The notes under the pieces are model-generated. The model did not search any database and had not been told where the DNA came from. It saw only the letters and a program-made list of their open reading frames with translations. From Treponemataceae bacterium (GTDB taxonomy: Bacteria > Spirochaetota > Spirochaetia > Treponematales > Rectinemataceae), in assembly GCA_963678065.2 (NCBI GenBank), contig CAXXVZ010000005.1, forward strand, positions 512,001-576,000: a stretch of DNA of 64,000 nt, written 5' to 3'. Shown one piece after another: positions 1-64,000 of this stretch. The position numbers and the translations under genes were made by a program. The stretch's first letter is position 1, and the number at the start of each line of letters is the position of its first letter.

Positions 1-1
1 A

Positions 2-604
2 AACCGCAGGGACCGCGTGCGCGACACCCTCCTCGCCCTCATAAAGGAGAACGGAAGACATCTCGTCACCGGATTCCTGGGCACGCCCTATCTTTGCCGC
101 GCCCTCTCCGACTCGGGCGCCCCCGAGGCCGCCTACGCCCTCCTCATGCGCGAGGACTACCCCTCCTGGCTCTATCAGGTCCGGAAAGGGGCCACGACGG
201 TCTGGGAACACTGGGACGGACTCAAGCCCGACGGTTCCATGTGGAGCCCCGACATGAACTCCTTCAATCACTACGCCTACGGCTCCATCGGCGAGTGGAT
301 GCACGCGACGGTGGCGGGGCTCGCACCCGATGAAGCCGCCCCGGGCTACAAGCGTATCCGCTTCGGGCCGAAACCCGGCGGCGGCCTCACGCGCGCCTCG
401 GCCTCCCTCATGACCGTCTACGGTCTCGCCTCTATCGCCTGGCGGATCGAGGATTCCACAATCCGGATCGAACTCGTCGTGCCGCACAACACCCGCGCGA
501 GCTTCGTCCCCCCCATCGCGGGCGAGGCACAGCGCGAGCTCGGCTCGGGCCGTCACTCCTTCGCCTATCCCTGGCCGCGGTCGGTCTCAGCGGAGCTTGT
601 GTAA
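2..604 (+). CDS. Alpha-L-rhamnosidase (GH78), C-terminal part; the gene begins before the window
   Basis: TGFLGT, YPSWLY, GATTVWEHW and MNSFNHYAYG are typical GH78 C-terminal motifs. The frame is open to the left edge. Confidence 0.85.
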   Translation, partial: NRRDRVRDTLLALIKENGRHLVTGFLGTPYLCRALSDSGAPEAAYALLMREDYPSWLYQVRKGATTVWEHWDGLKPDGSMWSPDMNSFNHYAYGSIGEWMHATVAGLAPDEAAPGYKRIRFGPKPGGGLTRASASLMTVYGLASIAWRIEDSTIRIELVVPHNTRASFVPPIAGEAQRELGSGRHSFAYPWPRSVSAELV

Positions 605-1393
605 AAGGGGAAGGAAAAGGCTCACGAAAACGACGGAGGCGAGGAAGGCGCCGAGGCTTCCCCACCAGGGGCCGATGACCGGAAAGAGCAGCCCCACCAT
701 CGTCGAGTAGACGATGATGTTCGCCGATGACAGGATGAGCACCTTGCCCGTCGCGCGGGCGAAGCCGATCCCCTGGCTCCGGACCAGAATGACCATGGTC
801 GACGAGAGGACGGCGGGGAATGTCGCGATGATGCCGGTGACGACGGGAGGAGCGATCTGGGCGATGCCGACCGCTCCGGAGACGACCGTGCCGGCGAACA
901 CCGCGCGCAGGACGAGGACCGGGAGCCTGAAAGAGGAAGGCTTCTTCGGAACGGCCCGGATTCCGAGGCCGAATTCCGCCACGAGGAAGGCGGCGACCGC
1001 GATCGCGAGATAGAGCGCGATGGATGCGCCCATGTTCCCCGCGAGGGCGGCCAGGAAGGGAAGCTTGATCGCGGCCGCGGCGCTCAGGGCCCACACGGCA
1101 AGCGCGAAAGGCAACGCGAAGCCAAGCCCGCGAGGCAGCGCGACGACAAGGGCGAGGAGAAAGAGCGTGTCGACGGCCATGCCCACCGGCACGGAAGCGG
1201 ATGCCGCGGCCGCGTAGTCCGTACCCCGGGTGATCGCCATGAAAATCATGCTGATCAGGATGTTGGAAGGAAGATTGCCGACGAGTCCTCCGAGCTTGGA
1301 GCCGAGCCGCTCGCTCGCGAGGGTCGAGAGGGCGATCCAGGAGCCCGCGATGACGAAGGAGAGGGCCAGTCTCATGACAAGGGTTGAGTCCAT
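587..1393 (-). CDS. Multi-pass membrane protein (DUF3147-like, two similar halves)
   Basis: 268 aa with about 8 hydrophobic segments. GGLVGNLP and TGIIATFP mark the two repeated halves. TATAAT lies 7 nt before the ATG. Confidence 0.6.
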   Translation of the reverse strand: MDSTLVMRLALSFVIAGSWIALSTLASERLGSKLGGLVGNLPSNILISMIFMAITRGTDYAAAASASVPVGMAVDTLFLLALVVALPRGLGFALPFALAVWALSAAAAIKLPFLAALAGNMGASIALYLAIAVAAFLVAEFGLGIRAVPKKPSSFRLPVLVLRAVFAGTVVSGAVGIAQIAPPVVTGIIATFPAVLSSTMVILVRSQGIGFARATGKVLILSSANIIVYSTMVGLLFPVIGPWWGSLGAFLASVVFVSLFLPLLHKLR

Positions 1394-1633
1394 GCGGGCG
1401 ATTATATGCGGCGGACCGCCGCGACACCATAATGCTTCGGTTAGATTTTTCGATGAGGCAATACGTAATGTGCGTTCCCGAACACCTCAGGAAAGTACGG
1501 CGGAGCCCAAAGAATTTGTCCTTTCGCGGAATCCGGCGTCCGAAATCGATAAAAATCGGGACTCGCGCGCATAATTATTCTTTCCATAGAAACATAAAGA
1601 CATTTTCAGCCTTTTATGCTAGATTATCACCGT

Positions 1634-2041
1634 ATGGAAAGCGATCCCGAACTGGTGACGACTAGCATCGGCGAAATGTCCCTCGCCCTGTCTGGCGCCG
1701 AACCCGAAGAAATAACCGAATTCCTCTACAGCCTCTTCACTCCGGCCGAAGCGGACGAAATCGCCAAACGCTGGGCTCTCGTGAAGGCCCTCGCCCAGGG
1801 GACACCCCAGCGGCAGATCGCCCAGAACCTCGGCCTTTCCCTGTGCAAGATCACCCGTGGGTCGCGCGAACTCAAGAAAGAACATTCCGCCTTCCGCCTC
1901 ATGCTCCTCAGAGCCGGAGTCCCGCTCGGCGCGGAGACTTCCGCGCGGCGCCGCAAGATGAAAACCTCGCAGGCTCCGGCCGGCGAGGTTTCCAGGCAGC
2001 GGGACCGGGCAGAGCCCGAGGGCATCGCGAAGCGGCCCTGA
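1634..2041 (+). CDS. Trp-repressor/YerC-YecD family HTH regulator
   Basis: LFTPAE...KRW...QRQIAQNLGLSLCKITRGSRELK matches the TrpR-family HTH. I prefer the ATG at 1634 over 1616. Confidence 0.8.
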   Translation: MESDPELVTTSIGEMSLALSGAEPEEITEFLYSLFTPAEADEIAKRWALVKALAQGTPQRQIAQNLGLSLCKITRGSRELKKEHSAFRLMLLRAGVPLGAETSARRRKMKTSQAPAGEVSRQRDRAEPEGIAKRP

Positions 2042-2048
2042 GGCATCC

Positions 2049-2552
2049 TCAGGCGACGACACTCGCCGCGATGATGACGATGTCCGTCGTCGGAACATCG
2101 GAGTGGGGAGGCCTGCGGCCCGTCTTCACGGCAGCCATCGCGTCGACGACTTCCATTCCCTCGGTCACCTTCGCGAAGACGCAGTAGCCAGCTCCGGGGC
2201 CGGGGCCGCGGAAGTCGAGGCTCGCGTTGTCGACGAGGTTGATGAAGAACTGGCTGGTCGCGCTGTCGGGCGCCATGGTGCGGGCCATGGAGAGGGTTCC
2301 GCGACTGTTCTTCGGGGCCTTCGCCGCTTCGTTCACGATAGGCGCCTTCGTCTTTTTCTGGTCCATGCCGGGGACGAAACCGCCGCCCTGCACCACGAAG
2401 CCGGGGATCACCCGGTGAAAAATCGTTCCGTCGTAGAAGCCCGAGCGCACATAATCCACGAAATTCGCCGCCGTCACGGGGCAGGCGTCATCGAGCACGT
2501 CGAGCATGATATCGCCGAGATTGGTGTTGAACTTCACCTTTGTAGTGGCCAT
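2049..2552 (-). CDS. Cyclophilin-type peptidyl-prolyl cis-trans isomerase
   Basis: FYDGTIFHRVIPGFVVQGGG, SMART and SATSQFFIN motifs. ATG at 2552 follows GGAGGA. Confidence 0.95.
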   Translation of the reverse strand: MATTKVKFNTNLGDIMLDVLDDACPVTAANFVDYVRSGFYDGTIFHRVIPGFVVQGGGFVPGMDQKKTKAPIVNEAAKAPKNSRGTLSMARTMAPDSATSQFFINLVDNASLDFRGPGPGAGYCVFAKVTEGMEVVDAMAAVKTGRRPPHSDVPTTDIVIIAASVVA

Positions 2553-2739
2553 CGATTCCTCCGCAGGTTTTTGCGCGCCGCCGGGGAGCGGCCATTCCCG
2601 GTTCCCCTGCTTTTCGCGCGTGAGGGCAAGCCTACACGGCCCCGAGGGCTTTGGACAAGTACGCGCGCTTCGACATGGCTGAAGCGCAGGGCCGAGGTGC
2701 CCTTGCCATCTCCTCATCCGGGCCGGTATTGTCGTATGT

Positions 2740-3312
2740 ATGGAAATCCCGCTCGTATTGTCGGTCGACAAGAACGGCCGCCTCGTCTATACGATCCCGA
2801 TCTGGTACCGCATCGCTCTCGCAGGCATCCTCGCCGTCGTCGGCGTCTCGGTGTTCGTCGCCGGGGGCGATCCCGGCATCGGCTCCTGGATCATCGGCGC
2901 GGTGCTCGTTCTGGGCATACTCTACGAGGAGAGATGGACAGCCGACCCCGCCGCGAAACGCATCAGACACGCCTCGGGGCTCCTCGTCGCCGCGCGCAGC
3001 CTCGACATACCCTTCGACCAGATCGAGAGCTTCGCGCTCTCCGCCCTCATTCGGGGAAGCATCCCCGGAGGCGAGGAAGAAAAAACGGAAACCCGGGCGG
3101 CCTTCGCGGCGCTGAACGGCGAAACCGACTCGAGGGACATGAAGCCCATGGACAGGCTGTTCAGGAAGAAGGCCTTCATCAACCTCGTCATCAAATCGAC
3201 GGACGGCACGGTCTACCTCATGAACGCCACGCCCGCGCGCCGGGCGGCCTCATTGCGCGAGGCGGGCCGCCGTTACGCGGAGATCTGCGGAAAACCTTTC
3301 ATCGAGGGATGA
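2740..3312 (+). CDS. Hypothetical membrane protein (2 TM plus soluble domain)
   Basis: 190 aa with two N-terminal hydrophobic helices and a -10-like hexamer 7 nt upstream. Confidence 0.6.
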   Translation: MEIPLVLSVDKNGRLVYTIPIWYRIALAGILAVVGVSVFVAGGDPGIGSWIIGAVLVLGILYEERWTADPAAKRIRHASGLLVAARSLDIPFDQIESFALSALIRGSIPGGEEEKTETRAAFAALNGETDSRDMKPMDRLFRKKAFINLVIKSTDGTVYLMNATPARRAASLREAGRRYAEICGKPFIEG

Positions 3313-3385
3313 GTTTCCGGCCCGTCGGGGCTCCGGCCGGACAGCGACCGGAAACCGACCCGAAGCCGGCACACCCGCAGAGGCT

Positions 3386-4153
3386 CTAAAGTCCGGCACT
3401 GAACTCCGGATGTTCCCGGTCGACAAAGCCCAGGCTCACCGCCGCGCCGAGTCTGTCCCGGAGGATGGCGGCCAGCTCATCCCTCGCGGCGAGAACCTCG
3501 TCTGAATTGAAGCCCGCGAAACCGTCGATGGGCACGAAGACATCCTGAGTCGATTCCGTTATCTTGCCGAGCTCGCTCTGCCGCCACATCCAGCGGCGGG
3601 TGCGCACCAGAGGGCCGCTCGCGTAGACGACTTCGCCCGGCCCGAAGGCAGTCCCGGAGGCGGCGATCTCGGCTTCCAGGGCGCCGAAGGGCCTGAACCT
3701 GTCTCCCTCGGCGGCGCAGCGGATTTCCACGAGCGGGGCCGCGTCCCTGAAACCTCCGGCGCCCGCCTCGCCCGCTCCGTGGGCGCCGATGTCGTGGGCG
3801 CCTATCGGCAGGAAATGCCGCACCGAAACGGCGTTTCCCGCGTCCACGACGGAGTTGATGGAGGGCAGCGCCCCCGTTTTCTGGATGCGGGAGAGCAGTG
3901 CCTCTATCGAGCACATGTACTTGTTGGGATTGATTCCGAATTTGGTGAAAGCCTCGCGGTAGGGCAGAACCTTCGCGTGCTCCTTGACCTTGCCGGAGAG
4001 GAGAGGCAGGGCCGCTCCAATGCCTTCGGCGAGGAGGCTGGCGATGCCGCTCTCCTCAGGACTCTTCGTGTTGCCGATCCCCCGGGCAACGATCACCCCG
4101 ACGACAAACTCGGGGACTTTCGCGAATATTTCGTCCCGGATTCTGAAAATCAT
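3386..4153 (-). CDS. Stand-alone B3/B4 (PheRS beta editing-like) domain protein
   Basis: YREAFTKFGINPNKYMCSIEALL, LPSINSVVD.GN.VS and RRWMWRQ motifs. Last gene of the ior operon. Confidence 0.85.
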   Translation of the reverse strand: MIFRIRDEIFAKVPEFVVGVIVARGIGNTKSPEESGIASLLAEGIGAALPLLSGKVKEHAKVLPYREAFTKFGINPNKYMCSIEALLSRIQKTGALPSINSVVDAGNAVSVRHFLPIGAHDIGAHGAGEAGAGGFRDAAPLVEIRCAAEGDRFRPFGALEAEIAASGTAFGPGEVVYASGPLVRTRRWMWRQSELGKITESTQDVFVPIDGFAGFNSDEVLAARDELAAILRDRLGAAVSLGFVDREHPEFSAGL

Positions 4154-4182
4154 GCTGTACTCCTTGCGCCCGCCGTTTCGCG

Positions 4183-5274
4183 CTAGAGTACAGCGTCCAG
4201 GACTTCGAGAAAATACCCCGTCTGATCCAGGGTGCCCGAACTTACCCTGATCCAGTCGTTCCAGCCCCAGAGGGCGCCCGGCCTCGTGATGACCCCGCGC
4301 CGCATGAGGATATCGAAGATCTCCCGCGAATCCCGCTTCAGGTTGACGAAGACGAAATTGGCCCGTGACTCGATGTATTCGAGGCCTTTCTTCCGGAAAT
4401 ACTCCGTCATCATCCCGATGGATTCGGCGTTGAGCTCCAGCGTGCGGCTGAGGTGATCTGAGTCCGACATCGAGGCCAGGGCAGCGGCCTGAGCGAGCCG
4501 GTTGGTCATGAAGGTGCCACGGATCTTCAGCATTTCCTCAGCGATTTCCTTCGAGGTCAGGCCGTAGGCGACGCGGATTCCCGCGATTCCGGCCACCTTG
4601 GAGTAGGTCCGGAGAATCATCGTGTTCGGTCGGGCGCGCAGGACGGCCAGAGAATCAGGGTAATCGGGATCATCTTTCGCGTACTCGTAGTAGGCCTCGT
4701 CGATGAAGAGGACAACATGGGCGGGGAGCCTCGCCACGAATGCGTCGAAGGCGGCTTTCGGCATGATGTTGCCCGTCGGGTTGTTCGGATTGCAGACATA
4801 GACGAGCTTGGTCCGCGGACCGATGGCCGCGAGCATCGCGTCGAAATCGTGGCAGTAGCCTTTGAGCGGCACGATCACGGGCTTTCCGCCCATCAGCGTG
4901 ACCGTCGAGGCGTAGAGGTCGAAGGAAGGATAGGGCATCACGGCCTCGTCGCCGCCGTTTATGAAGGTCTGGGCGGTGATCTGGAGGAGGTGTTCTCCGC
5001 CGTTCGTCACGACGACATTCTCGACGCCAAACCCGCAGCGGGCGGCTATGGCCTCGCGCAGCTCGAGGGCGGAAGAGTCCGGATACAGGTGGACGCGGAC
5101 GATCTCCCTGATCATCGCCTCGACGGCGAGAGGAGAGGGACCGAGGGGGTTTTCGTTCGAGGCGAGCTTTTCGATGCGCTCGAGGCCCAGCTCACGCTTC
5201 ACTTCCTCGATCGGCTTGCCCGGCGAATACGGTTTGACGAGGGCCAGTTCTTTTCTGAATATGCCGTTGCTCAT
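4183..5274 (-). CDS. hisC: Histidinol-phosphate/aromatic aminotransferase (class II PLP)
   Basis: KLASNENP, CNPNNPTG, DEAY and RTYSK.AGIAGIRV motifs. AAGGAG lies 8 nt before ATG 5274. Confidence 0.85.
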   Translation of the reverse strand: MSNGIFRKELALVKPYSPGKPIEEVKRELGLERIEKLASNENPLGPSPLAVEAMIREIVRVHLYPDSSALELREAIAARCGFGVENVVVTNGGEHLLQITAQTFINGGDEAVMPYPSFDLYASTVTLMGGKPVIVPLKGYCHDFDAMLAAIGPRTKLVYVCNPNNPTGNIMPKAAFDAFVARLPAHVVLFIDEAYYEYAKDDPDYPDSLAVLRARPNTMILRTYSKVAGIAGIRVAYGLTSKEIAEEMLKIRGTFMTNRLAQAAALASMSDSDHLSRTLELNAESIGMMTEYFRKKGLEYIESRANFVFVNLKRDSREIFDILMRRGVITRPGALWGWNDWIRVSSGTLDQTGYFLEVLDAVL

Positions 5275-5328
5275 CCATTCCACTCCTTGGACTCTGATCT
5301 CCGGTCGACCTCGGCTTCGCAGACTATC

Positions 5329-6387
5329 TCAGCCGAGATCGTACTCGTGGGCCCTCTCCTCGCCTCGCAGGACGCGCAGGGCACCCTGGGCGAGGGATTC
5401 GAGCTCGTTTTCTCCGGGCAGGATTTCCACGGGGGCGATGAACTCGACCCGCTTGCGTATCCATCCCACGAAACTGTCGAGGTAAGCCATGCCTCCGGTT
5501 ATCACGATGCTGTCGACCGCGCCGTCGACCACGGTGGCGAGTTCTCCGATGGCCTTCGCGATCTGGTAGGCCATGGCCTCGAACACGAGCTTCGCTTTCC
5601 CGTCTCCAGCCGCGACCATGGCGTCGACCGCGCGCGCGTCGTTCGTCCCGAGGAGAGCGACAAGTCCGCCCTTGCCCCGGAGCTTCTTCATCATGGTCTG
5701 TTTGTCGTGGACATAGCACAGCGAGACGAGGTCTTTGCCGGGGACGCGGCCCGCCCTCTCGGGGGAGAAAGGCCCCTCGTCGTCAGAGGAGATGTCTATC
5801 ATTCTCCCTCCGGAGTGCACGGAGACCGAGGTCCCGCTGCCCAGGTGGGCGACGATGATGTTCATGTCCGCGTAGGGCCTGCCCGCGGCGGCCGCGCTGC
5901 GGATGGCCGCTGCGCGCATGTTGAGGGCGTGGGAGAAGCTCTTGCGGCTCACCTCCGGCATGCCTGTGATCCTGGCTATGTCCTCCAGCTCGTCCACGGC
6001 CACCGAGTCGTAGATGAAGGAGGGAATGCCGAGCGGCTCCGCGAGCTGCCAGGCGATGACAGCGCCGAGGTTGGATGCGTGCTCCACGACGGGCCTGTGG
6101 AGAAGTCTGTCCACCATGGACTCGTTGACGCGGTAGGCCCCGGACTTCACTGGCGGGAGGAGTCCTCCGCGCCCGACGACAGCCGCAAGCTCCGAGGAGT
6201 CCACGCCAGCCGCGGCCAGGGCCTCGCGCACGGCTTCGAAGCGCATGCGGTACTGCTCGCCGATGGTCGCGAATTCTTCGAGCGCGGCGGCCGGATGCTC
6301 CACCGAAGTCTTGAACACGAGTCTGTCGTCGTCGTAGAGGGCTATTTTCGTCGACGTAGAACCGGGGTTGATGGCGAGTACTTTCAT
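5329..6387 (-). CDS. buk: Butyrate/branched-chain carboxylate kinase
   Basis: INPGSTSTK, GRGGLL, HASNLG, HALN, AHLGSG and PGENE motifs. The true start MKVLAIN is at 6387 and overlaps the upstream stop. Confidence 0.92.
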   Translation of the reverse strand: MKVLAINPGSTSTKIALYDDDRLVFKTSVEHPAAALEEFATIGEQYRMRFEAVREALAAAGVDSSELAAVVGRGGLLPPVKSGAYRVNESMVDRLLHRPVVEHASNLGAVIAWQLAEPLGIPSFIYDSVAVDELEDIARITGMPEVSRKSFSHALNMRAAAIRSAAAAGRPYADMNIIVAHLGSGTSVSVHSGGRMIDISSDDEGPFSPERAGRVPGKDLVSLCYVHDKQTMMKKLRGKGGLVALLGTNDARAVDAMVAAGDGKAKLVFEAMAYQIAKAIGELATVVDGAVDSIVITGGMAYLDSFVGWIRKRVEFIAPVEILPGENELESLAQGALRVLRGEERAHEYDLG

Positions 6388-7088
6388 TGCGCTCTCCTTG
6401 GGGCGGAGCTGGCGGCGGAAGGCCGCGACTTCTTCTTGGCGAAGGCGAGGATGGCGCCAAGGGCTATGGAGAGGAAGGCGGCGGCGAGGACGCGGTACTC
6501 GGGCGGCAGGAGAAACGTGAGGGTGTGGGCGGGTATCCAGAACAGCGGGATGGTTTTGAACAGCACAAAGCCGACGAAGCCCTTCCAGTCGATCCGCGCC
6601 ACGATCCCGGCGACGCCGACCCGGGCGCCCGGCCTCTCGGATTTCAGGTCGATGATGGTATCGGTGAAACGGTGGGCCAGCATCATGGTCGGCGCGAAGG
6701 TCGTGTTCATCGTCGCGCTCACGAAGAAGGCGAAGAGAAACTTCGAATCCCTGCCGGGCAGAAGCCCTTTGGCCATCGCGCTTCTGACGCCGGAGCCAAA
6801 GATTTCGAAGACGAGGACGATGGCGACGCCGAGGAGTCCCCAGACGAGGGCGCGCCAGGCCAAGCCTTTCGGCCTCGCCCAGCTCCCCGAAACGATGCGG
6901 AGGGCGAGGAGCTCTCCCATCGTCGCGAGGACGAAGAATTTTGCGAAGGCGACGAGGTAGGGATGGGCGGCCGTCGCCGCCACGAAGAGTCCGCGGGTCG
7001 CGGGGGCGAGAAGGAAGGCCGCCACTGCGGCGATGACGGCGGCCCAGAGGAGGTCCCGCCAAAAGTTGCCGCAAAGCGCCCTGTTCAC
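6384..7088 (-). CDS. Membrane protein, Mpv17/PMP22-like
   Basis: Hydrophobic protein with C-terminal KTIPLFWIPAHTLTFLLPPEYRVL. The GTG start overlaps the ptb stop. Confidence 0.65.
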   Translation of the reverse strand: MNRALCGNFWRDLLWAAVIAAVAAFLLAPATRGLFVAATAAHPYLVAFAKFFVLATMGELLALRIVSGSWARPKGLAWRALVWGLLGVAIVLVFEIFGSGVRSAMAKGLLPGRDSKFLFAFFVSATMNTTFAPTMMLAHRFTDTIIDLKSERPGARVGVAGIVARIDWKGFVGFVLFKTIPLFWIPAHTLTFLLPPEYRVLAAAFLSIALGAILAFAKKKSRPSAASSAPRRAQ

Positions 7089-8017
7089 ATCGACACCGCC
7101 GCGGCGAGGGCCAGGGAGAGGTACTTCTCCTCGGCCGAGGCCCCCCGCGAGGTCAGCACGACGGGGGCGGCCGCGCCGACGACTATGCCCGCCATGCGGG
7201 CGCCCGCGGAATACACGAGGCACTTGCCGAGGATGTTGCCGGCAGTGATGTTCGGCACGACGAATATGTCGGCCACTCCTGCGACCGGGCTCGAGTAGCC
7301 CTTCAGCTTCGCGGATTCGGCGTTCACGGCGAGGTCGTAGGCGATCGGCCCTTCCACCACGCAGCCGGCAATCTCGCCCGCGAGGTTCATGCGCTTGAGC
7401 GCGGCCGCGTCCACCGTCTCGGGCATCTTCTCGTTCACCGTCTCGACGGCGGCGAGGACCGCGACCTTCGGGTTTTCATACCCGAGTCTGCGAAGGGTGG
7501 CGACGGCGTTCTCGATTATCTGCTTTTTCTGCGCGAGGTCGGGATACAGGAGCATGCCGCCGTCCGTGGCGACCACGAACCTATCCCGGCCGGGAACCCC
7601 GAAAAAGGCGAGGTGGGACATGACACTTCCCGTGCGCAGCCCCGACTCCCTGTCGACGACAGCCCGGAGGAGTTCAGCCGTCTGGAGCTTGCCTTTCATG
7701 AGAAAATCCGCCCTCCCCTCCCGCACGAGCCCGACGCCCGCCGCCGCGGAGGCGGCCTCGTCTTCCGTTTCCACGATCGTCAACGAGGATGCATTGTCGG
7801 GCTGCGCGCCGGGAAGGCCCGCCTGGGCAAGCTTTCCTATCGAGGCCTCGATGAGCGCCCTCTTCCCCACGAGAATCGGCTCGACGAGGCCGTCGGCCCT
7901 GGCGGCGAGCACTGCCTCCAGGGCGTGTTCGTCCTGAGCCTCGACGAGAGCGACCCTGCGGAGCCTGCCCGCCCCCTTCACGCTCGCGACAAGTGTTTCG
8001 AAGTTGGAGAGTTCCAT
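7085..8017 (-). CDS. ptb: Phosphate butyryltransferase-type acyltransferase
   Basis: ADFLMKG, TDGGM..YPDL, AAVETVN, VEGP, GNILGK and LTSRG motifs. Confidence 0.9.
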   Translation of the reverse strand: MELSNFETLVASVKGAGRLRRVALVEAQDEHALEAVLAARADGLVEPILVGKRALIEASIGKLAQAGLPGAQPDNASSLTIVETEDEAASAAAGVGLVREGRADFLMKGKLQTAELLRAVVDRESGLRTGSVMSHLAFFGVPGRDRFVVATDGGMLLYPDLAQKKQIIENAVATLRRLGYENPKVAVLAAVETVNEKMPETVDAAALKRMNLAGEIAGCVVEGPIAYDLAVNAESAKLKGYSSPVAGVADIFVVPNITAGNILGKCLVYSAGARMAGIVVGAAAPVVLTSRGASAEEKYLSLALAAAVSM

Positions 8018-8029
8018 GCGGCCTCCCGC

Positions 8030-8623
8030 TCAACTCGCCACAGCCGCGGCGCCCGCCCCGAAGGCGGCGATGTTGAGCTCGACGAAGGCCGGCTTCACGC
8101 TCGCCCGGATCTTTTCCTTCCAGTCTATCGGCGCGAGGGCGCCCGAGGACTCGAGCGCTCCGACGAGGGCCCCGAGGAGAACGATGTTCATGGACCTGAC
8201 GCTCCCGAGTCCCAACGCGATTCCGGCCGCGTCGATCACCGTCGTATCGGCCACCGCCTTCACTTTTTCGAGCACGTCGGCGGGGTAGGGAACGTTTCCG
8301 GACAGGATGGGCGAGGAGGGAATGCGGTAGTTGTTGACAATGACCTTTCCGCCCGGCTTGAGGAAATCGAGCCAGCGGAGCGCTTCCATAGCCTCGAAGG
8401 CGACGAGGATGTCGGCCTCTCCCCTGCCGATGATGGGGGAGAATACCTGACTGCCGAAACGGACCTGGGAGGAGACCGCGCCGCCGCGCTGGGACATCCC
8501 GTGAACCTCGGCCATCTTGACGTCGTAGCCGGCCTCGAGGAGGCCGGTCGACAGGATCTTGCTGGCGAGGATCGTTCCCTGACCGCCCACGCCGACCAAA
8601 AGGACGCTCTTCGTGTCACTCAT
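8030..8623 (-). CDS. iorB: Indolepyruvate:ferredoxin oxidoreductase beta subunit
   Basis: GVGGQG, EVHGMSQRGG and NIVLLG motifs; coupled to iorA. Confidence 0.92.
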   Translation of the reverse strand: MSDTKSVLLVGVGGQGTILASKILSTGLLEAGYDVKMAEVHGMSQRGGAVSSQVRFGSQVFSPIIGRGEADILVAFEAMEALRWLDFLKPGGKVIVNNYRIPSSPILSGNVPYPADVLEKVKAVADTTVIDAAGIALGLGSVRSMNIVLLGALVGALESSGALAPIDWKEKIRASVKPAFVELNIAAFGAGAAAVAS

Positions 8624-10403
8624 GCTTCGCACCTGCCTTGGATATCGCCTTCTTGGGACAGACCTGGACGCAGACTTCGCAGCCGACGCACTGGGCCGGA
8701 TCGATCTTCACCTTCTTCGTCCCGGAATCGTACTGGAGAGCGGGACAGCCCGTGCGCACGCAGGCGCGGCAGCCGTTGCATTTTTCCTGGTCGACTTCGC
8801 AGGTTCCCATCCAGTCGCCGAACTCGGATTTGTCCTCGACCGAGAATTTCTTGAGCACGCAGGGCCAGCGAGTGATGATGACGACACTCTCGTTCTGCTG
8901 GAATGCCCAGTCGAAGGCCGCCTTCGTCTCGTCGAGCCTGTTCGGATTCACCGTCCGGACCTTATCGACGCCGAGGGCGCGCACGAGAGCCTCGAGGTCG
9001 ACGGCCTTGGTCGGCTCCCCTGAAAGCGTGTAGCCGGTGCCGGGATTGTCCTGATGGCCGGTCATGCCCGTGATCCTGTTGTCCAGGATGCAGGTCACGG
9101 TGTTCGACTTGTTGTAGACCGCCCCGAGGAGGCTGTTCATGCCGGTGTGGAAGAAGGTCGAGTCACCGATGACAGCGACGTTCCTCGTCGGGTCGCCGAA
9201 GCGTGTGAAGACCTTGGCCGCGCCGTGGGCCATACTCGCGCTCGCGCCCATGGCGACGCAGGTGTCGGCGGCGCTGAGAGGTGGAAGTCCCCCGAGCCCG
9301 TAGCAGCCGATGTCGCCGTTGATCATGATGTTTTTATACTTGCCGAGAACATGGAAGAAACCGCGGTGCGGGCATCCCGCGCAGAGAACGGGGGGACGGG
9401 CCACCAGGCCGGAAGTATCGGCGCCGACAAGGGTCGGTTCTTTGCCAAGAAGGGAGCGCGCGACGATCTCGGGGTCGAGCTCGCCCGTTGTCGGCAGAAG
9501 GCTCTTGCCCGTGCACTCGATGCCGGCTGCCTTGATCTGCTCCTCCATGAAGGGGTCGAGTTCCTCGACGACGTAGAGCTTCCCGACCTTCGCGGCGAAG
9601 TCGCGGATCTTCCGCATGGGGAGAGGATTCGTGAAACCGAGCTTGAGGTAGGAGGCTCCTTCCCCGAAGACTTCGCGGGCGTACTGGTAGGCGGCGCCCG
9701 CGGTCACGATGCCGATCGCGGGATCGTGCATCTCTTCGCGGTTGAGCTCTGTCCCGTTGGAGAACTCCTCGAGGGCAACGAGCTTCCTCTCGAGTGACTC
9801 GTGCAGCTTCCTGGACACGGCGGGTACGGCATAATACTTGTCGATATTGCGTGCGTAGGGTCGCTTCACCGCCTCGCGGACCTCGCCGGGAACGACGGGA
9901 GTCTTGCTGTGGCAGATGCGCGTCGTCATCCGGAAAAGGACGGGCATGTCGAAGCGCTCGCTCAGCTCATAGGCGTCGACGACCATGTCCTTGCACTCCT
10001 GGCTGTCGGAGGGCTCGACCATGGGCATTTTCCCGAATTTCGCATAATGCCGGTTATCCTGCTCGTTCTGCGAAGAGTGAAGCCCGGGTTCGTCGGCCGA
10101 GACAAGGACGAGTCCGCCGTTGATGCCTGTGTAGGCTATGGTCATGAGAGGATCGGCGGCGACATTCACGCCGACATGCTTCATCGCCGCGAAGGCCCTC
10201 GCGCCCGCGACCGAGGCTCCGAAAGCGGATTCCAGGGCGACCTTCTCGTTGACAGCCCACTCGGCCACGACTGCGCCGCCGTTTGCCGCGATATTCTCGA
10301 GTATTTCCGTGCTGGGAGTTCCCGGATAGGCGGCCGCGAAGGCGACGCCGGCCTCGAGCACCCCCCTCGCGACGGCCTCGTTTCCTGTCATCAGAATCTT
10401 CAT
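8616..10403 (-). CDS. iorA: Indolepyruvate:ferredoxin oxidoreductase alpha subunit
   Basis: GNEAVARG, YPGTPSTE, NEKVALE, CAGCPH, GDIGC, GDSTFFH and two C-terminal 4Fe-4S motifs. GGAGG lies 6 nt before ATG 10403. Confidence 0.95.
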   Translation of the reverse strand: MKILMTGNEAVARGVLEAGVAFAAAYPGTPSTEILENIAANGGAVVAEWAVNEKVALESAFGASVAGARAFAAMKHVGVNVAADPLMTIAYTGINGGLVLVSADEPGLHSSQNEQDNRHYAKFGKMPMVEPSDSQECKDMVVDAYELSERFDMPVLFRMTTRICHSKTPVVPGEVREAVKRPYARNIDKYYAVPAVSRKLHESLERKLVALEEFSNGTELNREEMHDPAIGIVTAGAAYQYAREVFGEGASYLKLGFTNPLPMRKIRDFAAKVGKLYVVEELDPFMEEQIKAAGIECTGKSLLPTTGELDPEIVARSLLGKEPTLVGADTSGLVARPPVLCAGCPHRGFFHVLGKYKNIMINGDIGCYGLGGLPPLSAADTCVAMGASASMAHGAAKVFTRFGDPTRNVAVIGDSTFFHTGMNSLLGAVYNKSNTVTCILDNRITGMTGHQDNPGTGYTLSGEPTKAVDLEALVRALGVDKVRTVNPNRLDETKAAFDWAFQQNESVVIITRWPCVLKKFSVEDKSEFGDWMGTCEVDQEKCNGCRACVRTGCPALQYDSGTKKVKIDPAQCVGCEVCVQVCPKKAISKAGAKHE

Positions 10404-10492
10404 CCACATCCTCCCGCCGCGGGACTCGGCCTGGTTCCCTCTTCTGTCAGAGGCGGAACCGGGACGGGCGGGCGCGGCAAACACCCTGTACA

Positions 10493-10508
10493 TGCAAGGA
10501 GCGTGCCA
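10493..10508 (-). promoter_or_regulatory. Sigma54 (-24/-12) promoter of the ior operon
   Basis: The minus strand reads TGGCACG-CTCC-TTGCA, a perfect match to TGGCACG-N4-TTGCW, about 90 nt upstream of iorA. Confidence 0.9.
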
Positions 10509-10791
10509 AGAATTGACGTGATTTGAGAAAGCCTAACTCGTTGCTGCAGAGGGATCGAGAAATGAACGGGAAAAAACCCAGATTGATTTTACTGCACCAA
10601 AAGGGTCTATTGGATTTTACGGTATCATATCTTGATCCCGTATACCCCGTAAATCAATATCTTTGCAGCGAGCTTGCAGGGTATGAAAACCATTCCCGAA
10701 TCGCGGCCCGATCATCGCATCGCCTGCTGGACAGACAGATATCGATGGTTTATCGTTTCGCATCATCGGCAGGAAGCGACAGGACACTACC

Positions 10792-11682
10792 ATGGCTGAC
10801 GGCGAGATACTCGAAAAGACAACCTACCAATTTCCTTCGTCGGTATATGATTCCGGCGGTTTTTTTCTCGGAGAATTCGAATATCTGTGGCATATCGAAG
10901 CATACGACATCACCTACATGAGCGACGGACTCCGCATAAAGGGTTTTTACGTCGTGCCCAAGGGGCGGGGACCGTATCCGTGCATCATATACAATCGCGG
11001 CGGGAACCGGGAGTTCGGCTCGATCGGAGCCTTGGCGATGGTGAATCTGCTCTGCCGTTTCGCAAGCTGGGGCTATCTGGTCGTCGCAAGTCAGTATCGG
11101 GGCGGATGCGGCAGCGAGGGGCACGACGAGTTTGGCGGCGCCGACCTGGCCGATGTTCTCAACCTTTTCCCCCTGCTCGATGGAGATGAGAACGCCGACT
11201 CCTCCAGGATAGGCATGTACGGTGGCAGTCGTGGTGGCATGATGACCTATCTGGCCCTGACGAAAACGAACCGCGTCAGGGCGGCCGTCATCCGCTGCGG
11301 AGTTTCCGATCTGACGACCTGGACCGACGACAGGAAGGATATGGAGGAGGTCTACAGGGATCTGATTCCAGACTTCGCCACGCAAAGCGAAGCGGCGCTC
11401 GAGCAAAGGAGCGCCGTATATTGGGCGGAAAAACTCTGCCCGACGACCCCGATACTGATAATACAGGGTACGGCCGACTGGCGGGTCAACCCGCTATCCG
11501 CCCTGCATATGGCCGGAAAGCTTTTGAGAATCCGGCATCCGTTCAGACTCGTGATGCTGGAAGGAGCCGATCACGCTTTGTCCGAATGCATCCCGGAGCG
11601 AAACAGGCAAACCCGGCAATGGTTTGACAGATTCGTACTGAATCGGGCCGCGCTTCCCGAGATGCTTCCCCACGGGGACTGA
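10792..11682 (+). CDS. S9-family (prolyl oligopeptidase-like) alpha/beta hydrolase
   Basis: IYNRGG, SQYRG, nucleophile GGSRGG, QGTADWRV and GADH motifs. Confidence 0.85.
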   Translation: MADGEILEKTTYQFPSSVYDSGGFFLGEFEYLWHIEAYDITYMSDGLRIKGFYVVPKGRGPYPCIIYNRGGNREFGSIGALAMVNLLCRFASWGYLVVASQYRGGCGSEGHDEFGGADLADVLNLFPLLDGDENADSSRIGMYGGSRGGMMTYLALTKTNRVRAAVIRCGVSDLTTWTDDRKDMEEVYRDLIPDFATQSEAALEQRSAVYWAEKLCPTTPILIIQGTADWRVNPLSALHMAGKLLRIRHPFRLVMLEGADHALSECIPERNRQTRQWFDRFVLNRAALPEMLPHGD

Positions 11683-11718
11683 TGTGACAGCGGGCGCCGC
11701 GGCAAAGGAGGCGCTCCC

Positions 11719-12774
11719 TCAGGATTCCCTGGCGGTATCGATAAAATCGGCGGCTATTCCCTCAGGAGGAAAACCGAGAAGGCTCGTATTGACCTTCAGA
11801 AAATATTCTCCGGCCGCAGCTTCGGGCATCAGGATGTTCTTCTTCCGCAATCCTTCCATAAATCGCGCATGACGTCCGGGATCGCTTCCCCTGTTGCTGA
11901 ATTTAAGACCGAAGATATTGCTTCCCCTCTGAATCCTGTCGACGAGAAAAACGCCGCTGTTCGCGAGCGCGTCGATCAAATCCTCCGAGATGCGGACGGC
12001 CTCGGAGAACTGGGCGTCAAAACTCTGCAACGATTCAAGCGCGAGGCTCGCGAATATCCAGGCCTGGTTCAGGCCTCCGCCGAACATCCGCCTCTCGTGG
12101 TATATCCCGTCGAGCAGATCGCCAGGTCCCGCGAGAACAGCTCCGGAAGGAGAGCCGAAATACTTGTACAGGGACACGTAGACGGTATCGAAGCTGGAGG
12201 CGTAGTCCCGCACCGCTACCTTCGTGTAGTGCGAGGCGATGAAGAGCCGCGCCCCGTCCAGGTGGGTCCCGATTTTCTTTTCTCGCGCCCAGGCCGTGAT
12301 CCGCAGCATTTCTCCATAGTCGAAAGTCTCGCCGTGGCAGCGCCGCACAGGATTCTCTATCGCCAGAGCCCCGACTCCGGTCTTCACCCTCGTCTGCAAT
12401 GCATCCGCATACGCGCTCCGGGCTTCTTCACACGTATACCCGGCGCGATGATGCCCCAATGGTATGAGGCTGAAACCGGAGAGCCTGGAAAGGGCGTCGC
12501 CCGAGTCCTGATACATGTGGCTTTGTTCCTGCACGAGGACGCGATCGCCCCTTTGCGCCAGAGCCCTGATGGCGAGGTGGTTTGCGAGGGTGCCCGTGGG
12601 CATGAAAACCGCCCGCTCCTTGCAAAGAAGGGCGGCCATCTCCGATTCGAGTTCCTCGATCTCTCCGCCTATCGAGTACGCGTCCTGTACGATACCCCGC
12701 TTCGCCGCCTTGCCCAGAGCCTCGGCTATTTCGCCACAGGAATATTCCGGCGCATCATACCTGAACGAAATCAT
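11719..12774 (-). CDS. Low-specificity threonine aldolase family PLP enzyme
   Basis: FMPTGTLANH, HLDGARL, VSLYK (PLP lysine) and RRMFGGG motifs. Confidence 0.85.
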   Translation of the reverse strand: MISFRYDAPEYSCGEIAEALGKAAKRGIVQDAYSIGGEIEELESEMAALLCKERAVFMPTGTLANHLAIRALAQRGDRVLVQEQSHMYQDSGDALSRLSGFSLIPLGHHRAGYTCEEARSAYADALQTRVKTGVGALAIENPVRRCHGETFDYGEMLRITAWAREKKIGTHLDGARLFIASHYTKVAVRDYASSFDTVYVSLYKYFGSPSGAVLAGPGDLLDGIYHERRMFGGGLNQAWIFASLALESLQSFDAQFSEAVRISEDLIDALANSGVFLVDRIQRGSNIFGLKFSNRGSDPGRHARFMEGLRKKNILMPEAAAGEYFLKVNTSLLGFPPEGIAADFIDTARES

Positions 12775-12778
12775 AGTC

Positions 12779-13531
12779 TCACTCCGCCTCGACGAAAGAA
12801 TGAAGGAATTTCAGGACATCGGCGGCCATCGCGTCCAGAATGACCCTCCCCTTCTCAGCGGTCGCGGCGAGCGGTTCGCCATTGATGCCGCTCACAGTCT
12901 TCATCGGACCTTTCAGGGTGATGAAAAGGGCGCCGGATTCGCTCCTCATATTCAGCAATTCCCGCGAGGCATCGTTCACAGCGCGGTCCAGATTGACAAG
13001 GTCCGGCCTGACCGCCAGCACGCAGGAAGTCTCGCTCTCGTCGCCGTGCCCGCCGCCCTTTTCGATACAGACCTGTTTCTTTTCTTTTTTCCCGAGCTCC
13101 GAAATATTCGTGACCGCGACCCGGACTCCGAGTTCGTTCGCGAGATCGTAGGACACGATAGCCAGCGGGCCTTGGGTGGAAACCCCTCCATCGAGGAGGA
13201 GAAACTTCTTCGCCCCGTGCCTCGCGTAGTTTCTCACGATGTCACTCACGAAATTGATGAAGTTGCCTGATCCTATGGAAACAGTTCCGGGCCAGTCGAC
13301 GAAGGCGGGGAAATAGGCATAGTTCAGGGTCGGGAGCATCAGGATCCCGGGGCCGGATTCCGCTGCGACGATACGCGCGATCTCGTCGATCACATACATG
13401 TCGGTTCCGAGCGGAAGGTGATAGCCATGCTCCTTCGTACCACCCGCGATGGGCAGCACGACTATGGCGTTCTGACCGAGGAGCATCTTCGCTTCCGGCC
13501 AGGATATTTCTGAAAGCTGTTTCGCCGCCAC
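12779..13531 (-). CDS. Creatininase (creatinine amidohydrolase) family protein
   Basis: KEHGYHLPLGTD, HGDESETS and ATAEKG motifs; GTG start. Confidence 0.85.
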   Translation of the reverse strand: MAAKQLSEISWPEAKMLLGQNAIVVLPIAGGTKEHGYHLPLGTDMYVIDEIARIVAAESGPGILMLPTLNYAYFPAFVDWPGTVSIGSGNFINFVSDIVRNYARHGAKKFLLLDGGVSTQGPLAIVSYDLANELGVRVAVTNISELGKKEKKQVCIEKGGGHGDESETSCVLAVRPDLVNLDRAVNDASRELLNMRSESGALFITLKGPMKTVSGINGEPLAATAEKGRVILDAMAADVLKFLHSFVEAE

Positions 13532-13532
13532 C

Positions 13533-14312
13533 TCAGGCCTCCCCGAGAATATTCTGAATCGTTCCGCCGAAAACCATACGGCGGTCTTCCTCGCTGCTCA
13601 TGGCCGAATACAAGAGATCGTATTCGGCGCCCTGCGGATTGGCTCCCCTTTTCGAGCCAAAAGGAATATCGGAGCCGAAGCAGATTCTCGACGCCCCGAG
13701 TTCAGCCAGAGCCGCCTTGAAGGTCGGAAGGTCCCTCACGGTCGAGGTCTCGAAATATACATTCTCGTATTTCCCGAGCGCCGCGACATTCTCCATGACA
13801 CACTTTCCCGTAAAAGGCTCGCATCGTCCCATGTGGGCGATTATCAGTTTGATGTCGGGAGCGATGGCGAGAATGGCTTCGGCGCTCTCGACTATCGCGC
13901 GAGTCGGAAAGTGAGCCACGAGCGGCAATCCGGTAGAGGCGATTTGCCTGTAAATCCGTTTTGAATCGAAGCGTTCCGGTTCCAGAAGGAAATGCTGCTT
14001 GAAGCCCCTGAACCCGCGCGAGGCCCAGGCACGTGGTTCGTCGTCGACGAGGGCGAAGGGGATGATTCTGTCCTTCCATTCCTTCCACGCGTCGAGAACG
14101 TAGGAATTGGCTTTTTCCGGATCGACCTCGGCCAGGGGAAAGGGGAAGACGACAGCCCTGTCGACTCCGTTTCGGCTCATGGAGTCCACGAGCTCGTCGC
14201 GGGTCTGGCACATTTTGTCCTGAAAGGCCGGCTTTTTTAGTTTTTCCGGCGATATCTCGCGGACAATGAACTCCATCAATCCAAGGTGGGTGTGGGCATC
14301 AATTATTTCCAA
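13533..14312 (-). CDS. Amidohydrolase_2 family metal-dependent hydrolase
   Basis: IDAHTH, GFKQH, IIAHMG, YFETS and FGSDIP motifs; TTG start. Confidence 0.85.
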   Translation of the reverse strand: MEIIDAHTHLGLMEFIVREISPEKLKKPAFQDKMCQTRDELVDSMSRNGVDRAVVFPFPLAEVDPEKANSYVLDAWKEWKDRIIPFALVDDEPRAWASRGFRGFKQHFLLEPERFDSKRIYRQIASTGLPLVAHFPTRAIVESAEAILAIAPDIKLIIAHMGRCEPFTGKCVMENVAALGKYENVYFETSTVRDLPTFKAALAELGASRICFGSDIPFGSKRGANPQGAEYDLLYSAMSSEEDRRMVFGGTIQNILGEA

Positions 14313-15195
14313 TTTTTTTCGTTCCCTTCCTTTTCAATTTAGGATCAAGGACGTCCCGCAAGGTATCGCCGATCAGAGTCCAGCCCAGAACGAAGGACAC
14401 TATCGCGATCGAGGGGAAGGTGTAGGTGTACCAGTAGTAGAGTGGCTGCCCCTCGATACCGAGAAGCCAATTCCTGGAAAAGTTGATCATCTGGCCCCAA
14501 TCGGCGAATCCGGGTTCGGCTCCGACTCCGATGAAACTCATGGAGGCCGCTATCAGCACGGTGACTCCGATATCGATGAAGGCGAGGACGAGGACAGGAA
14601 AAATCGAATTAGGCAGAACATGGAAGAGAAAATTTTTCCACTCGCTGACGCCGATGGTCCGCGCGGCAGTGACATAGTCCTTGTTCTTGATCGACAGGAC
14701 CTCGCTGCGCATAACCCGCGCGTACTGGCGCCATCCGAATATGATCAGCGCCAGTATCACTTTGTCCTGCCCTTTGCCGAGGACGATGCTGACGATTATG
14801 ACGGCGATGAGAAAGGGAAAACTCATGAACAGATCGGTTATCCGCATTATCACCATGTCGCAGGTCCCGCCGATGTAGGCGCCTATTCCGCCAAGAGCCA
14901 CGCCGATGAGCAAAGTTATCGACACGACGATAATGCCGACTCTGAAGGAATTTCTCGCACCCCAGACCATGCCGTAAAAAATATCGTAACCGCCGCCGGT
15001 GGTCCCCAGCACAGCCTTCGGCGAGGGAGGAGAGGGCAACGATGAGTAGCCGACCCTCCGCATCGAGTAGGGAGCATCCGGGTTCTTGGGCGCGGCGAGC
15101 ACTGGAGCAAGGAGGGCTATCACGGCCCAGAACAGGATGATGGCGATTCCCGCGGCCCCCAGGGGGTTTTTGAGTACCCTTTTCAGGTTATCCAT
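14299..15195 (-). CDS. Peptide/nickel ABC permease (DppC/OppC-like)
   Basis: LGTTGGGYD, DYVTAARTIG EAA loop, HVLPN and GDTLRDVLDP motifs. Confidence 0.92.
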   Translation of the reverse strand: MDNLKRVLKNPLGAAGIAIILFWAVIALLAPVLAAPKNPDAPYSMRRVGYSSLPSPPSPKAVLGTTGGGYDIFYGMVWGARNSFRVGIIVVSITLLIGVALGGIGAYIGGTCDMVIMRITDLFMSFPFLIAVIIVSIVLGKGQDKVILALIIFGWRQYARVMRSEVLSIKNKDYVTAARTIGVSEWKNFLFHVLPNSIFPVLVLAFIDIGVTVLIAASMSFIGVGAEPGFADWGQMINFSRNWLLGIEGQPLYYWYTYTFPSIAIVSFVLGWTLIGDTLRDVLDPKLKRKGTKKIGNN

Positions 15196-16234
15196 TCTTG
15201 CCCTCGAAGCTGATAGTAGGATCAAGGATGACATACAGGATGTCTATCAACAGGTTGGTTATGATGATCACAATGCCTATCATCAGCGAAAACCCCAGGA
15301 TGGCCGGGAAATCCAGGCCCTGAGCCGCGTCGACGATGAAGGTACCCATGCCCCTGAAATTGAAGACCGTCTCGATGATCACGGCGCCGCCCAGCATGCG
15401 GGCGACTATTCCCCCAGCGACCGTTATGACCGGCAAAAGGGCGTTGTGCCGCGCGTGCCTGTTGATGACGACTTTTTCCGAAAGCCCCTTCGCCCTCGCG
15501 GTCAGGACATATTCTTTGCCGAGGGTTTCGAGGAGGGAGGATCGCATCAGCCGGAGGATTGTCGACAGAAGACCCAGGGAATACGCGATGGAGGGCAGGA
15601 TCAGGTGACGCAGCGCATCAAGGAAAACCGGAATGTTCCAGTTCAGGAGACCGTCCACCGTATTCATGCCGGTAAACCGTCTGAACGAACCCGAATACAC
15701 AATATCCTCCGCCCACAGGCTCAGGCGTCCCGGAGGGAACCATCCCAGCACCGCATAAAAAAGAACGAGCAGCAGTAGTCCGAAAATGAACTCGGGCAGA
15801 GACAGCGCGAAAATCGTCATCACTCGCGCGATCTGGTCGGGTGCGCGGTTGTGCCGCACCGCCGTGTAGGTCCCGAGCGATATGCCTCCGAAAAACACGA
15901 TGACGAAGCCGCAGAACATGAGTTCGATGGTAGCTGGAAAGTTCTTGGCGATGGCCTCGCTCACAGGCATCCTGGACGAAGGCGACCAGCCCAGATTCCC
16001 TTTCAGCACCTCGCCGAGCCAGTTCCAGTATTGCACGTAGAAGGGCTGGTCGAGGCCGTAGCGGGTAATCAGCTCCTCGAAGGACACAGTGGCGGAGGCC
16101 GATTCGAGATTCGGGATGAAGACGGCCAGCCTCTCGTAAGGGCTGAGAAACATGACCAGGGAAAATATGAGTACGGAGAGCACCAAAAGCAGCACCGGCA
16201 GAAAGGCCAGTCGTTTCAGAATGTATGCGAGCAT
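15188..16234 (-). CDS. Peptide/nickel ABC permease (DppB/OppB-like)
   Basis: YILKRL, GLDQP, HLILP, YVLTARAKGL and ILDP motifs. Confidence 0.92.
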   Translation of the reverse strand: MLAYILKRLAFLPVLLLVLSVLIFSLVMFLSPYERLAVFIPNLESASATVSFEELITRYGLDQPFYVQYWNWLGEVLKGNLGWSPSSRMPVSEAIAKNFPATIELMFCGFVIVFFGGISLGTYTAVRHNRAPDQIARVMTIFALSLPEFIFGLLLLVLFYAVLGWFPPGRLSLWAEDIVYSGSFRRFTGMNTVDGLLNWNIPVFLDALRHLILPSIAYSLGLLSTILRLMRSSLLETLGKEYVLTARAKGLSEKVVINRHARHNALLPVITVAGGIVARMLGGAVIIETVFNFRGMGTFIVDAAQGLDFPAILGFSLMIGIVIIITNLLIDILYVILDPTISFEGKNG

Positions 16235-16268
16235 CGTTTGTCACCGTGGAGCCGGCCGGGAGCGGTCA

Positions 16269-16325
16269 GGCCAGGTCGGGATTCCCCAACCCGGCCACGT
16301 CAGGTCGGGATTCCCCGACCTGACG
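16269..16325. repeat. Tandem duplicated GC-rich hairpin between the binding-protein and permease genes
   Basis: CAGGTCGGGATTCCCC occurs at 16272 and 16301. The second copy forms a perfect 12-bp stem (16298-16309 with 16314-16325); the first is degenerate. Confidence 0.8.
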
Positions 16326-16358
16326 GCTCCATTCATCCTTATGCGTTATGAAGACCAG

Positions 16359-18131
16359 TCACTTGCTGAGCTGCGAATAGTCGATATTGGTCGGCTGCAT
16401 CCTGGGAACATAGCCCTTCAGCCAGCTCCTGTAGGCCACATTTTCGGTGACCTGGTAGTGCAGGATCGCGGGGACGAATTCGTAATCGAGGCGCTGGAGT
16501 TTATAGGATGCTTCCTTGCGCTTCACCGGATCGTATTCGCTGCCCACGATCTCGACGAGACTATCGAATTCCTTCTTCGCGTATTCGACGTAGCCGCCAC
16601 GCTCGGCATAGCCGCCGGCGGAATGCATGTGCTCGAAGAGCGGGAAGTAGGGGTCGAAAATGTCGGGAAGAATGCCGAGGAGGGAGAGGGGCACGGTCCG
16701 CTGTCCGATGGCTCCGACATAGCCCGCGAAGGGCAGGGAAGCCAGCTCCATCTTGAACTTCGGATTGAGGCTCTCGAGGTTGTCCTTGAGGATCTCGAGC
16801 GCAACCTGTCTCTGCTTGGAACCGGTCGAGTACACCATGGTCATCTTGAAGCCCTGGGCCCAGAGTTTTCCATCCCAGGCCTTCTGCAGGTATTCCTTGG
16901 CTTTCGCGAGATCGTGCGTGTACTGGGGATTGTCGGGATTCGCGGTCGGGAAGCCGATGAGGACAGGCCCGTAGGGTTTCTGGGCAAAGCCGCCCATGGC
17001 GCTGTTGATGAAGGCCTCGTAGTCGAAGGCGTAGGCGAGCCCCTTGCGGACATTGATATCGGAGAAGAAGTTCGGGGGAATGCCGTTCGGTCCGAGCTTT
17101 CCGTCGCCGATGTACGGGCTCTGCGGCGCGATGTCCATGACGAAATTCATTTTCATGAGCCAGGCCGAGGGAATGTTGGTTTTCAGTTCGACGCCGGAAA
17201 CGCCCTTGAGCTGCTGGATGTCGCTGACCCCCACGGCCACGAAATCGACGTCACCCGCCTTGAGGAGGAGGATGCCGGTCTGGACATCTTTGATGAAACG
17301 GATCACCACTCTCGGGATCTGGGGAGCTCCCTGCCAGGAATCAGGGAAGGCCTCGAACACAAGACGTTCGCCGGCCTCCCAGGCGACGAATCGGTAGGTG
17401 CCGGTGCCATTCATCTTCTTGAACAGCTTGTCGTCTTCCAGCTTCAGGCCGATGAATTTGGACGCGGTCTCCTTCGTTCCCGGCCAGTCACCCTGAGCGA
17501 CGCACCAGGCTTTCGAGAATATGCCGGCCGAACTGCCCTTGTCGGCCATGAGTTCCAGGAAGGGCACGAAGGGATTCAGGAGGTTGAAGGTCACGCTGTC
17601 CTTTGTCGCGACGATGGAATTATCGAGCTTCTGGTAGGCCGCGTCGAAACCGACAGCCTTGACGAGGTCAGAGAAGGAGTTGGCGTCGAGAAGGTTGAGG
17701 CAGAGCATCCTGATCACAGCCGTCTGGCCGCCGACGAGCATGCCGCGTTTGAAGGTGTAGGCGACATCCTCCGGCTCCAGGATATCCCCTGAGTGGAATT
17801 TTACGTTTTTCCGGATGGGGAAGGTGATTTTCGTCGACTTGTTGGCCGCAACCTTGATCAATCCGTTCTCCAGCGAAGGAACGGCCGTTGCCAAAGCGGG
17901 GACAAGCTTGGTCGAATCGGCTTTGTCGTGGGAGAGCAATGAATCATAGACATTGAGCGAAAGTTCCATGGTCGCGGAGGCGACCATGAAGTGGGGGTCG
18001 AGTGAATCGGGGGTGTTAAGTGTAGCCTTGACGAATGTTCCCGGATTTTTCACCTGAGCGGACAGTCCCGCGGAACCGCAGAGAATGACGAGACACACGA
18101 TGAGAAAAGACAGTTTTCTCGCTGCCGACAT
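16359..18131 (-). CDS. Peptide/nickel ABC substrate-binding protein (family 5)
   Basis: Signal peptide; SLDP, VYDSL, PALAT, VKFHSG..L..EDV.Y and GTGTY motifs. Confidence 0.92.
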   Translation of the reverse strand: MSAARKLSFLIVCLVILCGSAGLSAQVKNPGTFVKATLNTPDSLDPHFMVASATMELSLNVYDSLLSHDKADSTKLVPALATAVPSLENGLIKVAANKSTKITFPIRKNVKFHSGDILEPEDVAYTFKRGMLVGGQTAVIRMLCLNLLDANSFSDLVKAVGFDAAYQKLDNSIVATKDSVTFNLLNPFVPFLELMADKGSSAGIFSKAWCVAQGDWPGTKETASKFIGLKLEDDKLFKKMNGTGTYRFVAWEAGERLVFEAFPDSWQGAPQIPRVVIRFIKDVQTGILLLKAGDVDFVAVGVSDIQQLKGVSGVELKTNIPSAWLMKMNFVMDIAPQSPYIGDGKLGPNGIPPNFFSDINVRKGLAYAFDYEAFINSAMGGFAQKPYGPVLIGFPTANPDNPQYTHDLAKAKEYLQKAWDGKLWAQGFKMTMVYSTGSKQRQVALEILKDNLESLNPKFKMELASLPFAGYVGAIGQRTVPLSLLGILPDIFDPYFPLFEHMHSAGGYAERGGYVEYAKKEFDSLVEIVGSEYDPVKRKEASYKLQRLDYEFVPAILHYQVTENVAYRSWLKGYVPRMQPTNIDYSQLSK

Positions 18132-18269
18132 CCCTTACCTCCAAAAAAAAGATTGTGCTGTACAAGCAAAAAGACGTCTGCTACTATACAACGCAACATT
18201 CCGGAATGCCAGTCTGAATGCATAAGTTTTTTTGTTAACTATATATATCTCTTTTCCCTGGAGCGATAT

Positions 18270-19256
18270 ATGGAAGCCCTGCTGCAGGTCAAAAACCTCA
18301 AAACGTATTTTTATACAGAGGATGGCATAGGCAAGGCGGTGAACGGCATCGATTTTGAAATCGGAAAAGAACGGACGGCAGGCATAGTCGGAGAATCGGG
18401 CTGCGGAAAATCCGTCACCGCGCTATCGATCATGGGACTCATCAGGAATCCTCCCGGAAAGATCGTTGAAGGCGAAATTCTGTATCACGGCAAAAGGGGA
18501 GTCATCGATATTGCGAAGCAGGATCCAACCGGTCAGCTGATGCGCTCCCTCCGCGGCAACGAGTTGGCCATGATTTTCCAGGAACCGATGACCTCCCTCA
18601 ATCCGGTCTACACGGTCGGCTTCCAGATCATGGAGGCGATCAGCCTCCATCAGGGCCTCGGCAAAAAAGAATCGCGCAATAAGGCTATCGAAATGCTGAA
18701 AGCCGTCGGCATCCAGGCGCCGGAAAAACGGATCGATTCCTACCCGCACGAGATGTCAGGCGGCATGCGCCAGCGGGTCATGATCGCGATGGCCTTGTCC
18801 TGCAATCCGTCCTTACTGATCGCGGATGAACCGACAACAGCCCTCGATGTCACCATTCAGGCTCAGGTCCTGGATCTCATGGCCGACCTGAAATCAAAAT
18901 TCCGGATGTCGCTCCTGTTCATCACGCACGACCTCGGCGTCGTCGCCAATATCGCCGATGATGTGATCGTCATGTACCTCGGGAAAATCGTGGAAAAGGC
19001 GACGGTCCGCGAGTTGTTCCGAAAGCCCCTCCATCCGTATACAAGAGGGTTGCTGGACTCACTGCCTTCGGCGAAGTCGAAGGCCAGCGCGAGGCTGATT
19101 CCCATAAAGGGGACGGTGCCCAGTCCTTTCGACGATGTCTCAGGCTGTGTGTTCCGCGAACGATGCCCGCATGCGAAGCCGGAATGTGGTGAAGCCATGC
19201 CGGAATTGCGGAAAACCGCGCCGGATCATCAGGTCGCCTGCATACTCGTGCCCTGA
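18270..19256 (+). CDS. Peptide ABC ATPase (DppD/OppD-like)
   Basis: [25 protein letters not shown] and HPYT motifs plus a C-terminal Cys cluster. Confidence 0.93.
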
Positions 19257-19275
19257 AGCAATTTGGAGGACATGC

Positions 19276-20271
19276 ATGGAATCCGGGAATGTGCTGATTT
19301 CCGTACGACATCTGAAAAAAAGTTTTCCCGTCCGGAAAGGCCTGTTCGACAGGCAGAAACTGTACATGAACGCCGTCGACGACGTAAGTTTCGATATCAT
19401 GGACGGTGAGACTCTCGGACTCGTGGGCGAATCCGGTTGCGGCAAAACTACGGTCGGAAGGACGATTATCCGTCTCTACAAGCCTTCGTCGGGCGATATC
19501 TTCTTTTACACGCAGGGGCAGGAATACAATCTGGCCACCATCCCCTCCAAGGACCTCAAACCCATCCGCAGGCAGATGCAGATCGTTTTTCAGGATCCCT
19601 ACTCCTCACTGGATCCGAGGAAATCGATACGGGCCATTCTGGAAGAACCCCTCCTGACGCACAGCATTGGCACGAAAGATGAACGCGCGAGCCAGGTAAA
19701 GTTTCTGATCGAGGCCGTCGGGATGAAGGAAGAACACCTGAAACGGTATCCCCACGAATTCTCGGGCGGGCAGAGGCAGCGCATCGCAATAGCACGGGCA
19801 CTCGCCCTCCGGCCGAAATTAGTGATCGCTGATGAACCGGTTTCAGCCCTCGATGTCTCCATCCAGGCTCAGGTCCTCAACCTTCTGGAGGACCTGCAAG
19901 AGGAGTTCGGCACGACCTATCTGTTCATCGCCCACAATCTGGGAGTCATCAGGCACATAAGTTCGAGGATAGCGGTGATGTATCTCGGAAAAATCGTGGA
20001 GCTGGGGCAATCAGAGCGGCTCTTTTCCCGACCTGAGCATCCCTACACGGAAGCTCTGCTCTCATCCATTCTCCATCCCGATCCGGAGGAGAATAGCGAG
20101 AAGATCATCCTCGCCGGAGACATTCCCAGCCCCATGAACCCTCCACCTGGATGCCGCTTCCACACGCGGTGCAAATATGCAAAAAAAGTCTGTTCCTCGG
20201 ACGAGCCGCCGCTCAGCGATGTCGGGGATGGACATTCAGTGGCTTGCCACTACAATCTCGGAGCCAACTGA
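19276..20271 (+). CDS. Peptide ABC ATPase (DppF/OppF-like)
   Basis: GESGCGKT, FSGGQRQR, DEPVSALD and GCRFHTRC motifs; GGAGG RBS. Confidence 0.93.
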   Translation: MESGNVLISVRHLKKSFPVRKGLFDRQKLYMNAVDDVSFDIMDGETLGLVGESGCGKTTVGRTIIRLYKPSSGDIFFYTQGQEYNLATIPSKDLKPIRRQMQIVFQDPYSSLDPRKSIRAILEEPLLTHSIGTKDERASQVKFLIEAVGMKEEHLKRYPHEFSGGQRQRIAIARALALRPKLVIADEPVSALDVSIQAQVLNLLEDLQEEFGTTYLFIAHNLGVIRHISSRIAVMYLGKIVELGQSERLFSRPEHPYTEALLSSILHPDPEENSEKIILAGDIPSPMNPPPGCRFHTRCKYAKKVCSSDEPPLSDVGDGHSVACHYNLGAN

Positions 20272-20356
20272 TGGAAGCCCGGCTTTGAAGATGGAGGGAC
20301 CCATGAATACGTCCGGCGGCATACAGCCCTCCGCGGTGCGCTCCTGAGGAATATGA

Positions 20357-22471
<2,115 letters not shown>

Positions 22472-22527
22472 GCTCCCCTCCCGACCCCGCGCCATCGTGA
22501 TCGCGGCGCCATCGCCAGTGGCGACAC

Positions 22528-22595
22528 TTCGCCGCGATGGAGGCCTCGCCACAATAGTGGCCTCGCTGCAATACCGGCCCCGCCACAATAGTGGC
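22528..22595. repeat. Four tandem imperfect 17-bp repeats in a divergent intergenic region
   Basis: TTCGCCGCGATGGAGGC / CTCGCCACAATAGTGGC / CTCGCTGCAATACCGGC / CCCGCCACAATAGTGGC. Confidence 0.8.
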
Positions 22596-22633
22596 GCTTT
22601 CACTTCCGGCCCGCATCCTTCTATACTAGCACA

Positions 22634-23437
22634 ATGCCGGCTCTGAAAAAGGTCTACGTCGAGATAACGAACGTCTGCAACCTGCGCTGCGAATTCTGTC
22701 CTCCCGTCCTGAGGCCGCGCGGTTTCCTCGCGCGCGAGCGCTTTGGCATCATCCTCGGAAAACTCTCGGGCAGGGCGAAGATCCTCTATTTCCATATCAA
22801 AGGCGAGCCGCTCCTCCACCCCGAGCTCGGCAGCTTCCTCGACATGGCGCGTGAGGCCGGCTTCGCGGTCCACCTCACGACGAACGGAACCCTGCTTTCA
22901 GAGCGCCTCGACGCGCTTTTGGCCAGACCCGCGCTCGAACGCGTCAACATTTCCCTGCACAGCCTCGCCGGCCTTCCCGAGCAGGAGCGGAAGGACGCTG
23001 TCGAGGGCATTTTCGCCTCGATCGATATCCTCGCCCGCGAACCTTCGATCAAGGTCCTCAGCCTGCGCCAGTGGGACTCCTCCATCGCCGACAAAAACCT
23101 CGTCAGGCTGGGGCCGAAACTCAACTTTCACCCCGCGGAACGCTTCGTCTGGCCCGAGCTTCCCGGCATGGTCGACTTCGGCAGTACGGGCTTCTGCTAC
23201 GCCCTGCGCGATCAGGCGGGAATCCTCCTCGACGGCAGCGTCGTGCCCTGCTGCCTCGACGCGGAGGGGCGAATCACCCTCGGCAACATCTACGAAGGCG
23301 ACTGGGACGAGATCATGGCTTCGCCGCGCGCCCGGGCACTTTACAAGGGCTTCTCGGAACGGCGCGTGGTCGAGAGGCTCTGCCGGACTTGCGGATTCAG
23401 GACACGGTTCAACCTCGAACCGGACCAGGCGAGCTGA
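22634..23437 (+). CDS. Radical SAM protein with SPASM/twitch domain
   Basis: CNLRCEFC, GEPLLHP, TTNGT, DGSVVPCC.D and CRTC motifs. Confidence 0.9.
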   Translation: MPALKKVYVEITNVCNLRCEFCPPVLRPRGFLARERFGIILGKLSGRAKILYFHIKGEPLLHPELGSFLDMAREAGFAVHLTTNGTLLSERLDALLARPALERVNISLHSLAGLPEQERKDAVEGIFASIDILAREPSIKVLSLRQWDSSIADKNLVRLGPKLNFHPAERFVWPELPGMVDFGSTGFCYALRDQAGILLDGSVVPCCLDAEGRITLGNIYEGDWDEIMASPRARALYKGFSERRVVERLCRTCGFRTRFNLEPDQAS

Positions 23438-23476
23438 CCGCGCAGCGTCGTCGACTGAGTATATCCGCCGTTGGTA

Positions 23477-23514
23477 TTGCAAAATAGAATATTGAAGATT
23501 ATACTCTTCAATAT
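23477..23514 (+). promoter_or_regulatory. Sigma70-type promoter overlapped by a palindromic operator
   Basis: TTGCAA (23477), 17-bp spacer, TATACT (23500). The perfect inverted repeat ATATTGAAGA-N6-TCTTCAATAT (23489-23514) covers the -10 box and the start codon. Confidence 0.75.
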
Positions 23515-24724
23515 GATAGAAAGACCAAATTATGTCGAACGTATCCTGCAATTTTCCGACAGTCCCCTCATAAAAGTACTCTCCGGCATACGTCGTTCAG
23601 GGAAAAGTACCATCCTCGTGTTGCTGAAGGAAGCTCTGCTTCGGAAGGGATCGAACCCTGATACGATTCTCCACATCAACATGGAGAATCTAGAAAATGA
23701 CGGATTGCGGCACTATAGCGCTATGTACAAATACATCAAAGAAAAGCTTCCCGATGGCGGGTACCTCCTTCTCGACGAGGTGCAGGAAATCGAAGGCTGG
23801 GAACGGGTCCTCGCCTCGGTGCTCGCGGAAGGGAAAATCGACTGCACGATCACCGGTTCCAACGCACGATTGCTGTCTTCCGAACTCGCCACCCTACTCG
23901 CGGGACGATACATCGAAATACCCATCTTCACCCTCTCATTCAGGGAGTTCATCCTATTCGCCGGGCAATCGAACAACACATATTCCCGGGATGCCCTTTT
24001 CAGACGATACCTGACTGTCGGCGGCTTTCCCGGCATTCATTCCATTGTCCACGACGAAGGAATGATCCGGTCGTACCTGGAGTCGCTGGTAGACAGCATC
24101 ATCCTGAAAGACGTGGTCAAACGGCACGCGATACGGGATGCGGACACGCTGGACAGGGTCCTCAGATTCGCGATGGACAATGCGGGCAACCTTCTGTCCG
24201 CCCGATCGGTGCACGCTTTTTTCTTGTCCCAAGGGAGAAGTATTTCGGCCGACAAGGTGCGGGAATACCTTTCGTATCTGTGCGGAGCTTTTGCTCTGTA
24301 CAAAGTCAGACGATTCGACTTGCGCGGGAAACGCCATCTTGAATACGCGGAAAAATACTATCCCGGCGACATCGGTTTGCGACACGGGCTGATCGGTTCC
24401 CGCGACCGCGACATCTCCGGTCTCATGGAAAGCATCGTCTATCTCGAACTGCGAAGGCGAGGCTGGACCGTATCGATCGGGGTCTGGGACAATCTCGAAG
24501 TGGACTTCGTAGCCGAGCGCGGGAGCGAGAGGCGATACTACCAAGTCTGCTACCTTTTATCCGACGAATCCGTCATCAAGCGCGAGTTCGGCAATCTGGC
24601 GAAAATCCCCGACAACTATCCCAAACTCGTCCTCAGCCTCGACGAAGTCGCCCCCGACAATATCGACGGCATCCGACGCATGGATATCCGCGATTTCCTC
24701 CTCGAACCAGAGCAGACAAGCTGA
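23513..24724 (+). CDS. AAA_14 ATPase with DUF4143 and a PD-(D/E)XK-like C-terminus
   Basis: GIRRSGKS, LLDEVQ, ITGSN, LLAGRY, GGFP, KYY..DIG and EVDF...YYQV motifs. Confidence 0.88.
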   Translation: MIERPNYVERILQFSDSPLIKVLSGIRRSGKSTILVLLKEALLRKGSNPDTILHINMENLENDGLRHYSAMYKYIKEKLPDGGYLLLDEVQEIEGWERVLASVLAEGKIDCTITGSNARLLSSELATLLAGRYIEIPIFTLSFREFILFAGQSNNTYSRDALFRRYLTVGGFPGIHSIVHDEGMIRSYLESLVDSIILKDVVKRHAIRDADTLDRVLRFAMDNAGNLLSARSVHAFFLSQGRSISADKVREYLSYLCGAFALYKVRRFDLRGKRHLEYAEKYYPGDIGLRHGLIGSRDRDISGLMESIVYLELRRRGWTVSIGVWDNLEVDFVAERGSERRYYQVCYLLSDESVIKREFGNLAKIPDNYPKLVLSLDEVAPDNIDGIRRMDIRDFLLEPEQTS

Positions 24725-24761
24725 CCGCGTCTTCCTGTTTTGATCGTTCTTCGGAGTTTTG

Positions 24762-24801
24762 AAAACGAAAACAGGGACAGCCCCGAAGGACAGTCCCTGT
24801 T
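24762..24801 (-). terminator. Intrinsic terminator of the opp operon
   Basis: The minus strand forms an ACAGGGAC...GTCCCTGT stem with a TTCG loop followed by T-rich sequence. Confidence 0.75.
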
Positions 24802-24832
24802 CGATTCAATGTGATTTGTAAAGACCCGGCGT

Positions 24833-25867
<1,035 letters not shown>

Positions 25868-25869
25868 GA

Positions 25870-26853
25870 TCACTTCTCCTCCGCGTAGAGCCAGCAGGAC
25901 ACAGCCCTGCCGTCGTCGAATTTCACGCTGCCTGGGTATTTGTGCTTGCATTTGTCCATCGCCCGGTTGCAGCGGGGATAGAAGGGGCAGCAGTCCGGGA
26001 GGTCGATGACGTTCGGCGGCTGTCCCGGGATGGAATACAGGCGCTCGTTGTTCGCTTTGTCCAGCCTGGGCACGGACTTGATGAGTCCCTGGGTGTAGGG
26101 GTGCAGGGGCTTCTCGAAGATGGGGCCGGTCGGCCCGCGCTCGACGATGCGGCCCGCGTACATGACACAGAGGTTGTTGCACATGCCGGCGACGACGCCG
26201 AGGGAGTGGGTGATGAGGATGACGGCCGTGCCGAGACGGGCGGTCAGCTCCTTCATGAGCTCGAGGATCTGGGCCTGGATGGTGACGTCCAGCGCGCTCG
26301 TCGGCTCGTCCGCGATCAGGATCTCCGGATTGCAGGACAGCCCCATGGCTATCATGACGCGCTGGCGCATGCCGCCCGAGAACTGGTGTGGGTACTGGTC
26401 GATACGCTTCTCCGGTCCGGGGATTCCGGCCAGCTTGAGCATCTCGATGGCCTTTTCCTTCGCTGCCGCCTTGTCCAGTTTCTGGTGCAGGACGATGGTC
26501 TCGATCATCTGGGTCGAAATCTTGAGGAAGGGATTGAGGGAGGTCATGGGATCCTGGAAGATCATGGAGATCTTGTTTCCGCGGATTTCCCTGAGCTCGT
26601 GGGCGGGCATCGACACGAGATCCTTTCCGTGGAAGAGGACCACGCCTCCCGCGATCTTGCCGGGGGGATTCGGGATCATGTTGATGATGGAGAGGTTCGT
26701 GACGCTCTTGCCCGAGCCGGACTCTCCGACGATGCCGAGGGTTTCACCCGTGTGGAGGTCGAAACTGACGCCGTCGACGGCTTTCACGACGCCTTCGTCG
26801 ACATGAAAATAGGTTTTCAGGTCCTGGACCTGGAGGATGACTTCTTTGGTCAT
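25870..26853 (-). CDS. oppD: Oligopeptide ABC ATPase
   Basis: GESGSGKS, FSGGMRQR and ADEPTSALD motifs. Confidence 0.9.
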   Translation of the reverse strand: MTKEVILQVQDLKTYFHVDEGVVKAVDGVSFDLHTGETLGIVGESGSGKSVTNLSIINMIPNPPGKIAGGVVLFHGKDLVSMPAHELREIRGNKISMIFQDPMTSLNPFLKISTQMIETIVLHQKLDKAAAKEKAIEMLKLAGIPGPEKRIDQYPHQFSGGMRQRVMIAMGLSCNPEILIADEPTSALDVTIQAQILELMKELTARLGTAVILITHSLGVVAGMCNNLCVMYAGRIVERGPTGPIFEKPLHPYTQGLIKSVPRLDKANNERLYSIPGQPPNVIDLPDCCPFYPRCNRAMDKCKHKYPGSVKFDDGRAVSCWLYAEEK

Positions 26854-26871
26854 ATCGTGTGGCTCCTGGGC

Positions 26872-28131
26872 TTAGGCCCGGTTCTTGCTCTGCGGATCGA
26901 GTGCGTCGCGCAGGCCGTCGCCGAGGAAATTCATGCAGAACAGGAAGACTGTCATCGAGAGAGCCGGCGCCAAAAGCTGCCAGGTTCTGACTTCCATGCC
27001 CCGCACTCCTTCCGATACCAAGGTTCCCCAGGAGGCGTCGGGAGCCGACACGCCCAGGCCGAGGAAGGAGAGGAATGACTCGTTCATGATGAAGCTCGGC
27101 ATGAGTAGGGTCGAGAAGACGACGATGACGCCCAGGGTGTTGGGCAGAAGGTGGCGGAAGATGATTCGCGGGGTGCTCGCTCCCATGGAGCGGGCGGCCT
27201 CGACGAACTCGGCGTTCTTGAGGCTGATGATCTGTCCGCGAACGACGCGGGCTATCGTCAGCCAGGACACGAGGGCGATGGCCACGAAGAGTATGACGAA
27301 GCTTCCTCGCGCCGCCTCCCCGATCATCGCCATGATGATGATGACGATGAGCATGTAGGGAAGACCGTACATGATGTCGACGAAGCGCATGAGCATGTTG
27401 TCGACCCAGCCGCCGAGATAGCCCGAAATAGAGCCGATGAGGATGCCGACGAAGGCCGCCGTAAGCGTTCCGATTATGCCGATCGCGATGGAGATGCGCC
27501 CTCCGTAGATGACGCGGGCAAGCATGTCGCGGCCGAGGTCGTCCGTACCCATGATGTAGACGCGCTTGTGGACGGGGTCGGTGGCGATATCCTTCCTGAG
27601 CTGCTCGAGTTCGGCTTTCTGTGAAACGAGCTCGTTCTGCACGGGATCGCCGTAACCGCCGGAGGCTTGGCTCGTATCGGCCGCTTCGGTCGTCGTCGCA
27701 TCGCCGGCGCCGCCTGTATCGGTGCCGTCTGCGTGGGGTGTTTCGGGGGAACCGAAGTCGAAGCCTGTCGTCATGTCGTAGCTTCCGCCCTTGGACTCGG
27801 CTCCGCGCTGCGCGATGGTGGCCTCGAGATCCGCGATGCGCGCCTCGAGTTTCTTGACCGCGAGTTCGCCCGCGGGCCGGAAGGAGGGGGGAAGGCTCGT
27901 GTGGGCCATGACTTGCTTTGTGTAGTCGTAGATTATACCGGTCTTCGTGAGGAGAGGCGCGAAGAGCGTGAGGAGGATATAGAAGCTCACGACCCAGAGG
28001 CTCACGAGGGCGAATTTATTCTTGCGCAGCCGCTTCCAGGCGTCGGCCCAGAGAGACACTGGCTTCATGTGCTGGTTGAACTCGTTGACGGCGAGCGAGT
28101 CGGTTTTATTGTCTGTTTTCTTGCCGGACAT
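26872..28131 (-). CDS. oppC: Oligopeptide ABC permease with a long extracytoplasmic insertion
   Basis: SLWADAWKRLRKNK, GTDDLGRD, EFVEAARSMGA and GDGLRDALDP motifs. Confidence 0.9.
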   Translation of the reverse strand: MSGKKTDNKTDSLAVNEFNQHMKPVSLWADAWKRLRKNKFALVSLWVVSFYILLTLFAPLLTKTGIIYDYTKQVMAHTSLPPSFRPAGELAVKKLEARIADLEATIAQRGAESKGGSYDMTTGFDFGSPETPHADGTDTGGAGDATTTEAADTSQASGGYGDPVQNELVSQKAELEQLRKDIATDPVHKRVYIMGTDDLGRDMLARVIYGGRISIAIGIIGTLTAAFVGILIGSISGYLGGWVDNMLMRFVDIMYGLPYMLIVIIIMAMIGEAARGSFVILFVAIALVSWLTIARVVRGQIISLKNAEFVEAARSMGASTPRIIFRHLLPNTLGVIVVFSTLLMPSFIMNESFLSFLGLGVSAPDASWGTLVSEGVRGMEVRTWQLLAPALSMTVFLFCMNFLGDGLRDALDPQSKNRA

Positions 28132-28140
28132 GCCGTGCTC

Positions 28141-29067
28141 CTACTTGTACGAGATGCGGGGGTCGAGGAGTCCGTAAACGAGATCCACGACGAGGTTCAT
28201 GACGACAAGGATGAGAGAGTAGACGACTACCTCACCCATGATGAGGGTGTAATCCCGGTTGATGGCGGATTGGACGAAGGGGCGCCCGATGCCGGGGACC
28301 AGGAAAACAGTTTCGACGACGACAGAACCTACGACGATGCCGGAGAAAGCAGGGCCGAGATAGGTTACGACGGGAAGGAGGGCGCCTTTGAGCACGTGTT
28401 TTCGCACGACGACGGACTCTTTGAGGCCTTTGGCCCGCGCCGTCCGGATGTAATCCGAGCGCAGGACTTCGAGAATGCTGGCGCGGGAGAGGCGCGCGAT
28501 GTAGGCGAAGTAGGGGAAGGACAGTGTCAGGGCGGGAAGAATGATGGCTTTGAGCCCGTGGGTGGATATCCACTGGCCGATGGGGAGGATCTTAAGCCTC
28601 ATGCCAAAAAAAAGCTGAAGAATCGGTCCCATGACGAAGAGGGGCACCGATATTCCGATTACGGCGATCGAGACGGCGAGATAGTCGGGCCACTTGTTCT
28701 GCTTGAGGGCCGAAATAATGCCGACGAGAACGCCGAAGATGACGGCCGAGGTCAGGGCCGTGACACCGAGGGACAGAGATACAGGAAGTCCCGCGTCGAT
28801 CATCTCGTTGACGGTCTGGTCCTTCACGCGGTAGGAAGGTCCGAAATCCCATTTGATGACATTGCCGAGATAGTTCGTGTACTGGACGAGAAGGGGCTCG
28901 TCCAGGTGGTAGCGCTTCATGAGGTTCTGCAGGATGGCCTCGGGTACGTTCCTCTCGCGTGCGAAAGGGCCTCCAGGCGCAAGCCTGATCATGAAGAAGC
29001 TGACCGTAATGATGATGAAAAGCGTCGGAATGATGCTCAAGATTCGTCTGATATAAAATCTGGCCAT
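28141..29067 (-). CDS. oppB: Oligopeptide ABC permease
   Basis: APGGPF, DFGPS, YIRTARAKGL and NRDY motifs; ATG at 29067. Confidence 0.92.
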   Translation of the reverse strand: MARFYIRRILSIIPTLFIIITVSFFMIRLAPGGPFARERNVPEAILQNLMKRYHLDEPLLVQYTNYLGNVIKWDFGPSYRVKDQTVNEMIDAGLPVSLSLGVTALTSAVIFGVLVGIISALKQNKWPDYLAVSIAVIGISVPLFVMGPILQLFFGMRLKILPIGQWISTHGLKAIILPALTLSFPYFAYIARLSRASILEVLRSDYIRTARAKGLKESVVVRKHVLKGALLPVVTYLGPAFSGIVVGSVVVETVFLVPGIGRPFVQSAINRDYTLIMGEVVVYSLILVVMNLVVDLVYGLLDPRISYK

Positions 29068-29164
29068 CAGGTCCTGCTCCTTTGTTCGACGCAAAAGCAT
29101 GCCACAGAGAAAAATAACCGTCTGTGCCACGGCCCTCGAGGATGCTAGGCGCCTAAAGTGGAAT

Positions 29165-29196
29165 AAAAAAAACCGCAGGGCGGACTGCCCTGCGGT
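29165..29196 (-). terminator. Intrinsic terminator/attenuating hairpin between oppA and oppB
   Basis: ACCGCAGGGC-N5-GCCCTGCGGT followed by a T run on the minus strand. Confidence 0.85.
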
Positions 29197-29242
29197 CAGA
29201 AGTATAAACCTTTTTCTCGTATTCAGCTAGAGATTATTTTTT

Positions 29243-30790
29243 TTACTTCTTCGGCTGGATGTACTTCCAGGGGTGCTGGTTGAGCGGGTTCGGATACCAG
29301 CCGTCCCATTTGTCGAGGTTGATCATGTTCTGGGTGACATAGAAGTAGATGGGGAGTATGGCCATATCCTGGTTGATGAGGACGTCTTCCGCATCCATGA
29401 GGGTCTTGAGGCGCTCGGCGCCGGACTGCAGGCGGGCGTTCTCGATGGCGTCATCGTACTTCTTGTTGGAATAGAGGCCGTCGTTCTGGGTTCCGCCTGT
29501 GACCCACATGTCGGAGAAGGTGGAGGGATCCAGGTAGTCGGCGATCCAGCCGGCGCGGGCGATGTCGAAGTTGTGGGCAGAAGAGCGGGTATCGAGGTAG
29601 GTGGACCACTCCTGGTTCACGAGGTCTACGTTGATGCCGAGGTTCTCTTTCCACTGGGACTGGATGAACTCGCCGATGCGCTTGTGGTTGGAGCTGGTGT
29701 TGTAAAGGATGCTCATCTTGGGGAAGCCCTTGCCGTCAGGATAGCCGGCCTGGGCGAGTAATTTCTTGGCTTCCTCTACGTTGAAGGCGAAGCCCTTGGC
29801 GGGGGTGTATCCGGCGCTCGGGGGAACGAAGGAGTTGGCGGGAATCTGTCCACCCTTGGTGACTTTCTCGACGAGGGCTTTCTTGTCGATCGCGGAGGCG
29901 AGAGCCTTGCGGACGAGAACGTTGTCGAGGGGTTTGCGGGTCACGTTGATGATGAAATAGTAGGTTCCGTACTCGGGGGCGACATGGAAGTCCTTGCGGA
30001 GCTTGATCTCGTCCATGAGCTCGGAGGGAACGGTGTCGATCCAGTCCGCGGCGCCGGTCTTGTAGAGGTTGTAGCCGACGTTGACATCATCGTTCGGGAT
30101 GAAGGTGATTTTCTTGAGTTTGACGTTCTTGGCGTCCCAGTATTTGGGGTTGGGAACGGCGACGATCTTCTCCTGGGGTTTCCATTCGGAGAGGATGAAG
30201 GGGCCATCGGAGACCCAGTTGGCCGGTTTGACCCAGTCCTTGCCGTACTTCTCGATCGCGTGGATCGGGACGATGGCGAAGGCATAGTGGGTAGTCATGT
30301 CGGCAAAGTGGGGGGTGGGGCCCACGAGGTTTACCTGGAAGGTCTGCGGATCGACGGCTTTGATCTGGACGCTCTCGGGGCCGGCTTTTCCGGCGAGATA
30401 GTCGGCGGCGCCCGCGATGACTCCGGCCGGAAGGTCGGCGTACTGGAAGGCGTTCTTGGGATCCATCTTGCGGAGCCAGGACTTGACGACCGTGTCGGCG
30501 GTGATGGGAACGCCGTCGGACCAAGTGGCCTTGCGGAGCTTGAAGGTTACGGTCTTGTAATCCTTGCTGAAGGTCCAGCTCTCGGCGATTCCGGGAATGG
30601 CGCGGTTGGTCTTAGGATCGGAAACGGTGAGACCCTCGAAGAAGGCCATAGTCAGTCTGTGTTCAGGAACGCCTTCTACATAGTGCGGATCAAGCGAAGC
30701 GGGCTCGGCGCCATTCACGATGGTGAAGTTCTGCGCATTGACGGCAAATACCGTGAGCACAGCAAAGAGGACGACGAGTATTTTCTTCAT
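29243..30790 (-). CDS. oppA: Oligopeptide ABC substrate-binding protein
   Basis: Signal peptide; NGAEPASLDP, FEGL, WSDG.PITA, NPKYWD and GWIADY.DP motifs; AGGAGG RBS. Confidence 0.92.
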   Translation of the reverse strand: MKKILVVLFAVLTVFAVNAQNFTIVNGAEPASLDPHYVEGVPEHRLTMAFFEGLTVSDPKTNRAIPGIAESWTFSKDYKTVTFKLRKATWSDGVPITADTVVKSWLRKMDPKNAFQYADLPAGVIAGAADYLAGKAGPESVQIKAVDPQTFQVNLVGPTPHFADMTTHYAFAIVPIHAIEKYGKDWVKPANWVSDGPFILSEWKPQEKIVAVPNPKYWDAKNVKLKKITFIPNDDVNVGYNLYKTGAADWIDTVPSELMDEIKLRKDFHVAPEYGTYYFIINVTRKPLDNVLVRKALASAIDKKALVEKVTKGGQIPANSFVPPSAGYTPAKGFAFNVEEAKKLLAQAGYPDGKGFPKMSILYNTSSNHKRIGEFIQSQWKENLGINVDLVNQEWSTYLDTRSSAHNFDIARAGWIADYLDPSTFSDMWVTGGTQNDGLYSNKKYDDAIENARLQSGAERLKTLMDAEDVLINQDMAILPIYFYVTQNMINLDKWDGWYPNPLNQHPWKYIQPKK

Positions 30791-30978
30791 ACTACCTCCT
30801 GTGAGAAATGTACGAGCTTCTATAATATATAACCGTCTTTCGGGAGCCATGCAACTGTTTTTTTCACGAAGGACGGGTAAAGAGCAACTTCATGAAAAAA
30901 ACGGACGCGCGAGGCTTCAAAAGCCTGGAGTCGCACGGCAGCATTCATGCCGGCTGATCCAGTCGACCGGCCCTGAAG

Positions 30979-31398
30979 TCAATCGACCGTACGCCATTCC
31001 AGGGTTACAAAGACGCCGTCATGGGCCGGAACGAGTCCCGGCAAGGCCGGGCGGGGTGGCAGGAGCAAACCCGTCCACTCGTAGGTCGCCGCAGGCAGGC
31101 CGGAGATCGACTTCTGAAGGTCCCCCTCTGGGTAGTACAGCTTTCCATCCGCCGACCTGATCATGAGTGTGAGATGGGGTTCGGAACCGTAGGCCTCGAT
31201 GACGCCCCGGATCGTGACGATGGCTCCTCCCGGAGAAAGCGCGGGGCCGGCCCCGGGGGCTCTCGTGGTGCCCGTGGCCACGCAAGCGCAGGTCACCGCC
31301 ATCAGAGCCGACAGGGACAGAAACCGGAAGAGAAATCCCGGGCCGAGCCGCCAAGGGGACATACGGGTTCGGCCGGGGTTTCCGTTTGCACCATTCAT
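30979..31398 (-). CDS. Hypothetical small exported protein or lipoprotein (start uncertain)
   Basis: Hydrophobic stretch ending AVTCAC, then a G.I..YGSEP beta-rich domain; co-oriented downstream of the protease. Confidence 0.55.
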   Translation of the reverse strand: MNGANGNPGRTRMSPWRLGPGFLFRFLSLSALMAVTCACVATGTTRAPGAGPALSPGGAIVTIRGVIEAYGSEPHLTLMIRSADGKLYYPEGDLQKSISGLPAATYEWTGLLLPPRPALPGLVPAHDGVFVTLEWRTVD

Positions 31399-31409
31399 AG
31401 TATCGTCGC

Positions 31410-33767
31410 TCACTTGACCATGAGATAGAATTTTACATCCGCGTCGGATGGAGCGTTCAGCGTAACTGCGAGGTCTCCGGTCAGGTTTTTCCAGGCCGTC
31501 CGCGTGTGGATCGAGTTGCCGTAGGGTCTGAGGTCGACGGCAGTCGCGGGATCGAAGTTGCGCGGCCCATAATTGCCGACCCATGCCTGCGTGTCGAGAT
31601 TGTACTGCCTCACAGCCGCGAGGTCTATCGATTCGGCGACATAGCTGATGCCTCCGAGAGACTCCGACCAGGCCTGCTTCAGGGTTTTCAGCGCCGATCC
31701 TGAAGGTTTGTCGGAGAAAAGGAGGGCTTCGCCGTAATGGGAGAAGGCCGCGACGAAATCGTCGCCGTAACCTTCCGCCGACAGGGCCGCGCTCACCGCC
31801 GCCTCGCCCGTCTGATTGTTGGAGAGGATTCTCTGGAAAAGGCTGGCCCCGCCATAATTCCTCGCAAGGTAGGCGCCGAAGGCGAAGGCGCTGGCGTAAC
31901 TTTTCAGGGTGTTCGGGCTCGCGAGCCAGTCCGTCACTCCGGACTCAGGATAATGATAGAGGAACTCCGGCAGACGACTGACCGCGCCGTATGTGGCCGG
32001 ATCGAGTCCGATGTTGCGGCAGACCAGATCCTCTCCGACCATCGAGCACATCTCGTTGAGCCAGGCCGGCTCGGAAAGTCCCTGGGCGATGCTCTTCACG
32101 TTGAAGTGGATCATGTGCTGGTACTCGTGGGCGAGCGTCGAAAGCACATAATTCTGGTATTTGTCGGTAAAATGCGCATCGACATAGAAAATTTCGGCAT
32201 AATTCGTTCTGGGGCTGGTCGATGAATAACCGAGATCGGCTTGGCTGTAGTAGTCCTTGCCCCAGAAATACCCGAGAGTGCCGCCAGTCTGCGTGGAGAC
32301 ATAGTCTTGATCCACATCGTAGACGAGTATGGATATGTGCTGGTCTCCGTCGCGTCCGCCCGAACCGCCAGGGCCGCCGCCATACTCATTGCCGAAGATC
32401 GTGCTGACATTGAGGTAGATTCCGTCCTTGTATGAATTGGCCGGTGTCCCGTCGAATTTGTCCCGAAGCGCTGCGGCCTGGGCTGAAGTAATCATGTCGT
32501 CGTCATTGGCGGCGGAAGTATTGCTGTAATTGGCATCCGCGACCCAGATGTAGCAATACCGGCCGACGGCGCGCAGAGTCGCTCTCGACTGGAACCAGCT
32601 CTTGTCCGCCGCCTGAACCCAAAAATACTTGTATGAAGTATCGACGCTCAAGGCGGGATCGGCGGAGCCGTAGCTGATCGTGGAAGACCTGCCCGGGGCG
32701 AGGTCTTTTGATCCCGATCCGCCACTTCCGACCGGAGGCGGATTCGCATTGAAGGCGGCGGCCTCGGCATGCTCGAAGCGGAGCGGGCGTCCAGGATCAG
32801 GGATCTCCGGAGCCTCGGGTTCGACGAGAGAGCGGGAATACGGGACCTTTTCCGAAACGGAGGAGGCCGAACCCGTCGTCGCCGCCGAGGCGGAGGCGGC
32901 TGCCTGGTTGGACTTGACGAGGTAGAGAGAATGCCCCGCGGCTCCGGTGACGGTGAGCGTCTTCGAGGACGCACCGGCGAAGTTCACCTGACAGACCGGC
33001 CAGGAAGCATTGTAGGCGAAGGTCGACGCGGCGTGGCTTATGCTGCGGTCGAGGGTTTTAGCCGAGGTGTAGCCGGAATAGACTTGGACCGCCTCGGTGA
33101 GTGTCTCCTTCACTGATCCTGATTTCTTCAGCTGGATGGAGAGGACATAGTTGCCCGCGGGCTTGGTGGCGAGGTAGCGCAGGGAGTTCCCGCCCGCTGC
33201 GATAGCGAGCGAGAGGGTCTCCGCGCTTCCCCCCACGGGAGTCAATGTCCCCGTCGCCGCGTCGTAGTCTGAGGCGACTTCCCAGTTCACCGTCACATCC
33301 ACGCTGCCGTTTCCCGCGATACGCTCGAGATAGACCGTCTGGGAAGAAACGGAATCTGCGGAAACTGCGGCAGTGAAAATTGTGGACGCCACGAGGTGGC
33401 CCCCCGAGTTGTATCCGTAGACGGCGATTCGCCATCCGCCCATGATAAGGCCGGAGACTCTGAACGAGGTGGCAGAAAAAGGAGAGGAGACAAAACTCGC
33501 GCCTTCGTTTTCCGATCCGATCCCGATGCCTTGAACGACGTAGTCGGTGATCGTGTAGGCGGAAGCGTCGGAGGGAAGGATCGTCTTCGCGCCTTTCTCG
33601 ATAGCGAGTTCGAGGGTCCCGCGCCCTGCGGACCCGTTTCCGGAAGCTTGCGTGCCGCCCACAGGCGGAACGCAGGCCGCGAACAGGGCGACGGTCGCCG
33701 CCGCGAGCAGAATAAAAAGAGGAACAAAGAATATCCCTGGGCGCCGGTATCCGGTCAAGTTTTTCAT
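31410..33767 (-). CDS. Lipoprotein zinc metalloprotease, M30 (hyicolysin)-like
   Basis: Lipobox LFAAC, Ig-like N-terminal domains, GYF...D, STLAHEYQHMIHF and WLNEMCS..ED motifs. Confidence 0.75.
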   Translation of the reverse strand: MKNLTGYRRPGIFFVPLFILLAAATVALFAACVPPVGGTQASGNGSAGRGTLELAIEKGAKTILPSDASAYTITDYVVQGIGIGSENEGASFVSSPFSATSFRVSGLIMGGWRIAVYGYNSGGHLVASTIFTAAVSADSVSSQTVYLERIAGNGSVDVTVNWEVASDYDAATGTLTPVGGSAETLSLAIAAGGNSLRYLATKPAGNYVLSIQLKKSGSVKETLTEAVQVYSGYTSAKTLDRSISHAASTFAYNASWPVCQVNFAGASSKTLTVTGAAGHSLYLVKSNQAAASASAATTGSASSVSEKVPYSRSLVEPEAPEIPDPGRPLRFEHAEAAAFNANPPPVGSGGSGSKDLAPGRSSTISYGSADPALSVDTSYKYFWVQAADKSWFQSRATLRAVGRYCYIWVADANYSNTSAANDDDMITSAQAAALRDKFDGTPANSYKDGIYLNVSTIFGNEYGGGPGGSGGRDGDQHISILVYDVDQDYVSTQTGGTLGYFWGKDYYSQADLGYSSTSPRTNYAEIFYVDAHFTDKYQNYVLSTLAHEYQHMIHFNVKSIAQGLSEPAWLNEMCSMVGEDLVCRNIGLDPATYGAVSRLPEFLYHYPESGVTDWLASPNTLKSYASAFAFGAYLARNYGGASLFQRILSNNQTGEAAVSAALSAEGYGDDFVAAFSHYGEALLFSDKPSGSALKTLKQAWSESLGGISYVAESIDLAAVRQYNLDTQAWVGNYGPRNFDPATAVDLRPYGNSIHTRTAWKNLTGDLAVTLNAPSDADVKFYLMVK

Positions 33768-33779
33768 GTCTGTCCCGCC

Positions 33780-34733
33780 TTACTTGCTGAAAGAATACTC
33801 TTCGGAGAAGCTGACGCCCCTGCGGGTGGCTACGCCGACCAGCCGGTGAGTTCCCGAACTCAAAGATGAGGGCGAAAGCAATACACTGTTGGTGGTGATG
33901 GAATCCTGCAAAATTCCGTCCAGATACCATGAAAAGGCTGTTGTGGAAGTGAGGGCATCGTCGCCCTGGATCCTGATGCCGAACCCGCCCGTAGCCGACC
34001 CGCCATGCCAGGGTCTGATCCTAAGCTTGACCTTCTGCGCGTATGGCACGGAGACAGAGACGCCGGTCGAATATCCGCTATCCGAGTCGGCGGCCCAGCC
34101 GTCGACCCGCGTGACACCATCCGAAAGGAAGGCCCCGACTTCTATATCGGCATTGTAGAATTTCGCGGAATCCGGGGCCATGGACCCGTCGTAAAGATCG
34201 TCCCAATAGACTGTATACGTTTTGCCCGCCAGAGCTGAAAAACTGAGCCAGATATAATCGGAACTGTCGACCCGCCACGTGGTCCACCCGTTTATCGGAA
34301 GTTCAGGTCCGAGCCCCATGGAAACGAGGGTTCCACCCGACGATGCCGGACGCGTATACAGCCTCGACTCTTTCGGCGTCGACTCGATGACTGTATCCGT
34401 CGATCCCGTGGCTATCCACCTGGCGTAGAAAACGAGATCGTGGGCAGGCATCGGATAGGCGGCGCCGGGAGGGATCGGGGAGCCATATCCATCGGAGGAG
34501 GTGCTCCAGCCCCGAAACGCGAAGCCGGTTTTGACCAGATTGCCGGTGTTGCCCAAAACGGTAATTGTATAGTTGTATGGGTACGGTGTCGGGTCGACGG
34601 GAACTGCGCCGCCGGTATTGCCATTGCCCGAGTAGGTGACCGTATAGGTCGCGACGGGCGCAAGGGGATTACCGCAGCCCGCGAGAATCATGAAAAAAAC
34701 AAAAAATACCGAAAACGCGAACGCTTTCTTCAC
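33780..34733 (-). CDS. Lipoprotein with an InlB B-repeat (Listeria-Bacteroides repeat) domain
   Basis: Lipobox LAGC and YTVTYSGNGNTGG.VP...KTGFAFRGWST...FYARW. Confidence 0.75.
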   Translation of the reverse strand: MKKAFAFSVFFVFFMILAGCGNPLAPVATYTVTYSGNGNTGGAVPVDPTPYPYNYTITVLGNTGNLVKTGFAFRGWSTSSDGYGSPIPPGAAYPMPAHDLVFYARWIATGSTDTVIESTPKESRLYTRPASSGGTLVSMGLGPELPINGWTTWRVDSSDYIWLSFSALAGKTYTVYWDDLYDGSMAPDSAKFYNADIEVGAFLSDGVTRVDGWAADSDSGYSTGVSVSVPYAQKVKLRIRPWHGGSATGGFGIRIQGDDALTSTTAFSWYLDGILQDSITTNSVLLSPSSLSSGTHRLVGVATRRGVSFSEEYSFSK

Positions 34734-34859
34734 GGCCTACAGCCTCCATCTACGGTTTTCTTCTATTGTACCATGCCTTCTGGGAGGTGCGACAGTTATA
34801 TGGATTTTTTTTAAACCAGACAAAGACAGCACATTTCCCGCGACGAGGGCTCTTCCTCA

Positions 34860-37800
34860 TCATCCGGCAATCTCGAGTCTCGATCCGGACCTGCCCTTTG
34901 TGACGACGATCTGGGAGGGGATGCGCGAGCGCAACTCGGCGACGTGGGAGACGATGCCGATGACGCGCGCTCCACGGATGCGGTCCAGCACGTCGAGGGC
35001 GCGGTCGAGGGCCTCTTCGTCGAGGGAGCCGAAACCTTCGTCGATGAAGATCGCGTCGAGCGACACGCCTCCGGAGCGGAGACGGATGGTGTCGGCCAGC
35101 CCCAGGGCGAGGCTGACCGCCGAAATGAAGCGCTCGCCGCCGGAGAGGGTTCCGGCCGGGCGCGACTGGCCGGTATAGGAATCCCGCACGAGGATCTCGA
35201 GCCCGATCCGGCCCTGTCCCCGCGCGCTTCCCTCGTCGGCCACAAGAGTGTAGCGGCCGTCCGACATCTCACAGAGGCGGAGGCTCGCGTGCCGCACGAC
35301 AGTCCTGAAATACATGCCGAGGACGAAGCTCTTGAAGGGCAGTCGCCTGCCGGCCAGGTTGCCGGAAAGCAGTTCGGAGAGGCCGTGAAGCGCGGCAGAA
35401 CGCTCTCCCGCCTCTTTCCGGCGGGCGGCCAGATTCCGGAGCTCCGCAACGAGAGCAGAGAGGCGCTCGACCCTGATTCCGGCCTTCTCAAGCGATCCGC
35501 GCCGCTCTTCCGCGAGGGCGGCCGCCTCGGCGACCTGATTTTCGAGGGCCGGCAGGTCGGGAAGCGAGGCCCGGTCGGCGCCGGCCTCCTGACCGAGGGC
35601 TTCGACCTCGGCCCTGGCGGCCGCGATGGCTGTCGCGTACGCGGAGGCTTCCGTCTCGAGCCGGGCGAGCGCGTCTTCAGGGAGGAAGGCCGCCCTCACC
35701 CTGTCGCGGCGGGCAAAACCGCGCGCGATCACCGCGGATTCTGTCTGCGAGACGAGGATCGCATGTTCCTCTTCAAGCGCGGCGAGGCGCCGGGCGGCGG
35801 CGGCCTGCATAGCCCGGGCGCCCGCGATTCGACCTTCCCAGTCCTCCACTGACTTGTCGATGCGCGTCAACTCGGCTTCCGCCAGGCCGCGCTTGTGGCG
35901 GAGAGCTTCGATCCGCGGCGAGGGATCGGCCCCGCCAGAGTGATCCGAGGCCGCGTTCCGGCTCGCCTTCGCGGAGGCGGATTTCTGCATGGCCACGGCC
36001 AAGGCCCCGGCGGCGGCGGACAGGGAAAGGCGCAGGGAAGAGAGCTGCAGAGTCAGTTTTTCGGCTTCGACCTTGCGCGTTTCGAGGTCGTCAACCTTGA
36101 GGCGCAGAAAGGCCTCGGTTTTTTCCGCGGCCACGAGACGCTTTTTCGCCGCCTCGAACTCACCCGCGGGGTCACTCAGGGTGGCTTCGACCCTGTCGAT
36201 GCCGGGACCGGCGAAGCTGCCGGGATCAGGAGCGCCGGTTCCGGGCGCCAGATCAGGAGACGGGAAGGCGGCGTAGAGCGAGACCGCCTGTGCGAGCGTT
36301 TTCCGGTTTTCCCCGAGGAGCTTCCGCGCGGACTCAAAGGAGGTGCCGGCCGAGGCCTGGGCGGCGAGGGCCTTGTCCAGAGCCGCTTTAAGCTTGATGC
36401 GCTCGGCCTCGGAGACGCCTTCTCCGGTTCCGGCCGCCGGCGCCGGGTGGTGGAGAGAGCCGCAGACGGGGCATGGCGCGCCTTCCTCGAGTTCCCTGGC
36501 GAGGCCGGCGGCCCGATCGCGCAGGAAACGGGACTCGGCCAACTCGAAGGCGAATCGCGCCTCGTCGAGTTTCTTTTCAGCCCTGGAGACTTCGAGGCCG
36601 AGCCTCGCCTCCTCCCTGGCGGATTGCTCCGCCTTCGCGGCCAGGGCGACGAGTTCTTTGGCCTGACGGAGCCTTTCGACTGCTGTCTGCCGCGCCACCG
36701 CAGCGTTTCCGAGGGCCGCGCGGGCCGCCGACTCGGTCGCCGAATCCACGGCGAGCTCCGCGAAGCGCGCCACGAGGCCGGCTTCCTGCGCGATGCAGTC
36801 TTCGTGCACCGCGCGGGCGCTGCGCTCTTCCGCCTCGGCTTTCCGGCAGAGGGCATCGGCCTCGACGAGTTTTTTCCAGGAGATGAGGGCGGACTCCAGC
36901 TCCCCTCTTTCCCGGTCCAGAGACTGCAACTCGTCGGTCAGGGCGAGTCGCCGCGCCTTGGCCGCGTCCACGGAGGAACCTTCGGTCTCGAGACCCGCGA
37001 GCGCCCGGACGGCGAGCGCGGATTCTTCCCGGGCCTTCGCCAGAAGGAGGGCACTCCGCTCTTCCGTCTCGATGGCCGGCAGGGCTGCCGCGGCGGCGCG
37101 GGCGGTCGCTATCCTGTCGAGTCGGGCTTTCGCCCCGGCGCTTTCTTTTTCGAGAACAGCGAGCCTCTCCCGGGCGAGCCGGGCCTTCTCTTCACGGGCG
37201 CAGGCTTCGCGCGCGAGACCAAGGGCGAGCCGCTTCGAGGACAGAGCCTCGGTCGCTTCGTCGGCGGCGGTCTTGAGCTTTGCACTTTCCGCGAAGAGCG
37301 CGGCGAGACGGCCCTCAGGATCCTCTTCCGCCTCCACGGCGCGGCGGGCGATTTCGTCGTCGAGATCCCTGACGGCCTTCGCCGCGTCCCTGTCCTGCTC
37401 CCGGGCGAGCTCGGTGACCGCGCCGTGAAGCGCCACGGGGAAAAGCTTTTCCAGGACCTGCACGCGCTCGGGCGATGGCATCTGAAGGAATCGCTGGAAT
37501 TCCCCCTGGGGCAGGAGGATGATCTTGGAGAACTCGTCGACGGTGAGACCGATCCGCGACTCGATGAGCGCGTTCGCGTCCCTGATGCTGTCGGCGCGCA
37601 GAGCCCATCCGCCGCCTATCTTCTGGTAGACGCAGGCCTCGGGAGGGACATCGGCGAGGCCGCCGCCGCGCTTGGGGCGCCTGTAGGGAGGAACGCGGAT
37701 GGCCCGGAACTCCTCGTCTCCGAGAAAGAACTCGAATTCGACGAGGGGCTTGTCGCCGGGAGCGGCGTGCTGGGACCAGAGCTGGGATTCGAGCCCTTCG

Positions 37801-37973
37801 CGGGAGCCCGGCACTTTTCCGTAGAGAGCGTAGGTCAGTGCGTCGAAGATTGTCGTTTTTCCCGAGCCGGTCTTCCCGCAGACAAGAAAAAACGGACCGA
37901 GCTTTCCGAAATCGATCTCGGCCCTCTCCCTGTAAGCGCCGAAGTTGGTCATCGCGAGCCTAGACGGCCGCAC
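34860..37973 (-). CDS. sbcC: SbcC/Rad50-like SMC ATPase
   Basis: NFGAY, GKTGSGKT, LPQGEF, zinc hook CPVCGS..HP, LSGGE, IDEGFGSLD and SHV motifs. The GTG start overlaps the sbcD end. Confidence 0.92.
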   Translation of the reverse strand: MRPSRLAMTNFGAYRERAEIDFGKLGPFFLVCGKTGSGKTTIFDALTYALYGKVPGSREGLESQLWSQHAAPGDKPLVEFEFFLGDEEFRAIRVPPYRRPKRGGGLADVPPEACVYQKIGGGWALRADSIRDANALIESRIGLTVDEFSKIILLPQGEFQRFLQMPSPERVQVLEKLFPVALHGAVTELAREQDRDAAKAVRDLDDEIARRAVEAEEDPEGRLAALFAESAKLKTAADEATEALSSKRLALGLAREACAREEKARLARERLAVLEKESAGAKARLDRIATARAAAAALPAIETEERSALLLAKAREESALAVRALAGLETEGSSVDAAKARRLALTDELQSLDRERGELESALISWKKLVEADALCRKAEAEERSARAVHEDCIAQEAGLVARFAELAVDSATESAARAALGNAAVARQTAVERLRQAKELVALAAKAEQSAREEARLGLEVSRAEKKLDEARFAFELAESRFLRDRAAGLARELEEGAPCPVCGSLHHPAPAAGTGEGVSEAERIKLKAALDKALAAQASAGTSFESARKLLGENRKTLAQAVSLYAAFPSPDLAPGTGAPDPGSFAGPGIDRVEATLSDPAGEFEAAKKRLVAAEKTEAFLRLKVDDLETRKVEAEKLTLQLSSLRLSLSAAAGALAVAMQKSASAKASRNAASDHSGGADPSPRIEALRHKRGLAEAELTRIDKSVEDWEGRIAGARAMQAAAARRLAALEEEHAILVSQTESAVIARGFARRDRVRAAFLPEDALARLETEASAYATAIAAARAEVEALGQEAGADRASLPDLPALENQVAEAAALAEERRGSLEKAGIRVERLSALVAELRNLAARRKEAGERSAALHGLSELLSGNLAGRRLPFKSFVLGMYFRTVVRHASLRLCEMSDGRYTLVADEGSARGQGRIGLEILVRDSYTGQSRPAGTLSGGERFISAVSLALGLADTIRLRSGGVSLDAIFIDEGFGSLDEEALDRALDVLDRIRGARVIGIVSHVAELRSRIPSQIVVTKGRSGSRLEIAG

Positions 37974-39306
37974 GTTCGGCCTCCCCCACAAGTTCGCGGA
38001 ACAGCTCCGCCACGGGTTCTGCGGGCTTTGCGCCCCGCATCTCTGTGTAAAACTCCATAAAATCCGCGAGAACGGCCCGGACAGGATCGAGCGCAGCTTC
38101 CGCGCCGCCCGGCGCAGGATTCTCGTCAATCGCTCTTTCTCCTCGCGGGGGTTCATTCCCTGCTTCGAAGGCTTCCTGGCGGACTGACAGGAGGTTCGGA
38201 TACCTTTGACGCAGGAGATCGCGGGGATTCAACACAGGTTCGGGGTCGGTGAGAACCGCCTCGATATAATCGAGGGACTCGACGCTGTCGAGGCCGCTGG
38301 AGCCGACCGGAGACGGTGGGGCGAGCCCGGGAAGGAATCCCGCTTCCGCCGCCTTTGACGGTCCGGCAAGGCCTGATTGCCCGCCGTCGCCGGCAAGCTC
38401 GACGGAACTGCCGCGGATCTTCCGCATCCGATGCAGGGGGCTGAAGGGGATGAAGTCGACATTCAACCTCTTTCCCGACAGCTCGATGTACGCGAAGCCT
38501 TTCTCCTGGCCGGATTCGCCGAAGCTGTACGCGAGAGGAGAGCCCGGGTAGCGGATGCGCCCCGATCCTCCAGGCGTCTGCGGCCGATGAAGATGCCCAA
38601 GAGCGACATAATCGAATCCTGCGAACAGGCCGAGGTCCACCTGCTCGGCCATCCCGACAAAGCTCCGCTCCGAATCGCTCGATGCGGCCCCCGCGACAAA
38701 ACAGTGGGCGACAAGGATGTTGGTCATCGCGGGGTCCATGACCTTTCTGATGCGCGAAAGTGCCTCGAGCATGAGTTCGGACTGGGATCGGGGAGCCGCG
38801 CCTTCATCTGGGGAATCGCCGCCGGCCTCCTCCCCCTCTTCCGCTCCCTTCCCCTCTTCCGCCCTCTCCCCAGCCTCCGGATACCGGAACGAGCCCGGCG
38901 TGAGGAAGGGAAGAGCCCAGAAAAGTGCGGTCTCTTTCTCCTTCGTCACGGAAATGGGGCGGTCGCAGTCCTCCGCGGATGTCCGTATGTGAAGCCCCGA
39001 CCGCGCGAGCAATCCGGCGCCGAAAGAGAGACGGGCCGCCGAATCATGGTTGCCGGGGATGAGGATGACGGTCGTTCCCGGAGATCTCCGGTACAGGTCC
39101 ATGAGGAAGGTATCGAAGAGCCGCACAGCATCGGGTGGAGGTATGCTCCGGTCATAGATGTCGCCCGCTATCACGAGAACCTCGGCGCCACGCTTCGTGA
39201 CCGCTCCGGCGAGGCCCTCCAGCATGTGTGCCTGGTCTTCCGAGATGTCGCGCTCGTGAAGGGTCTTCCCGAGATGGAGGTCTGCTGTGTGGATGATCCT
39301 GATCAT
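37960..39306 (-). CDS. sbcD: SbcD/Mre11-like nuclease
   Basis: HTADLHLG, AGDIYD, PGNHDS, YVALGHLH and YPGSPLAYSF motifs. Confidence 0.93.
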   Translation of the reverse strand: MIRIIHTADLHLGKTLHERDISEDQAHMLEGLAGAVTKRGAEVLVIAGDIYDRSIPPPDAVRLFDTFLMDLYRRSPGTTVILIPGNHDSAARLSFGAGLLARSGLHIRTSAEDCDRPISVTKEKETALFWALPFLTPGSFRYPEAGERAEEGKGAEEGEEAGGDSPDEGAAPRSQSELMLEALSRIRKVMDPAMTNILVAHCFVAGAASSDSERSFVGMAEQVDLGLFAGFDYVALGHLHRPQTPGGSGRIRYPGSPLAYSFGESGQEKGFAYIELSGKRLNVDFIPFSPLHRMRKIRGSSVELAGDGGQSGLAGPSKAAEAGFLPGLAPPSPVGSSGLDSVESLDYIEAVLTDPEPVLNPRDLLRQRYPNLLSVRQEAFEAGNEPPRGERAIDENPAPGGAEAALDPVRAVLADFMEFYTEMRGAKPAEPVAELFRELVGEAERAAV

Positions 39307-39382
39307 TGTCGCAAGCCTACCGGCGACCGAAGCGGGGGTCAAGGCGCCGGACAAAACCGCGGCCATGCGGTATACTCTCCTC

Positions 39383-39853
39383 ATGGAATCGACGAAAGCG
39401 CATACAATCCGCCGCGTCGCCAGGCCGGCGGCCCTCACTATCGCTCTGGTTCTCTGCGCGGGACTCGCGTCCTGCTTCTCCGCGGCCAAGGCGCAGAAAA
39501 GTGAAACCCCCATGCTGCACGACATCGTGGTATCGGAGAAGGACAACGGCAGGACTGTCGAACTCTACAAGGGCAGTCTTGTGGAGATCCGCCTCGAGGG
39601 CAACCCGACGACAGGCTATGCCTGGGCGCGCGGCGCGGAGACAGAAAACGATCTTGTCCTCAAGGCCCTGGACGAACCCGGCTACACTCCCTCGAAACCA
39701 GCTCTTACAGGGTCAGGCGGCACATTCGTATTCAAGTACATGGCTGCCAACCCGGGCGTGGCCAGACTCGTCTTCGGCTACGCGCGGTCGTGGGAACACG
39801 TTCCTCCGCTGAAAACCTGGACAGTGACCGTCAAGGTCAACGATGTCCACTGA
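39383..39853 (+). CDS. Protease inhibitor I42 (chagasin) family lipoprotein
   Basis: Lipobox LASC and the hallmark NPTTGYAW, GSGG and YARSWE loops. Confidence 0.85.
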   Translation: MESTKAHTIRRVARPAALTIALVLCAGLASCFSAAKAQKSETPMLHDIVVSEKDNGRTVELYKGSLVEIRLEGNPTTGYAWARGAETENDLVLKALDEPGYTPSKPALTGSGGTFVFKYMAANPGVARLVFGYARSWEHVPPLKTWTVTVKVNDVH

Positions 39854-40526
39854 AAGAGGGAAAATCCCTCTGCCCCAGGACAGCCCTCACGAGCGGCATT
39901 ACAGCGCCGGCGAAGAGATCGCGAACGCCGTCAGCCACGGCACGGGCGCCATACTTTCCGTGGTTGCCCTCGTCCTGCTCGTCGTCGCCGCCGTCCTCAA
40001 GGGAACCGCACTGACTGTCATGGCCTATTCGGTATTCGGCGCATCCCTCGTCATCCTGTACACGATGTCGACGGTCTACCATTCCCTGTCGCGAACGAAG
40101 GCCAGGCGCGTCCTCGAGATTCTCGACCACTCTTCGATCTACATTCTCATCGCCGGAAGCTACACGGCGTTTTGCCTCTCCGCCCTGCGCGGTCCCCTCG
40201 GCTGGACGATCTTCGCCGCGAGCTGGACCCTCGCCCTCATCGGCATCGTCCTGAAAGCTCTCTGGTTCGAGCGCTTCCCCCGGCTCTCGGTCGTCGGTTA
40301 CCTCGCGATGGGCTGGCTCATCGTCTTCGCCTTCAAGCCGCTCGCTCTGGCGCTGCCGGGCAGGGCCCTCGCGCTCCTCGTGGCGGGAGGACTCGCCTAC
40401 AGCGTGGGAACGATCTTCTACGCCCTGAAACGCGTCCGCTGGTTCCACGCGGTCTGGCACCTCTTCGTCCTCGCGGGCTCGACCTGCCACGTCCTGTCGG
40501 CGATTTTCGCGCTGACCATGCGGTAA
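39843..40526 (+). CDS. Hemolysin III/PAQR family membrane protein
   Basis: EEIANAVSHG, STVYH, LDHSSIYILIAGSYT and HAVWHLFV motifs. Confidence 0.92.
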   Translation: MSTERGKIPLPQDSPHERHYSAGEEIANAVSHGTGAILSVVALVLLVVAAVLKGTALTVMAYSVFGASLVILYTMSTVYHSLSRTKARRVLEILDHSSIYILIAGSYTAFCLSALRGPLGWTIFAASWTLALIGIVLKALWFERFPRLSVVGYLAMGWLIVFAFKPLALALPGRALALLVAGGLAYSVGTIFYALKRVRWFHAVWHLFVLAGSTCHVLSAIFALTMR

Positions 40527-40665
40527 GGCTGCAACGCGTTGATGCTCTATCCAGCAGGCCCATTTTGCGGAGCGAGGATGACGAGGCACTCTGTTGCGAG
40601 ATCGGTATGCTCGGGGATTGCCGATCGTGGATTTGTCCAGTCGTCGAGCACGGCCTCGAGAAGTG

Positions 40666-41205
40666 TTATTTCAGGTCTATGGCGATGGAATCGGATGTAC
40701 AGACGATGCCGACGCAGCCGATGATCGGCGGATAACCACTTCGCAACAGGAGCGAACTGTAGCCCGTAGTGTATTGTCTGGTGTGCGGATCTTCATATGC
40801 TGTTCTCGTCTTGAGCTGTCGGAGGGCTCCGTTTTCCACGACCCAGTTTCTCATGTTTGCGGACCCTGTTTTGTTCGTTCCCGAAGCCCAGAGCGTCCTT
40901 GTGGCGAGTGCATCGGAAGTCTCGGTCCACGCCGATGCCGGGGAAGTCAGTTTTGTTTCCACATCGACCAAAGCGAAGAGAACGATCATGGAATCGCGGT
41001 CGATGAGCAACATGGTCGTCGTATCGATGAATTCGATATCGAAGCGCCACCCTGCGGGCATGTTTTTTACACGGACGTTCAGAAAATACTGGATAGTATT
41101 CCCTCCGTACAAGATGGCTGCATCGTGGCCGATGGTTTCATACGGATCGAGTACATGGAAGAATACTTTTTTAGACTGGACAACCGAATCCTTGACTTGG
41201 TCCAC
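40666..41205 (-). CDS. Hypothetical protein, possibly a 5'-truncated gene fragment
   Basis: 179-aa beta-rich ORF in lower-GC DNA with no clear RBS, directly abutting the broken mrr. Confidence 0.4.
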   Translation of the reverse strand: MDQVKDSVVQSKKVFFHVLDPYETIGHDAAILYGGNTIQYFLNVRVKNMPAGWRFDIEFIDTTTMLLIDRDSMIVLFALVDVETKLTSPASAWTETSDALATRTLWASGTNKTGSANMRNWVVENGALRQLKTRTAYEDPHTRQYTTGYSSLLLRSGYPPIIGCVGIVCTSDSIAIDLK

Positions 41206-41276
41206 AAACCATCGCCCCAGTCTATCCTGCTCGTCGGGCTCTCCGGTGCCACGTCAAGGAAAGAGCGAACATGCTG

Positions 41277-41503
41277 CTTTTCGAGGAGCTCGTCAGAAAG
41301 GTTCTCGGTAAGCTTTTGGTAGCCGTACTCGAGAGCTTCTTCCGGCGTCGAATGTACAGAGTGCTCCTCCCCCTGATCCTCTATAGCCCTCTTCTGAACT
41401 GGTTGGAAAGCTTATCGACTGCCTCGGCCATGCTGTGCTCTTCTCCATCGGAGGCGAAGACCAGAAGGGGCAACATACAGGATTGGTAGTCGGGGATGGC
41501 CAC
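41277..41503 (-). pseudogene. mrr: Mrr (type IV restriction) remnant
   Basis: AAGGAGG plus GTG at 41503 gives MAIPDYQSCMLPLLVFASDGEEHS (Mrr N-terminus), which stops at 41381. Another frame then gives TPEEALEYGYQKLTENLSDELLEK (Mrr linker). There is no catalytic domain. Not in the ORF track. Confidence 0.8.
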
Positions 41504-41517
41504 AGGAGCCTCCTTCT

Positions 41518-43167
41518 TCACTTCCCTTTCTTCGGCTTTGTGACCTCTGCCTGGCTAACCGCGGGCAGCAGTGGCAGCCCGAGCTCGGCGAGGAACTCGT
41601 TGTGCTTCTTTGTGGCATCGGCAATCGTGGCGTCCAGGGCCACGAGCTCGGCATGGGTCGCGACGAGGTCGATCTCCTCCTCGGCCACGGCGGTGCTCAC
41701 ATAGCGAGAGATATTAAGGTTGTAGTCATTGTCGGCTATCTCCCCCATGGGGACGCGGCGGGAGAAGCGCTCCTCCTCCGTCCGGAACTGATAGGCAGAA
41801 AGAATTTTTTCGATGTGCTCGGGGAGGAGGCGGTTCTGGCGCTTGCCCTTCTCGAAGAGCTCGGCCGCGTTGATAAAGAGGAGGTCGTCGGGCTTTTTGC
41901 ACTTTTTGAGCACGAGGATGCATACGGGAATGCCGGTGGAGAAGAAGAGGTTGGCCGGCAGGCCTATCACCGTGTCGATGTTGCCATCGATAAGAAGTTT
42001 ACGCCTGATCCGCTCCTCGGCCCCGCCGCGGAAGAGGACGCCGTGGGGCAGGATGATTGCCATGCAGCCTTCGGTGGCAAGGAAGTGGAAGCCGTGGAGG
42101 AGGAAGGCGAAGTCGGCCGCAGACTTGGGCGCGAGGCCGTAGTCCTTGAAGCGGAAATCCTCTCCCAGGGCCTCGGTAGGCTCCCAGCGGTAGCTGAAGG
42201 GCGGATTGGCGACCACCGCGTCGAAGAGCATCTTCTTGGCCGGGTTCTGTTCAGCGAGGATGCCCCAGTCGTTGAGCAGGGAGTCGCCGTGGTGGATCTC
42301 GAACTCCGAGTCCTTGACCCCGTGCAAGAGCATGTTCATCCGCGCCAGGTTGTAGGTGGTGATGTTCTTCTCTTGGCCGTAGATCTTGCCCAGGCCGTGG
42401 GGGCCGAGGCGGCGGCGCACGTTGAGAAGGAGGGAGCCCGATCCGCAGGCGAAGTCCAGGACCTTGTCCAGCTTCTTCTTGGGGCCCAGAGCTGGCTCCT
42501 GGCTGTCAAGGGTGACGATGCCCGAGAGGATGCTGGATATCTGCTGGGGCGTGTAGAACTCGCCCGCCTTCTTACCCGAGCCCGCAGCGAACTGGCCGAT
42601 CAGGTACTCGTAGGCATCCCCCAAGATGTCGCTGGAGGTCGAGAACTGAGCTATGCCCTCGGCCACTTTCGTGATGATGGTGCAGAGCTTGTCGTTCCGA
42701 TCCTTGTAGCTCCGGCCAAGTTTCTCCGAGTCGAGGTTGATCTCGGAGAAAAGGCCCTTGAAACTGCTCTCGAAGGACTCGTTCTCGATATAGCGGAAGC
42801 CGGCCTGTAGGGTCTTGAGGAGCTCCCCGTTCTGCTTGCGGGCCATCTCGGAAATCGAGCTCCAGAGGTGCTCGGGCCGGATCACGTAGTGGATCTTGCG
42901 CCGCAGCTGGGCTTCGAAAGCGTCGACGTCGCCGGGGTTAGCCTCGTACCAGCGGCTCAAGGGAGGGAGGCTCAATTCCTCCTCGATCTTCGGATAGTCC
43001 CGCCCGAGCTCCTTTTTAGCGGCAGCCTCGTAGTTGTCAGAGAGGTAGCGGAGGAAGAGGAAGGAGAGCATGTAGTCCCGGAAGTCGTCGGCGTTCATGG
43101 CGCCCCGGAGCTGGTCGGCGATGGACCACAAGGTGTTGCCGAGCTCGCGCTGGTCTTTATCGTTCAT
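41518..43167 (-). CDS. hsdM: Type I R-M methyltransferase subunit
   Basis: LWSIADQLRG, GDAYEYLI, GEFYTP, DFACGSGSLL, NPPF and LPHGVLFRG motifs. Confidence 0.97.
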   Translation of the reverse strand: MNDKDQRELGNTLWSIADQLRGAMNADDFRDYMLSFLFLRYLSDNYEAAAKKELGRDYPKIEEELSLPPLSRWYEANPGDVDAFEAQLRRKIHYVIRPEHLWSSISEMARKQNGELLKTLQAGFRYIENESFESSFKGLFSEINLDSEKLGRSYKDRNDKLCTIITKVAEGIAQFSTSSDILGDAYEYLIGQFAAGSGKKAGEFYTPQQISSILSGIVTLDSQEPALGPKKKLDKVLDFACGSGSLLLNVRRRLGPHGLGKIYGQEKNITTYNLARMNMLLHGVKDSEFEIHHGDSLLNDWGILAEQNPAKKMLFDAVVANPPFSYRWEPTEALGEDFRFKDYGLAPKSAADFAFLLHGFHFLATEGCMAIILPHGVLFRGGAEERIRRKLLIDGNIDTVIGLPANLFFSTGIPVCILVLKKCKKPDDLLFINAAELFEKGKRQNRLLPEHIEKILSAYQFRTEEERFSRRVPMGEIADNDYNLNISRYVSTAVAEEEIDLVATHAELVALDATIADATKKHNEFLAELGLPLLPAVSQAEVTKPKKGK

Positions 43168-43517
43168 TGCAGTGCTCCCAAGGCAGTTGCTTCTTCAAGC
43201 CCTAGCTCGGTGCGGACGAACAGGGGTCGGGCGGCCTGGTCGATATGGGCGCGGAGGGGAGTGTAGGCGATCGAGTTGTAGCTTTTTACGTCCACCGAGA
43301 TCGACAGACTGCTCTCCCGGAACAGGGTGCTCAAGCGGGCGCAGAGAGGGTCATCGACCTTGCCGAAAAGCACGAGGTCGATATCGGAATTGGGGCGATA
43401 GGTCCCCTGGGCGCGGGAGCCGAAAACGGAGACGGCTTCGATTTTATCCCCTGCCTGGCCCAGAATTTCTCGGATAATGGCGCGATCCTCGCCGCTGAGG
43501 CCGTAGCTATCGGTCAT
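43164..43517 (-). CDS. Minimal nucleotidyltransferase (MNT) antitoxin
   Basis: GS-X10-DXD motif (FGSRAQGTYRPNSDIDL); 117 aa; ATGA overlaps on both sides. Confidence 0.9.
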   Translation of the reverse strand: MTDSYGLSGEDRAIIREILGQAGDKIEAVSVFGSRAQGTYRPNSDIDLVLFGKVDDPLCARLSTLFRESSLSISVDVKSYNSIAYTPLRAHIDQAARPLFVRTELGLEEATALGALQ

Positions 43518-43936
43518 TCGCCCTCGCCCATGTCCTTCGCCATGAGGAAATCGTAGAGCTCCTCGAAGGCGGAGAGGTAGCCAGCCTTGATATCGGCGAT
43601 CACCTGCTCGAAGACCTTGATGTCGTAGGTGTGGGACATGAGGTTCCGTGCATCCAGGGCCTTTTGCCAGACCTCGCCCTGACGAATGACACCCGCCTCG
43701 AAGGCGCTCCTGATGACTGTCCGAGGGGTGACCTGGTCCAAGACCAGGCCTTCGCTCTCCAGGTAATCCTTCAAAGTCTTCCAGGCGAGCTCGGTGCTGT
43801 ACTCGAAGCGCTGGATCAGGCCTTCCTTCTCGAGCTGAGAAAGAGGCTCTTCCTTGTCCACCGCCTCGCGCAGGAGGGTAAAGGCTCGGCGATAATTGGC
43901 GAAGCGGTACTTCCATCTGGGAGTCGGGTCGCTCAT
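43514..43936 (-). CDS. HEPN protein, HI0074 family (putative RNase toxin)
   Basis: GLIQRFEY..ELAWK.LKDYL and R-X4-H-X-Y (RNLMSHTY) motifs. Confidence 0.9.
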   Translation of the reverse strand: MSDPTPRWKYRFANYRRAFTLLREAVDKEEPLSQLEKEGLIQRFEYSTELAWKTLKDYLESEGLVLDQVTPRTVIRSAFEAGVIRQGEVWQKALDARNLMSHTYDIKVFEQVIADIKAGYLSAFEELYDFLMAKDMGEGE

Positions 43937-45075
43937 GGATGATTCGTCTCCTTCGTGCCACTATTGTATACGCTGCTCATCGATCGCGCAGCTCCGTCCG
44001 TGTCGTCTGCGAAAAGCTCGGGATCGAACGGATAGCGGTCCAGGAAGTCAGTGAGGATCCTCCTGAAGTACTCCTTGTTCTCCTCCAGCATCTCCTGGGG
44101 CTCGTAGAGTGAGTAATTGCCATGGCTGAGGATGTTGACGATCCTCGAGAACACGGTGCCGTCCGGATCGTCGTCGCCGCGCTTTAAGCAGGCCGAGAAG
44201 TTCTCGTAGCCGTGGAAATGCGCCGTCTTCTCAAGGATACTCCGTAGGACATTGAAATGATAGGTATAGAGCTTCCCAGCCTTGGCGGCACGGAAAAGCT
44301 CTTGGAGCATAGCGACGTGGTAGAAGAAGGGCGTTTCGTTCGTGGACTTGAGCGAATACTCTCCCGATGCCTCGGAATGGTCGAGAAAGCAGGACTCGGT
44401 CTGCTTCTTGTGCCTGAGCTCGTTCCACATCACATTGAAGAAGAGGGCGTGATGGGAGGAGATCACGAAGCGATGGCCGTCCCTGTGGGCCTTCAGAAGC
44501 TGGGCGAGGTCGCTCGCCACGGCGATGGCGTTGTTGTCGTCAAGGGAGGATATGGGATCATCCACATAGATGTATTTGACCCAGGCGTAGTCGGCGACTC
44601 CTTCGAGCGCCATCTTGCAGATAGCCAGGAAGAAGCACCAGATGAAGATGTTTTCCTCGCCCCGGGAGATCTTGATGTCCTCCGAGTCGTCCCGGTAGAA
44701 GGAGACGAACCACTGATCATAGTCGATCCGGAAGTTGAAACTCGCATAGCGCGATAGGTACTCACCGATCCTCTCCTCAATATTGATGTCCGCGATGCCC
44801 TTGAAGAAGCGCGATCCTGAGTTGATCCGCAGCCTGCGCGCGCTGTCGCCCTCGAGGTCGTTGTCCCAATAGAAGAGGTCCTCGGTGTAGGCGTTGAAGT
44901 AGAGAGTATCCCGAGCCTCCCCTCGCTTCCCCTCGTCCTTGAAGGCCATGGAGAGCCGAGTCTTGCCCGTGCCGTTGTAGGCGTAGATAAGGAGGAACTT
45001 CTTCTCCTCGAGGACAACGCGGAGATGGGATGCGAGGTCCTCGATGGTGGGATATTTGGTAATGGGGTCGCTCAT
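43933..45075 (-). CDS. prrC: PrrC-family anticodon nuclease (ABC ATPase plus HEPN)
   Basis: IYAYNGTGKTRLS, YFNAYTEDLFYWDND (PrrC box), ISRGEE, DDPISSLDDN, YHFNVLRSILEKTA and RIVNILSH motifs; lies inside a type I hsd operon. Confidence 0.88.
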   Translation of the reverse strand: MSDPITKYPTIEDLASHLRVVLEEKKFLLIYAYNGTGKTRLSMAFKDEGKRGEARDTLYFNAYTEDLFYWDNDLEGDSARRLRINSGSRFFKGIADINIEERIGEYLSRYASFNFRIDYDQWFVSFYRDDSEDIKISRGEENIFIWCFFLAICKMALEGVADYAWVKYIYVDDPISSLDDNNAIAVASDLAQLLKAHRDGHRFVISSHHALFFNVMWNELRHKKQTESCFLDHSEASGEYSLKSTNETPFFYHVAMLQELFRAAKAGKLYTYHFNVLRSILEKTAHFHGYENFSACLKRGDDDPDGTVFSRIVNILSHGNYSLYEPQEMLEENKEYFRRILTDFLDRYPFDPELFADDTDGAARSMSSVYNSGTKETNHP

Positions 45076-46421
45076 CGATCGGCCTCGGCGGCGGAGGGGA
45101 AGAGTCCCTGCATGAGGCCCTTCTTGTAGGTCTTGAGTTTCTCGATCTGAGCCGCCTGGGCGACGATGAGATCGTCGAGGGAGGAGAGACAGGAGGATAT
45201 CTTGATTTGTTCATCATACGATGGACGGTATAATGAGAAAGACCGGATCTGGGCAAAGTTTAATCCCTGTCTGTTCCCACCAGCCTGGAAACTATCGATT
45301 TGCTTCTGCCCAATTTGCGATAATAAGAACTGATTTAGGAAATAAGGATTTAGTGCGTGTTCCTTAGTGCGAATTATACAGACATGTTGATTAACATTGC
45401 CGCCATGTATTCTTGAATCCGCAACTGCGCTCCTTCCAATAGAGGCGCCGGTTATATTTAACAGGACATCTCCTTCTGTAACTTCAGTTGCTGAGAATGT
45501 TGAATGCGTAGCCTCGTCAATATTCACTACATCATCAAGAATCAAATTCCCCCAACCAACATTCTGGCTACGGATGAATGGCCTCCCACTTCTTTTGTAA
45601 TTCACCTCGCCGCCGAGGGGTGTAATACCGCTACCGACTTTTACAGTCAATCGACCAAGTTCATTCTCATCCCACTCCCCGGCATCCCTGAACTCCGGGA
45701 AACGCAGCCTCGGCACACTCTCTCCCTCCGCTGGGAAGAGCTGCTGCATGAGGCCTTTCTTGTACTTCTTGAGGGCATCGAGCTTTTTCGAGTGAGTGGC
45801 TATGAGAGCATCGAGGGATGAGAGGCAGGAGGCGATTTTTAGCTGCTCTGTTTTGTTCATCGGGTAGATAACATTTGTTTTATTTGCATTCTCAATCGTA
45901 TACGTTCCGACTGTCCCGATACCGGCAGCTTTAATTATTTGTTGTTGAATAAAGTCGCTAAGGAAAAGCATTAGCAAAAACGATCCAAGAATTTCATGTT
46001 CATCGTTCTGAAGCCAAATGATATTGCCGTCTTTAAAATAGAAGCGATCATGCAGTTTCACTAAATATGGAATACCAATTGAGCCAACTCCCGTAACTAG
46101 TAGATCACCAGCTTTTATTTCTCCACTCAGGTTAGTATTCACTTGATATAACTTTTCACTGATATATAGCGGGGAGATTCTTTCTCCGTTATTTAGGGCA
46201 ACTAACTCACGGGCGCGATAGAATGGCACCCCCTCCTTTGCCCAATCAGCTTCGTAAATTCGTTTGCACGAAGTTATATTCAGAACCTGTCCAAGATATT
46301 TCTCTTCCCACTCCCCCGCATCCCTGTATTCCGGAAAACGTAACCTAGGCACGCGCCTACCCGCATGCTTCGCCTGGGCGCGCGGCGGACTCGCGCGTAC
46401 GAAATCGCCTTTATTTCTCAT
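45072..46421 (-). CDS. hsdS: Type I R-M specificity subunit
   Basis: Two copies each of VPRLRFPE.RDAGEW and EQ.KI.SCLSSLD.LI...KKGLMQ.LFP around two AT-rich TRDs. The ATG overlaps the hsdR stop. Confidence 0.95.
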   Translation of the reverse strand: MRNKGDFVRASPPRAQAKHAGRRVPRLRFPEYRDAGEWEEKYLGQVLNITSCKRIYEADWAKEGVPFYRARELVALNNGERISPLYISEKLYQVNTNLSGEIKAGDLLVTGVGSIGIPYLVKLHDRFYFKDGNIIWLQNDEHEILGSFLLMLFLSDFIQQQIIKAAGIGTVGTYTIENANKTNVIYPMNKTEQLKIASCLSSLDALIATHSKKLDALKKYKKGLMQQLFPAEGESVPRLRFPEFRDAGEWDENELGRLTVKVGSGITPLGGEVNYKRSGRPFIRSQNVGWGNLILDDVVNIDEATHSTFSATEVTEGDVLLNITGASIGRSAVADSRIHGGNVNQHVCIIRTKEHALNPYFLNQFLLSQIGQKQIDSFQAGGNRQGLNFAQIRSFSLYRPSYDEQIKISSCLSSLDDLIVAQAAQIEKLKTYKKGLMQGLFPSAAEADR

Positions 46422-49377
46422 ACGCCGCCAGTCCCGAGATGTCCCGCCCACCCGCAATCTTGTGCAGGTAGGGCGCGAGGTCGTTCATGAGGCTCAGCTC
46501 TTTCTGAGTCCTGGCCTTCCAGCCCAAGTCGAGGGGGGCGAGAAGCTCGCTCAGAGTCTCGCCGTCGAAGATCATGCGGGCCATGATGCCCTCCACGAAG
46601 GTCATAAATGAAGCCGGGTCGAGGCCGTGTTTTTGGGCCATAACAGCGAGAATTTGGGCTTCCTTCTCGACCTTGAAGGCCTCGTAGCCCGTGCGGATCT
46701 CCTTTTCGTTCAGCGCCTCGCCGGCCTTGAGAGTCCGTATGTACTCGGCTATATCCTCGCCCTCGCCTGCGAACTTGGAGTCGGCCTTGATAATGCCGAT
46801 GAGCTGATCCCGAGTCATGCTCTGCTTGGTCGGCGCGGCCTGTGTGTAGTTCGAGATGAGACGCATGATGTAATCGTAGTCGATGAGGGCCGAGGCGAAG
46901 AGAACGAACTCGAAGTCCAGCTCCTGCGCTCCCACGATCACCTCGTCTGTCCTGCCCCGCTCCTCCCGCATGCGCTGGGCAGTCTCCAGGTACACCCCCC
47001 GGAATCCCTGGAGCCGATCGGTGGAGATCGCGCCTTCGATCTCCGCTTTTTCCTTGGAGCCGAGGTGGGTGTACTGGTCGAGCTGGGTCTTGTGGCGCTG
47101 CACTTCCTTGAAGAGGTTGATGAACTGGGCTCGGGCCTCGTCGCCCTTGAGATTGGGCACTTCCTCAGGGAGGCTCTTGAGGCCCTGGGAGGCCATGAAC
47201 TCGTCCAGGGCGGCCACCGCCGTCTTGAGCTTCCCGATCACAGCGGGGGCCGGGTCGACTAGCCAGATCTCCTTGGCCCGCTCCGTCGCTTCGCCTGAGA
47301 AGAGGGTTATGGCCTCGTCCACTTCCTTCTGCTGGCCTCGGAAGTCCAGGATGTTGCCAGCGGGCTTCGTGTCGTTGAGCACCCGGTTGGTGCGAGAGAA
47401 GGCTTGGATGAGGCCGTGGTACTTGAGGTTCTTGTCCACATAGAGGGTGTTGAGGTACTTCGAGTCAAAGCCCGTGAGGAGCATGTCCACAACGATGGTG
47501 AGGTCGATCTTCTTCTCCCGGGGATAGTCCTGATTCGAGTACTGCTGGTCCTTTATGCGCTTCTGAACGTCTTGGTAGTAGAAGTCGAAGTTGTTTATGT
47601 CGTGGTTCGTACCGTAGTGCCTATTGTATTCGGCGATGATGGCCATGAGGGCCGCCTTTTTCTTGTCGGGCTCCACCTCGTTGTCAGCCTTCTCTTGGGG
47701 CAGGTCTTCCTGGATCTGCTGCACGTCCTTGTTCCCCTCGGCGGGGGGCGAGAAGACGCAAGCCACGCCCAGTGGCCGGAAGGATGGATCCTTGGCCGCG
47801 CGCTCGGCCTGGACTGCCTTGAAGAGAGAGTGGTACGCGATGGCGTCGTTGATCGAGGCAGTGGCGAGGAGGGCATTGAACTTGCGGCTTCCGGTGGAGG
47901 CGTCGTGCTTGTCCAGTATCGCCTCCACGACCGCCTTCTGGGCCAGCGCCTCGCCGGGCTTCGGCGCCCCTTCGCCCTCGCTCTTGTAGTAGTCCACCCG
48001 GAAGCGTAGCACGTTCCGGTCCTCTATGGCGTTGGTGATGGTATAGGCATGGAGGCACTTCTGGAAGATGTCGTCGGTGGTCCGGTAAGAGCCCTCCTCT
48101 CCCTCGAACTGCTTGTAGCTTGCGTTCGCGTCGAAGATGGGCGTGCCGGTGAAGCCGAAGAGCTGGGAGTTGGGGAAGAACTCCTTAATGGCTTTGTGGT
48201 TCTCCCCGAACTGAGAGCGGTGGCACTCATCGAAGATGAACACCATGCGCCTCTCGCGCAGGCCCTCAAGACGCTCTTTGTACTTGCGCGTGCTCCCGCC
48301 CTCCAGGGCTAGGCCGAGCTTCTGGATCGTGGTTACGATGACCTTGTTCGCGTAGTCGTCGGAGAGGAGGCGCCGCACCAGGGTTTCGGTGTTCGTGTTC
48401 TCCTCGACGCAGCCTTCCTGGAAGCGGTTGAACTCCTCCCGGGTCTGGCGGTCCAGGTCCTTGCGGTCCACAACGAAGAGGCACTTGTAGATGTCGTCGT
48501 TGTCCTTGAGGAGCGTCGAGGCTTTGAAGGAGGTAAGGGTCTTGCCCGAGCCGGTGGTGTGCCAGATGTAGCCGTTGCCCCGGTTCTGGTGGATACAGTC
48601 CACGATGGCTCTGACTGCGTAGATCTGGTAGGGCCGCATCATAAGGAGCTTGCGCTCACTGGCCACTAGAACCATGTAGCGGTTTATCGTCTGGCCGAGC
48701 GTACACTTGGGGAAGAAGCTCTCGGCGAAATCGTCGAGCTGGACGATTTTGCGGTTCGTCTCGTCGGCGAACTGGTAGAGAGGGAGGAACTTCTCGTCGG
48801 CGCCGAAGGAGAGGTGCCGCTCATCGTTGTTGGCGAAGTACCATGTGTCGGTACGATTTGACACAATGAAGAGCTGCATGAAGCAGAGGAGGCTGTTCGT
48901 GTAACCGTTGCCCACCTCCTTCTTGTAGTCGACGATCTGCTGCATGGCCACCCGGGGCTGGATGCCCAAGGCCTTGAGCTCGATCTGCGCGAGGGGCAGA
49001 CCGTTTATGAGGATGATCACGTCGTAGCGCTGGTTCGAGTTCTTCGTGTTGATGTGGAGCTGGTTCACCGCCTCGTAGCTGTTCTTGCACCAGTCTTTGA
49101 GGTTCACCAGCGAGAATTGCAGGGGTGTGCCGTCGTCCCGCATAAAGGTGTTGTACTCCCGGAGGCGGCTGGCCGAAGCGAAAACGTCGGGGTCGACGAT
49201 CTGGTCCAAGAGGCGGGCGAACTCGGAGTCCAGGAGCTTCACGCGGTTGAGCGCCTCGAACTTCTCCCGGAAGTTGCGCTCAAGGGCTTCGCGGTCGCGG
49301 ATTTCCGGGCGGTAGTCATACTTTAGGTCAGTAAGTTTCGCGATAAAGGCTTGCTCGATCTGGCTTTCGGTTGTCAT
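46411..49377 (-). CDS. hsdR: Type I R-M restriction subunit
   Basis: RYDV..LINGLP..QIELK, HTTGSGKT, DECHRS, FGFTGTP, MLLTGFD and QAFSRTNR motifs. Confidence 0.97.
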   Translation of the reverse strand: MTTESQIEQAFIAKLTDLKYDYRPEIRDREALERNFREKFEALNRVKLLDSEFARLLDQIVDPDVFASASRLREYNTFMRDDGTPLQFSLVNLKDWCKNSYEAVNQLHINTKNSNQRYDVIILINGLPLAQIELKALGIQPRVAMQQIVDYKKEVGNGYTNSLLCFMQLFIVSNRTDTWYFANNDERHLSFGADEKFLPLYQFADETNRKIVQLDDFAESFFPKCTLGQTINRYMVLVASERKLLMMRPYQIYAVRAIVDCIHQNRGNGYIWHTTGSGKTLTSFKASTLLKDNDDIYKCLFVVDRKDLDRQTREEFNRFQEGCVEENTNTETLVRRLLSDDYANKVIVTTIQKLGLALEGGSTRKYKERLEGLRERRMVFIFDECHRSQFGENHKAIKEFFPNSQLFGFTGTPIFDANASYKQFEGEEGSYRTTDDIFQKCLHAYTITNAIEDRNVLRFRVDYYKSEGEGAPKPGEALAQKAVVEAILDKHDASTGSRKFNALLATASINDAIAYHSLFKAVQAERAAKDPSFRPLGVACVFSPPAEGNKDVQQIQEDLPQEKADNEVEPDKKKAALMAIIAEYNRHYGTNHDINNFDFYYQDVQKRIKDQQYSNQDYPREKKIDLTIVVDMLLTGFDSKYLNTLYVDKNLKYHGLIQAFSRTNRVLNDTKPAGNILDFRGQQKEVDEAITLFSGEATERAKEIWLVDPAPAVIGKLKTAVAALDEFMASQGLKSLPEEVPNLKGDEARAQFINLFKEVQRHKTQLDQYTHLGSKEKAEIEGAISTDRLQGFRGVYLETAQRMREERGRTDEVIVGAQELDFEFVLFASALIDYDYIMRLISNYTQAAPTKQSMTRDQLIGIIKADSKFAGEGEDIAEYIRTLKAGEALNEKEIRTGYEAFKVEKEAQILAVMAQKHGLDPASFMTFVEGIMARMIFDGETLSELLAPLDLGWKARTQKELSLMNDLAPYLHKIAGGRDISGLAAYEK

Positions 49378-49639
49378 ACGCCAGCAACCTCAATGACGTC
49401 TTTTATAATATTGCCAACGCAGCCAATGGTAACTTCAACCGCATTATCTGCTGACAGCGGATACTTCATGGTATGCATTGCGCTAAGTCCTTTACTAATA
49501 AAGCATCATGAGGAACGCGTTCGAGCGACATGGTACCTCAGAAACCGGCGGGGAGCAAGATGACTTGTTCCTGAATCTTGATCCCGAACCAAGCGTTTCA
49601 ATGTTGGCGGTCAGGGCGAGATGATGCGACGCCCGGCCG

Positions 49640-50317
49640 CTAGTTCGCCGATTCGACGATTGCCTTCAGATGTTCCATCCCCGAAAGCAGGCTGGAGAGT
49701 ACAGGCTTGCCCGTCGCCGCGACAAGCTCGTTCTCGATGACGGACATCGATGCCTGGGCGAGGAGAAAAACGTCCGCCTGGTCGGCCAGTTTGGCTGCAG
49801 TTTCGAGGATGATCCGGTTGTGGCTGGCCGCGTCCCCGCCGATGAGGGCCTGGAACGCTCCGTCGGCCAAGCCGTTCACCATGATGACATCGCGGTTTTC
49901 ACGCTTCGCCATCATTTCCACGTAGCGCATGGTCGGCCCGAGAGTCGTCGGGAGGGTCGCGAGCACGGCGATCCGCGTCCACTTCCGGACTGCCTGACGC
50001 GCCATCGCTTCGTCGATGCGGACGATGGGAATCTTCACGAAGCTGCGCGCAGCCTCGGTCGCGTCGCCGATCGACGAGCATGTCGTGAAGATGTAGTCGG
50101 CGCCGGCCTCTTCGGCCGACCAATAGTGGTAGAGGAGGCGCCTCGCCGAGGCAGAGGTCACGCATCCGTCGCGGATGACCTGGCCGATGTAGCCCTCGTC
50201 CACGATGTTGACGAGCCTGAGCTCGGGCATCATCTGTCTGAACAATTCGGTGCAACGCGACACCAGAGTGGGGGCCGTGTAGAAGGCCGCCACGGTGATC
50301 TGTCTGGATTGGTCCAT
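49640..50317 (-). CDS. Asp/Glu/hydantoin racemase-fold protein with a single catalytic-position cysteine
   Basis: TCSS, RIDEAMA and LATLPTT motifs. LAQASM stands where racemases have GCT. Confidence 0.75.
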   Translation of the reverse strand: MDQSRQITVAAFYTAPTLVSRCTELFRQMMPELRLVNIVDEGYIGQVIRDGCVTSASARRLLYHYWSAEEAGADYIFTTCSSIGDATEAARSFVKIPIVRIDEAMARQAVRKWTRIAVLATLPTTLGPTMRYVEMMAKRENRDVIMVNGLADGAFQALIGGDAASHNRIILETAAKLADQADVFLLAQASMSVIENELVAATGKPVLSSLLSGMEHLKAIVESAN

Positions 50318-50322
50318 ATTCG

Positions 50323-51144
50323 TCAACCTTTGAGCGATCCGGCCGTGAGGCCGTCGATTATGTATCGCTGCATCGAGAAATACACGATGAGCATGGGAGC
50401 CATGACGAGCATCATGAAGGCGAAGACGATGCCCCAGTTCGTCTGGTACTGCGAGACGAAGCTGTAGATCGAGATCATGATCGTCCACTTCCTGAAATCG
50501 GAAACGAGATAGAAGGAGCCGAAAAAGTCATCCCAGACCGCTATCGAGACGACGATCGTCGTGGTGACGACGACGGTCATAAGTAGGGGCATGACGATCT
50601 GGAAAAACATGCGCAGGTATCCGCAGCCTTCCAGTAAGGCCGATTCGTCGAGCTCCTTCGGGATCGTCTTCATGAATCCCGTCAGGAGGAAAATCGAGAA
50701 AGGAAGGTTGACCGCCATGTAGTACAGGATGATTCCGGGATACGTGTTGTGCAGATGGAGGCTCATCATGAGACGGATCGTCGGAATGATGGACACCGGA
50801 ATTATGAGGCCCAGAAAGAACACGAGGTAGGCGGCGCGGGAGAAGCGTCCCGGTCTTCTCTGGATCACGAAGGCCGCCATCGCCGCGAATATGTCGGTGA
50901 GAAGGACGGTCACCACACCGATTATCAGCGTGTTGAGGAATCCCCTGAGCACGGAGGGCTTCGAGAGCACGACGGAATAATTCTTCCAGACGAATTCCTT
51001 CGGCCAGGCGAGGCTGAAGAGGGCGGACTCGCGGGCGTTCTTGAAGGAACTGATGAAGATCATCGCGAAGGGCACGATTATCACGAGCGAGACGAGGGCG
51101 CTCGCGGCGAAGAGCGCTATCTGCGCGGGTTTTCTGGTTTTCAC
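50323..51144 (-). CDS. Carbohydrate ABC permease
   Basis: SSFK, W.NY, IPKELDESALLEG and YIIDGLTAGSLKG motifs. The GTG start overlaps the upstream stop. Confidence 0.92.
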   Translation of the reverse strand: MKTRKPAQIALFAASALVSLVIIVPFAMIFISSFKNARESALFSLAWPKEFVWKNYSVVLSKPSVLRGFLNTLIIGVVTVLLTDIFAAMAAFVIQRRPGRFSRAAYLVFFLGLIIPVSIIPTIRLMMSLHLHNTYPGIILYYMAVNLPFSIFLLTGFMKTIPKELDESALLEGCGYLRMFFQIVMPLLMTVVVTTTIVVSIAVWDDFFGSFYLVSDFRKWTIMISIYSFVSQYQTNWGIVFAFMMLVMAPMLIVYFSMQRYIIDGLTAGSLKG

Positions 51145-52052
51145 AGCTCGACCTCCCTCTTGCGGAGCCAGAACAGCACGGGGAAACCGATGGCGATGAT
51201 GAGGAGGGTGAGGAGAAGATTCGCCGCCGTGCCGTAGCCGTACCTGCCGAGACTGAACTCGCTCATCACGTAGGTGTTGACGACCTCGGTCGCGTAGCCG
51301 GGACCCCCGTTCGTGAGGACGAGTATCATGACGAAGACCTTCATGGTTCCGATGAGGGAGAGCACGAGGTTGACCGTCACCGATGGGGAGATGAGGGGAA
51401 ACATGATGTGGCGGAAGGTCTTCCAGTAGCGGGCTCCGTCCAGGGCCGCGGTTTCGTATAACTCCGTGGGTATCATCTGCAGTCCCGCGAGGTAGATGAC
51501 CATGGCGAAGCCCGAAGTGCGCCACACGTCGACCATGATCGTCGAGAAGAGGGCGTATTTCGGATCGTTGAGCCAGTCCACCGCGAGGAATTTCAGGCCG
51601 ACGAGCTTCAGCCCCTCGTTGAGCAGGCCGTGCGAGGGCTGGTAGATGGCCGTGAAGAGGTAGCCGATGATGAGGGGCGAAATGACGTAGGGCAGGAATA
51701 TGAGAGTGCGGAAGAGGTTCTGCATCCGGATCTTCGTGTTGAGCATGAGGGCCAGAAGAAGCCCGATCGCGTTGCGCAGGAAGGTCACGGCGAAGGCGTA
51801 GATCAGGGTGTTGACGAGGGCGGCAACGAGTTTTTTGTCCGCGAAGAGTTCGCGGAAATTCTGCAATCCGATGAACTTGATGCTCGTCGTGTTGATGTTC
51901 CAGTCCGTCAGGCTGTAGTACAGGCCGGTCAGCGTGGGGGTCAGGAAAAGCAGGGCAAAAACCCCGAGGGCGGGAAAGAGGAAATAGTAGGGATAGCCTC
52001 TTCGTGTGGATTGCGGCACGGTGTATTCAGCCTCCATGACGGTCGTTCGCAT
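51141..52052 (-). CDS. Carbohydrate ABC permease (start 52052 or 52037)
   Basis: YSLTDW, FIGLQNF, YLAGLQ.IP.ELYETAALDGA and TNGGPG motifs. Confidence 0.92.
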   Translation of the reverse strand: MRTTVMEAEYTVPQSTRRGYPYYFLFPALGVFALLFLTPTLTGLYYSLTDWNINTTSIKFIGLQNFRELFADKKLVAALVNTLIYAFAVTFLRNAIGLLLALMLNTKIRMQNLFRTLIFLPYVISPLIIGYLFTAIYQPSHGLLNEGLKLVGLKFLAVDWLNDPKYALFSTIMVDVWRTSGFAMVIYLAGLQMIPTELYETAALDGARYWKTFRHIMFPLISPSVTVNLVLSLIGTMKVFVMILVLTNGGPGYATEVVNTYVMSEFSLGRYGYGTAANLLLTLLIIAIGFPVLFWLRKREVEL

Positions 52053-52074
52053 CGTGTTTTTCGAAATGGAAAAG

Positions 52075-52113
52075 AAAGAGGCCGGCGGGCCACGCGGCGC
52101 TGCCGGCCTCTTT
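52075..52113 (-). terminator. Stabilising/terminating hairpin after the sugar-binding protein gene
   Basis: AAAGAGGCCGGC-N15-GCCGGCCTCTTT followed by CTTTT on the minus strand. Confidence 0.7.
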
Positions 52114-52124
52114 CCGCAGATGGA

Positions 52125-53399
52125 TCAGAATCCGGGAAGGGCGCGGGCCTTGCCGGTCTTGCGGAAGTTTTCGTCGAGCATGTCGAGGCCGGCCTGGACC
52201 TTGCCGTCCATGTAGATGGTCTGGATGATCTTCGGGTAGTCGGTGAAGGAGGAGGAGAGCCTGTTCTGGACATTGATCTTGGCTTTTCCGGCCTTCACGT
52301 AGGCGAGAACGTCGGCCTGGGCCGGGTAGAGGGTCGAGGTGGCTTCGGTGAAGACGGGGATGCCGGGCATGACCTTGTAGAGGATGTCCACGTTGGCCTT
52401 CTCGGTCATGAAGCGGACGAGTTCGACGGCTTCCTTGACGTTCTTGGTCAGGCGGGGAACGAGGATCTGGCCGGCGGGAGAGAGCATCGCGATGCCCTTG
52501 TCCTTGTCGGAGGGCAGGGGGAACCAGCCGACATTGTCGACCACGTACTGCTTGCCGAACTTCATTTCGAGGGCGGAGAGGAAGGCCGGGATCTGTGTGA
52601 CCATGGCCACCTTGTTCTGGCCGAAGAGCTCCTGCTGCTCCTCGTAGGTGCCGGCGAGAACGTTTTCCTGGACATAGCCGGCCTTCATGAGGTCGTACTG
52701 GCGCTGGAGGACATCCGCGAGGGCCGGGATGGCGTTCAGCCTGAGCTCGTTCTTCTCGAGCTTGCGCACGCCCGAGTCGCCGATGGCCGGGTCGACGAAG
52801 GTAGTCCAGCCGGAGAGGGAGAATACCTGGAGCGGCCAGCCGGTCTTCACGGCATCGTAGAGAGGAATGTAGCCCGCCGCCTTGGCGGCCTTGAGGATGG
52901 CTACGAAATCCGCCCAGTTGTTCGGCATGGATTTGCCGAGGGCCTTGAAGACGGCCTTGTTGTAGTAAACGCCCATGGATCCGGTCGAGCCCCAGGGAAT
53001 ACCGTAGATCTTGTCGTCGAGGGTCTGGAAATCGACGGTTGAGGGCGCGATCCTCTTGATGATCGGATCGTCGGTCCAGTCGTAGAGGGTCTCGTCGGCC
53101 CTGAACTTGATGTACTGCTTGGTGCCCGCGTCCATCTCGAAGAGGTCGGGATAGTCCTTGGTGGCGAAACGGGTCTGCATGAGGCGGCCGAATTCTTCGC
53201 CGGAGGGGAGGGCCTGGATTTCGACGGTGATTCCCGTCCTGGCCTTGAAGGCCGCGAAAATCTGCTCGTAGGCAGCGGGATTCGTCTCGTTCTTCATGAC
53301 GAATGTCAGGGTTTTCTTCGCCTGCGCGCTCACCGATGCGGGGACGAGAGTCGCGAGGATGGCGAGTGCGAGCAGGGACAACAGGATCTTCTTTTTCAT
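52125..53399 (-). CDS. Carbohydrate ABC substrate-binding protein (family 1)
   Basis: Signal peptide; KIYGIP, GVYYNK.VF and LKAAGYIP-like motifs; GGAGGTG RBS. Confidence 0.9.
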   Translation of the reverse strand: MKKKILLSLLALAILATLVPASVSAQAKKTLTFVMKNETNPAAYEQIFAAFKARTGITVEIQALPSGEEFGRLMQTRFATKDYPDLFEMDAGTKQYIKFRADETLYDWTDDPIIKRIAPSTVDFQTLDDKIYGIPWGSTGSMGVYYNKAVFKALGKSMPNNWADFVAILKAAKAAGYIPLYDAVKTGWPLQVFSLSGWTTFVDPAIGDSGVRKLEKNELRLNAIPALADVLQRQYDLMKAGYVQENVLAGTYEEQQELFGQNKVAMVTQIPAFLSALEMKFGKQYVVDNVGWFPLPSDKDKGIAMLSPAGQILVPRLTKNVKEAVELVRFMTEKANVDILYKVMPGIPVFTEATSTLYPAQADVLAYVKAGKAKINVQNRLSSSFTDYPKIIQTIYMDGKVQAGLDMLDENFRKTGKARALPGF

Positions 53400-53559
53400 C
53401 CAACACCTCCATTGATGGTCGGGATGACCACATTGCGCGCGGACCTCATTCAAAGGCCGCGCTTGATCGCGAAGACATAGAAAACATAAAACATATGATG
53501 TCTTATGCTTTGCAACTGCATGATACAGCCACTCTTGAAATCTGTAAAGAAAAATCTTT

Positions 53560-53589
53560 CGAAAAAAATCGAAAATATACGAAATAAAT
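53560..53589. promoter_or_regulatory. Candidate DeoR-type operator: three CGAAA repeats with a 10-bp period
   Basis: CGAAA at 53560, 53570 and 53580. Similar arrays occur at 61175/61185 and, in reverse, at 62039/62049/62059. Confidence 0.55.
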
Positions 53590-53641
53590 ACGCGCTGCGA
53601 GTGGCCACGAGTGACCGCTTTCCGGGTTCCCGGGCCTCCGG

Positions 53642-53716
53642 CCGTCGGCAGGGCCGGCGGCGGGGCCGACGCAGGGCCAGAGGCGGCACATTCCTCGCCT
53701 CTGGCCCTGCCGACGG
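53642..53716. terminator. GC-rich hairpin downstream of GH78 with a duplicated alternative arm
   Basis: 15-bp perfect stem 53671-53685/53696-53710; alternative 14-bp pairing 53642-53655/53703-53716. No U tract. Confidence 0.5.
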
Positions 53717-53728
53717 TCTTCGTCGGGG

Positions 53729-56512
53729 TCAGTCGACCGAAAGCCCGAAGGAGTACGACCCGGAGGCCACCGAGAGGCAGAGCCTGTCTTTGCGCAGCAC
53801 CGGCCCGGCGAGGAGCCAACGCGGCGCACCGCCGTCTTTGCCGGCGCTCTCCACAGAGCGGGCCGGGAGGAGCTCTCCGGATTCCGAAAGGACGGGATTC
53901 TCCCCGTGAACCGGAATCTCGAGCTCGGCCGTGACGCCCACGGGAAGGTCGACGGCGATGGAAAAGCCCTTCTCACTCCGCTTCCACGACGCACAGACGG
54001 TGCCGCGGATCGTGTCGACCTTCGCCCCCGCGTGATTGAGGTCATCGAAGGCGTAAGGCTTGATCCGCAGGCTCCGCCATCCGGCTTCGAGCGGCACGAT
54101 GCCGCCGAGGCTGCGGTAGAACCAGGCATCGACCGAACCGAACATGATGTGGTTGTGGCTGTTCATGCCCATGCCGCCGAGTTTTTCCCAGCGTTCCCAG
54201 AGTGTTGTCGCGCCCTCGGCGACCATGTAGCCCCAGCCCGGGTAACTCGTCTGCGTGACGATGGCCCAGGCGAGGTCGGCGCGGCCGCCCTCGCGCAGCA
54301 CCTCGAGAAGGTAGCGCGCTCCGACGATGCCCGCGTCGATATGGCCGTCCGCGTTTTTGACCACCGCTTCGACGAGTCGGGCGAAGGCTCTCTCCTTCTG
54401 CCCCGCGGGGACCATGTCGTGGTAGATGGGCAGAGCCTGGGAGGTCTGGCCGACTGTCCTGTCGATCTTGCTCATGGGAACGGTCGCGTAGCGGCCGTCG
54501 GCCAGAAGGAATTCCGCGTTGAAGGCCGCCGCGATCTCCGCGGCTCTTGCGGCATAGACGGCTGCCTCGCCGTGCTTCCCGAGAACCGCGGCGATCCGGG
54601 AGAACACGAGCGTGTCGTTGTACAGGTACCAGGTCGAGGTGAGCTCGATCGGGGTTTTCTTGGGGTAGATGCAGCCGGGCGGGCACCAGTCTCCGTAGCG
54701 GCCGAGCGAGTCGTTGATGTGCCCCGGAGAGTTCGCGTCGAGGAAATCGACGTAGCGCCTCATGCCCTCGTAATGGCGTTCGAGGATCTCGAGGTCGCCG
54801 TACATGGCGTACATGGCCCATGCGAGGGTGACGTAGGCGCTGCCCCAGGCGGGGTCCGTCGGGTAGAGGGGCCAGTAGGGCGGCACGACATCGGAGAGGC
54901 TGCCGTCCGTAAGCTGGGCGAGGCGGATGTCCTCGAGGTATTTCGCGTAGAAACCGGCCATGTCGAAGTTGTTGCAGGCTTCCTCGCTCGCGAGCTGGGC
55001 GTCGCCGAGCCAGCCCATGCGCTCGCCGCGCTGGGGACAGTCGGTGGGTGCGCTCATGAGGTTGGAGAGCTGTCCCCAGAGAATGTTGGAGTGGATTCTG
55101 TTCACGAGTTGGTTCGAGCAGAGGAAGGCGCCTGTCCTCTCGACGTCGGTGTGGATGACGAGGCCTTCGAGGGTATCGACCGTCGGTATTCCGGGAAATC
55201 CCCTCAACTCGGCGTAGCGGAAGCCGTGATAGGTGAAGCGCGGTTCGAAGGTCTCGAGGCCTTCGCCCTTCAGGATGAAGAGGTCCGAGGACTGGGATTC
55301 ACGGTTCGTCCCCAGATTGAGGCTCCCCGATCCGGTCAGAAGTTCGGAGAAACGTATTCTGATCCCTGTGCCGCGCGGTCCCTCGGCTCTGAGTCGGACA
55401 ACGCCGGAAAAATTCTGGCCGAAGTCGAAGATGTGGACGCCGGGTTCGGGGGAAGACAGGGCCCGGGCGGGCATTGTCGCGACGACCCTGATCGGGGGGA
55501 GGACTTGAGCCTCCAGCTTCGGGCCGTCCACTATTTCCGCCGGGCGCCAGGCGGAGTCGTCGAATCCCGGGAGATCCCAGCCGGGCTGTTCGAGTCGGGC
55601 GTCGTAGACCTCGCCCGAGTAGATGCCGTTGTGGACGATGGGGCCGTGGGATGTCTTCCAGGAGCCCTCGCTCACGACGACGCGCCTCGCGCCGTCGTCG
55701 AACTCGAGGAGGAGCTGAAGCATGAGGCGGGGCTTCCCGAAACCGTAGGCGTCGACGTAGCGTCCGTTGCCGAGGATGACGCCGAGGGCGTTCTCTCCGG
55801 TCCTGAGGGAGTCCGTGACATTGTGGACCGAGTAGAGGGCGCGGAGACGGTAGTCGGTCTGGCCGGGGTCGAGGCGGTTCCGCCCGGCCCGGCGGCCGTT
55901 GACGAAGCACTCGTTGTAGCCGAGGCCGCAGACATACATGCAGGCGCGGACAGGCAATCTCTCCAGCGAGAAGCTGGAGCGAAGGTAGATGCCGTGGTAG
56001 AGGCGCGCGGCGACGTGGCGGTTGTTGTTGATGTCGCCCTCGACGAGCAGCACGGTCGTCTCGTCGAATTCCGGCTCCGGCATGGAAATCCACGAGGACT
56101 TCCAGGAATCCGGATCGAGGATGGCTGTCTCGAAGGAGGAGAGGGCCCAGGGGCTCTCGGCGAGATCGACGGCATCGGCGCCGCTCTTCTTTTCGCCGGT
56201 GGCGGCGCACCATATCTTCACCGCCCAGAAAAACCGCGTACACTCCGGCAGACCGGCACCGCCGAAGCGGACGAGGTTGTTCTCTCCCGATTCGACCTTC
56301 CCGGAATCCCAGACTGCGCCGACGCCGGCCAGGGCAGATTCTTTGTCCCGGGAGACGATTATGCGGTAGGCTTTCTGGGTCGATCCCCGGCGCTCGTCGC
56401 GGGGTACCCACGAGAAGCGCGGCTTCGCGGTGTCGACAACCACCACCGCGGAGCTGTCAGCCTCGAGAGGCTCCGGCATGTGTTCACACTTGAGTCCGCT
56501 TATCCGTATCAC
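53729..56512 (-). CDS. Alpha-L-rhamnosidase (GH78)
   Basis: WDSGKV, DFGQNFSG, FTYHGFRY, PTDCPQRGERMGWLGD, GDW, GATTLWERW and SHNH motifs. Confidence 0.92.
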   Translation of the reverse strand: MIRISGLKCEHMPEPLEADSSAVVVVDTAKPRFSWVPRDERRGSTQKAYRIIVSRDKESALAGVGAVWDSGKVESGENNLVRFGGAGLPECTRFFWAVKIWCAATGEKKSGADAVDLAESPWALSSFETAILDPDSWKSSWISMPEPEFDETTVLLVEGDINNNRHVAARLYHGIYLRSSFSLERLPVRACMYVCGLGYNECFVNGRRAGRNRLDPGQTDYRLRALYSVHNVTDSLRTGENALGVILGNGRYVDAYGFGKPRLMLQLLLEFDDGARRVVVSEGSWKTSHGPIVHNGIYSGEVYDARLEQPGWDLPGFDDSAWRPAEIVDGPKLEAQVLPPIRVVATMPARALSSPEPGVHIFDFGQNFSGVVRLRAEGPRGTGIRIRFSELLTGSGSLNLGTNRESQSSDLFILKGEGLETFEPRFTYHGFRYAELRGFPGIPTVDTLEGLVIHTDVERTGAFLCSNQLVNRIHSNILWGQLSNLMSAPTDCPQRGERMGWLGDAQLASEEACNNFDMAGFYAKYLEDIRLAQLTDGSLSDVVPPYWPLYPTDPAWGSAYVTLAWAMYAMYGDLEILERHYEGMRRYVDFLDANSPGHINDSLGRYGDWCPPGCIYPKKTPIELTSTWYLYNDTLVFSRIAAVLGKHGEAAVYAARAAEIAAAFNAEFLLADGRYATVPMSKIDRTVGQTSQALPIYHDMVPAGQKERAFARLVEAVVKNADGHIDAGIVGARYLLEVLREGGRADLAWAIVTQTSYPGWGYMVAEGATTLWERWEKLGGMGMNSHNHIMFGSVDAWFYRSLGGIVPLEAGWRSLRIKPYAFDDLNHAGAKVDTIRGTVCASWKRSEKGFSIAVDLPVGVTAELEIPVHGENPVLSESGELLPARSVESAGKDGGAPRWLLAGPVLRKDRLCLSVASGSYSFGLSVD

Positions 56513-57492
56513 AGTTTTTTCCTCCCCGCGGCGGCCCGCGCCGCGGTTTTTATGTCAGTTATGGACATCCCATATTTGTCGAGAAGGGCCTCGCCCTCAC
56601 CCGATTCGGGAAAGACGTCGCGAAGTCCCATTCTCTCGATGGGTACAGGGTACCATGCGGCGGCGGTTTCCGCGATGGCGCTGCCGAGACCGCCGATTAC
56701 GGTATGGTCCTCGAGTGTAAGAGCGGCGCCCGTCCGAGCGAGCACGGAGGCCACGGTGCCCGTATCCAGGGGCTTTATCGTGTGTACTTCGACGACGCAG
56801 GCGCCGAAGCCTTCGTCTTTCAGTTCGGCGGCGGCGCGCAGCGCCCGCGCAAGAATGGAGCCGCAGGCAAAAATGGCCAGATCATCGCCGTAATTCGCGT
56901 GTATCCGCGCGGCTCCGGGCAGGAATCCCGAGCCCGCGGGCAAGACCCGCGCGTCCTTGCTGCCCGCGACGCGGAGGTAGGCAGGACCGGGCTTCTCGAA
57001 GAGGCTCTCGAAAGCCAGCCCCGCCTGCTCGGGATCGCAGGGGGAAAGGACCCTGAAACCGGGGATGCTCCGGACGATGGAGAGATCCTCGAAGAACTGG
57101 TGGGTGACCCCTTCCCTCTCCCCGGCCGCGATGCCGCCGTTGGCGCCGACAAACTTGACGTCGAGACCAGTGTATCCGACAAAAGTCCTCAATTGCTCGC
57201 AGGCCCTCATGCTGAGAAAGCCCGCATAGGTGGCGACGATCGGTCTGAAGCCGCAGGAGGCGAGGCCGACCGCAAAGGAGACGGCCTGCTGCTCGGCTAT
57301 ACCGACGTCGAAGATGCGGTCGGGGAATCTGGCCGCGAAGCCTGCCATCCTCATCGCCTTGACCGAGTCAGGGCAGACGACGACGATTTTCGGGTCGCGC
57401 TCCGCGAGCCTCAGCGCCGCGGCGGCGACAGCCTCCCGCATGTTGGCGTATTCCGGCCTGTCCGGAGCTGTCGCAAGAAGAGTCGCGTTCAT
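56509..57492 (-). CDS. Split transketolase-family enzyme, C-terminal subunit (pair 1)
   Basis: DVGIAEQ, RACEQLR, EGVTHQFFED, TIKPLD and EDH..IGGLG motifs. Confidence 0.9.
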   Translation of the reverse strand: MNATLLATAPDRPEYANMREAVAAAALRLAERDPKIVVVCPDSVKAMRMAGFAARFPDRIFDVGIAEQQAVSFAVGLASCGFRPIVATYAGFLSMRACEQLRTFVGYTGLDVKFVGANGGIAAGEREGVTHQFFEDLSIVRSIPGFRVLSPCDPEQAGLAFESLFEKPGPAYLRVAGSKDARVLPAGSGFLPGAARIHANYGDDLAIFACGSILARALRAAAELKDEGFGACVVEVHTIKPLDTGTVASVLARTGAALTLEDHTVIGGLGSAIAETAAAWYPVPIERMGLRDVFPESGEGEALLDKYGMSITDIKTAARAAAGRKKL

Positions 57493-58313
57493 CGTGTTCC
57501 TCCCAGGGCTTCCATGGCCGCCGCGTATTCGGCCGCAGTGGGCACCTTCTTGTGCCAGGCGTTCTCGTTCTCCATGAAAGGGACGCCCTTCCCCTTCACC
57601 GTCTTCGCGACGATCATCGAGGGCCTCCCCTCAACGCGGGCCGCCTCGCCGAGGGCGTCGAGGATCTGCGCCATGTCGTGGCCGTCGATCTCGCGGACAT
57701 GCCAGCCGAAGCTCGCGAAGCGCGCTCCGATGTCGCGCATGCCGCTGACCTCCTCGATCCGGCCGTCGCCCTGGAAGCCGTTGTTGTCGACAATCGCGAC
57801 GAGACGGTCAGCCTTGAACCTGACCGCGGAGATTGCGGATTCCCAGACGAGGCCTTCGTTGAGCTCGCCGTCGCCGAGCAGGACATAGACCCGGAAGTCG
57901 GCCCCGAGCATGCGGGAAGCCACGGCCATGCCCGATCCGATACCGATGCCGTGGCCGAGGGAGCCCGCGGTCATGTCGACGCCGGGCGTCTTGTTCATGT
58001 CGGGATGGCCCTGCAGGGGCGAGCCGAGGGTCCTGAGCGTCGCAAGGAGGTCCGGGGAAAAGTACCCTCGCCGCGCGAGCGCCGCGTAGAGCACGGGACA
58101 GGCGTGTCCCTTCGACAGGATGAACCTGTCGCGGTCGGCTTTACGCGGGTCGGCCGGGTCGACGCGCATGACCGAGAAGTACAGCGCGGCGACGATATCG
58201 GCGGCCGAAAGAGAGCCGCCCGCGTGGCCGTCCCCCGATTCCCGGATCATGGTGACGACATCGCGCCGGAGCGTCCGCGCGATCTCTTCAAGCCGGGCTG
58301 TTTCATTGTTCAT
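57489..58313 (-). CDS. Split transketolase-family enzyme, N-terminal ThDP-binding subunit (pair 1)
   Basis: GHAGGSLS, RDRFILSKGH, LQGHP, GDGELNEG..WE and WH motifs; start MNNET. Confidence 0.9.
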   Translation of the reverse strand: MNNETARLEEIARTLRRDVVTMIRESGDGHAGGSLSAADIVAALYFSVMRVDPADPRKADRDRFILSKGHACPVLYAALARRGYFSPDLLATLRTLGSPLQGHPDMNKTPGVDMTAGSLGHGIGIGSGMAVASRMLGADFRVYVLLGDGELNEGLVWESAISAVRFKADRLVAIVDNNGFQGDGRIEEVSGMRDIGARFASFGWHVREIDGHDMAQILDALGEAARVEGRPSMIVAKTVKGKGVPFMENENAWHKKVPTAAEYAAAMEALGGTR

Positions 58314-59112
58314 GGTTCTGCCTTTGCCCCGAGATCGAGGCCTCATGATCGGAACCCTCATTGTCGAGGCCCTCATGATTGAGGAACCTCCAGACATCGT
58401 CGTGTTCGCGGACCATGTCGAGGGCGAGTGAGAGATTGCGCTCGCGCAGTGCCCGCGCCAGCTTCAGGTGCGTCTCAGTGCCGAACCCGGGCCTCATCGT
58501 GGGGGCGAGGAGGTCGATCACGAAGGTGTATACGTTCGCTACGAGGCGGTTGTGGGTCAGCCGTCCGAGTTCGGTGTGGTAGCGCTTGTCGATATCGAAG
58601 AGCGCCCGGGATGCCGGCGGAAGGAGCGCTTCGGGGACCTCGCCGGCTTCGCGCACTCCACCGGCCCCGCCGGCCGCGCACGCTTCGCTCGCGGCCATTT
58701 CCGCGCAAATCTTCTCGATTCCGTCGAAATCCGAGTCCCCCGCGCGGTCGATGATGAGCCTGATGACGCCCTCCTCGACCAGACTCCGGAGCTCCGCGAG
58801 CTCCCCGATCTCGCGCGAGGTGACGAGAAGATTGAACAAGAGCGGATCGAAGAGCATGCCGCCGGACGAAGTCGCCACGTAGGTCCCGTTTCCCCTGCGG
58901 ATCTCGACCACCCCGAAGGCCGAAAGTATCTTCATCGCCTCCCGGATGGAGCCCCTGCTGATCGCCAGAGTCGAAGCGATCTCGTTCTCGCTCGGAAGGA
59001 GATCGCCCGGCTTGAGCTTCCTGTCGATGAGGAGTTGCCTGATCGTCGAGACGACTGTCTCCACGGCCGTGTGGGAGCGATCCCTCGGCGGGAAGACTTC
59101 CAGAACGGGCAT
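58303..59112 (-). CDS. GntR/FadR-family regulator
   Basis: LKPGDLLPSE...ISRGSIREA...G.VEIRRGNGTYV plus an FCD-like C-terminus. Confidence 0.9.
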   Translation of the reverse strand: MPVLEVFPPRDRSHTAVETVVSTIRQLLIDRKLKPGDLLPSENEIASTLAISRGSIREAMKILSAFGVVEIRRGNGTYVATSSGGMLFDPLLFNLLVTSREIGELAELRSLVEEGVIRLIIDRAGDSDFDGIEKICAEMAASEACAAGGAGGVREAGEVPEALLPPASRALFDIDKRYHTELGRLTHNRLVANVYTFVIDLLAPTMRPGFGTETHLKLARALRERNLSLALDMVREHDDVWRFLNHEGLDNEGSDHEASISGQRQNHEQ

Positions 59113-61085
59113 CAGACCCACCGGAGGGGCAGCCAGACGCTCATCTCGCTCTGCCCCCTGTTGTCCCACGCGAAGTAGGGCAGAAATGTCGCAAAGATGT
59201 CCTCCATGGACCACTTCCCGAGTTCTGTGTAGAGCCCCTCTGAGGGCTCGCGCGCTTCGCCGGCGAGGCCGGGGGATGAAAGGCGGCACACAGTCCCGCG
59301 CAGAAGAGTCATGCCCGAGAGCGCCCCGCTTCCTTGCAGTGTCCCGAGGCGAATCGCGGTCGGGATGTAGACCTCATCCAGTTTCGTCCCTTCGGGCAGA
59401 TCCTTCGATTCGAGGCAGTAGACGATGGGGCCTCTCAGGATGGCCGCCTGGTTGCGGGTCTCCTCCACGAGGTGGTGGGCGAGGACGAGTCTCGGGTTCA
59501 TGGGCAGGTCGAGCTCGATGATGTCGCCCTTCTTCCACGCGCGCGTCACCGGAAGGTAGCTGCAGGGCCGGATTTCCTCTTCGCAGGCGCTCCCGTTGAC
59601 CGAGACGCTCGCCCCTCTGGCCCAGGAGGGAATCCTGAGCGAGATCGCGAAGGCGCGACCGGGAACCTCGGCCAGCTCGATATGGATCTTCCCGTCCCAG
59701 GGATAGTCCGTCTTCTGCGACAGCGAAACCCGACTGCCGTCCGCGAGGCTCGTGGAGAGGCTGTTTCCCCCGTAGAGGTTCACGGTCAGCCCCTCCCGGG
59801 TGATGCCGTAGGCCATGGCCCCGGCCCCCGCGATCGTCCTGAGGACATTGGGAGGGCAGCAGAAGCTCGAGAGGTAGCGGCTCCTCGTCCGGGGCCAGCG
59901 GAGCGAGAAGGGAAGCGCCCGCTCCTGACGCAGGGCGTTCTGGTAGAAGAATTTCGTGCCGTCCAGACTGATTCCGGAGAGCACGCTGTTGTAGAGGACG
60001 GTCTCCACCGTGTCCATGAAGCGGGCCTCGCCCGTGATCCTGAACATGCGCCAGTTCCACAGGGCGTTGCCGATGTTGGCGCAGGTCTCGTTGTAGGCTG
60101 TCATGTTGGGCAGCTGATACTCGCGGCCGTAAGCCTGGTGGATGCGCTGGATGGCCCAGTGGTCCTCGTCGCCGTCGGGCGATACCCCATCGTAGAGGGC
60201 GCCCGTGGCCCCCGTGATGTAGGTCTTGGTGTGCGCGACGTTCTTCCATATCGACTCGAGCGGTTCGAGGAGGCTCGGGTCTCCGTTTTCCGCGTAGACA
60301 TCGGCGGCGCCCGAGTACAGATAGTTGGCGCGGACGGCGTGGCCGACGGCCTTCCTCTGGGCGCGGAAGGGTATTCTGTCCTGGTTGTCGTCGGTCCCGT
60401 CCTTTATGATGTCGCGGCTGTCGATGAGGGCGGCCGCGAGCTCCACGTACTTTCGCTCTCCGGTCTGACGGTAGAGGTCGACGAGGCCCATGAGGTGGGA
60501 GGGACAGATGTTGTTCTTGGCCGTCTCGGGATCGGGGTTGCGGAAGCGCTCGATGAGATAGTCGGCGACCCTGCGGGCGACGGCGAGGAGGCTGTCCTTG
60601 CCGGTAGCCTGGGCGTGCCTGCAGGCCGTCGTCATGAGGTGGCCGAAGTTGTAGACCTCGAAGTGGAGGCGGTCGCCGGCATCGCGTTTTCCCACTTCGC
60701 TCCCGTTCTTCTGGGCGATGAGGACAGGGGTGTGGAGGTAGCCGTCACCACGCTGGGCCGCCGCGATGACCGCGATGACCTCGTCCATGAGGCGGTCCAA
60801 CTCCGCGTCCTGAGTCTGCGCGTAGATATCCGCCACCGATTCGAGCCACTTGTAGAGGTCGCCGTCGAAGAAAGGCGGGCCGGAGTGCCTCCCTTCTTCG
60901 AGCCCGGCGGCAATCCTGAAATTCGCGAAAGCGTGGCTCAGGGCGGGATCGTCCAGGATTTTCCACATCGAAGGGATCATCGTCGTGTGGCAGCGCGCGA
61001 TGCGTCCCGCCCAGAAGCCGTTCTCCCATTTCACATCGGCGACCGCGGGTTCGGCGACGCGGGCATAAGGACTTATCTTCACCAT
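59112..61085 (-). CDS. GH127 glycosidase with Gln at the acid/base position (aceric-acid-hydrolase-like)
   Basis: DGDLYKWLE, GHAVRANY, YITGA.G, HQAYGREYQLPNMTAYNETCA, CCPPN and PYFAW.NRG motifs; GAGGAGG RBS; no signal peptide. Confidence 0.88.
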   Translation of the reverse strand: MVKISPYARVAEPAVADVKWENGFWAGRIARCHTTMIPSMWKILDDPALSHAFANFRIAAGLEEGRHSGPPFFDGDLYKWLESVADIYAQTQDAELDRLMDEVIAVIAAAQRGDGYLHTPVLIAQKNGSEVGKRDAGDRLHFEVYNFGHLMTTACRHAQATGKDSLLAVARRVADYLIERFRNPDPETAKNNICPSHLMGLVDLYRQTGERKYVELAAALIDSRDIIKDGTDDNQDRIPFRAQRKAVGHAVRANYLYSGAADVYAENGDPSLLEPLESIWKNVAHTKTYITGATGALYDGVSPDGDEDHWAIQRIHQAYGREYQLPNMTAYNETCANIGNALWNWRMFRITGEARFMDTVETVLYNSVLSGISLDGTKFFYQNALRQERALPFSLRWPRTRSRYLSSFCCPPNVLRTIAGAGAMAYGITREGLTVNLYGGNSLSTSLADGSRVSLSQKTDYPWDGKIHIELAEVPGRAFAISLRIPSWARGASVSVNGSACEEEIRPCSYLPVTRAWKKGDIIELDLPMNPRLVLAHHLVEETRNQAAILRGPIVYCLESKDLPEGTKLDEVYIPTAIRLGTLQGSGALSGMTLLRGTVCRLSSPGLAGEAREPSEGLYTELGKWSMEDIFATFLPYFAWDNRGQSEMSVWLPLRWV

Positions 61086-61240
61086 GAATTCCTCCTCAGG
61101 CACGGAGTCAGGTCAATGTTATACATCATACGTCTAATGTTTATATCGACATCTTTGCCCTGTCAAGGGCGAATCGAAAAAAGTCGAAGGCACGACATTT
61201 TCGAAAACTTCTGCTATACTCAAGGCCAACGGAGATCCAC

Positions 61241-62035
61241 ATGGCCCGAAAAGACACAGGCGGCAACGAACTACTCGCCCAGGAACGCAGACGGAAGATA
61301 CTCGAACTCCTGCAGGAAGAGGGAAGCGCGCGGGTGCGCAAGCTCAGCGCCCTCTTCAAGGTCTCGGAGCCGACGATACGGCAGGATCTGGAGAAGCTCG
61401 ACCAGGAAGGCTTCGTGACCCGCGAGCATGGAGGGGCCTTTCTCCGCACCGTGTCGCAGCAGGTGGGCTCCCAGTCCCTCCAGCACAACGACAATCTCGA
61501 CCGGAAGCTCCTCATCGCGCGCCGGGCCGCGGCCCTCGTGCGGCCCGGAGACCGGATCATCCTCGACTCCGGCTCGACCATAACGGAACTCGCCAAGTGC
61601 CTCAAGGATACTCCCGACCTGACCGTCATCACCAACGCCCTCAACATCGCCCTCATCATGGGCACCAACCCCAGCTGCAAGCTCATGGTCACGGGAGGCG
61701 AGTTCAAGGCCCCCACCCTCTCCCTCACCGGCGAAAAAGCCGCCCTGTTCTTCCGCAACATCTATGTCGACAAGCTCTTCCTGGCCACCGGAGGAATTTC
61801 CCCCAGCCTCGAACTGACCTACCCGGGATTCTCGGACCTCGTCGTCAAACAGGCCATGATCGACGTCTCGCGGGAGACGACGGTCCTCGCCGACTCGACA
61901 AAATTCGGCAAGGCCTCTCTCGCCTCTCTCGGCTCGATGGGCTTCGCGACTCGTATCATCACGGACGAGGGCATTCCGGAGGAAATTCGCGCGAAGATCA
62001 AGGATCTGGGCGTGGAAGTCATGATCGCTTCCTGA
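61241..62035 (+). CDS. DeoR/GlpR-family regulator
   Basis: ERRRKI...VSEPTIRQDL..L, R.HGGA, LDSGST, VITN and LADSTKFG motifs. Confidence 0.93.
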   Translation: MARKDTGGNELLAQERRRKILELLQEEGSARVRKLSALFKVSEPTIRQDLEKLDQEGFVTREHGGAFLRTVSQQVGSQSLQHNDNLDRKLLIARRAAALVRPGDRIILDSGSTITELAKCLKDTPDLTVITNALNIALIMGTNPSCKLMVTGGEFKAPTLSLTGEKAALFFRNIYVDKLFLATGGISPSLELTYPGFSDLVVKQAMIDVSRETTVLADSTKFGKASLASLGSMGFATRIITDEGIPEEIRAKIKDLGVEVMIAS

Positions 62036-62070
62036 TACTTTCTATTACTTTCGAATTTTTTCTTTTTATT

Positions 62071-62100
62071 TTGACATTTTCCTCGAATCCAGTATACAAT
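62071..62100 (+). promoter_or_regulatory. Sigma70-type promoter for transketolase pair 2
   Basis: TTGACA, 18-bp spacer, TACAAT, preceded by an AT-rich tract with 10-bp-periodic TTTC repeats. Confidence 0.7.
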
Positions 62101-62214
62101 CCTCATGACCGTCCCGAGGCTATCATTCCGCGGGGCGGGCCGGGCAAAGCGGTGCATGCGTCGGGAACGACCTCCGTGCCACGCTGCCGGGAATACACGA
62201 TGAGGGAGGACCGG

Positions 62215-63063
62215 GTGAACGAAAACATACCCCTGTCCCGAACGGCGGCAGAAATACGAAAAAACATCGTCCGCATGGTCACGCGGGCAGGTGGCGGACA
62301 CATCGGCGGCTCCCTGTCCTCCGTGGACATCCTGACCGCGCTCTTCTTCCACTCCATGCGCCACGATCCTGCGAATCCGCGCGCTCCTGACAGGGACAAA
62401 TTCATCCTGAGCAAGGGTCACAGTGTCGAAGCCTACTACTGCGCCCTCGCGCGCTCGGGCTACTTCCCCGAAGCCAGGCTCCTCGACTACGGCGTCTTCG
62501 GCAGCGAACTCTACGGCCATCCTACGAAAAAGATCCCCGGCATCGAAATGCCGACCGGGGCCCTCGGCCACGGACTCTCCGTCGGGGTCGGCATCGCCAT
62601 CGGGGACAAACGGGACGGGAGGGATTGCAGGAGCTTCGTCCTCATGGGCGACGGGGAGCTCGCCGAGGGCTCGGTCTGGGAGGCAGCCATGGCCGGGGCC
62701 CACTACGGCCTCGACAACCTCGTCGCCATCATCGACTACAACAAATTGCAGATATCGGGCCAGGTGGACAGGGTCATGAGAAGCTCCGATCTCGGCGAAA
62801 AATGGCGGAGTTTCGGATGGGATGTCATCGAGACGGAGGGCAATAACCCCGATTCCCTCGCGCGGGTCTTCGATTCCCTGAAACCGGCCGGCGGCATGCC
62901 CCGCGTCGTCATAGCCCACACGACCAAGGGCAAAGGAGTATCCTTCATGGAGAATCTGGCAGTCTGGCACCATAAATCGACGAGTGAGGACGAATGCGAC
63001 CGGGCCATCGCCGAGATCGACGAGGCCATCGCCCGGTCCGAAAACTGTGGAGCGGGATCATGA
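62215..63063 (+). CDS. Split transketolase N-terminal subunit (pair 2; AptA-like candidate)
   Basis: GHIGGSLS, ILSKGHSVEA, TGALGHG, GDGELAEGSVWE and WHH motifs; GGGAGG before the GTG. Confidence 0.9.
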   Translation: MNENIPLSRTAAEIRKNIVRMVTRAGGGHIGGSLSSVDILTALFFHSMRHDPANPRAPDRDKFILSKGHSVEAYYCALARSGYFPEARLLDYGVFGSELYGHPTKKIPGIEMPTGALGHGLSVGVGIAIGDKRDGRDCRSFVLMGDGELAEGSVWEAAMAGAHYGLDNLVAIIDYNKLQISGQVDRVMRSSDLGEKWRSFGWDVIETEGNNPDSLARVFDSLKPAGGMPRVVIAHTTKGKGVSFMENLAVWHHKSTSEDECDRAIAEIDEAIARSENCGAGS

Positions 63064-64000
63064 GTTCCAGCGGTTTCAGCAACAGACACGCCTTCAGCCG
63101 CACTCTTCTGGAGGAAGCCCGGGCCAATCCCGCCATCTACGCGGTCACCTCGGACGCGCGGAACTCGGTCACCATCCAGGATTTCGCGACGGCTCTTCCC
63201 GGACAGTTCGTCGAGGTGGGCATCGCGGAACAGGACGCCGTGGGCATCGCGGCCGGACTCGCCATCGTCGGGAAGCGGGTCTTCGTCTGCGGCCCCGCCT
63301 CATTTTATTCGGCGCGCAGCCTCGAGCAGGTCAAAAACGATGTCGCCTACGCTGGCTCCGACGTCAAGGTCATAGGCGTATCCGGCGGCGTCAGCTACGG
63401 CGCCCTCGGAGGAACCCACCACTCGCTGCACGATCTGGCCGTCATGCGCACTTTTCCGGGCCTGCGCGTCTTCCTGCCCTGCGACGCCTACCAGACGGCG
63501 GCCATAACCCGGCTCATGGCTTCTAATCCCTGGCCCTGCTACATGCGTACAGGCAGGGATCCTTCGGCGGAGGTCTACCCAGCCGGATGGAAAGGGAGCT
63601 TCGAGGCGGGCGCGGCCGTGATGCTCAGGGATGGGGCTGACGGCGCCATCGTGGCGGCGGGAGAGACGGTCCAGAGCGCTCTCGGCGCGGCCGATATCCT
63701 CGCTTCGCGCGGAATCGGTGTCAGGGTTCTCGACTGCTGGTCCATCAAACCCTTCGACAGGGGGGCCATAGAAGCGGCGGCCAGAGAGACCGGCCTCATC
63801 GTCACGGTGGAGGAGCACAGCGTTTTCGGCGGTCTCGGTGCCGCGGTGGCCGAGGCTGTGGTACAATCCACTCCCGTGCCGGTAAAAATCATCGGCTTCC
63901 CGGACGAGTGGGCCCCTGCCGGGAACGCCCGCGAACTCTTCGACTATTACGGTCTGTCCGCGGGCAAACTGGCGGAGAGCGTGGAATCCGCAATTCGTGA
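63060..64000 (+). CDS. Split transketolase C-terminal subunit (pair 2); runs off the window end
   Basis: ATGA overlap at 63060. My translation gives VTSDAR, EVGIAEQ, ARSLEQVKNDVAY, GVSYGALGGTHHS, SIKPFD and EEHS..GGLG. Not in the ORF track because there is no stop in the window. Confidence 0.9.
   Translation, partial: MSSSGFSNRHAFSRTLLEEARANPAIYAVTSDARNSVTIQDFATALPGQFVEVGIAEQDAVGIAAGLAIVGKRVFVCGPASFYSARSLEQVKNDVAYAGSDVKVIGVSGGVSYGALGGTHHSLHDLAVMRTFPGLRVFLPCDAYQTAAITRLMASNPWPCYMRTGRDPSAEVYPAGWKGSFEAGAAVMLRDGADGAIVAAGETVQSALGAADILASRGIGVRVLDCWSIKPFDRGAIEAAARETGLIVTVEEHSVFGGLGAAVAEAVVQSTPVPVKIIGFPDEWAPAGNARELFDYYGLSAGKLAESVESAIR

Follow-up and report, generated by a model that had tools for sequence, protein, structure and literature searches.

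The locus at the end of the 64,000-nt window (the whole stretch of DNA that was analysed) appears, on balance, to serve the utilization of rhamnogalacturonan-II (RG-II) side chains, by import of an aceric-acid-capped oligosaccharide, its cutting by GH127 and GH78 enzymes, and two transketolase routes for branched sugars. Which genes are present, how the transketolases fall into two clades and how the neighbourhoods are conserved was observed directly, and the functions are predicted from this by comparison. To our knowledge, aceric acid is found only in RG-II, the most complex plant cell-wall glycan. The initial annotation knew of no described route for this sugar; likewise, no published catabolic route was found in our literature searches, and no paper was found on aceric acid catabolism in any organism. 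Nothing was found on aceric acid with transketolase or on apiose with apulose and transketolase, and for apiose isomerase only the E. coli apiose paper was found. The locus and its relatives narrow the missing route to a few candidate genes and suggest its intermediates, and aceric acid catabolism is thereby made directly testable.

Organization of the locus

Domains were assigned by a Pfam search of the window, and the gene starts were refined afterwards (Table 1). All the genes annotated initially (GH127, FadR, two split transketolase pairs, GH78, importer, racemase-fold gene and DeoR) were found by Pfam. An FGGY kinase and an apiose isomerase had been foreseen past position 64000; an FGGY kinase and an aldose–ketose isomerase are present there, the latter FucI-like. 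The genes from GH127 through GH78 overlap by 1–4 bases. This tight packing indicates that the gene cluster is no chance arrangement. An ATPase gene for the sugar ABC importer is absent from the cluster. Bases 1–45000 of the window carry importers for peptides together with genes for restriction and defence, all unconnected to the locus.

Table 1. Features of the locus; positions are those of the window and continue past its end
Feature	Position	Strand	Basis or remark
Asp_Glu_race racemase-fold enzyme, one catalytic Cys, 225 aa	49640..50317	-	Pfam
ABC permease 2	50323..51144	-	Pfam BPD_transp_1; relatives 60-63% identical
ABC permease 1	51141..52052	-	Pfam BPD_transp_1; relatives 75-79% identical
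Sugar ABC importer solute-binding protein	52125..53399	-	Pfam SBP_bac_8; relatives 82-84% identical
GH78 alpha-L-rhamnosidase	53729..56512	-	five GH78 Pfam domains
Split transketolase pair 1, B subunit (Pyr + C domains)	56509..57492	-	Pfam Transket_pyr+Transketolase_C
Split transketolase pair 1, A subunit (ThDP domain)	57489..58313	-	Pfam Transketolase_N; start possibly upstream, up to 58397
GntR/FCD (FadR-type) regulator	58303..59112	-	Pfam GntR+FCD
GH127, BT1003 (aceric acid hydrolase) type	59112..61085	-	Pfam, three domains
AT-rich divergent intergenic region between GH127 and DeoR operons	61086..61240	.	sequence reading
DeoR-family regulator	61241..62035	+	Pfam HTH_DeoR+DeoRC
Split transketolase pair 2, A subunit (AptA-like)	62200..63063	+	Pfam Transketolase_N
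Split transketolase pair 2, B subunit (AptB-like)	63060..64115 (cut by window end at 64000)	+	Pfam Transket_pyr+Transketolase_C
FGGY kinase	64112-65677		past window end, after pair 2 B
FucI-like isomerase (PF02952)	65670-67139		past window end, after FGGY kinase
Aldo-keto reductase (AKR)	67244-68245		past window end, after FucI-like isomerase

In three relatives of the same family, the genes form one colinear cluster, GH127-GH78-SBP-permease-permease-DeoR-tk2A-tk2B-(FGGY)-FucI-AKR-race-tk1A-tk1B (tk1 and tk2, pairs 1 and 2; race, racemase-fold gene). DeoR is 70–73% identical in the relatives and is located upstream of pair 2 in every one. The AKR of the DeoR operon shows 26–38% identity to the AKRs at the same position in the relatives, and these are not orthologues. 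Homologues of the GntR/FCD regulator adjoin five pair-1-type loci (L136, L141, L177, L189 and L191).

Glycosidases and importer

The GH127 protein matches all three domains of the architecture (PF07944, PF20736 and PF20737). BT1003 of Bacteroides thetaiotaomicron is the GH127 aceric acid hydrolase reportedly described by Ndeh et al. in 2017. The window GH127 aligns to BT1003 (PDB 5MQO) with an E-value of 4.5e-211 and about 60% identity, and the motifs HQ(A/S)YGR..QLPN.TA.NETCAN and FCCPPN are common to both. The stretch bearing the Gln residue reads HQAYGREYQLPN in the window GH127 and HQSYGRPYQLPN in 5MQO, whereas the arabinofuranosidase 4QJY has Glu in that column. We take this column to be the acid/base position, where HypBA1-type enzymes carry Glu. 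The score against the NCBIfam model AcerHdlse NF049879 is 908.4 bits, below the curated cut-off of 950. The relatives G010, G016 and G020 are likewise below the cut-off, and B. thetaiotaomicron, in the control, is above it. BT1003-type enzymes release L-aceric acid from AceA-alpha-1,3-Rha. According to these comparisons, the window GH127 likely frees L-aceric acid from plant pectin.

As the initial annotation stated, neither GH127 nor GH78 has a signal peptide; inspection of the sequences found no hydrophobic N-terminal stretch in either. Therefore, GH127 is probably cytoplasmic and fed by the ABC importer. The solute-binding protein has a hydrophobic N-terminal stretch (MKKKILLS..., by inspection), consistent with a signal peptide. 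The solved structure closest to GH78 is 6I60 (E 1.2e-264), presumably a general rhamnosidase, and no known RG-II enzyme was nearest.

Within about 10 kb of 80 GH127 loci, a pair-1-type transketolase was found in three, the racemase-fold gene in four and a pair-2-type transketolase in three. About 70 of the 80 have none of these genes, many of them on short contigs.

Pair 2 and the predicted apiose route

The two transketolase pairs were described initially as clearly different, and the identities of only 43% (A subunits) and 38% (B subunits) and the separate clades agree with this. In the trees both pairs lie apart from ordinary full-length Tkt: pair 2 falls with AptAB and pair 1 in a separate clade.

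Pair 2 A is 48% identical to E. coli SE15 AptA and is the top match of AptA in this genome; the top match of E. coli AptB is a different paralogue, not pair 2 B. Pair 2 belongs to a 7-row clade with SE15 AptAB (support 100/97), which AptAB join at 86/80, and in the B-subunit tree the pair 2 set comprises 13 rows with a support of 95. Leu replaces the Asp of ordinary split transketolases in 12/12 B subunits of the clade, among them pair 2 B and E. coli AptB, from which the signature was taken. The clade also holds a kinase-less paralogue (C4:43002), and both this paralogue and E. coli AptAB are long branches. As a candidate for a true apiose cluster, C4:43002 was set aside, since its neighbours are DeoR, Zn-ADH, TRAP, SDR and TIM-barrel genes and no kinase.

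The FGGY kinase directly downstream of pair 2 is 37% identical to E. coli AplK; the best match of AplK in the genome is slightly closer (40%), a GlpK-like gene at another site. An ApsI-type apiose isomerase is not present beside pair 2, where the adjacent isomerase is FucI-like (PF02952). ApsI is a TIM-barrel protein of another family than FucI. An ESM Atlas search with the FucI-like protein gave generic names only. In 5/5 further genomes a FucI-like gene adjoins an AptAB-like transketolase, together with an FGGY kinase where the contig permits, and two of the FucI-adjacent transketolases show 54–62% identity to E. coli AptA/B. Pair-2-type genes adjoin an AplK-like kinase and a FucI-like isomerase in five phyla. 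At one locus (L042), genes for a Peripla_BP_4 binding protein (34% identical) and for DUF2291 come after the module, like in the E. coli apiose cluster. Because of the AptAB grouping, the Leu signature and the AplK-like and FucI-like neighbours in five phyla, the pair 2 operon probably encodes a variant form of the transketolase route for D-apiose. The grouping and the signature also lend comparative support to the proposal that pair 2 acts on apulose-4-phosphate.

Pair 1 and the racemase-fold gene

Pair 1 forms a 6-row clade at 100/100, apart from the AptAB clade, and its B subunit a 28-row clade with SH-aLRT 100. The B subunits carry, in 28/28 cases, the signature GEREG(V/P)(T/S)HQ, which contains an inserted Arg. 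Loss of the phosphate-binding Arg was considered and dropped, as the alignment shows the Arg merely shifted by two positions in most members.

The pair 1 type adjoins a one-cysteine racemase-fold gene across Spirochaetota, Planctomycetota and Bacteroidota, often with Gln-type GH127, GH2, GH29 or GH78 genes. The gene order is GH2-GH29-GH127->tk1A->tk1B->race->SBF in a Sedimentisphaerales MAG, and GH127->race->MFS with tk1AB close by in Odoribacter. In a Spirochaetales MAG, tk1AB is divergent from SBP-permeases-GH127. Thus, the co-occurrence of pair 1 with Gln-type GH127 raised by the initial annotation is seen as adjacency in three phyla, and these conserved neighbourhoods give comparative support to its idea that pair 1 acts on aceric acid or a derivative. 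Overlooked there were the place of the racemase-fold gene as the signature partner of pair 1 and the alternative back end of a kinase and a RuBisCO-like protein in other loci. Carriers of the carboxylate type (TRAP, SBF and MFS) and FCD regulators accompany the module, which argues for an acid substrate. Enzymes of 2-oxo-acids are encoded after tk1B, in L085 an aminotransferase and in L110 a GhrB-like reductase, which argues for a 2-oxo-acid product. A transaldolase-like gene is found with pair 1 in 15/24 loci and lies outside the scheme proposed below.

The racemase-fold protein matches PF01177, and its AF2 model has a pLDDT of 94. In fold it is closest to hydantoin, Asp and Glu racemases (12–17% identity, TM 0.63–0.80). 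The first catalytic Cys is kept (TCSSIG), and the second Cys of these racemases is absent, its position reading AQ(G/A)SM in 38/38 aligned homologues. The fold search gave generic racemases only, and the protein search generic names only. Three weak matches elsewhere in the phylum (34–38% identity) have no adjoining transketolase and were not counted as orthologues.

A survey from this gene covered 38 metagenome loci of at least 6 kb, several of which are near-duplicates, so that the counts overstate independence. A pair-1-type transketolase was found in 17, a RuBisCO-like protein (RLP) with a DUF1537 kinase in 14, neither in seven and both in none. Gln-type GH127 occurs in both kinds of locus; one gene order (L207) is GH78->GH127->RLP->kinase->race->SBF. 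The RLP scores best to OiaX (508 bits) and the kinase best to OiaK (376 bits), both under the cut-off. An OiaK-like DUF1537 kinase and an RLP are absent from the window and its flank, and the sole RLP match in the genome (C3:1293056) is 28% identical.

Proposed mechanism

The ABC importer likely takes up the aceric-acid-capped oligosaccharide, which is then likely cut in the cytoplasm by the BT1003-type GH127 and GH78. D-Apiose would be converted to apulose by the FucI-like enzyme and phosphorylated by the AplK-like FGGY kinase. Pair 2 would split the phosphorylated apulose, giving DHAP and passing the two-carbon unit to an aldehyde acceptor. L-Aceric acid (3-C-carboxy-5-deoxy-L-xylose) may be isomerized by the one-cysteine racemase-fold enzyme to the 2-ketose 2,4-dihydroxy-2-(1-hydroxyethyl)-3-oxobutanoate. 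Pair 1 would then cleave the C2–C3 bond beside the tertiary carbon, as AptAB does, and pass on the glycolaldehyde unit. The compound released would be 3-hydroxy-2-oxobutanoate or, after a prior decarboxylation, lactaldehyde. Since this ketose is the methyl homologue of 3-oxo-isoapionate, we infer that the racemase-fold enzyme makes it and pair 1 cleaves it. Elsewhere, the same racemase-fold gene would feed the OiaK-like kinase and OiaX-like RLP, not a transketolase.

We know of no aldose–ketose isomerase in the Asp/Glu racemase superfamily. It is a tentative proposal, which we hold to be possible rather than probable, that the racemase-fold protein is a cofactor-free aceric acid aldose–ketose isomerase, that its beta-keto-acid product enters interchangeable back ends (split transketolase or OiaK/OiaX-like), and that these together form the first aceric acid catabolic pathway. 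If the isomerase reading is true, this is a new reaction type in the superfamily. The locus would also give a second use of the transketolase chemistry of cleavage beside a tertiary carbon, known from apiose. The arrangement suggests a scavenging habit, in which free-living spirochaetes take up small RG-II fragments freed by other degraders.

Alternative explanations

Kdo and Dha are 3-deoxy-2-keto acids, suited to an aldolase. If the racemase-fold enzyme and pair 1 degrade one of these acidic RG-II sugars or another plant acid sugar, GH127 would be nearby only through the clustering of RG-II genes. The TRAP, SBF and MFS carriers and FCD regulators suit any acid sugar, BNR_2 and DHDPS-family genes adjoin the module in L085 and L110, and two genomes (G003, 94% complete, and G018, 80% complete) have race-tk1AB and no BT1003-like GH127 match. 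However, the genes next to the module in its operons encode chain-B enzymes (Gln-type GH127, GH2, GH29 and GH78), the alternative back end is nearest to OiaK/OiaX, enzymes of a branched 3-oxo acid, and Kdo or Dha would call for an aldolase. We consider this explanation unlikely.

Somewhat less likely still, the FucI-like isomerase, pair 2 and the FGGY kinase may serve aceric acid (a 5-deoxy sugar, compare the 6-deoxy fucose) in place of apiose, with pair 1 and the racemase-fold enzyme acting further downstream or on another substrate. In L032 GH127 is directly upstream of FucI->tk2A->tk2B->FGGY, L042 has it close to that module, in L054 a FucI-like gene comes directly after it, and the two Verrucomicrobia genomes with the order GH127->FucI->tk2->FGGY have no racemase-fold match. 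Against this, pair 2 falls in one clade with AptAB of E. coli, with the Leu signature in common, the FucI-adjacent transketolases reach 54–62% identity with AptA/B, and a 5-deoxy ketose would have no terminal hydroxyl for a kinase that leaves C1 free for transketolase. Growth on apiose is supported by the E. coli cluster (PMC13001218). As the genome holds 12 split transketolase pairs, both pairs might also be two of about a dozen interchangeable enzymes for pentose-phosphate shuffling, their adjacency to glycosidases being meaningless. This is very improbable: orthologues of each pair in other phyla have the same neighbours and clade-specific active-site motifs, and the Asp of ordinary split transketolases is replaced in both clades. 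Thus, we prefer the reading as an RG-II locus with an apiose route through pair 2 and an aceric acid route through pair 1.

Comparison with known systems

The window GH127 resembles BT1003 in the three domains, the Gln residue and the ETCAN and FCCPPN motifs. BT1003 is a member of a Bacteroides PUL, whereas the window GH127 has no signal peptide and is probably cytoplasmic and importer-fed.

Carter et al. in 2018 reportedly described the D-apiose transketolase pathway with ApsI, AplK and AptA/AptB, and oxidative D-apiose/D-apionate routes with OiaK and OiaC/OiaX. The locus shares with the former a split transketolase grouping with AptAB, an FGGY kinase 37% identical to AplK, an aldose–ketose isomerase and, as proposed, cleavage of a ketose beside a tertiary carbon. 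The isomerase here is FucI-like, whereas ApsI is a TIM-barrel protein. In the E. coli ST131 apiose cluster, which supports growth on apiose, two SDRs take the place of ApsI (PMC13001218). The present locus also differs in its DeoR regulator and in being joined to an RG-II oligosaccharide importer and glycosidases, not a monosaccharide importer.

The oxidative routes use the kinase OiaK and the RuBisCO-like OiaC/OiaX (PMC13753588). Other bacteria have the racemase-fold gene together with OiaK-like and OiaX-like genes, and the intermediate proposed here differs from 3-oxo-isoapionate as its methyl homologue; beside this locus, however, pair 1 stands in place of a kinase and RLP. An ApnO-type oxidoisomerase would not be required because aceric acid already bears the carboxyl group. 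The split transketolase SqwGH of the sulfo-transketolase pathway acts on a non-phosphorylated acidic sugar with no kinase. Pair 1, as proposed, would likewise need no kinase and act on a non-phosphorylated acidic sugar, though with a different substrate.

Layout of the locus

Comparative evidence supports the initial annotation, which read this locus as a candidate catabolic locus for the rhamnogalacturonan-II (RG-II) sugars aceric acid and apiose, with two different split transketolases; judged from sequence, the reading is rather probable. All the genes named there were found by Pfam search as shown in the table, and the observation is confirmed.

Genes of the locus detected with Pfam (window positions; minus-strand gene starts were refined after the search)
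Feature	Position	Strand
GH127	61085-59112	minus
GntR/FCD regulator	59112-58303	minus
Pair 1 transketolase A (tk1A)	58313-57489	minus
Pair 1 transketolase B (tk1B)	57492-56509	minus
GH78	56512-53729	minus
Binding protein with signal peptide	53399-52125	minus
Two permeases	between binding protein and racemase-fold gene	minus
Racemase-fold gene (race)	50317-49640	minus
DeoR	61241-62035	plus, divergent from GH127
Pair 2 transketolase A (tk2A)	62200-63063	plus
Pair 2 transketolase B (tk2B)	63060 onward, past window end	plus

Neighbouring reading frames from GH127 to GH78 share 1 to 4 bases, and the gap between GH127 and DeoR (155 bases) is AT-rich. The assembly of the source genome comprises 5.27 Mb in five contigs (C2 to C5 below are contigs of this genome), and the window corresponds to C5:512001-576000. 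Past the window end, the rest of tk2B is followed by an FGGY kinase, a FucI-like isomerase, an aldo-keto reductase (AKR), and then TatD and EamA. The kinase is present as predicted beyond 64000; the predicted apiose isomerase stood as an isomerase, but it is FucI-like, with PF02952 as its sole match. The stretch upstream of 49640 carries genes unrelated to the locus and a type I restriction system. The system (HsdM, HsdS, HsdR; window 41521-49377) forms the boundary of the sugar locus, and nucleotidyltransferase and AAA genes are inserted between HsdM and HsdS.

Three relatives of the same family share one order, GH127-GH78-SBP-permeases-DeoR-tk2AB-(FGGY)-FucI-AKR-race-tk1A-tk1B. Thus, the two divergent operons of the window are one unit elsewhere. 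In the relative G010 (locus L014), the cluster is otherwise colinear, and the FGGY kinase is absent between tk2B (ending at 9903) and FucI (starting at 9928).

Glycosidases and putative import

The window GH127 scores 908 bits against the NCBIfam model for aceric acid hydrolase, just below the cut-off of 950, and its best solved relative is 5MQO (E 4.5e-211), which is reported to be BT1003 (Ndeh et al., 2017). In the alignment, both have Gln where the arabinofuranosidase 4QJY has Glu, at the position reported as the acid/base (Ndeh et al., 2017), and the ETCAN and FCCPPN motifs are conserved between them. The nearest solved relative of the GH78 is 6I60. By inspection, GH127 and GH78 have no signal peptide, as the initial annotation stated. 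Because neither hydrolase shows one, import of oligosaccharides followed by cleavage in the cytoplasm is plausible.

Pair 2 and a probable apiose route

The source genome contains 12 split transketolase pairs, and therefore a tree was needed for orthology. The pairs are mostly in separate sugar-utilisation contexts (for example C2:7455, C2:116395, C2:241793, C4:30952, C4:43002, C4:83272, C4:506485, C3:2316980 and C5:1032950); an obvious full-length housekeeping transketolase was not noticed in this genome. The E. coli SE15 AptA, AptB and AplK sequences came from the record given in PMC13001218, which reports that apiose supports growth of strains carrying the E. coli cluster. The best match of AptA in the source genome is tk2A (48% identity, 244 bits versus 218 for the runner-up). 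The best match of AptB is a different paralogue from tk2B, and that of AplK is a GlpK-like gene elsewhere, not the FGGY kinase of the locus.

In the tree of 22 concatenated A+B pairs, pair 2 groups with two close relatives (100/100), and is joined by two Verrucomicrobia pairs (85/69) and then by E. coli AptAB (86/80). The enclosing seven-row clade (100/97) also takes in the paralogue C4:43002, which has no adjacent kinase. According to the alignment, one position is Leu in all 12 AptAB-clade members, E. coli AptB included, and Asp in 4/9 other paralogues and in the solved split transketolase 6YAJ; this Asp serves to bind the hydroxyl adjacent to the aldehyde of the acceptor. In all five further genomes searched, a FucI-like gene adjoins an AptAB-like transketolase, and identity to E. 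coli AptA/B is 54-62% for two of these transketolases. In the locus L042, the genes after the module are as in E. coli: a binding protein of the Peripla_BP_4 type (34% identity to its E. coli counterpart), DUF2291 and an ABC ATPase.

In our reading, pair 2 together with the FGGY kinase and FucI-like enzyme makes up a putative variant of the apiose transketolase route, in which pair 2 probably acts on apulose-4-phosphate. A FucI-like apiose isomerase may already have been assigned in Carter et al. (2018). The paralogue cluster L098 (C4:34054-44769) contains the AptAB-clade pair with DeoR, a Zn-dependent alcohol dehydrogenase, a TRAP carrier, an SDR and a xylose-isomerase-like TIM-barrel gene; a kinase was not found in it, and this cluster may represent one more route that needs no kinase.

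Pair 1 and the racemase-fold gene

Pair 1 and its counterparts in the genomes described below form a clade (100/100) in the 22-pair tree. In the clade enlarged to 28 members (SH-aLRT 100), GEREG(V/P)(T/S)HQ with an inserted Arg is present in 28/28.

With the GH127 alignment, a scan of one genome per species yielded 80 loci (48-66% identity) in Verrucomicrobiota, Planctomycetota, Bacteroidota, Bifidobacteriaceae and Spirochaetota. Within about 10 kb, the racemase-fold gene was found in four loci, and pair-1-type transketolase, pair-2-type transketolase and the FucI-like gene in three each; about 70 of the 80 have none of these. Where partners are present, the gene order is informative. A Sedimentisphaerales MAG has GH2-GH29-GH127->tk1A->tk1B->race->SBF. 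In Odoribacter, the order is GH127->race->MFS, and the opposite strand carries an aminotransferase, tk1B and tk1A. In a Spirochaetales MAG, a transaldolase (TAL)-like gene, tk1B and tk1A are divergent from SBP-permeases-GH127. In a Bacteroidales genome, race->MFS lies next to a GhrB-like reductase, tk1B and tk1A, within a block of GH78, GH141, GH2 and BNR_2 genes. Proximity of pair-1-type transketolases to Gln-type GH127, which the initial annotation proposed to test across genomes, is seen in three phyla.

The racemase-fold gene is rare, being present in 4/301 sampled genomes of the phylum and in 6/41 relatives, including all four relatives with a BT1003-like GH127. It is contiguous with tk1A and tk1B in the relatives G003, G018 and G020. 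These genes are followed in G003 and G018 by a TRAP carrier and a transaldolase-like gene, and the search of relatives gave no BT1003-like GH127 match in these two.

Of the 80 loci retrieved from metagenomes with the racemase-fold alignment as seed, 38 are at least 6 kb long, and near-duplicates occur among them. In these 38 loci, the partner is a pair-1-type transketolase in 17, a RuBisCO-like protein (RLP) with a DUF1537 kinase in 14, and neither in seven; both partners never occur together. The best scores are to OiaX for the RLP (508 bits) and to OiaK for the kinase (376 bits), both below the cut-off of 700. BT1003-like GH127 is present in 6/80 loci; the motif search picked out four of the six, and the Gln motif is present in these four. 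The operons include GH78->GH127->RLP->kinase->race->SBF (L207), GH2->GH127->RLP->kinase->race (L195) and GH2->GH29->race->GH127 (L175). The racemase-fold enzyme is the sole enzyme common to the two types of loci. Its fold is racemase-like, and the first catalytic cysteine is kept and the second lost in 38/38 homologues.

In four loci (L139, L149, L167, L181), race, RLP and kinase come after an ABC importer, and the binding protein of this importer shares 46-49% identity with that of the window. Therefore, one importer type serves both back ends. These loci also carry a two-component system (histidine kinase and AraC-type response regulator). In the source genome, an RLP 28% identical to that of L207 adjoins the most divergent split pair (C3:1293056-1296048). 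A small GDSL esterase recurs beside the module (L015:18041-18676, L129:7924-8565, L165:10284-11387), and its match in the source genome (65% identical, C3:1754332-1754814) is near a second GH127 paralogue. Aceric acid in RG-II bears an O-acetyl group, which this esterase might remove.

Proposed route for aceric acid

As the initial annotation held, no described catabolic route for aceric acid was found: the papers on aceric acid found in the literature searched were glycosidase and review papers only, and none of them describes its catabolism or connects it with a transketolase. From gene content and order, we somewhat favour aceric acid as the substrate of pair 1 and the racemase-fold enzyme; the specific chemistry below is tentative. 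Simple aldose-ketose isomerisation, in this scheme by the racemase-fold enzyme, would convert aceric acid to 2,4-dihydroxy-2-(1-hydroxyethyl)-3-oxobutanoate. Pair 1 would cut this ketose beside the tertiary carbon, like AptAB on apulose-4-phosphate, and the predicted product is 3-hydroxy-2-oxobutanoate. The aminotransferase and 2-hydroxyacid dehydrogenase after tk1B in two Bacteroidota fit this product, and an acid substrate would agree with the carboxylate-type carriers and FCD regulators. The scheme does not account for the transaldolase/FSA-like gene, which accompanies pair-1-type transketolase in 15 of 24 loci, a total of 24 that includes seven added genome loci (for example L129:509-1564, L130:6020-7126, L014:17268-19034 and L021:3937-5139). 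The orthologue in the source genome is 50% identical and unlinked (C5:719322-720362). OiaK and the RLPs OiaC and OiaX act on 3-oxo-isoapionate, and the proposed ketose is its methyl homologue. This homology would explain the replacement of pair 1 by OiaK-like and OiaX-like genes.
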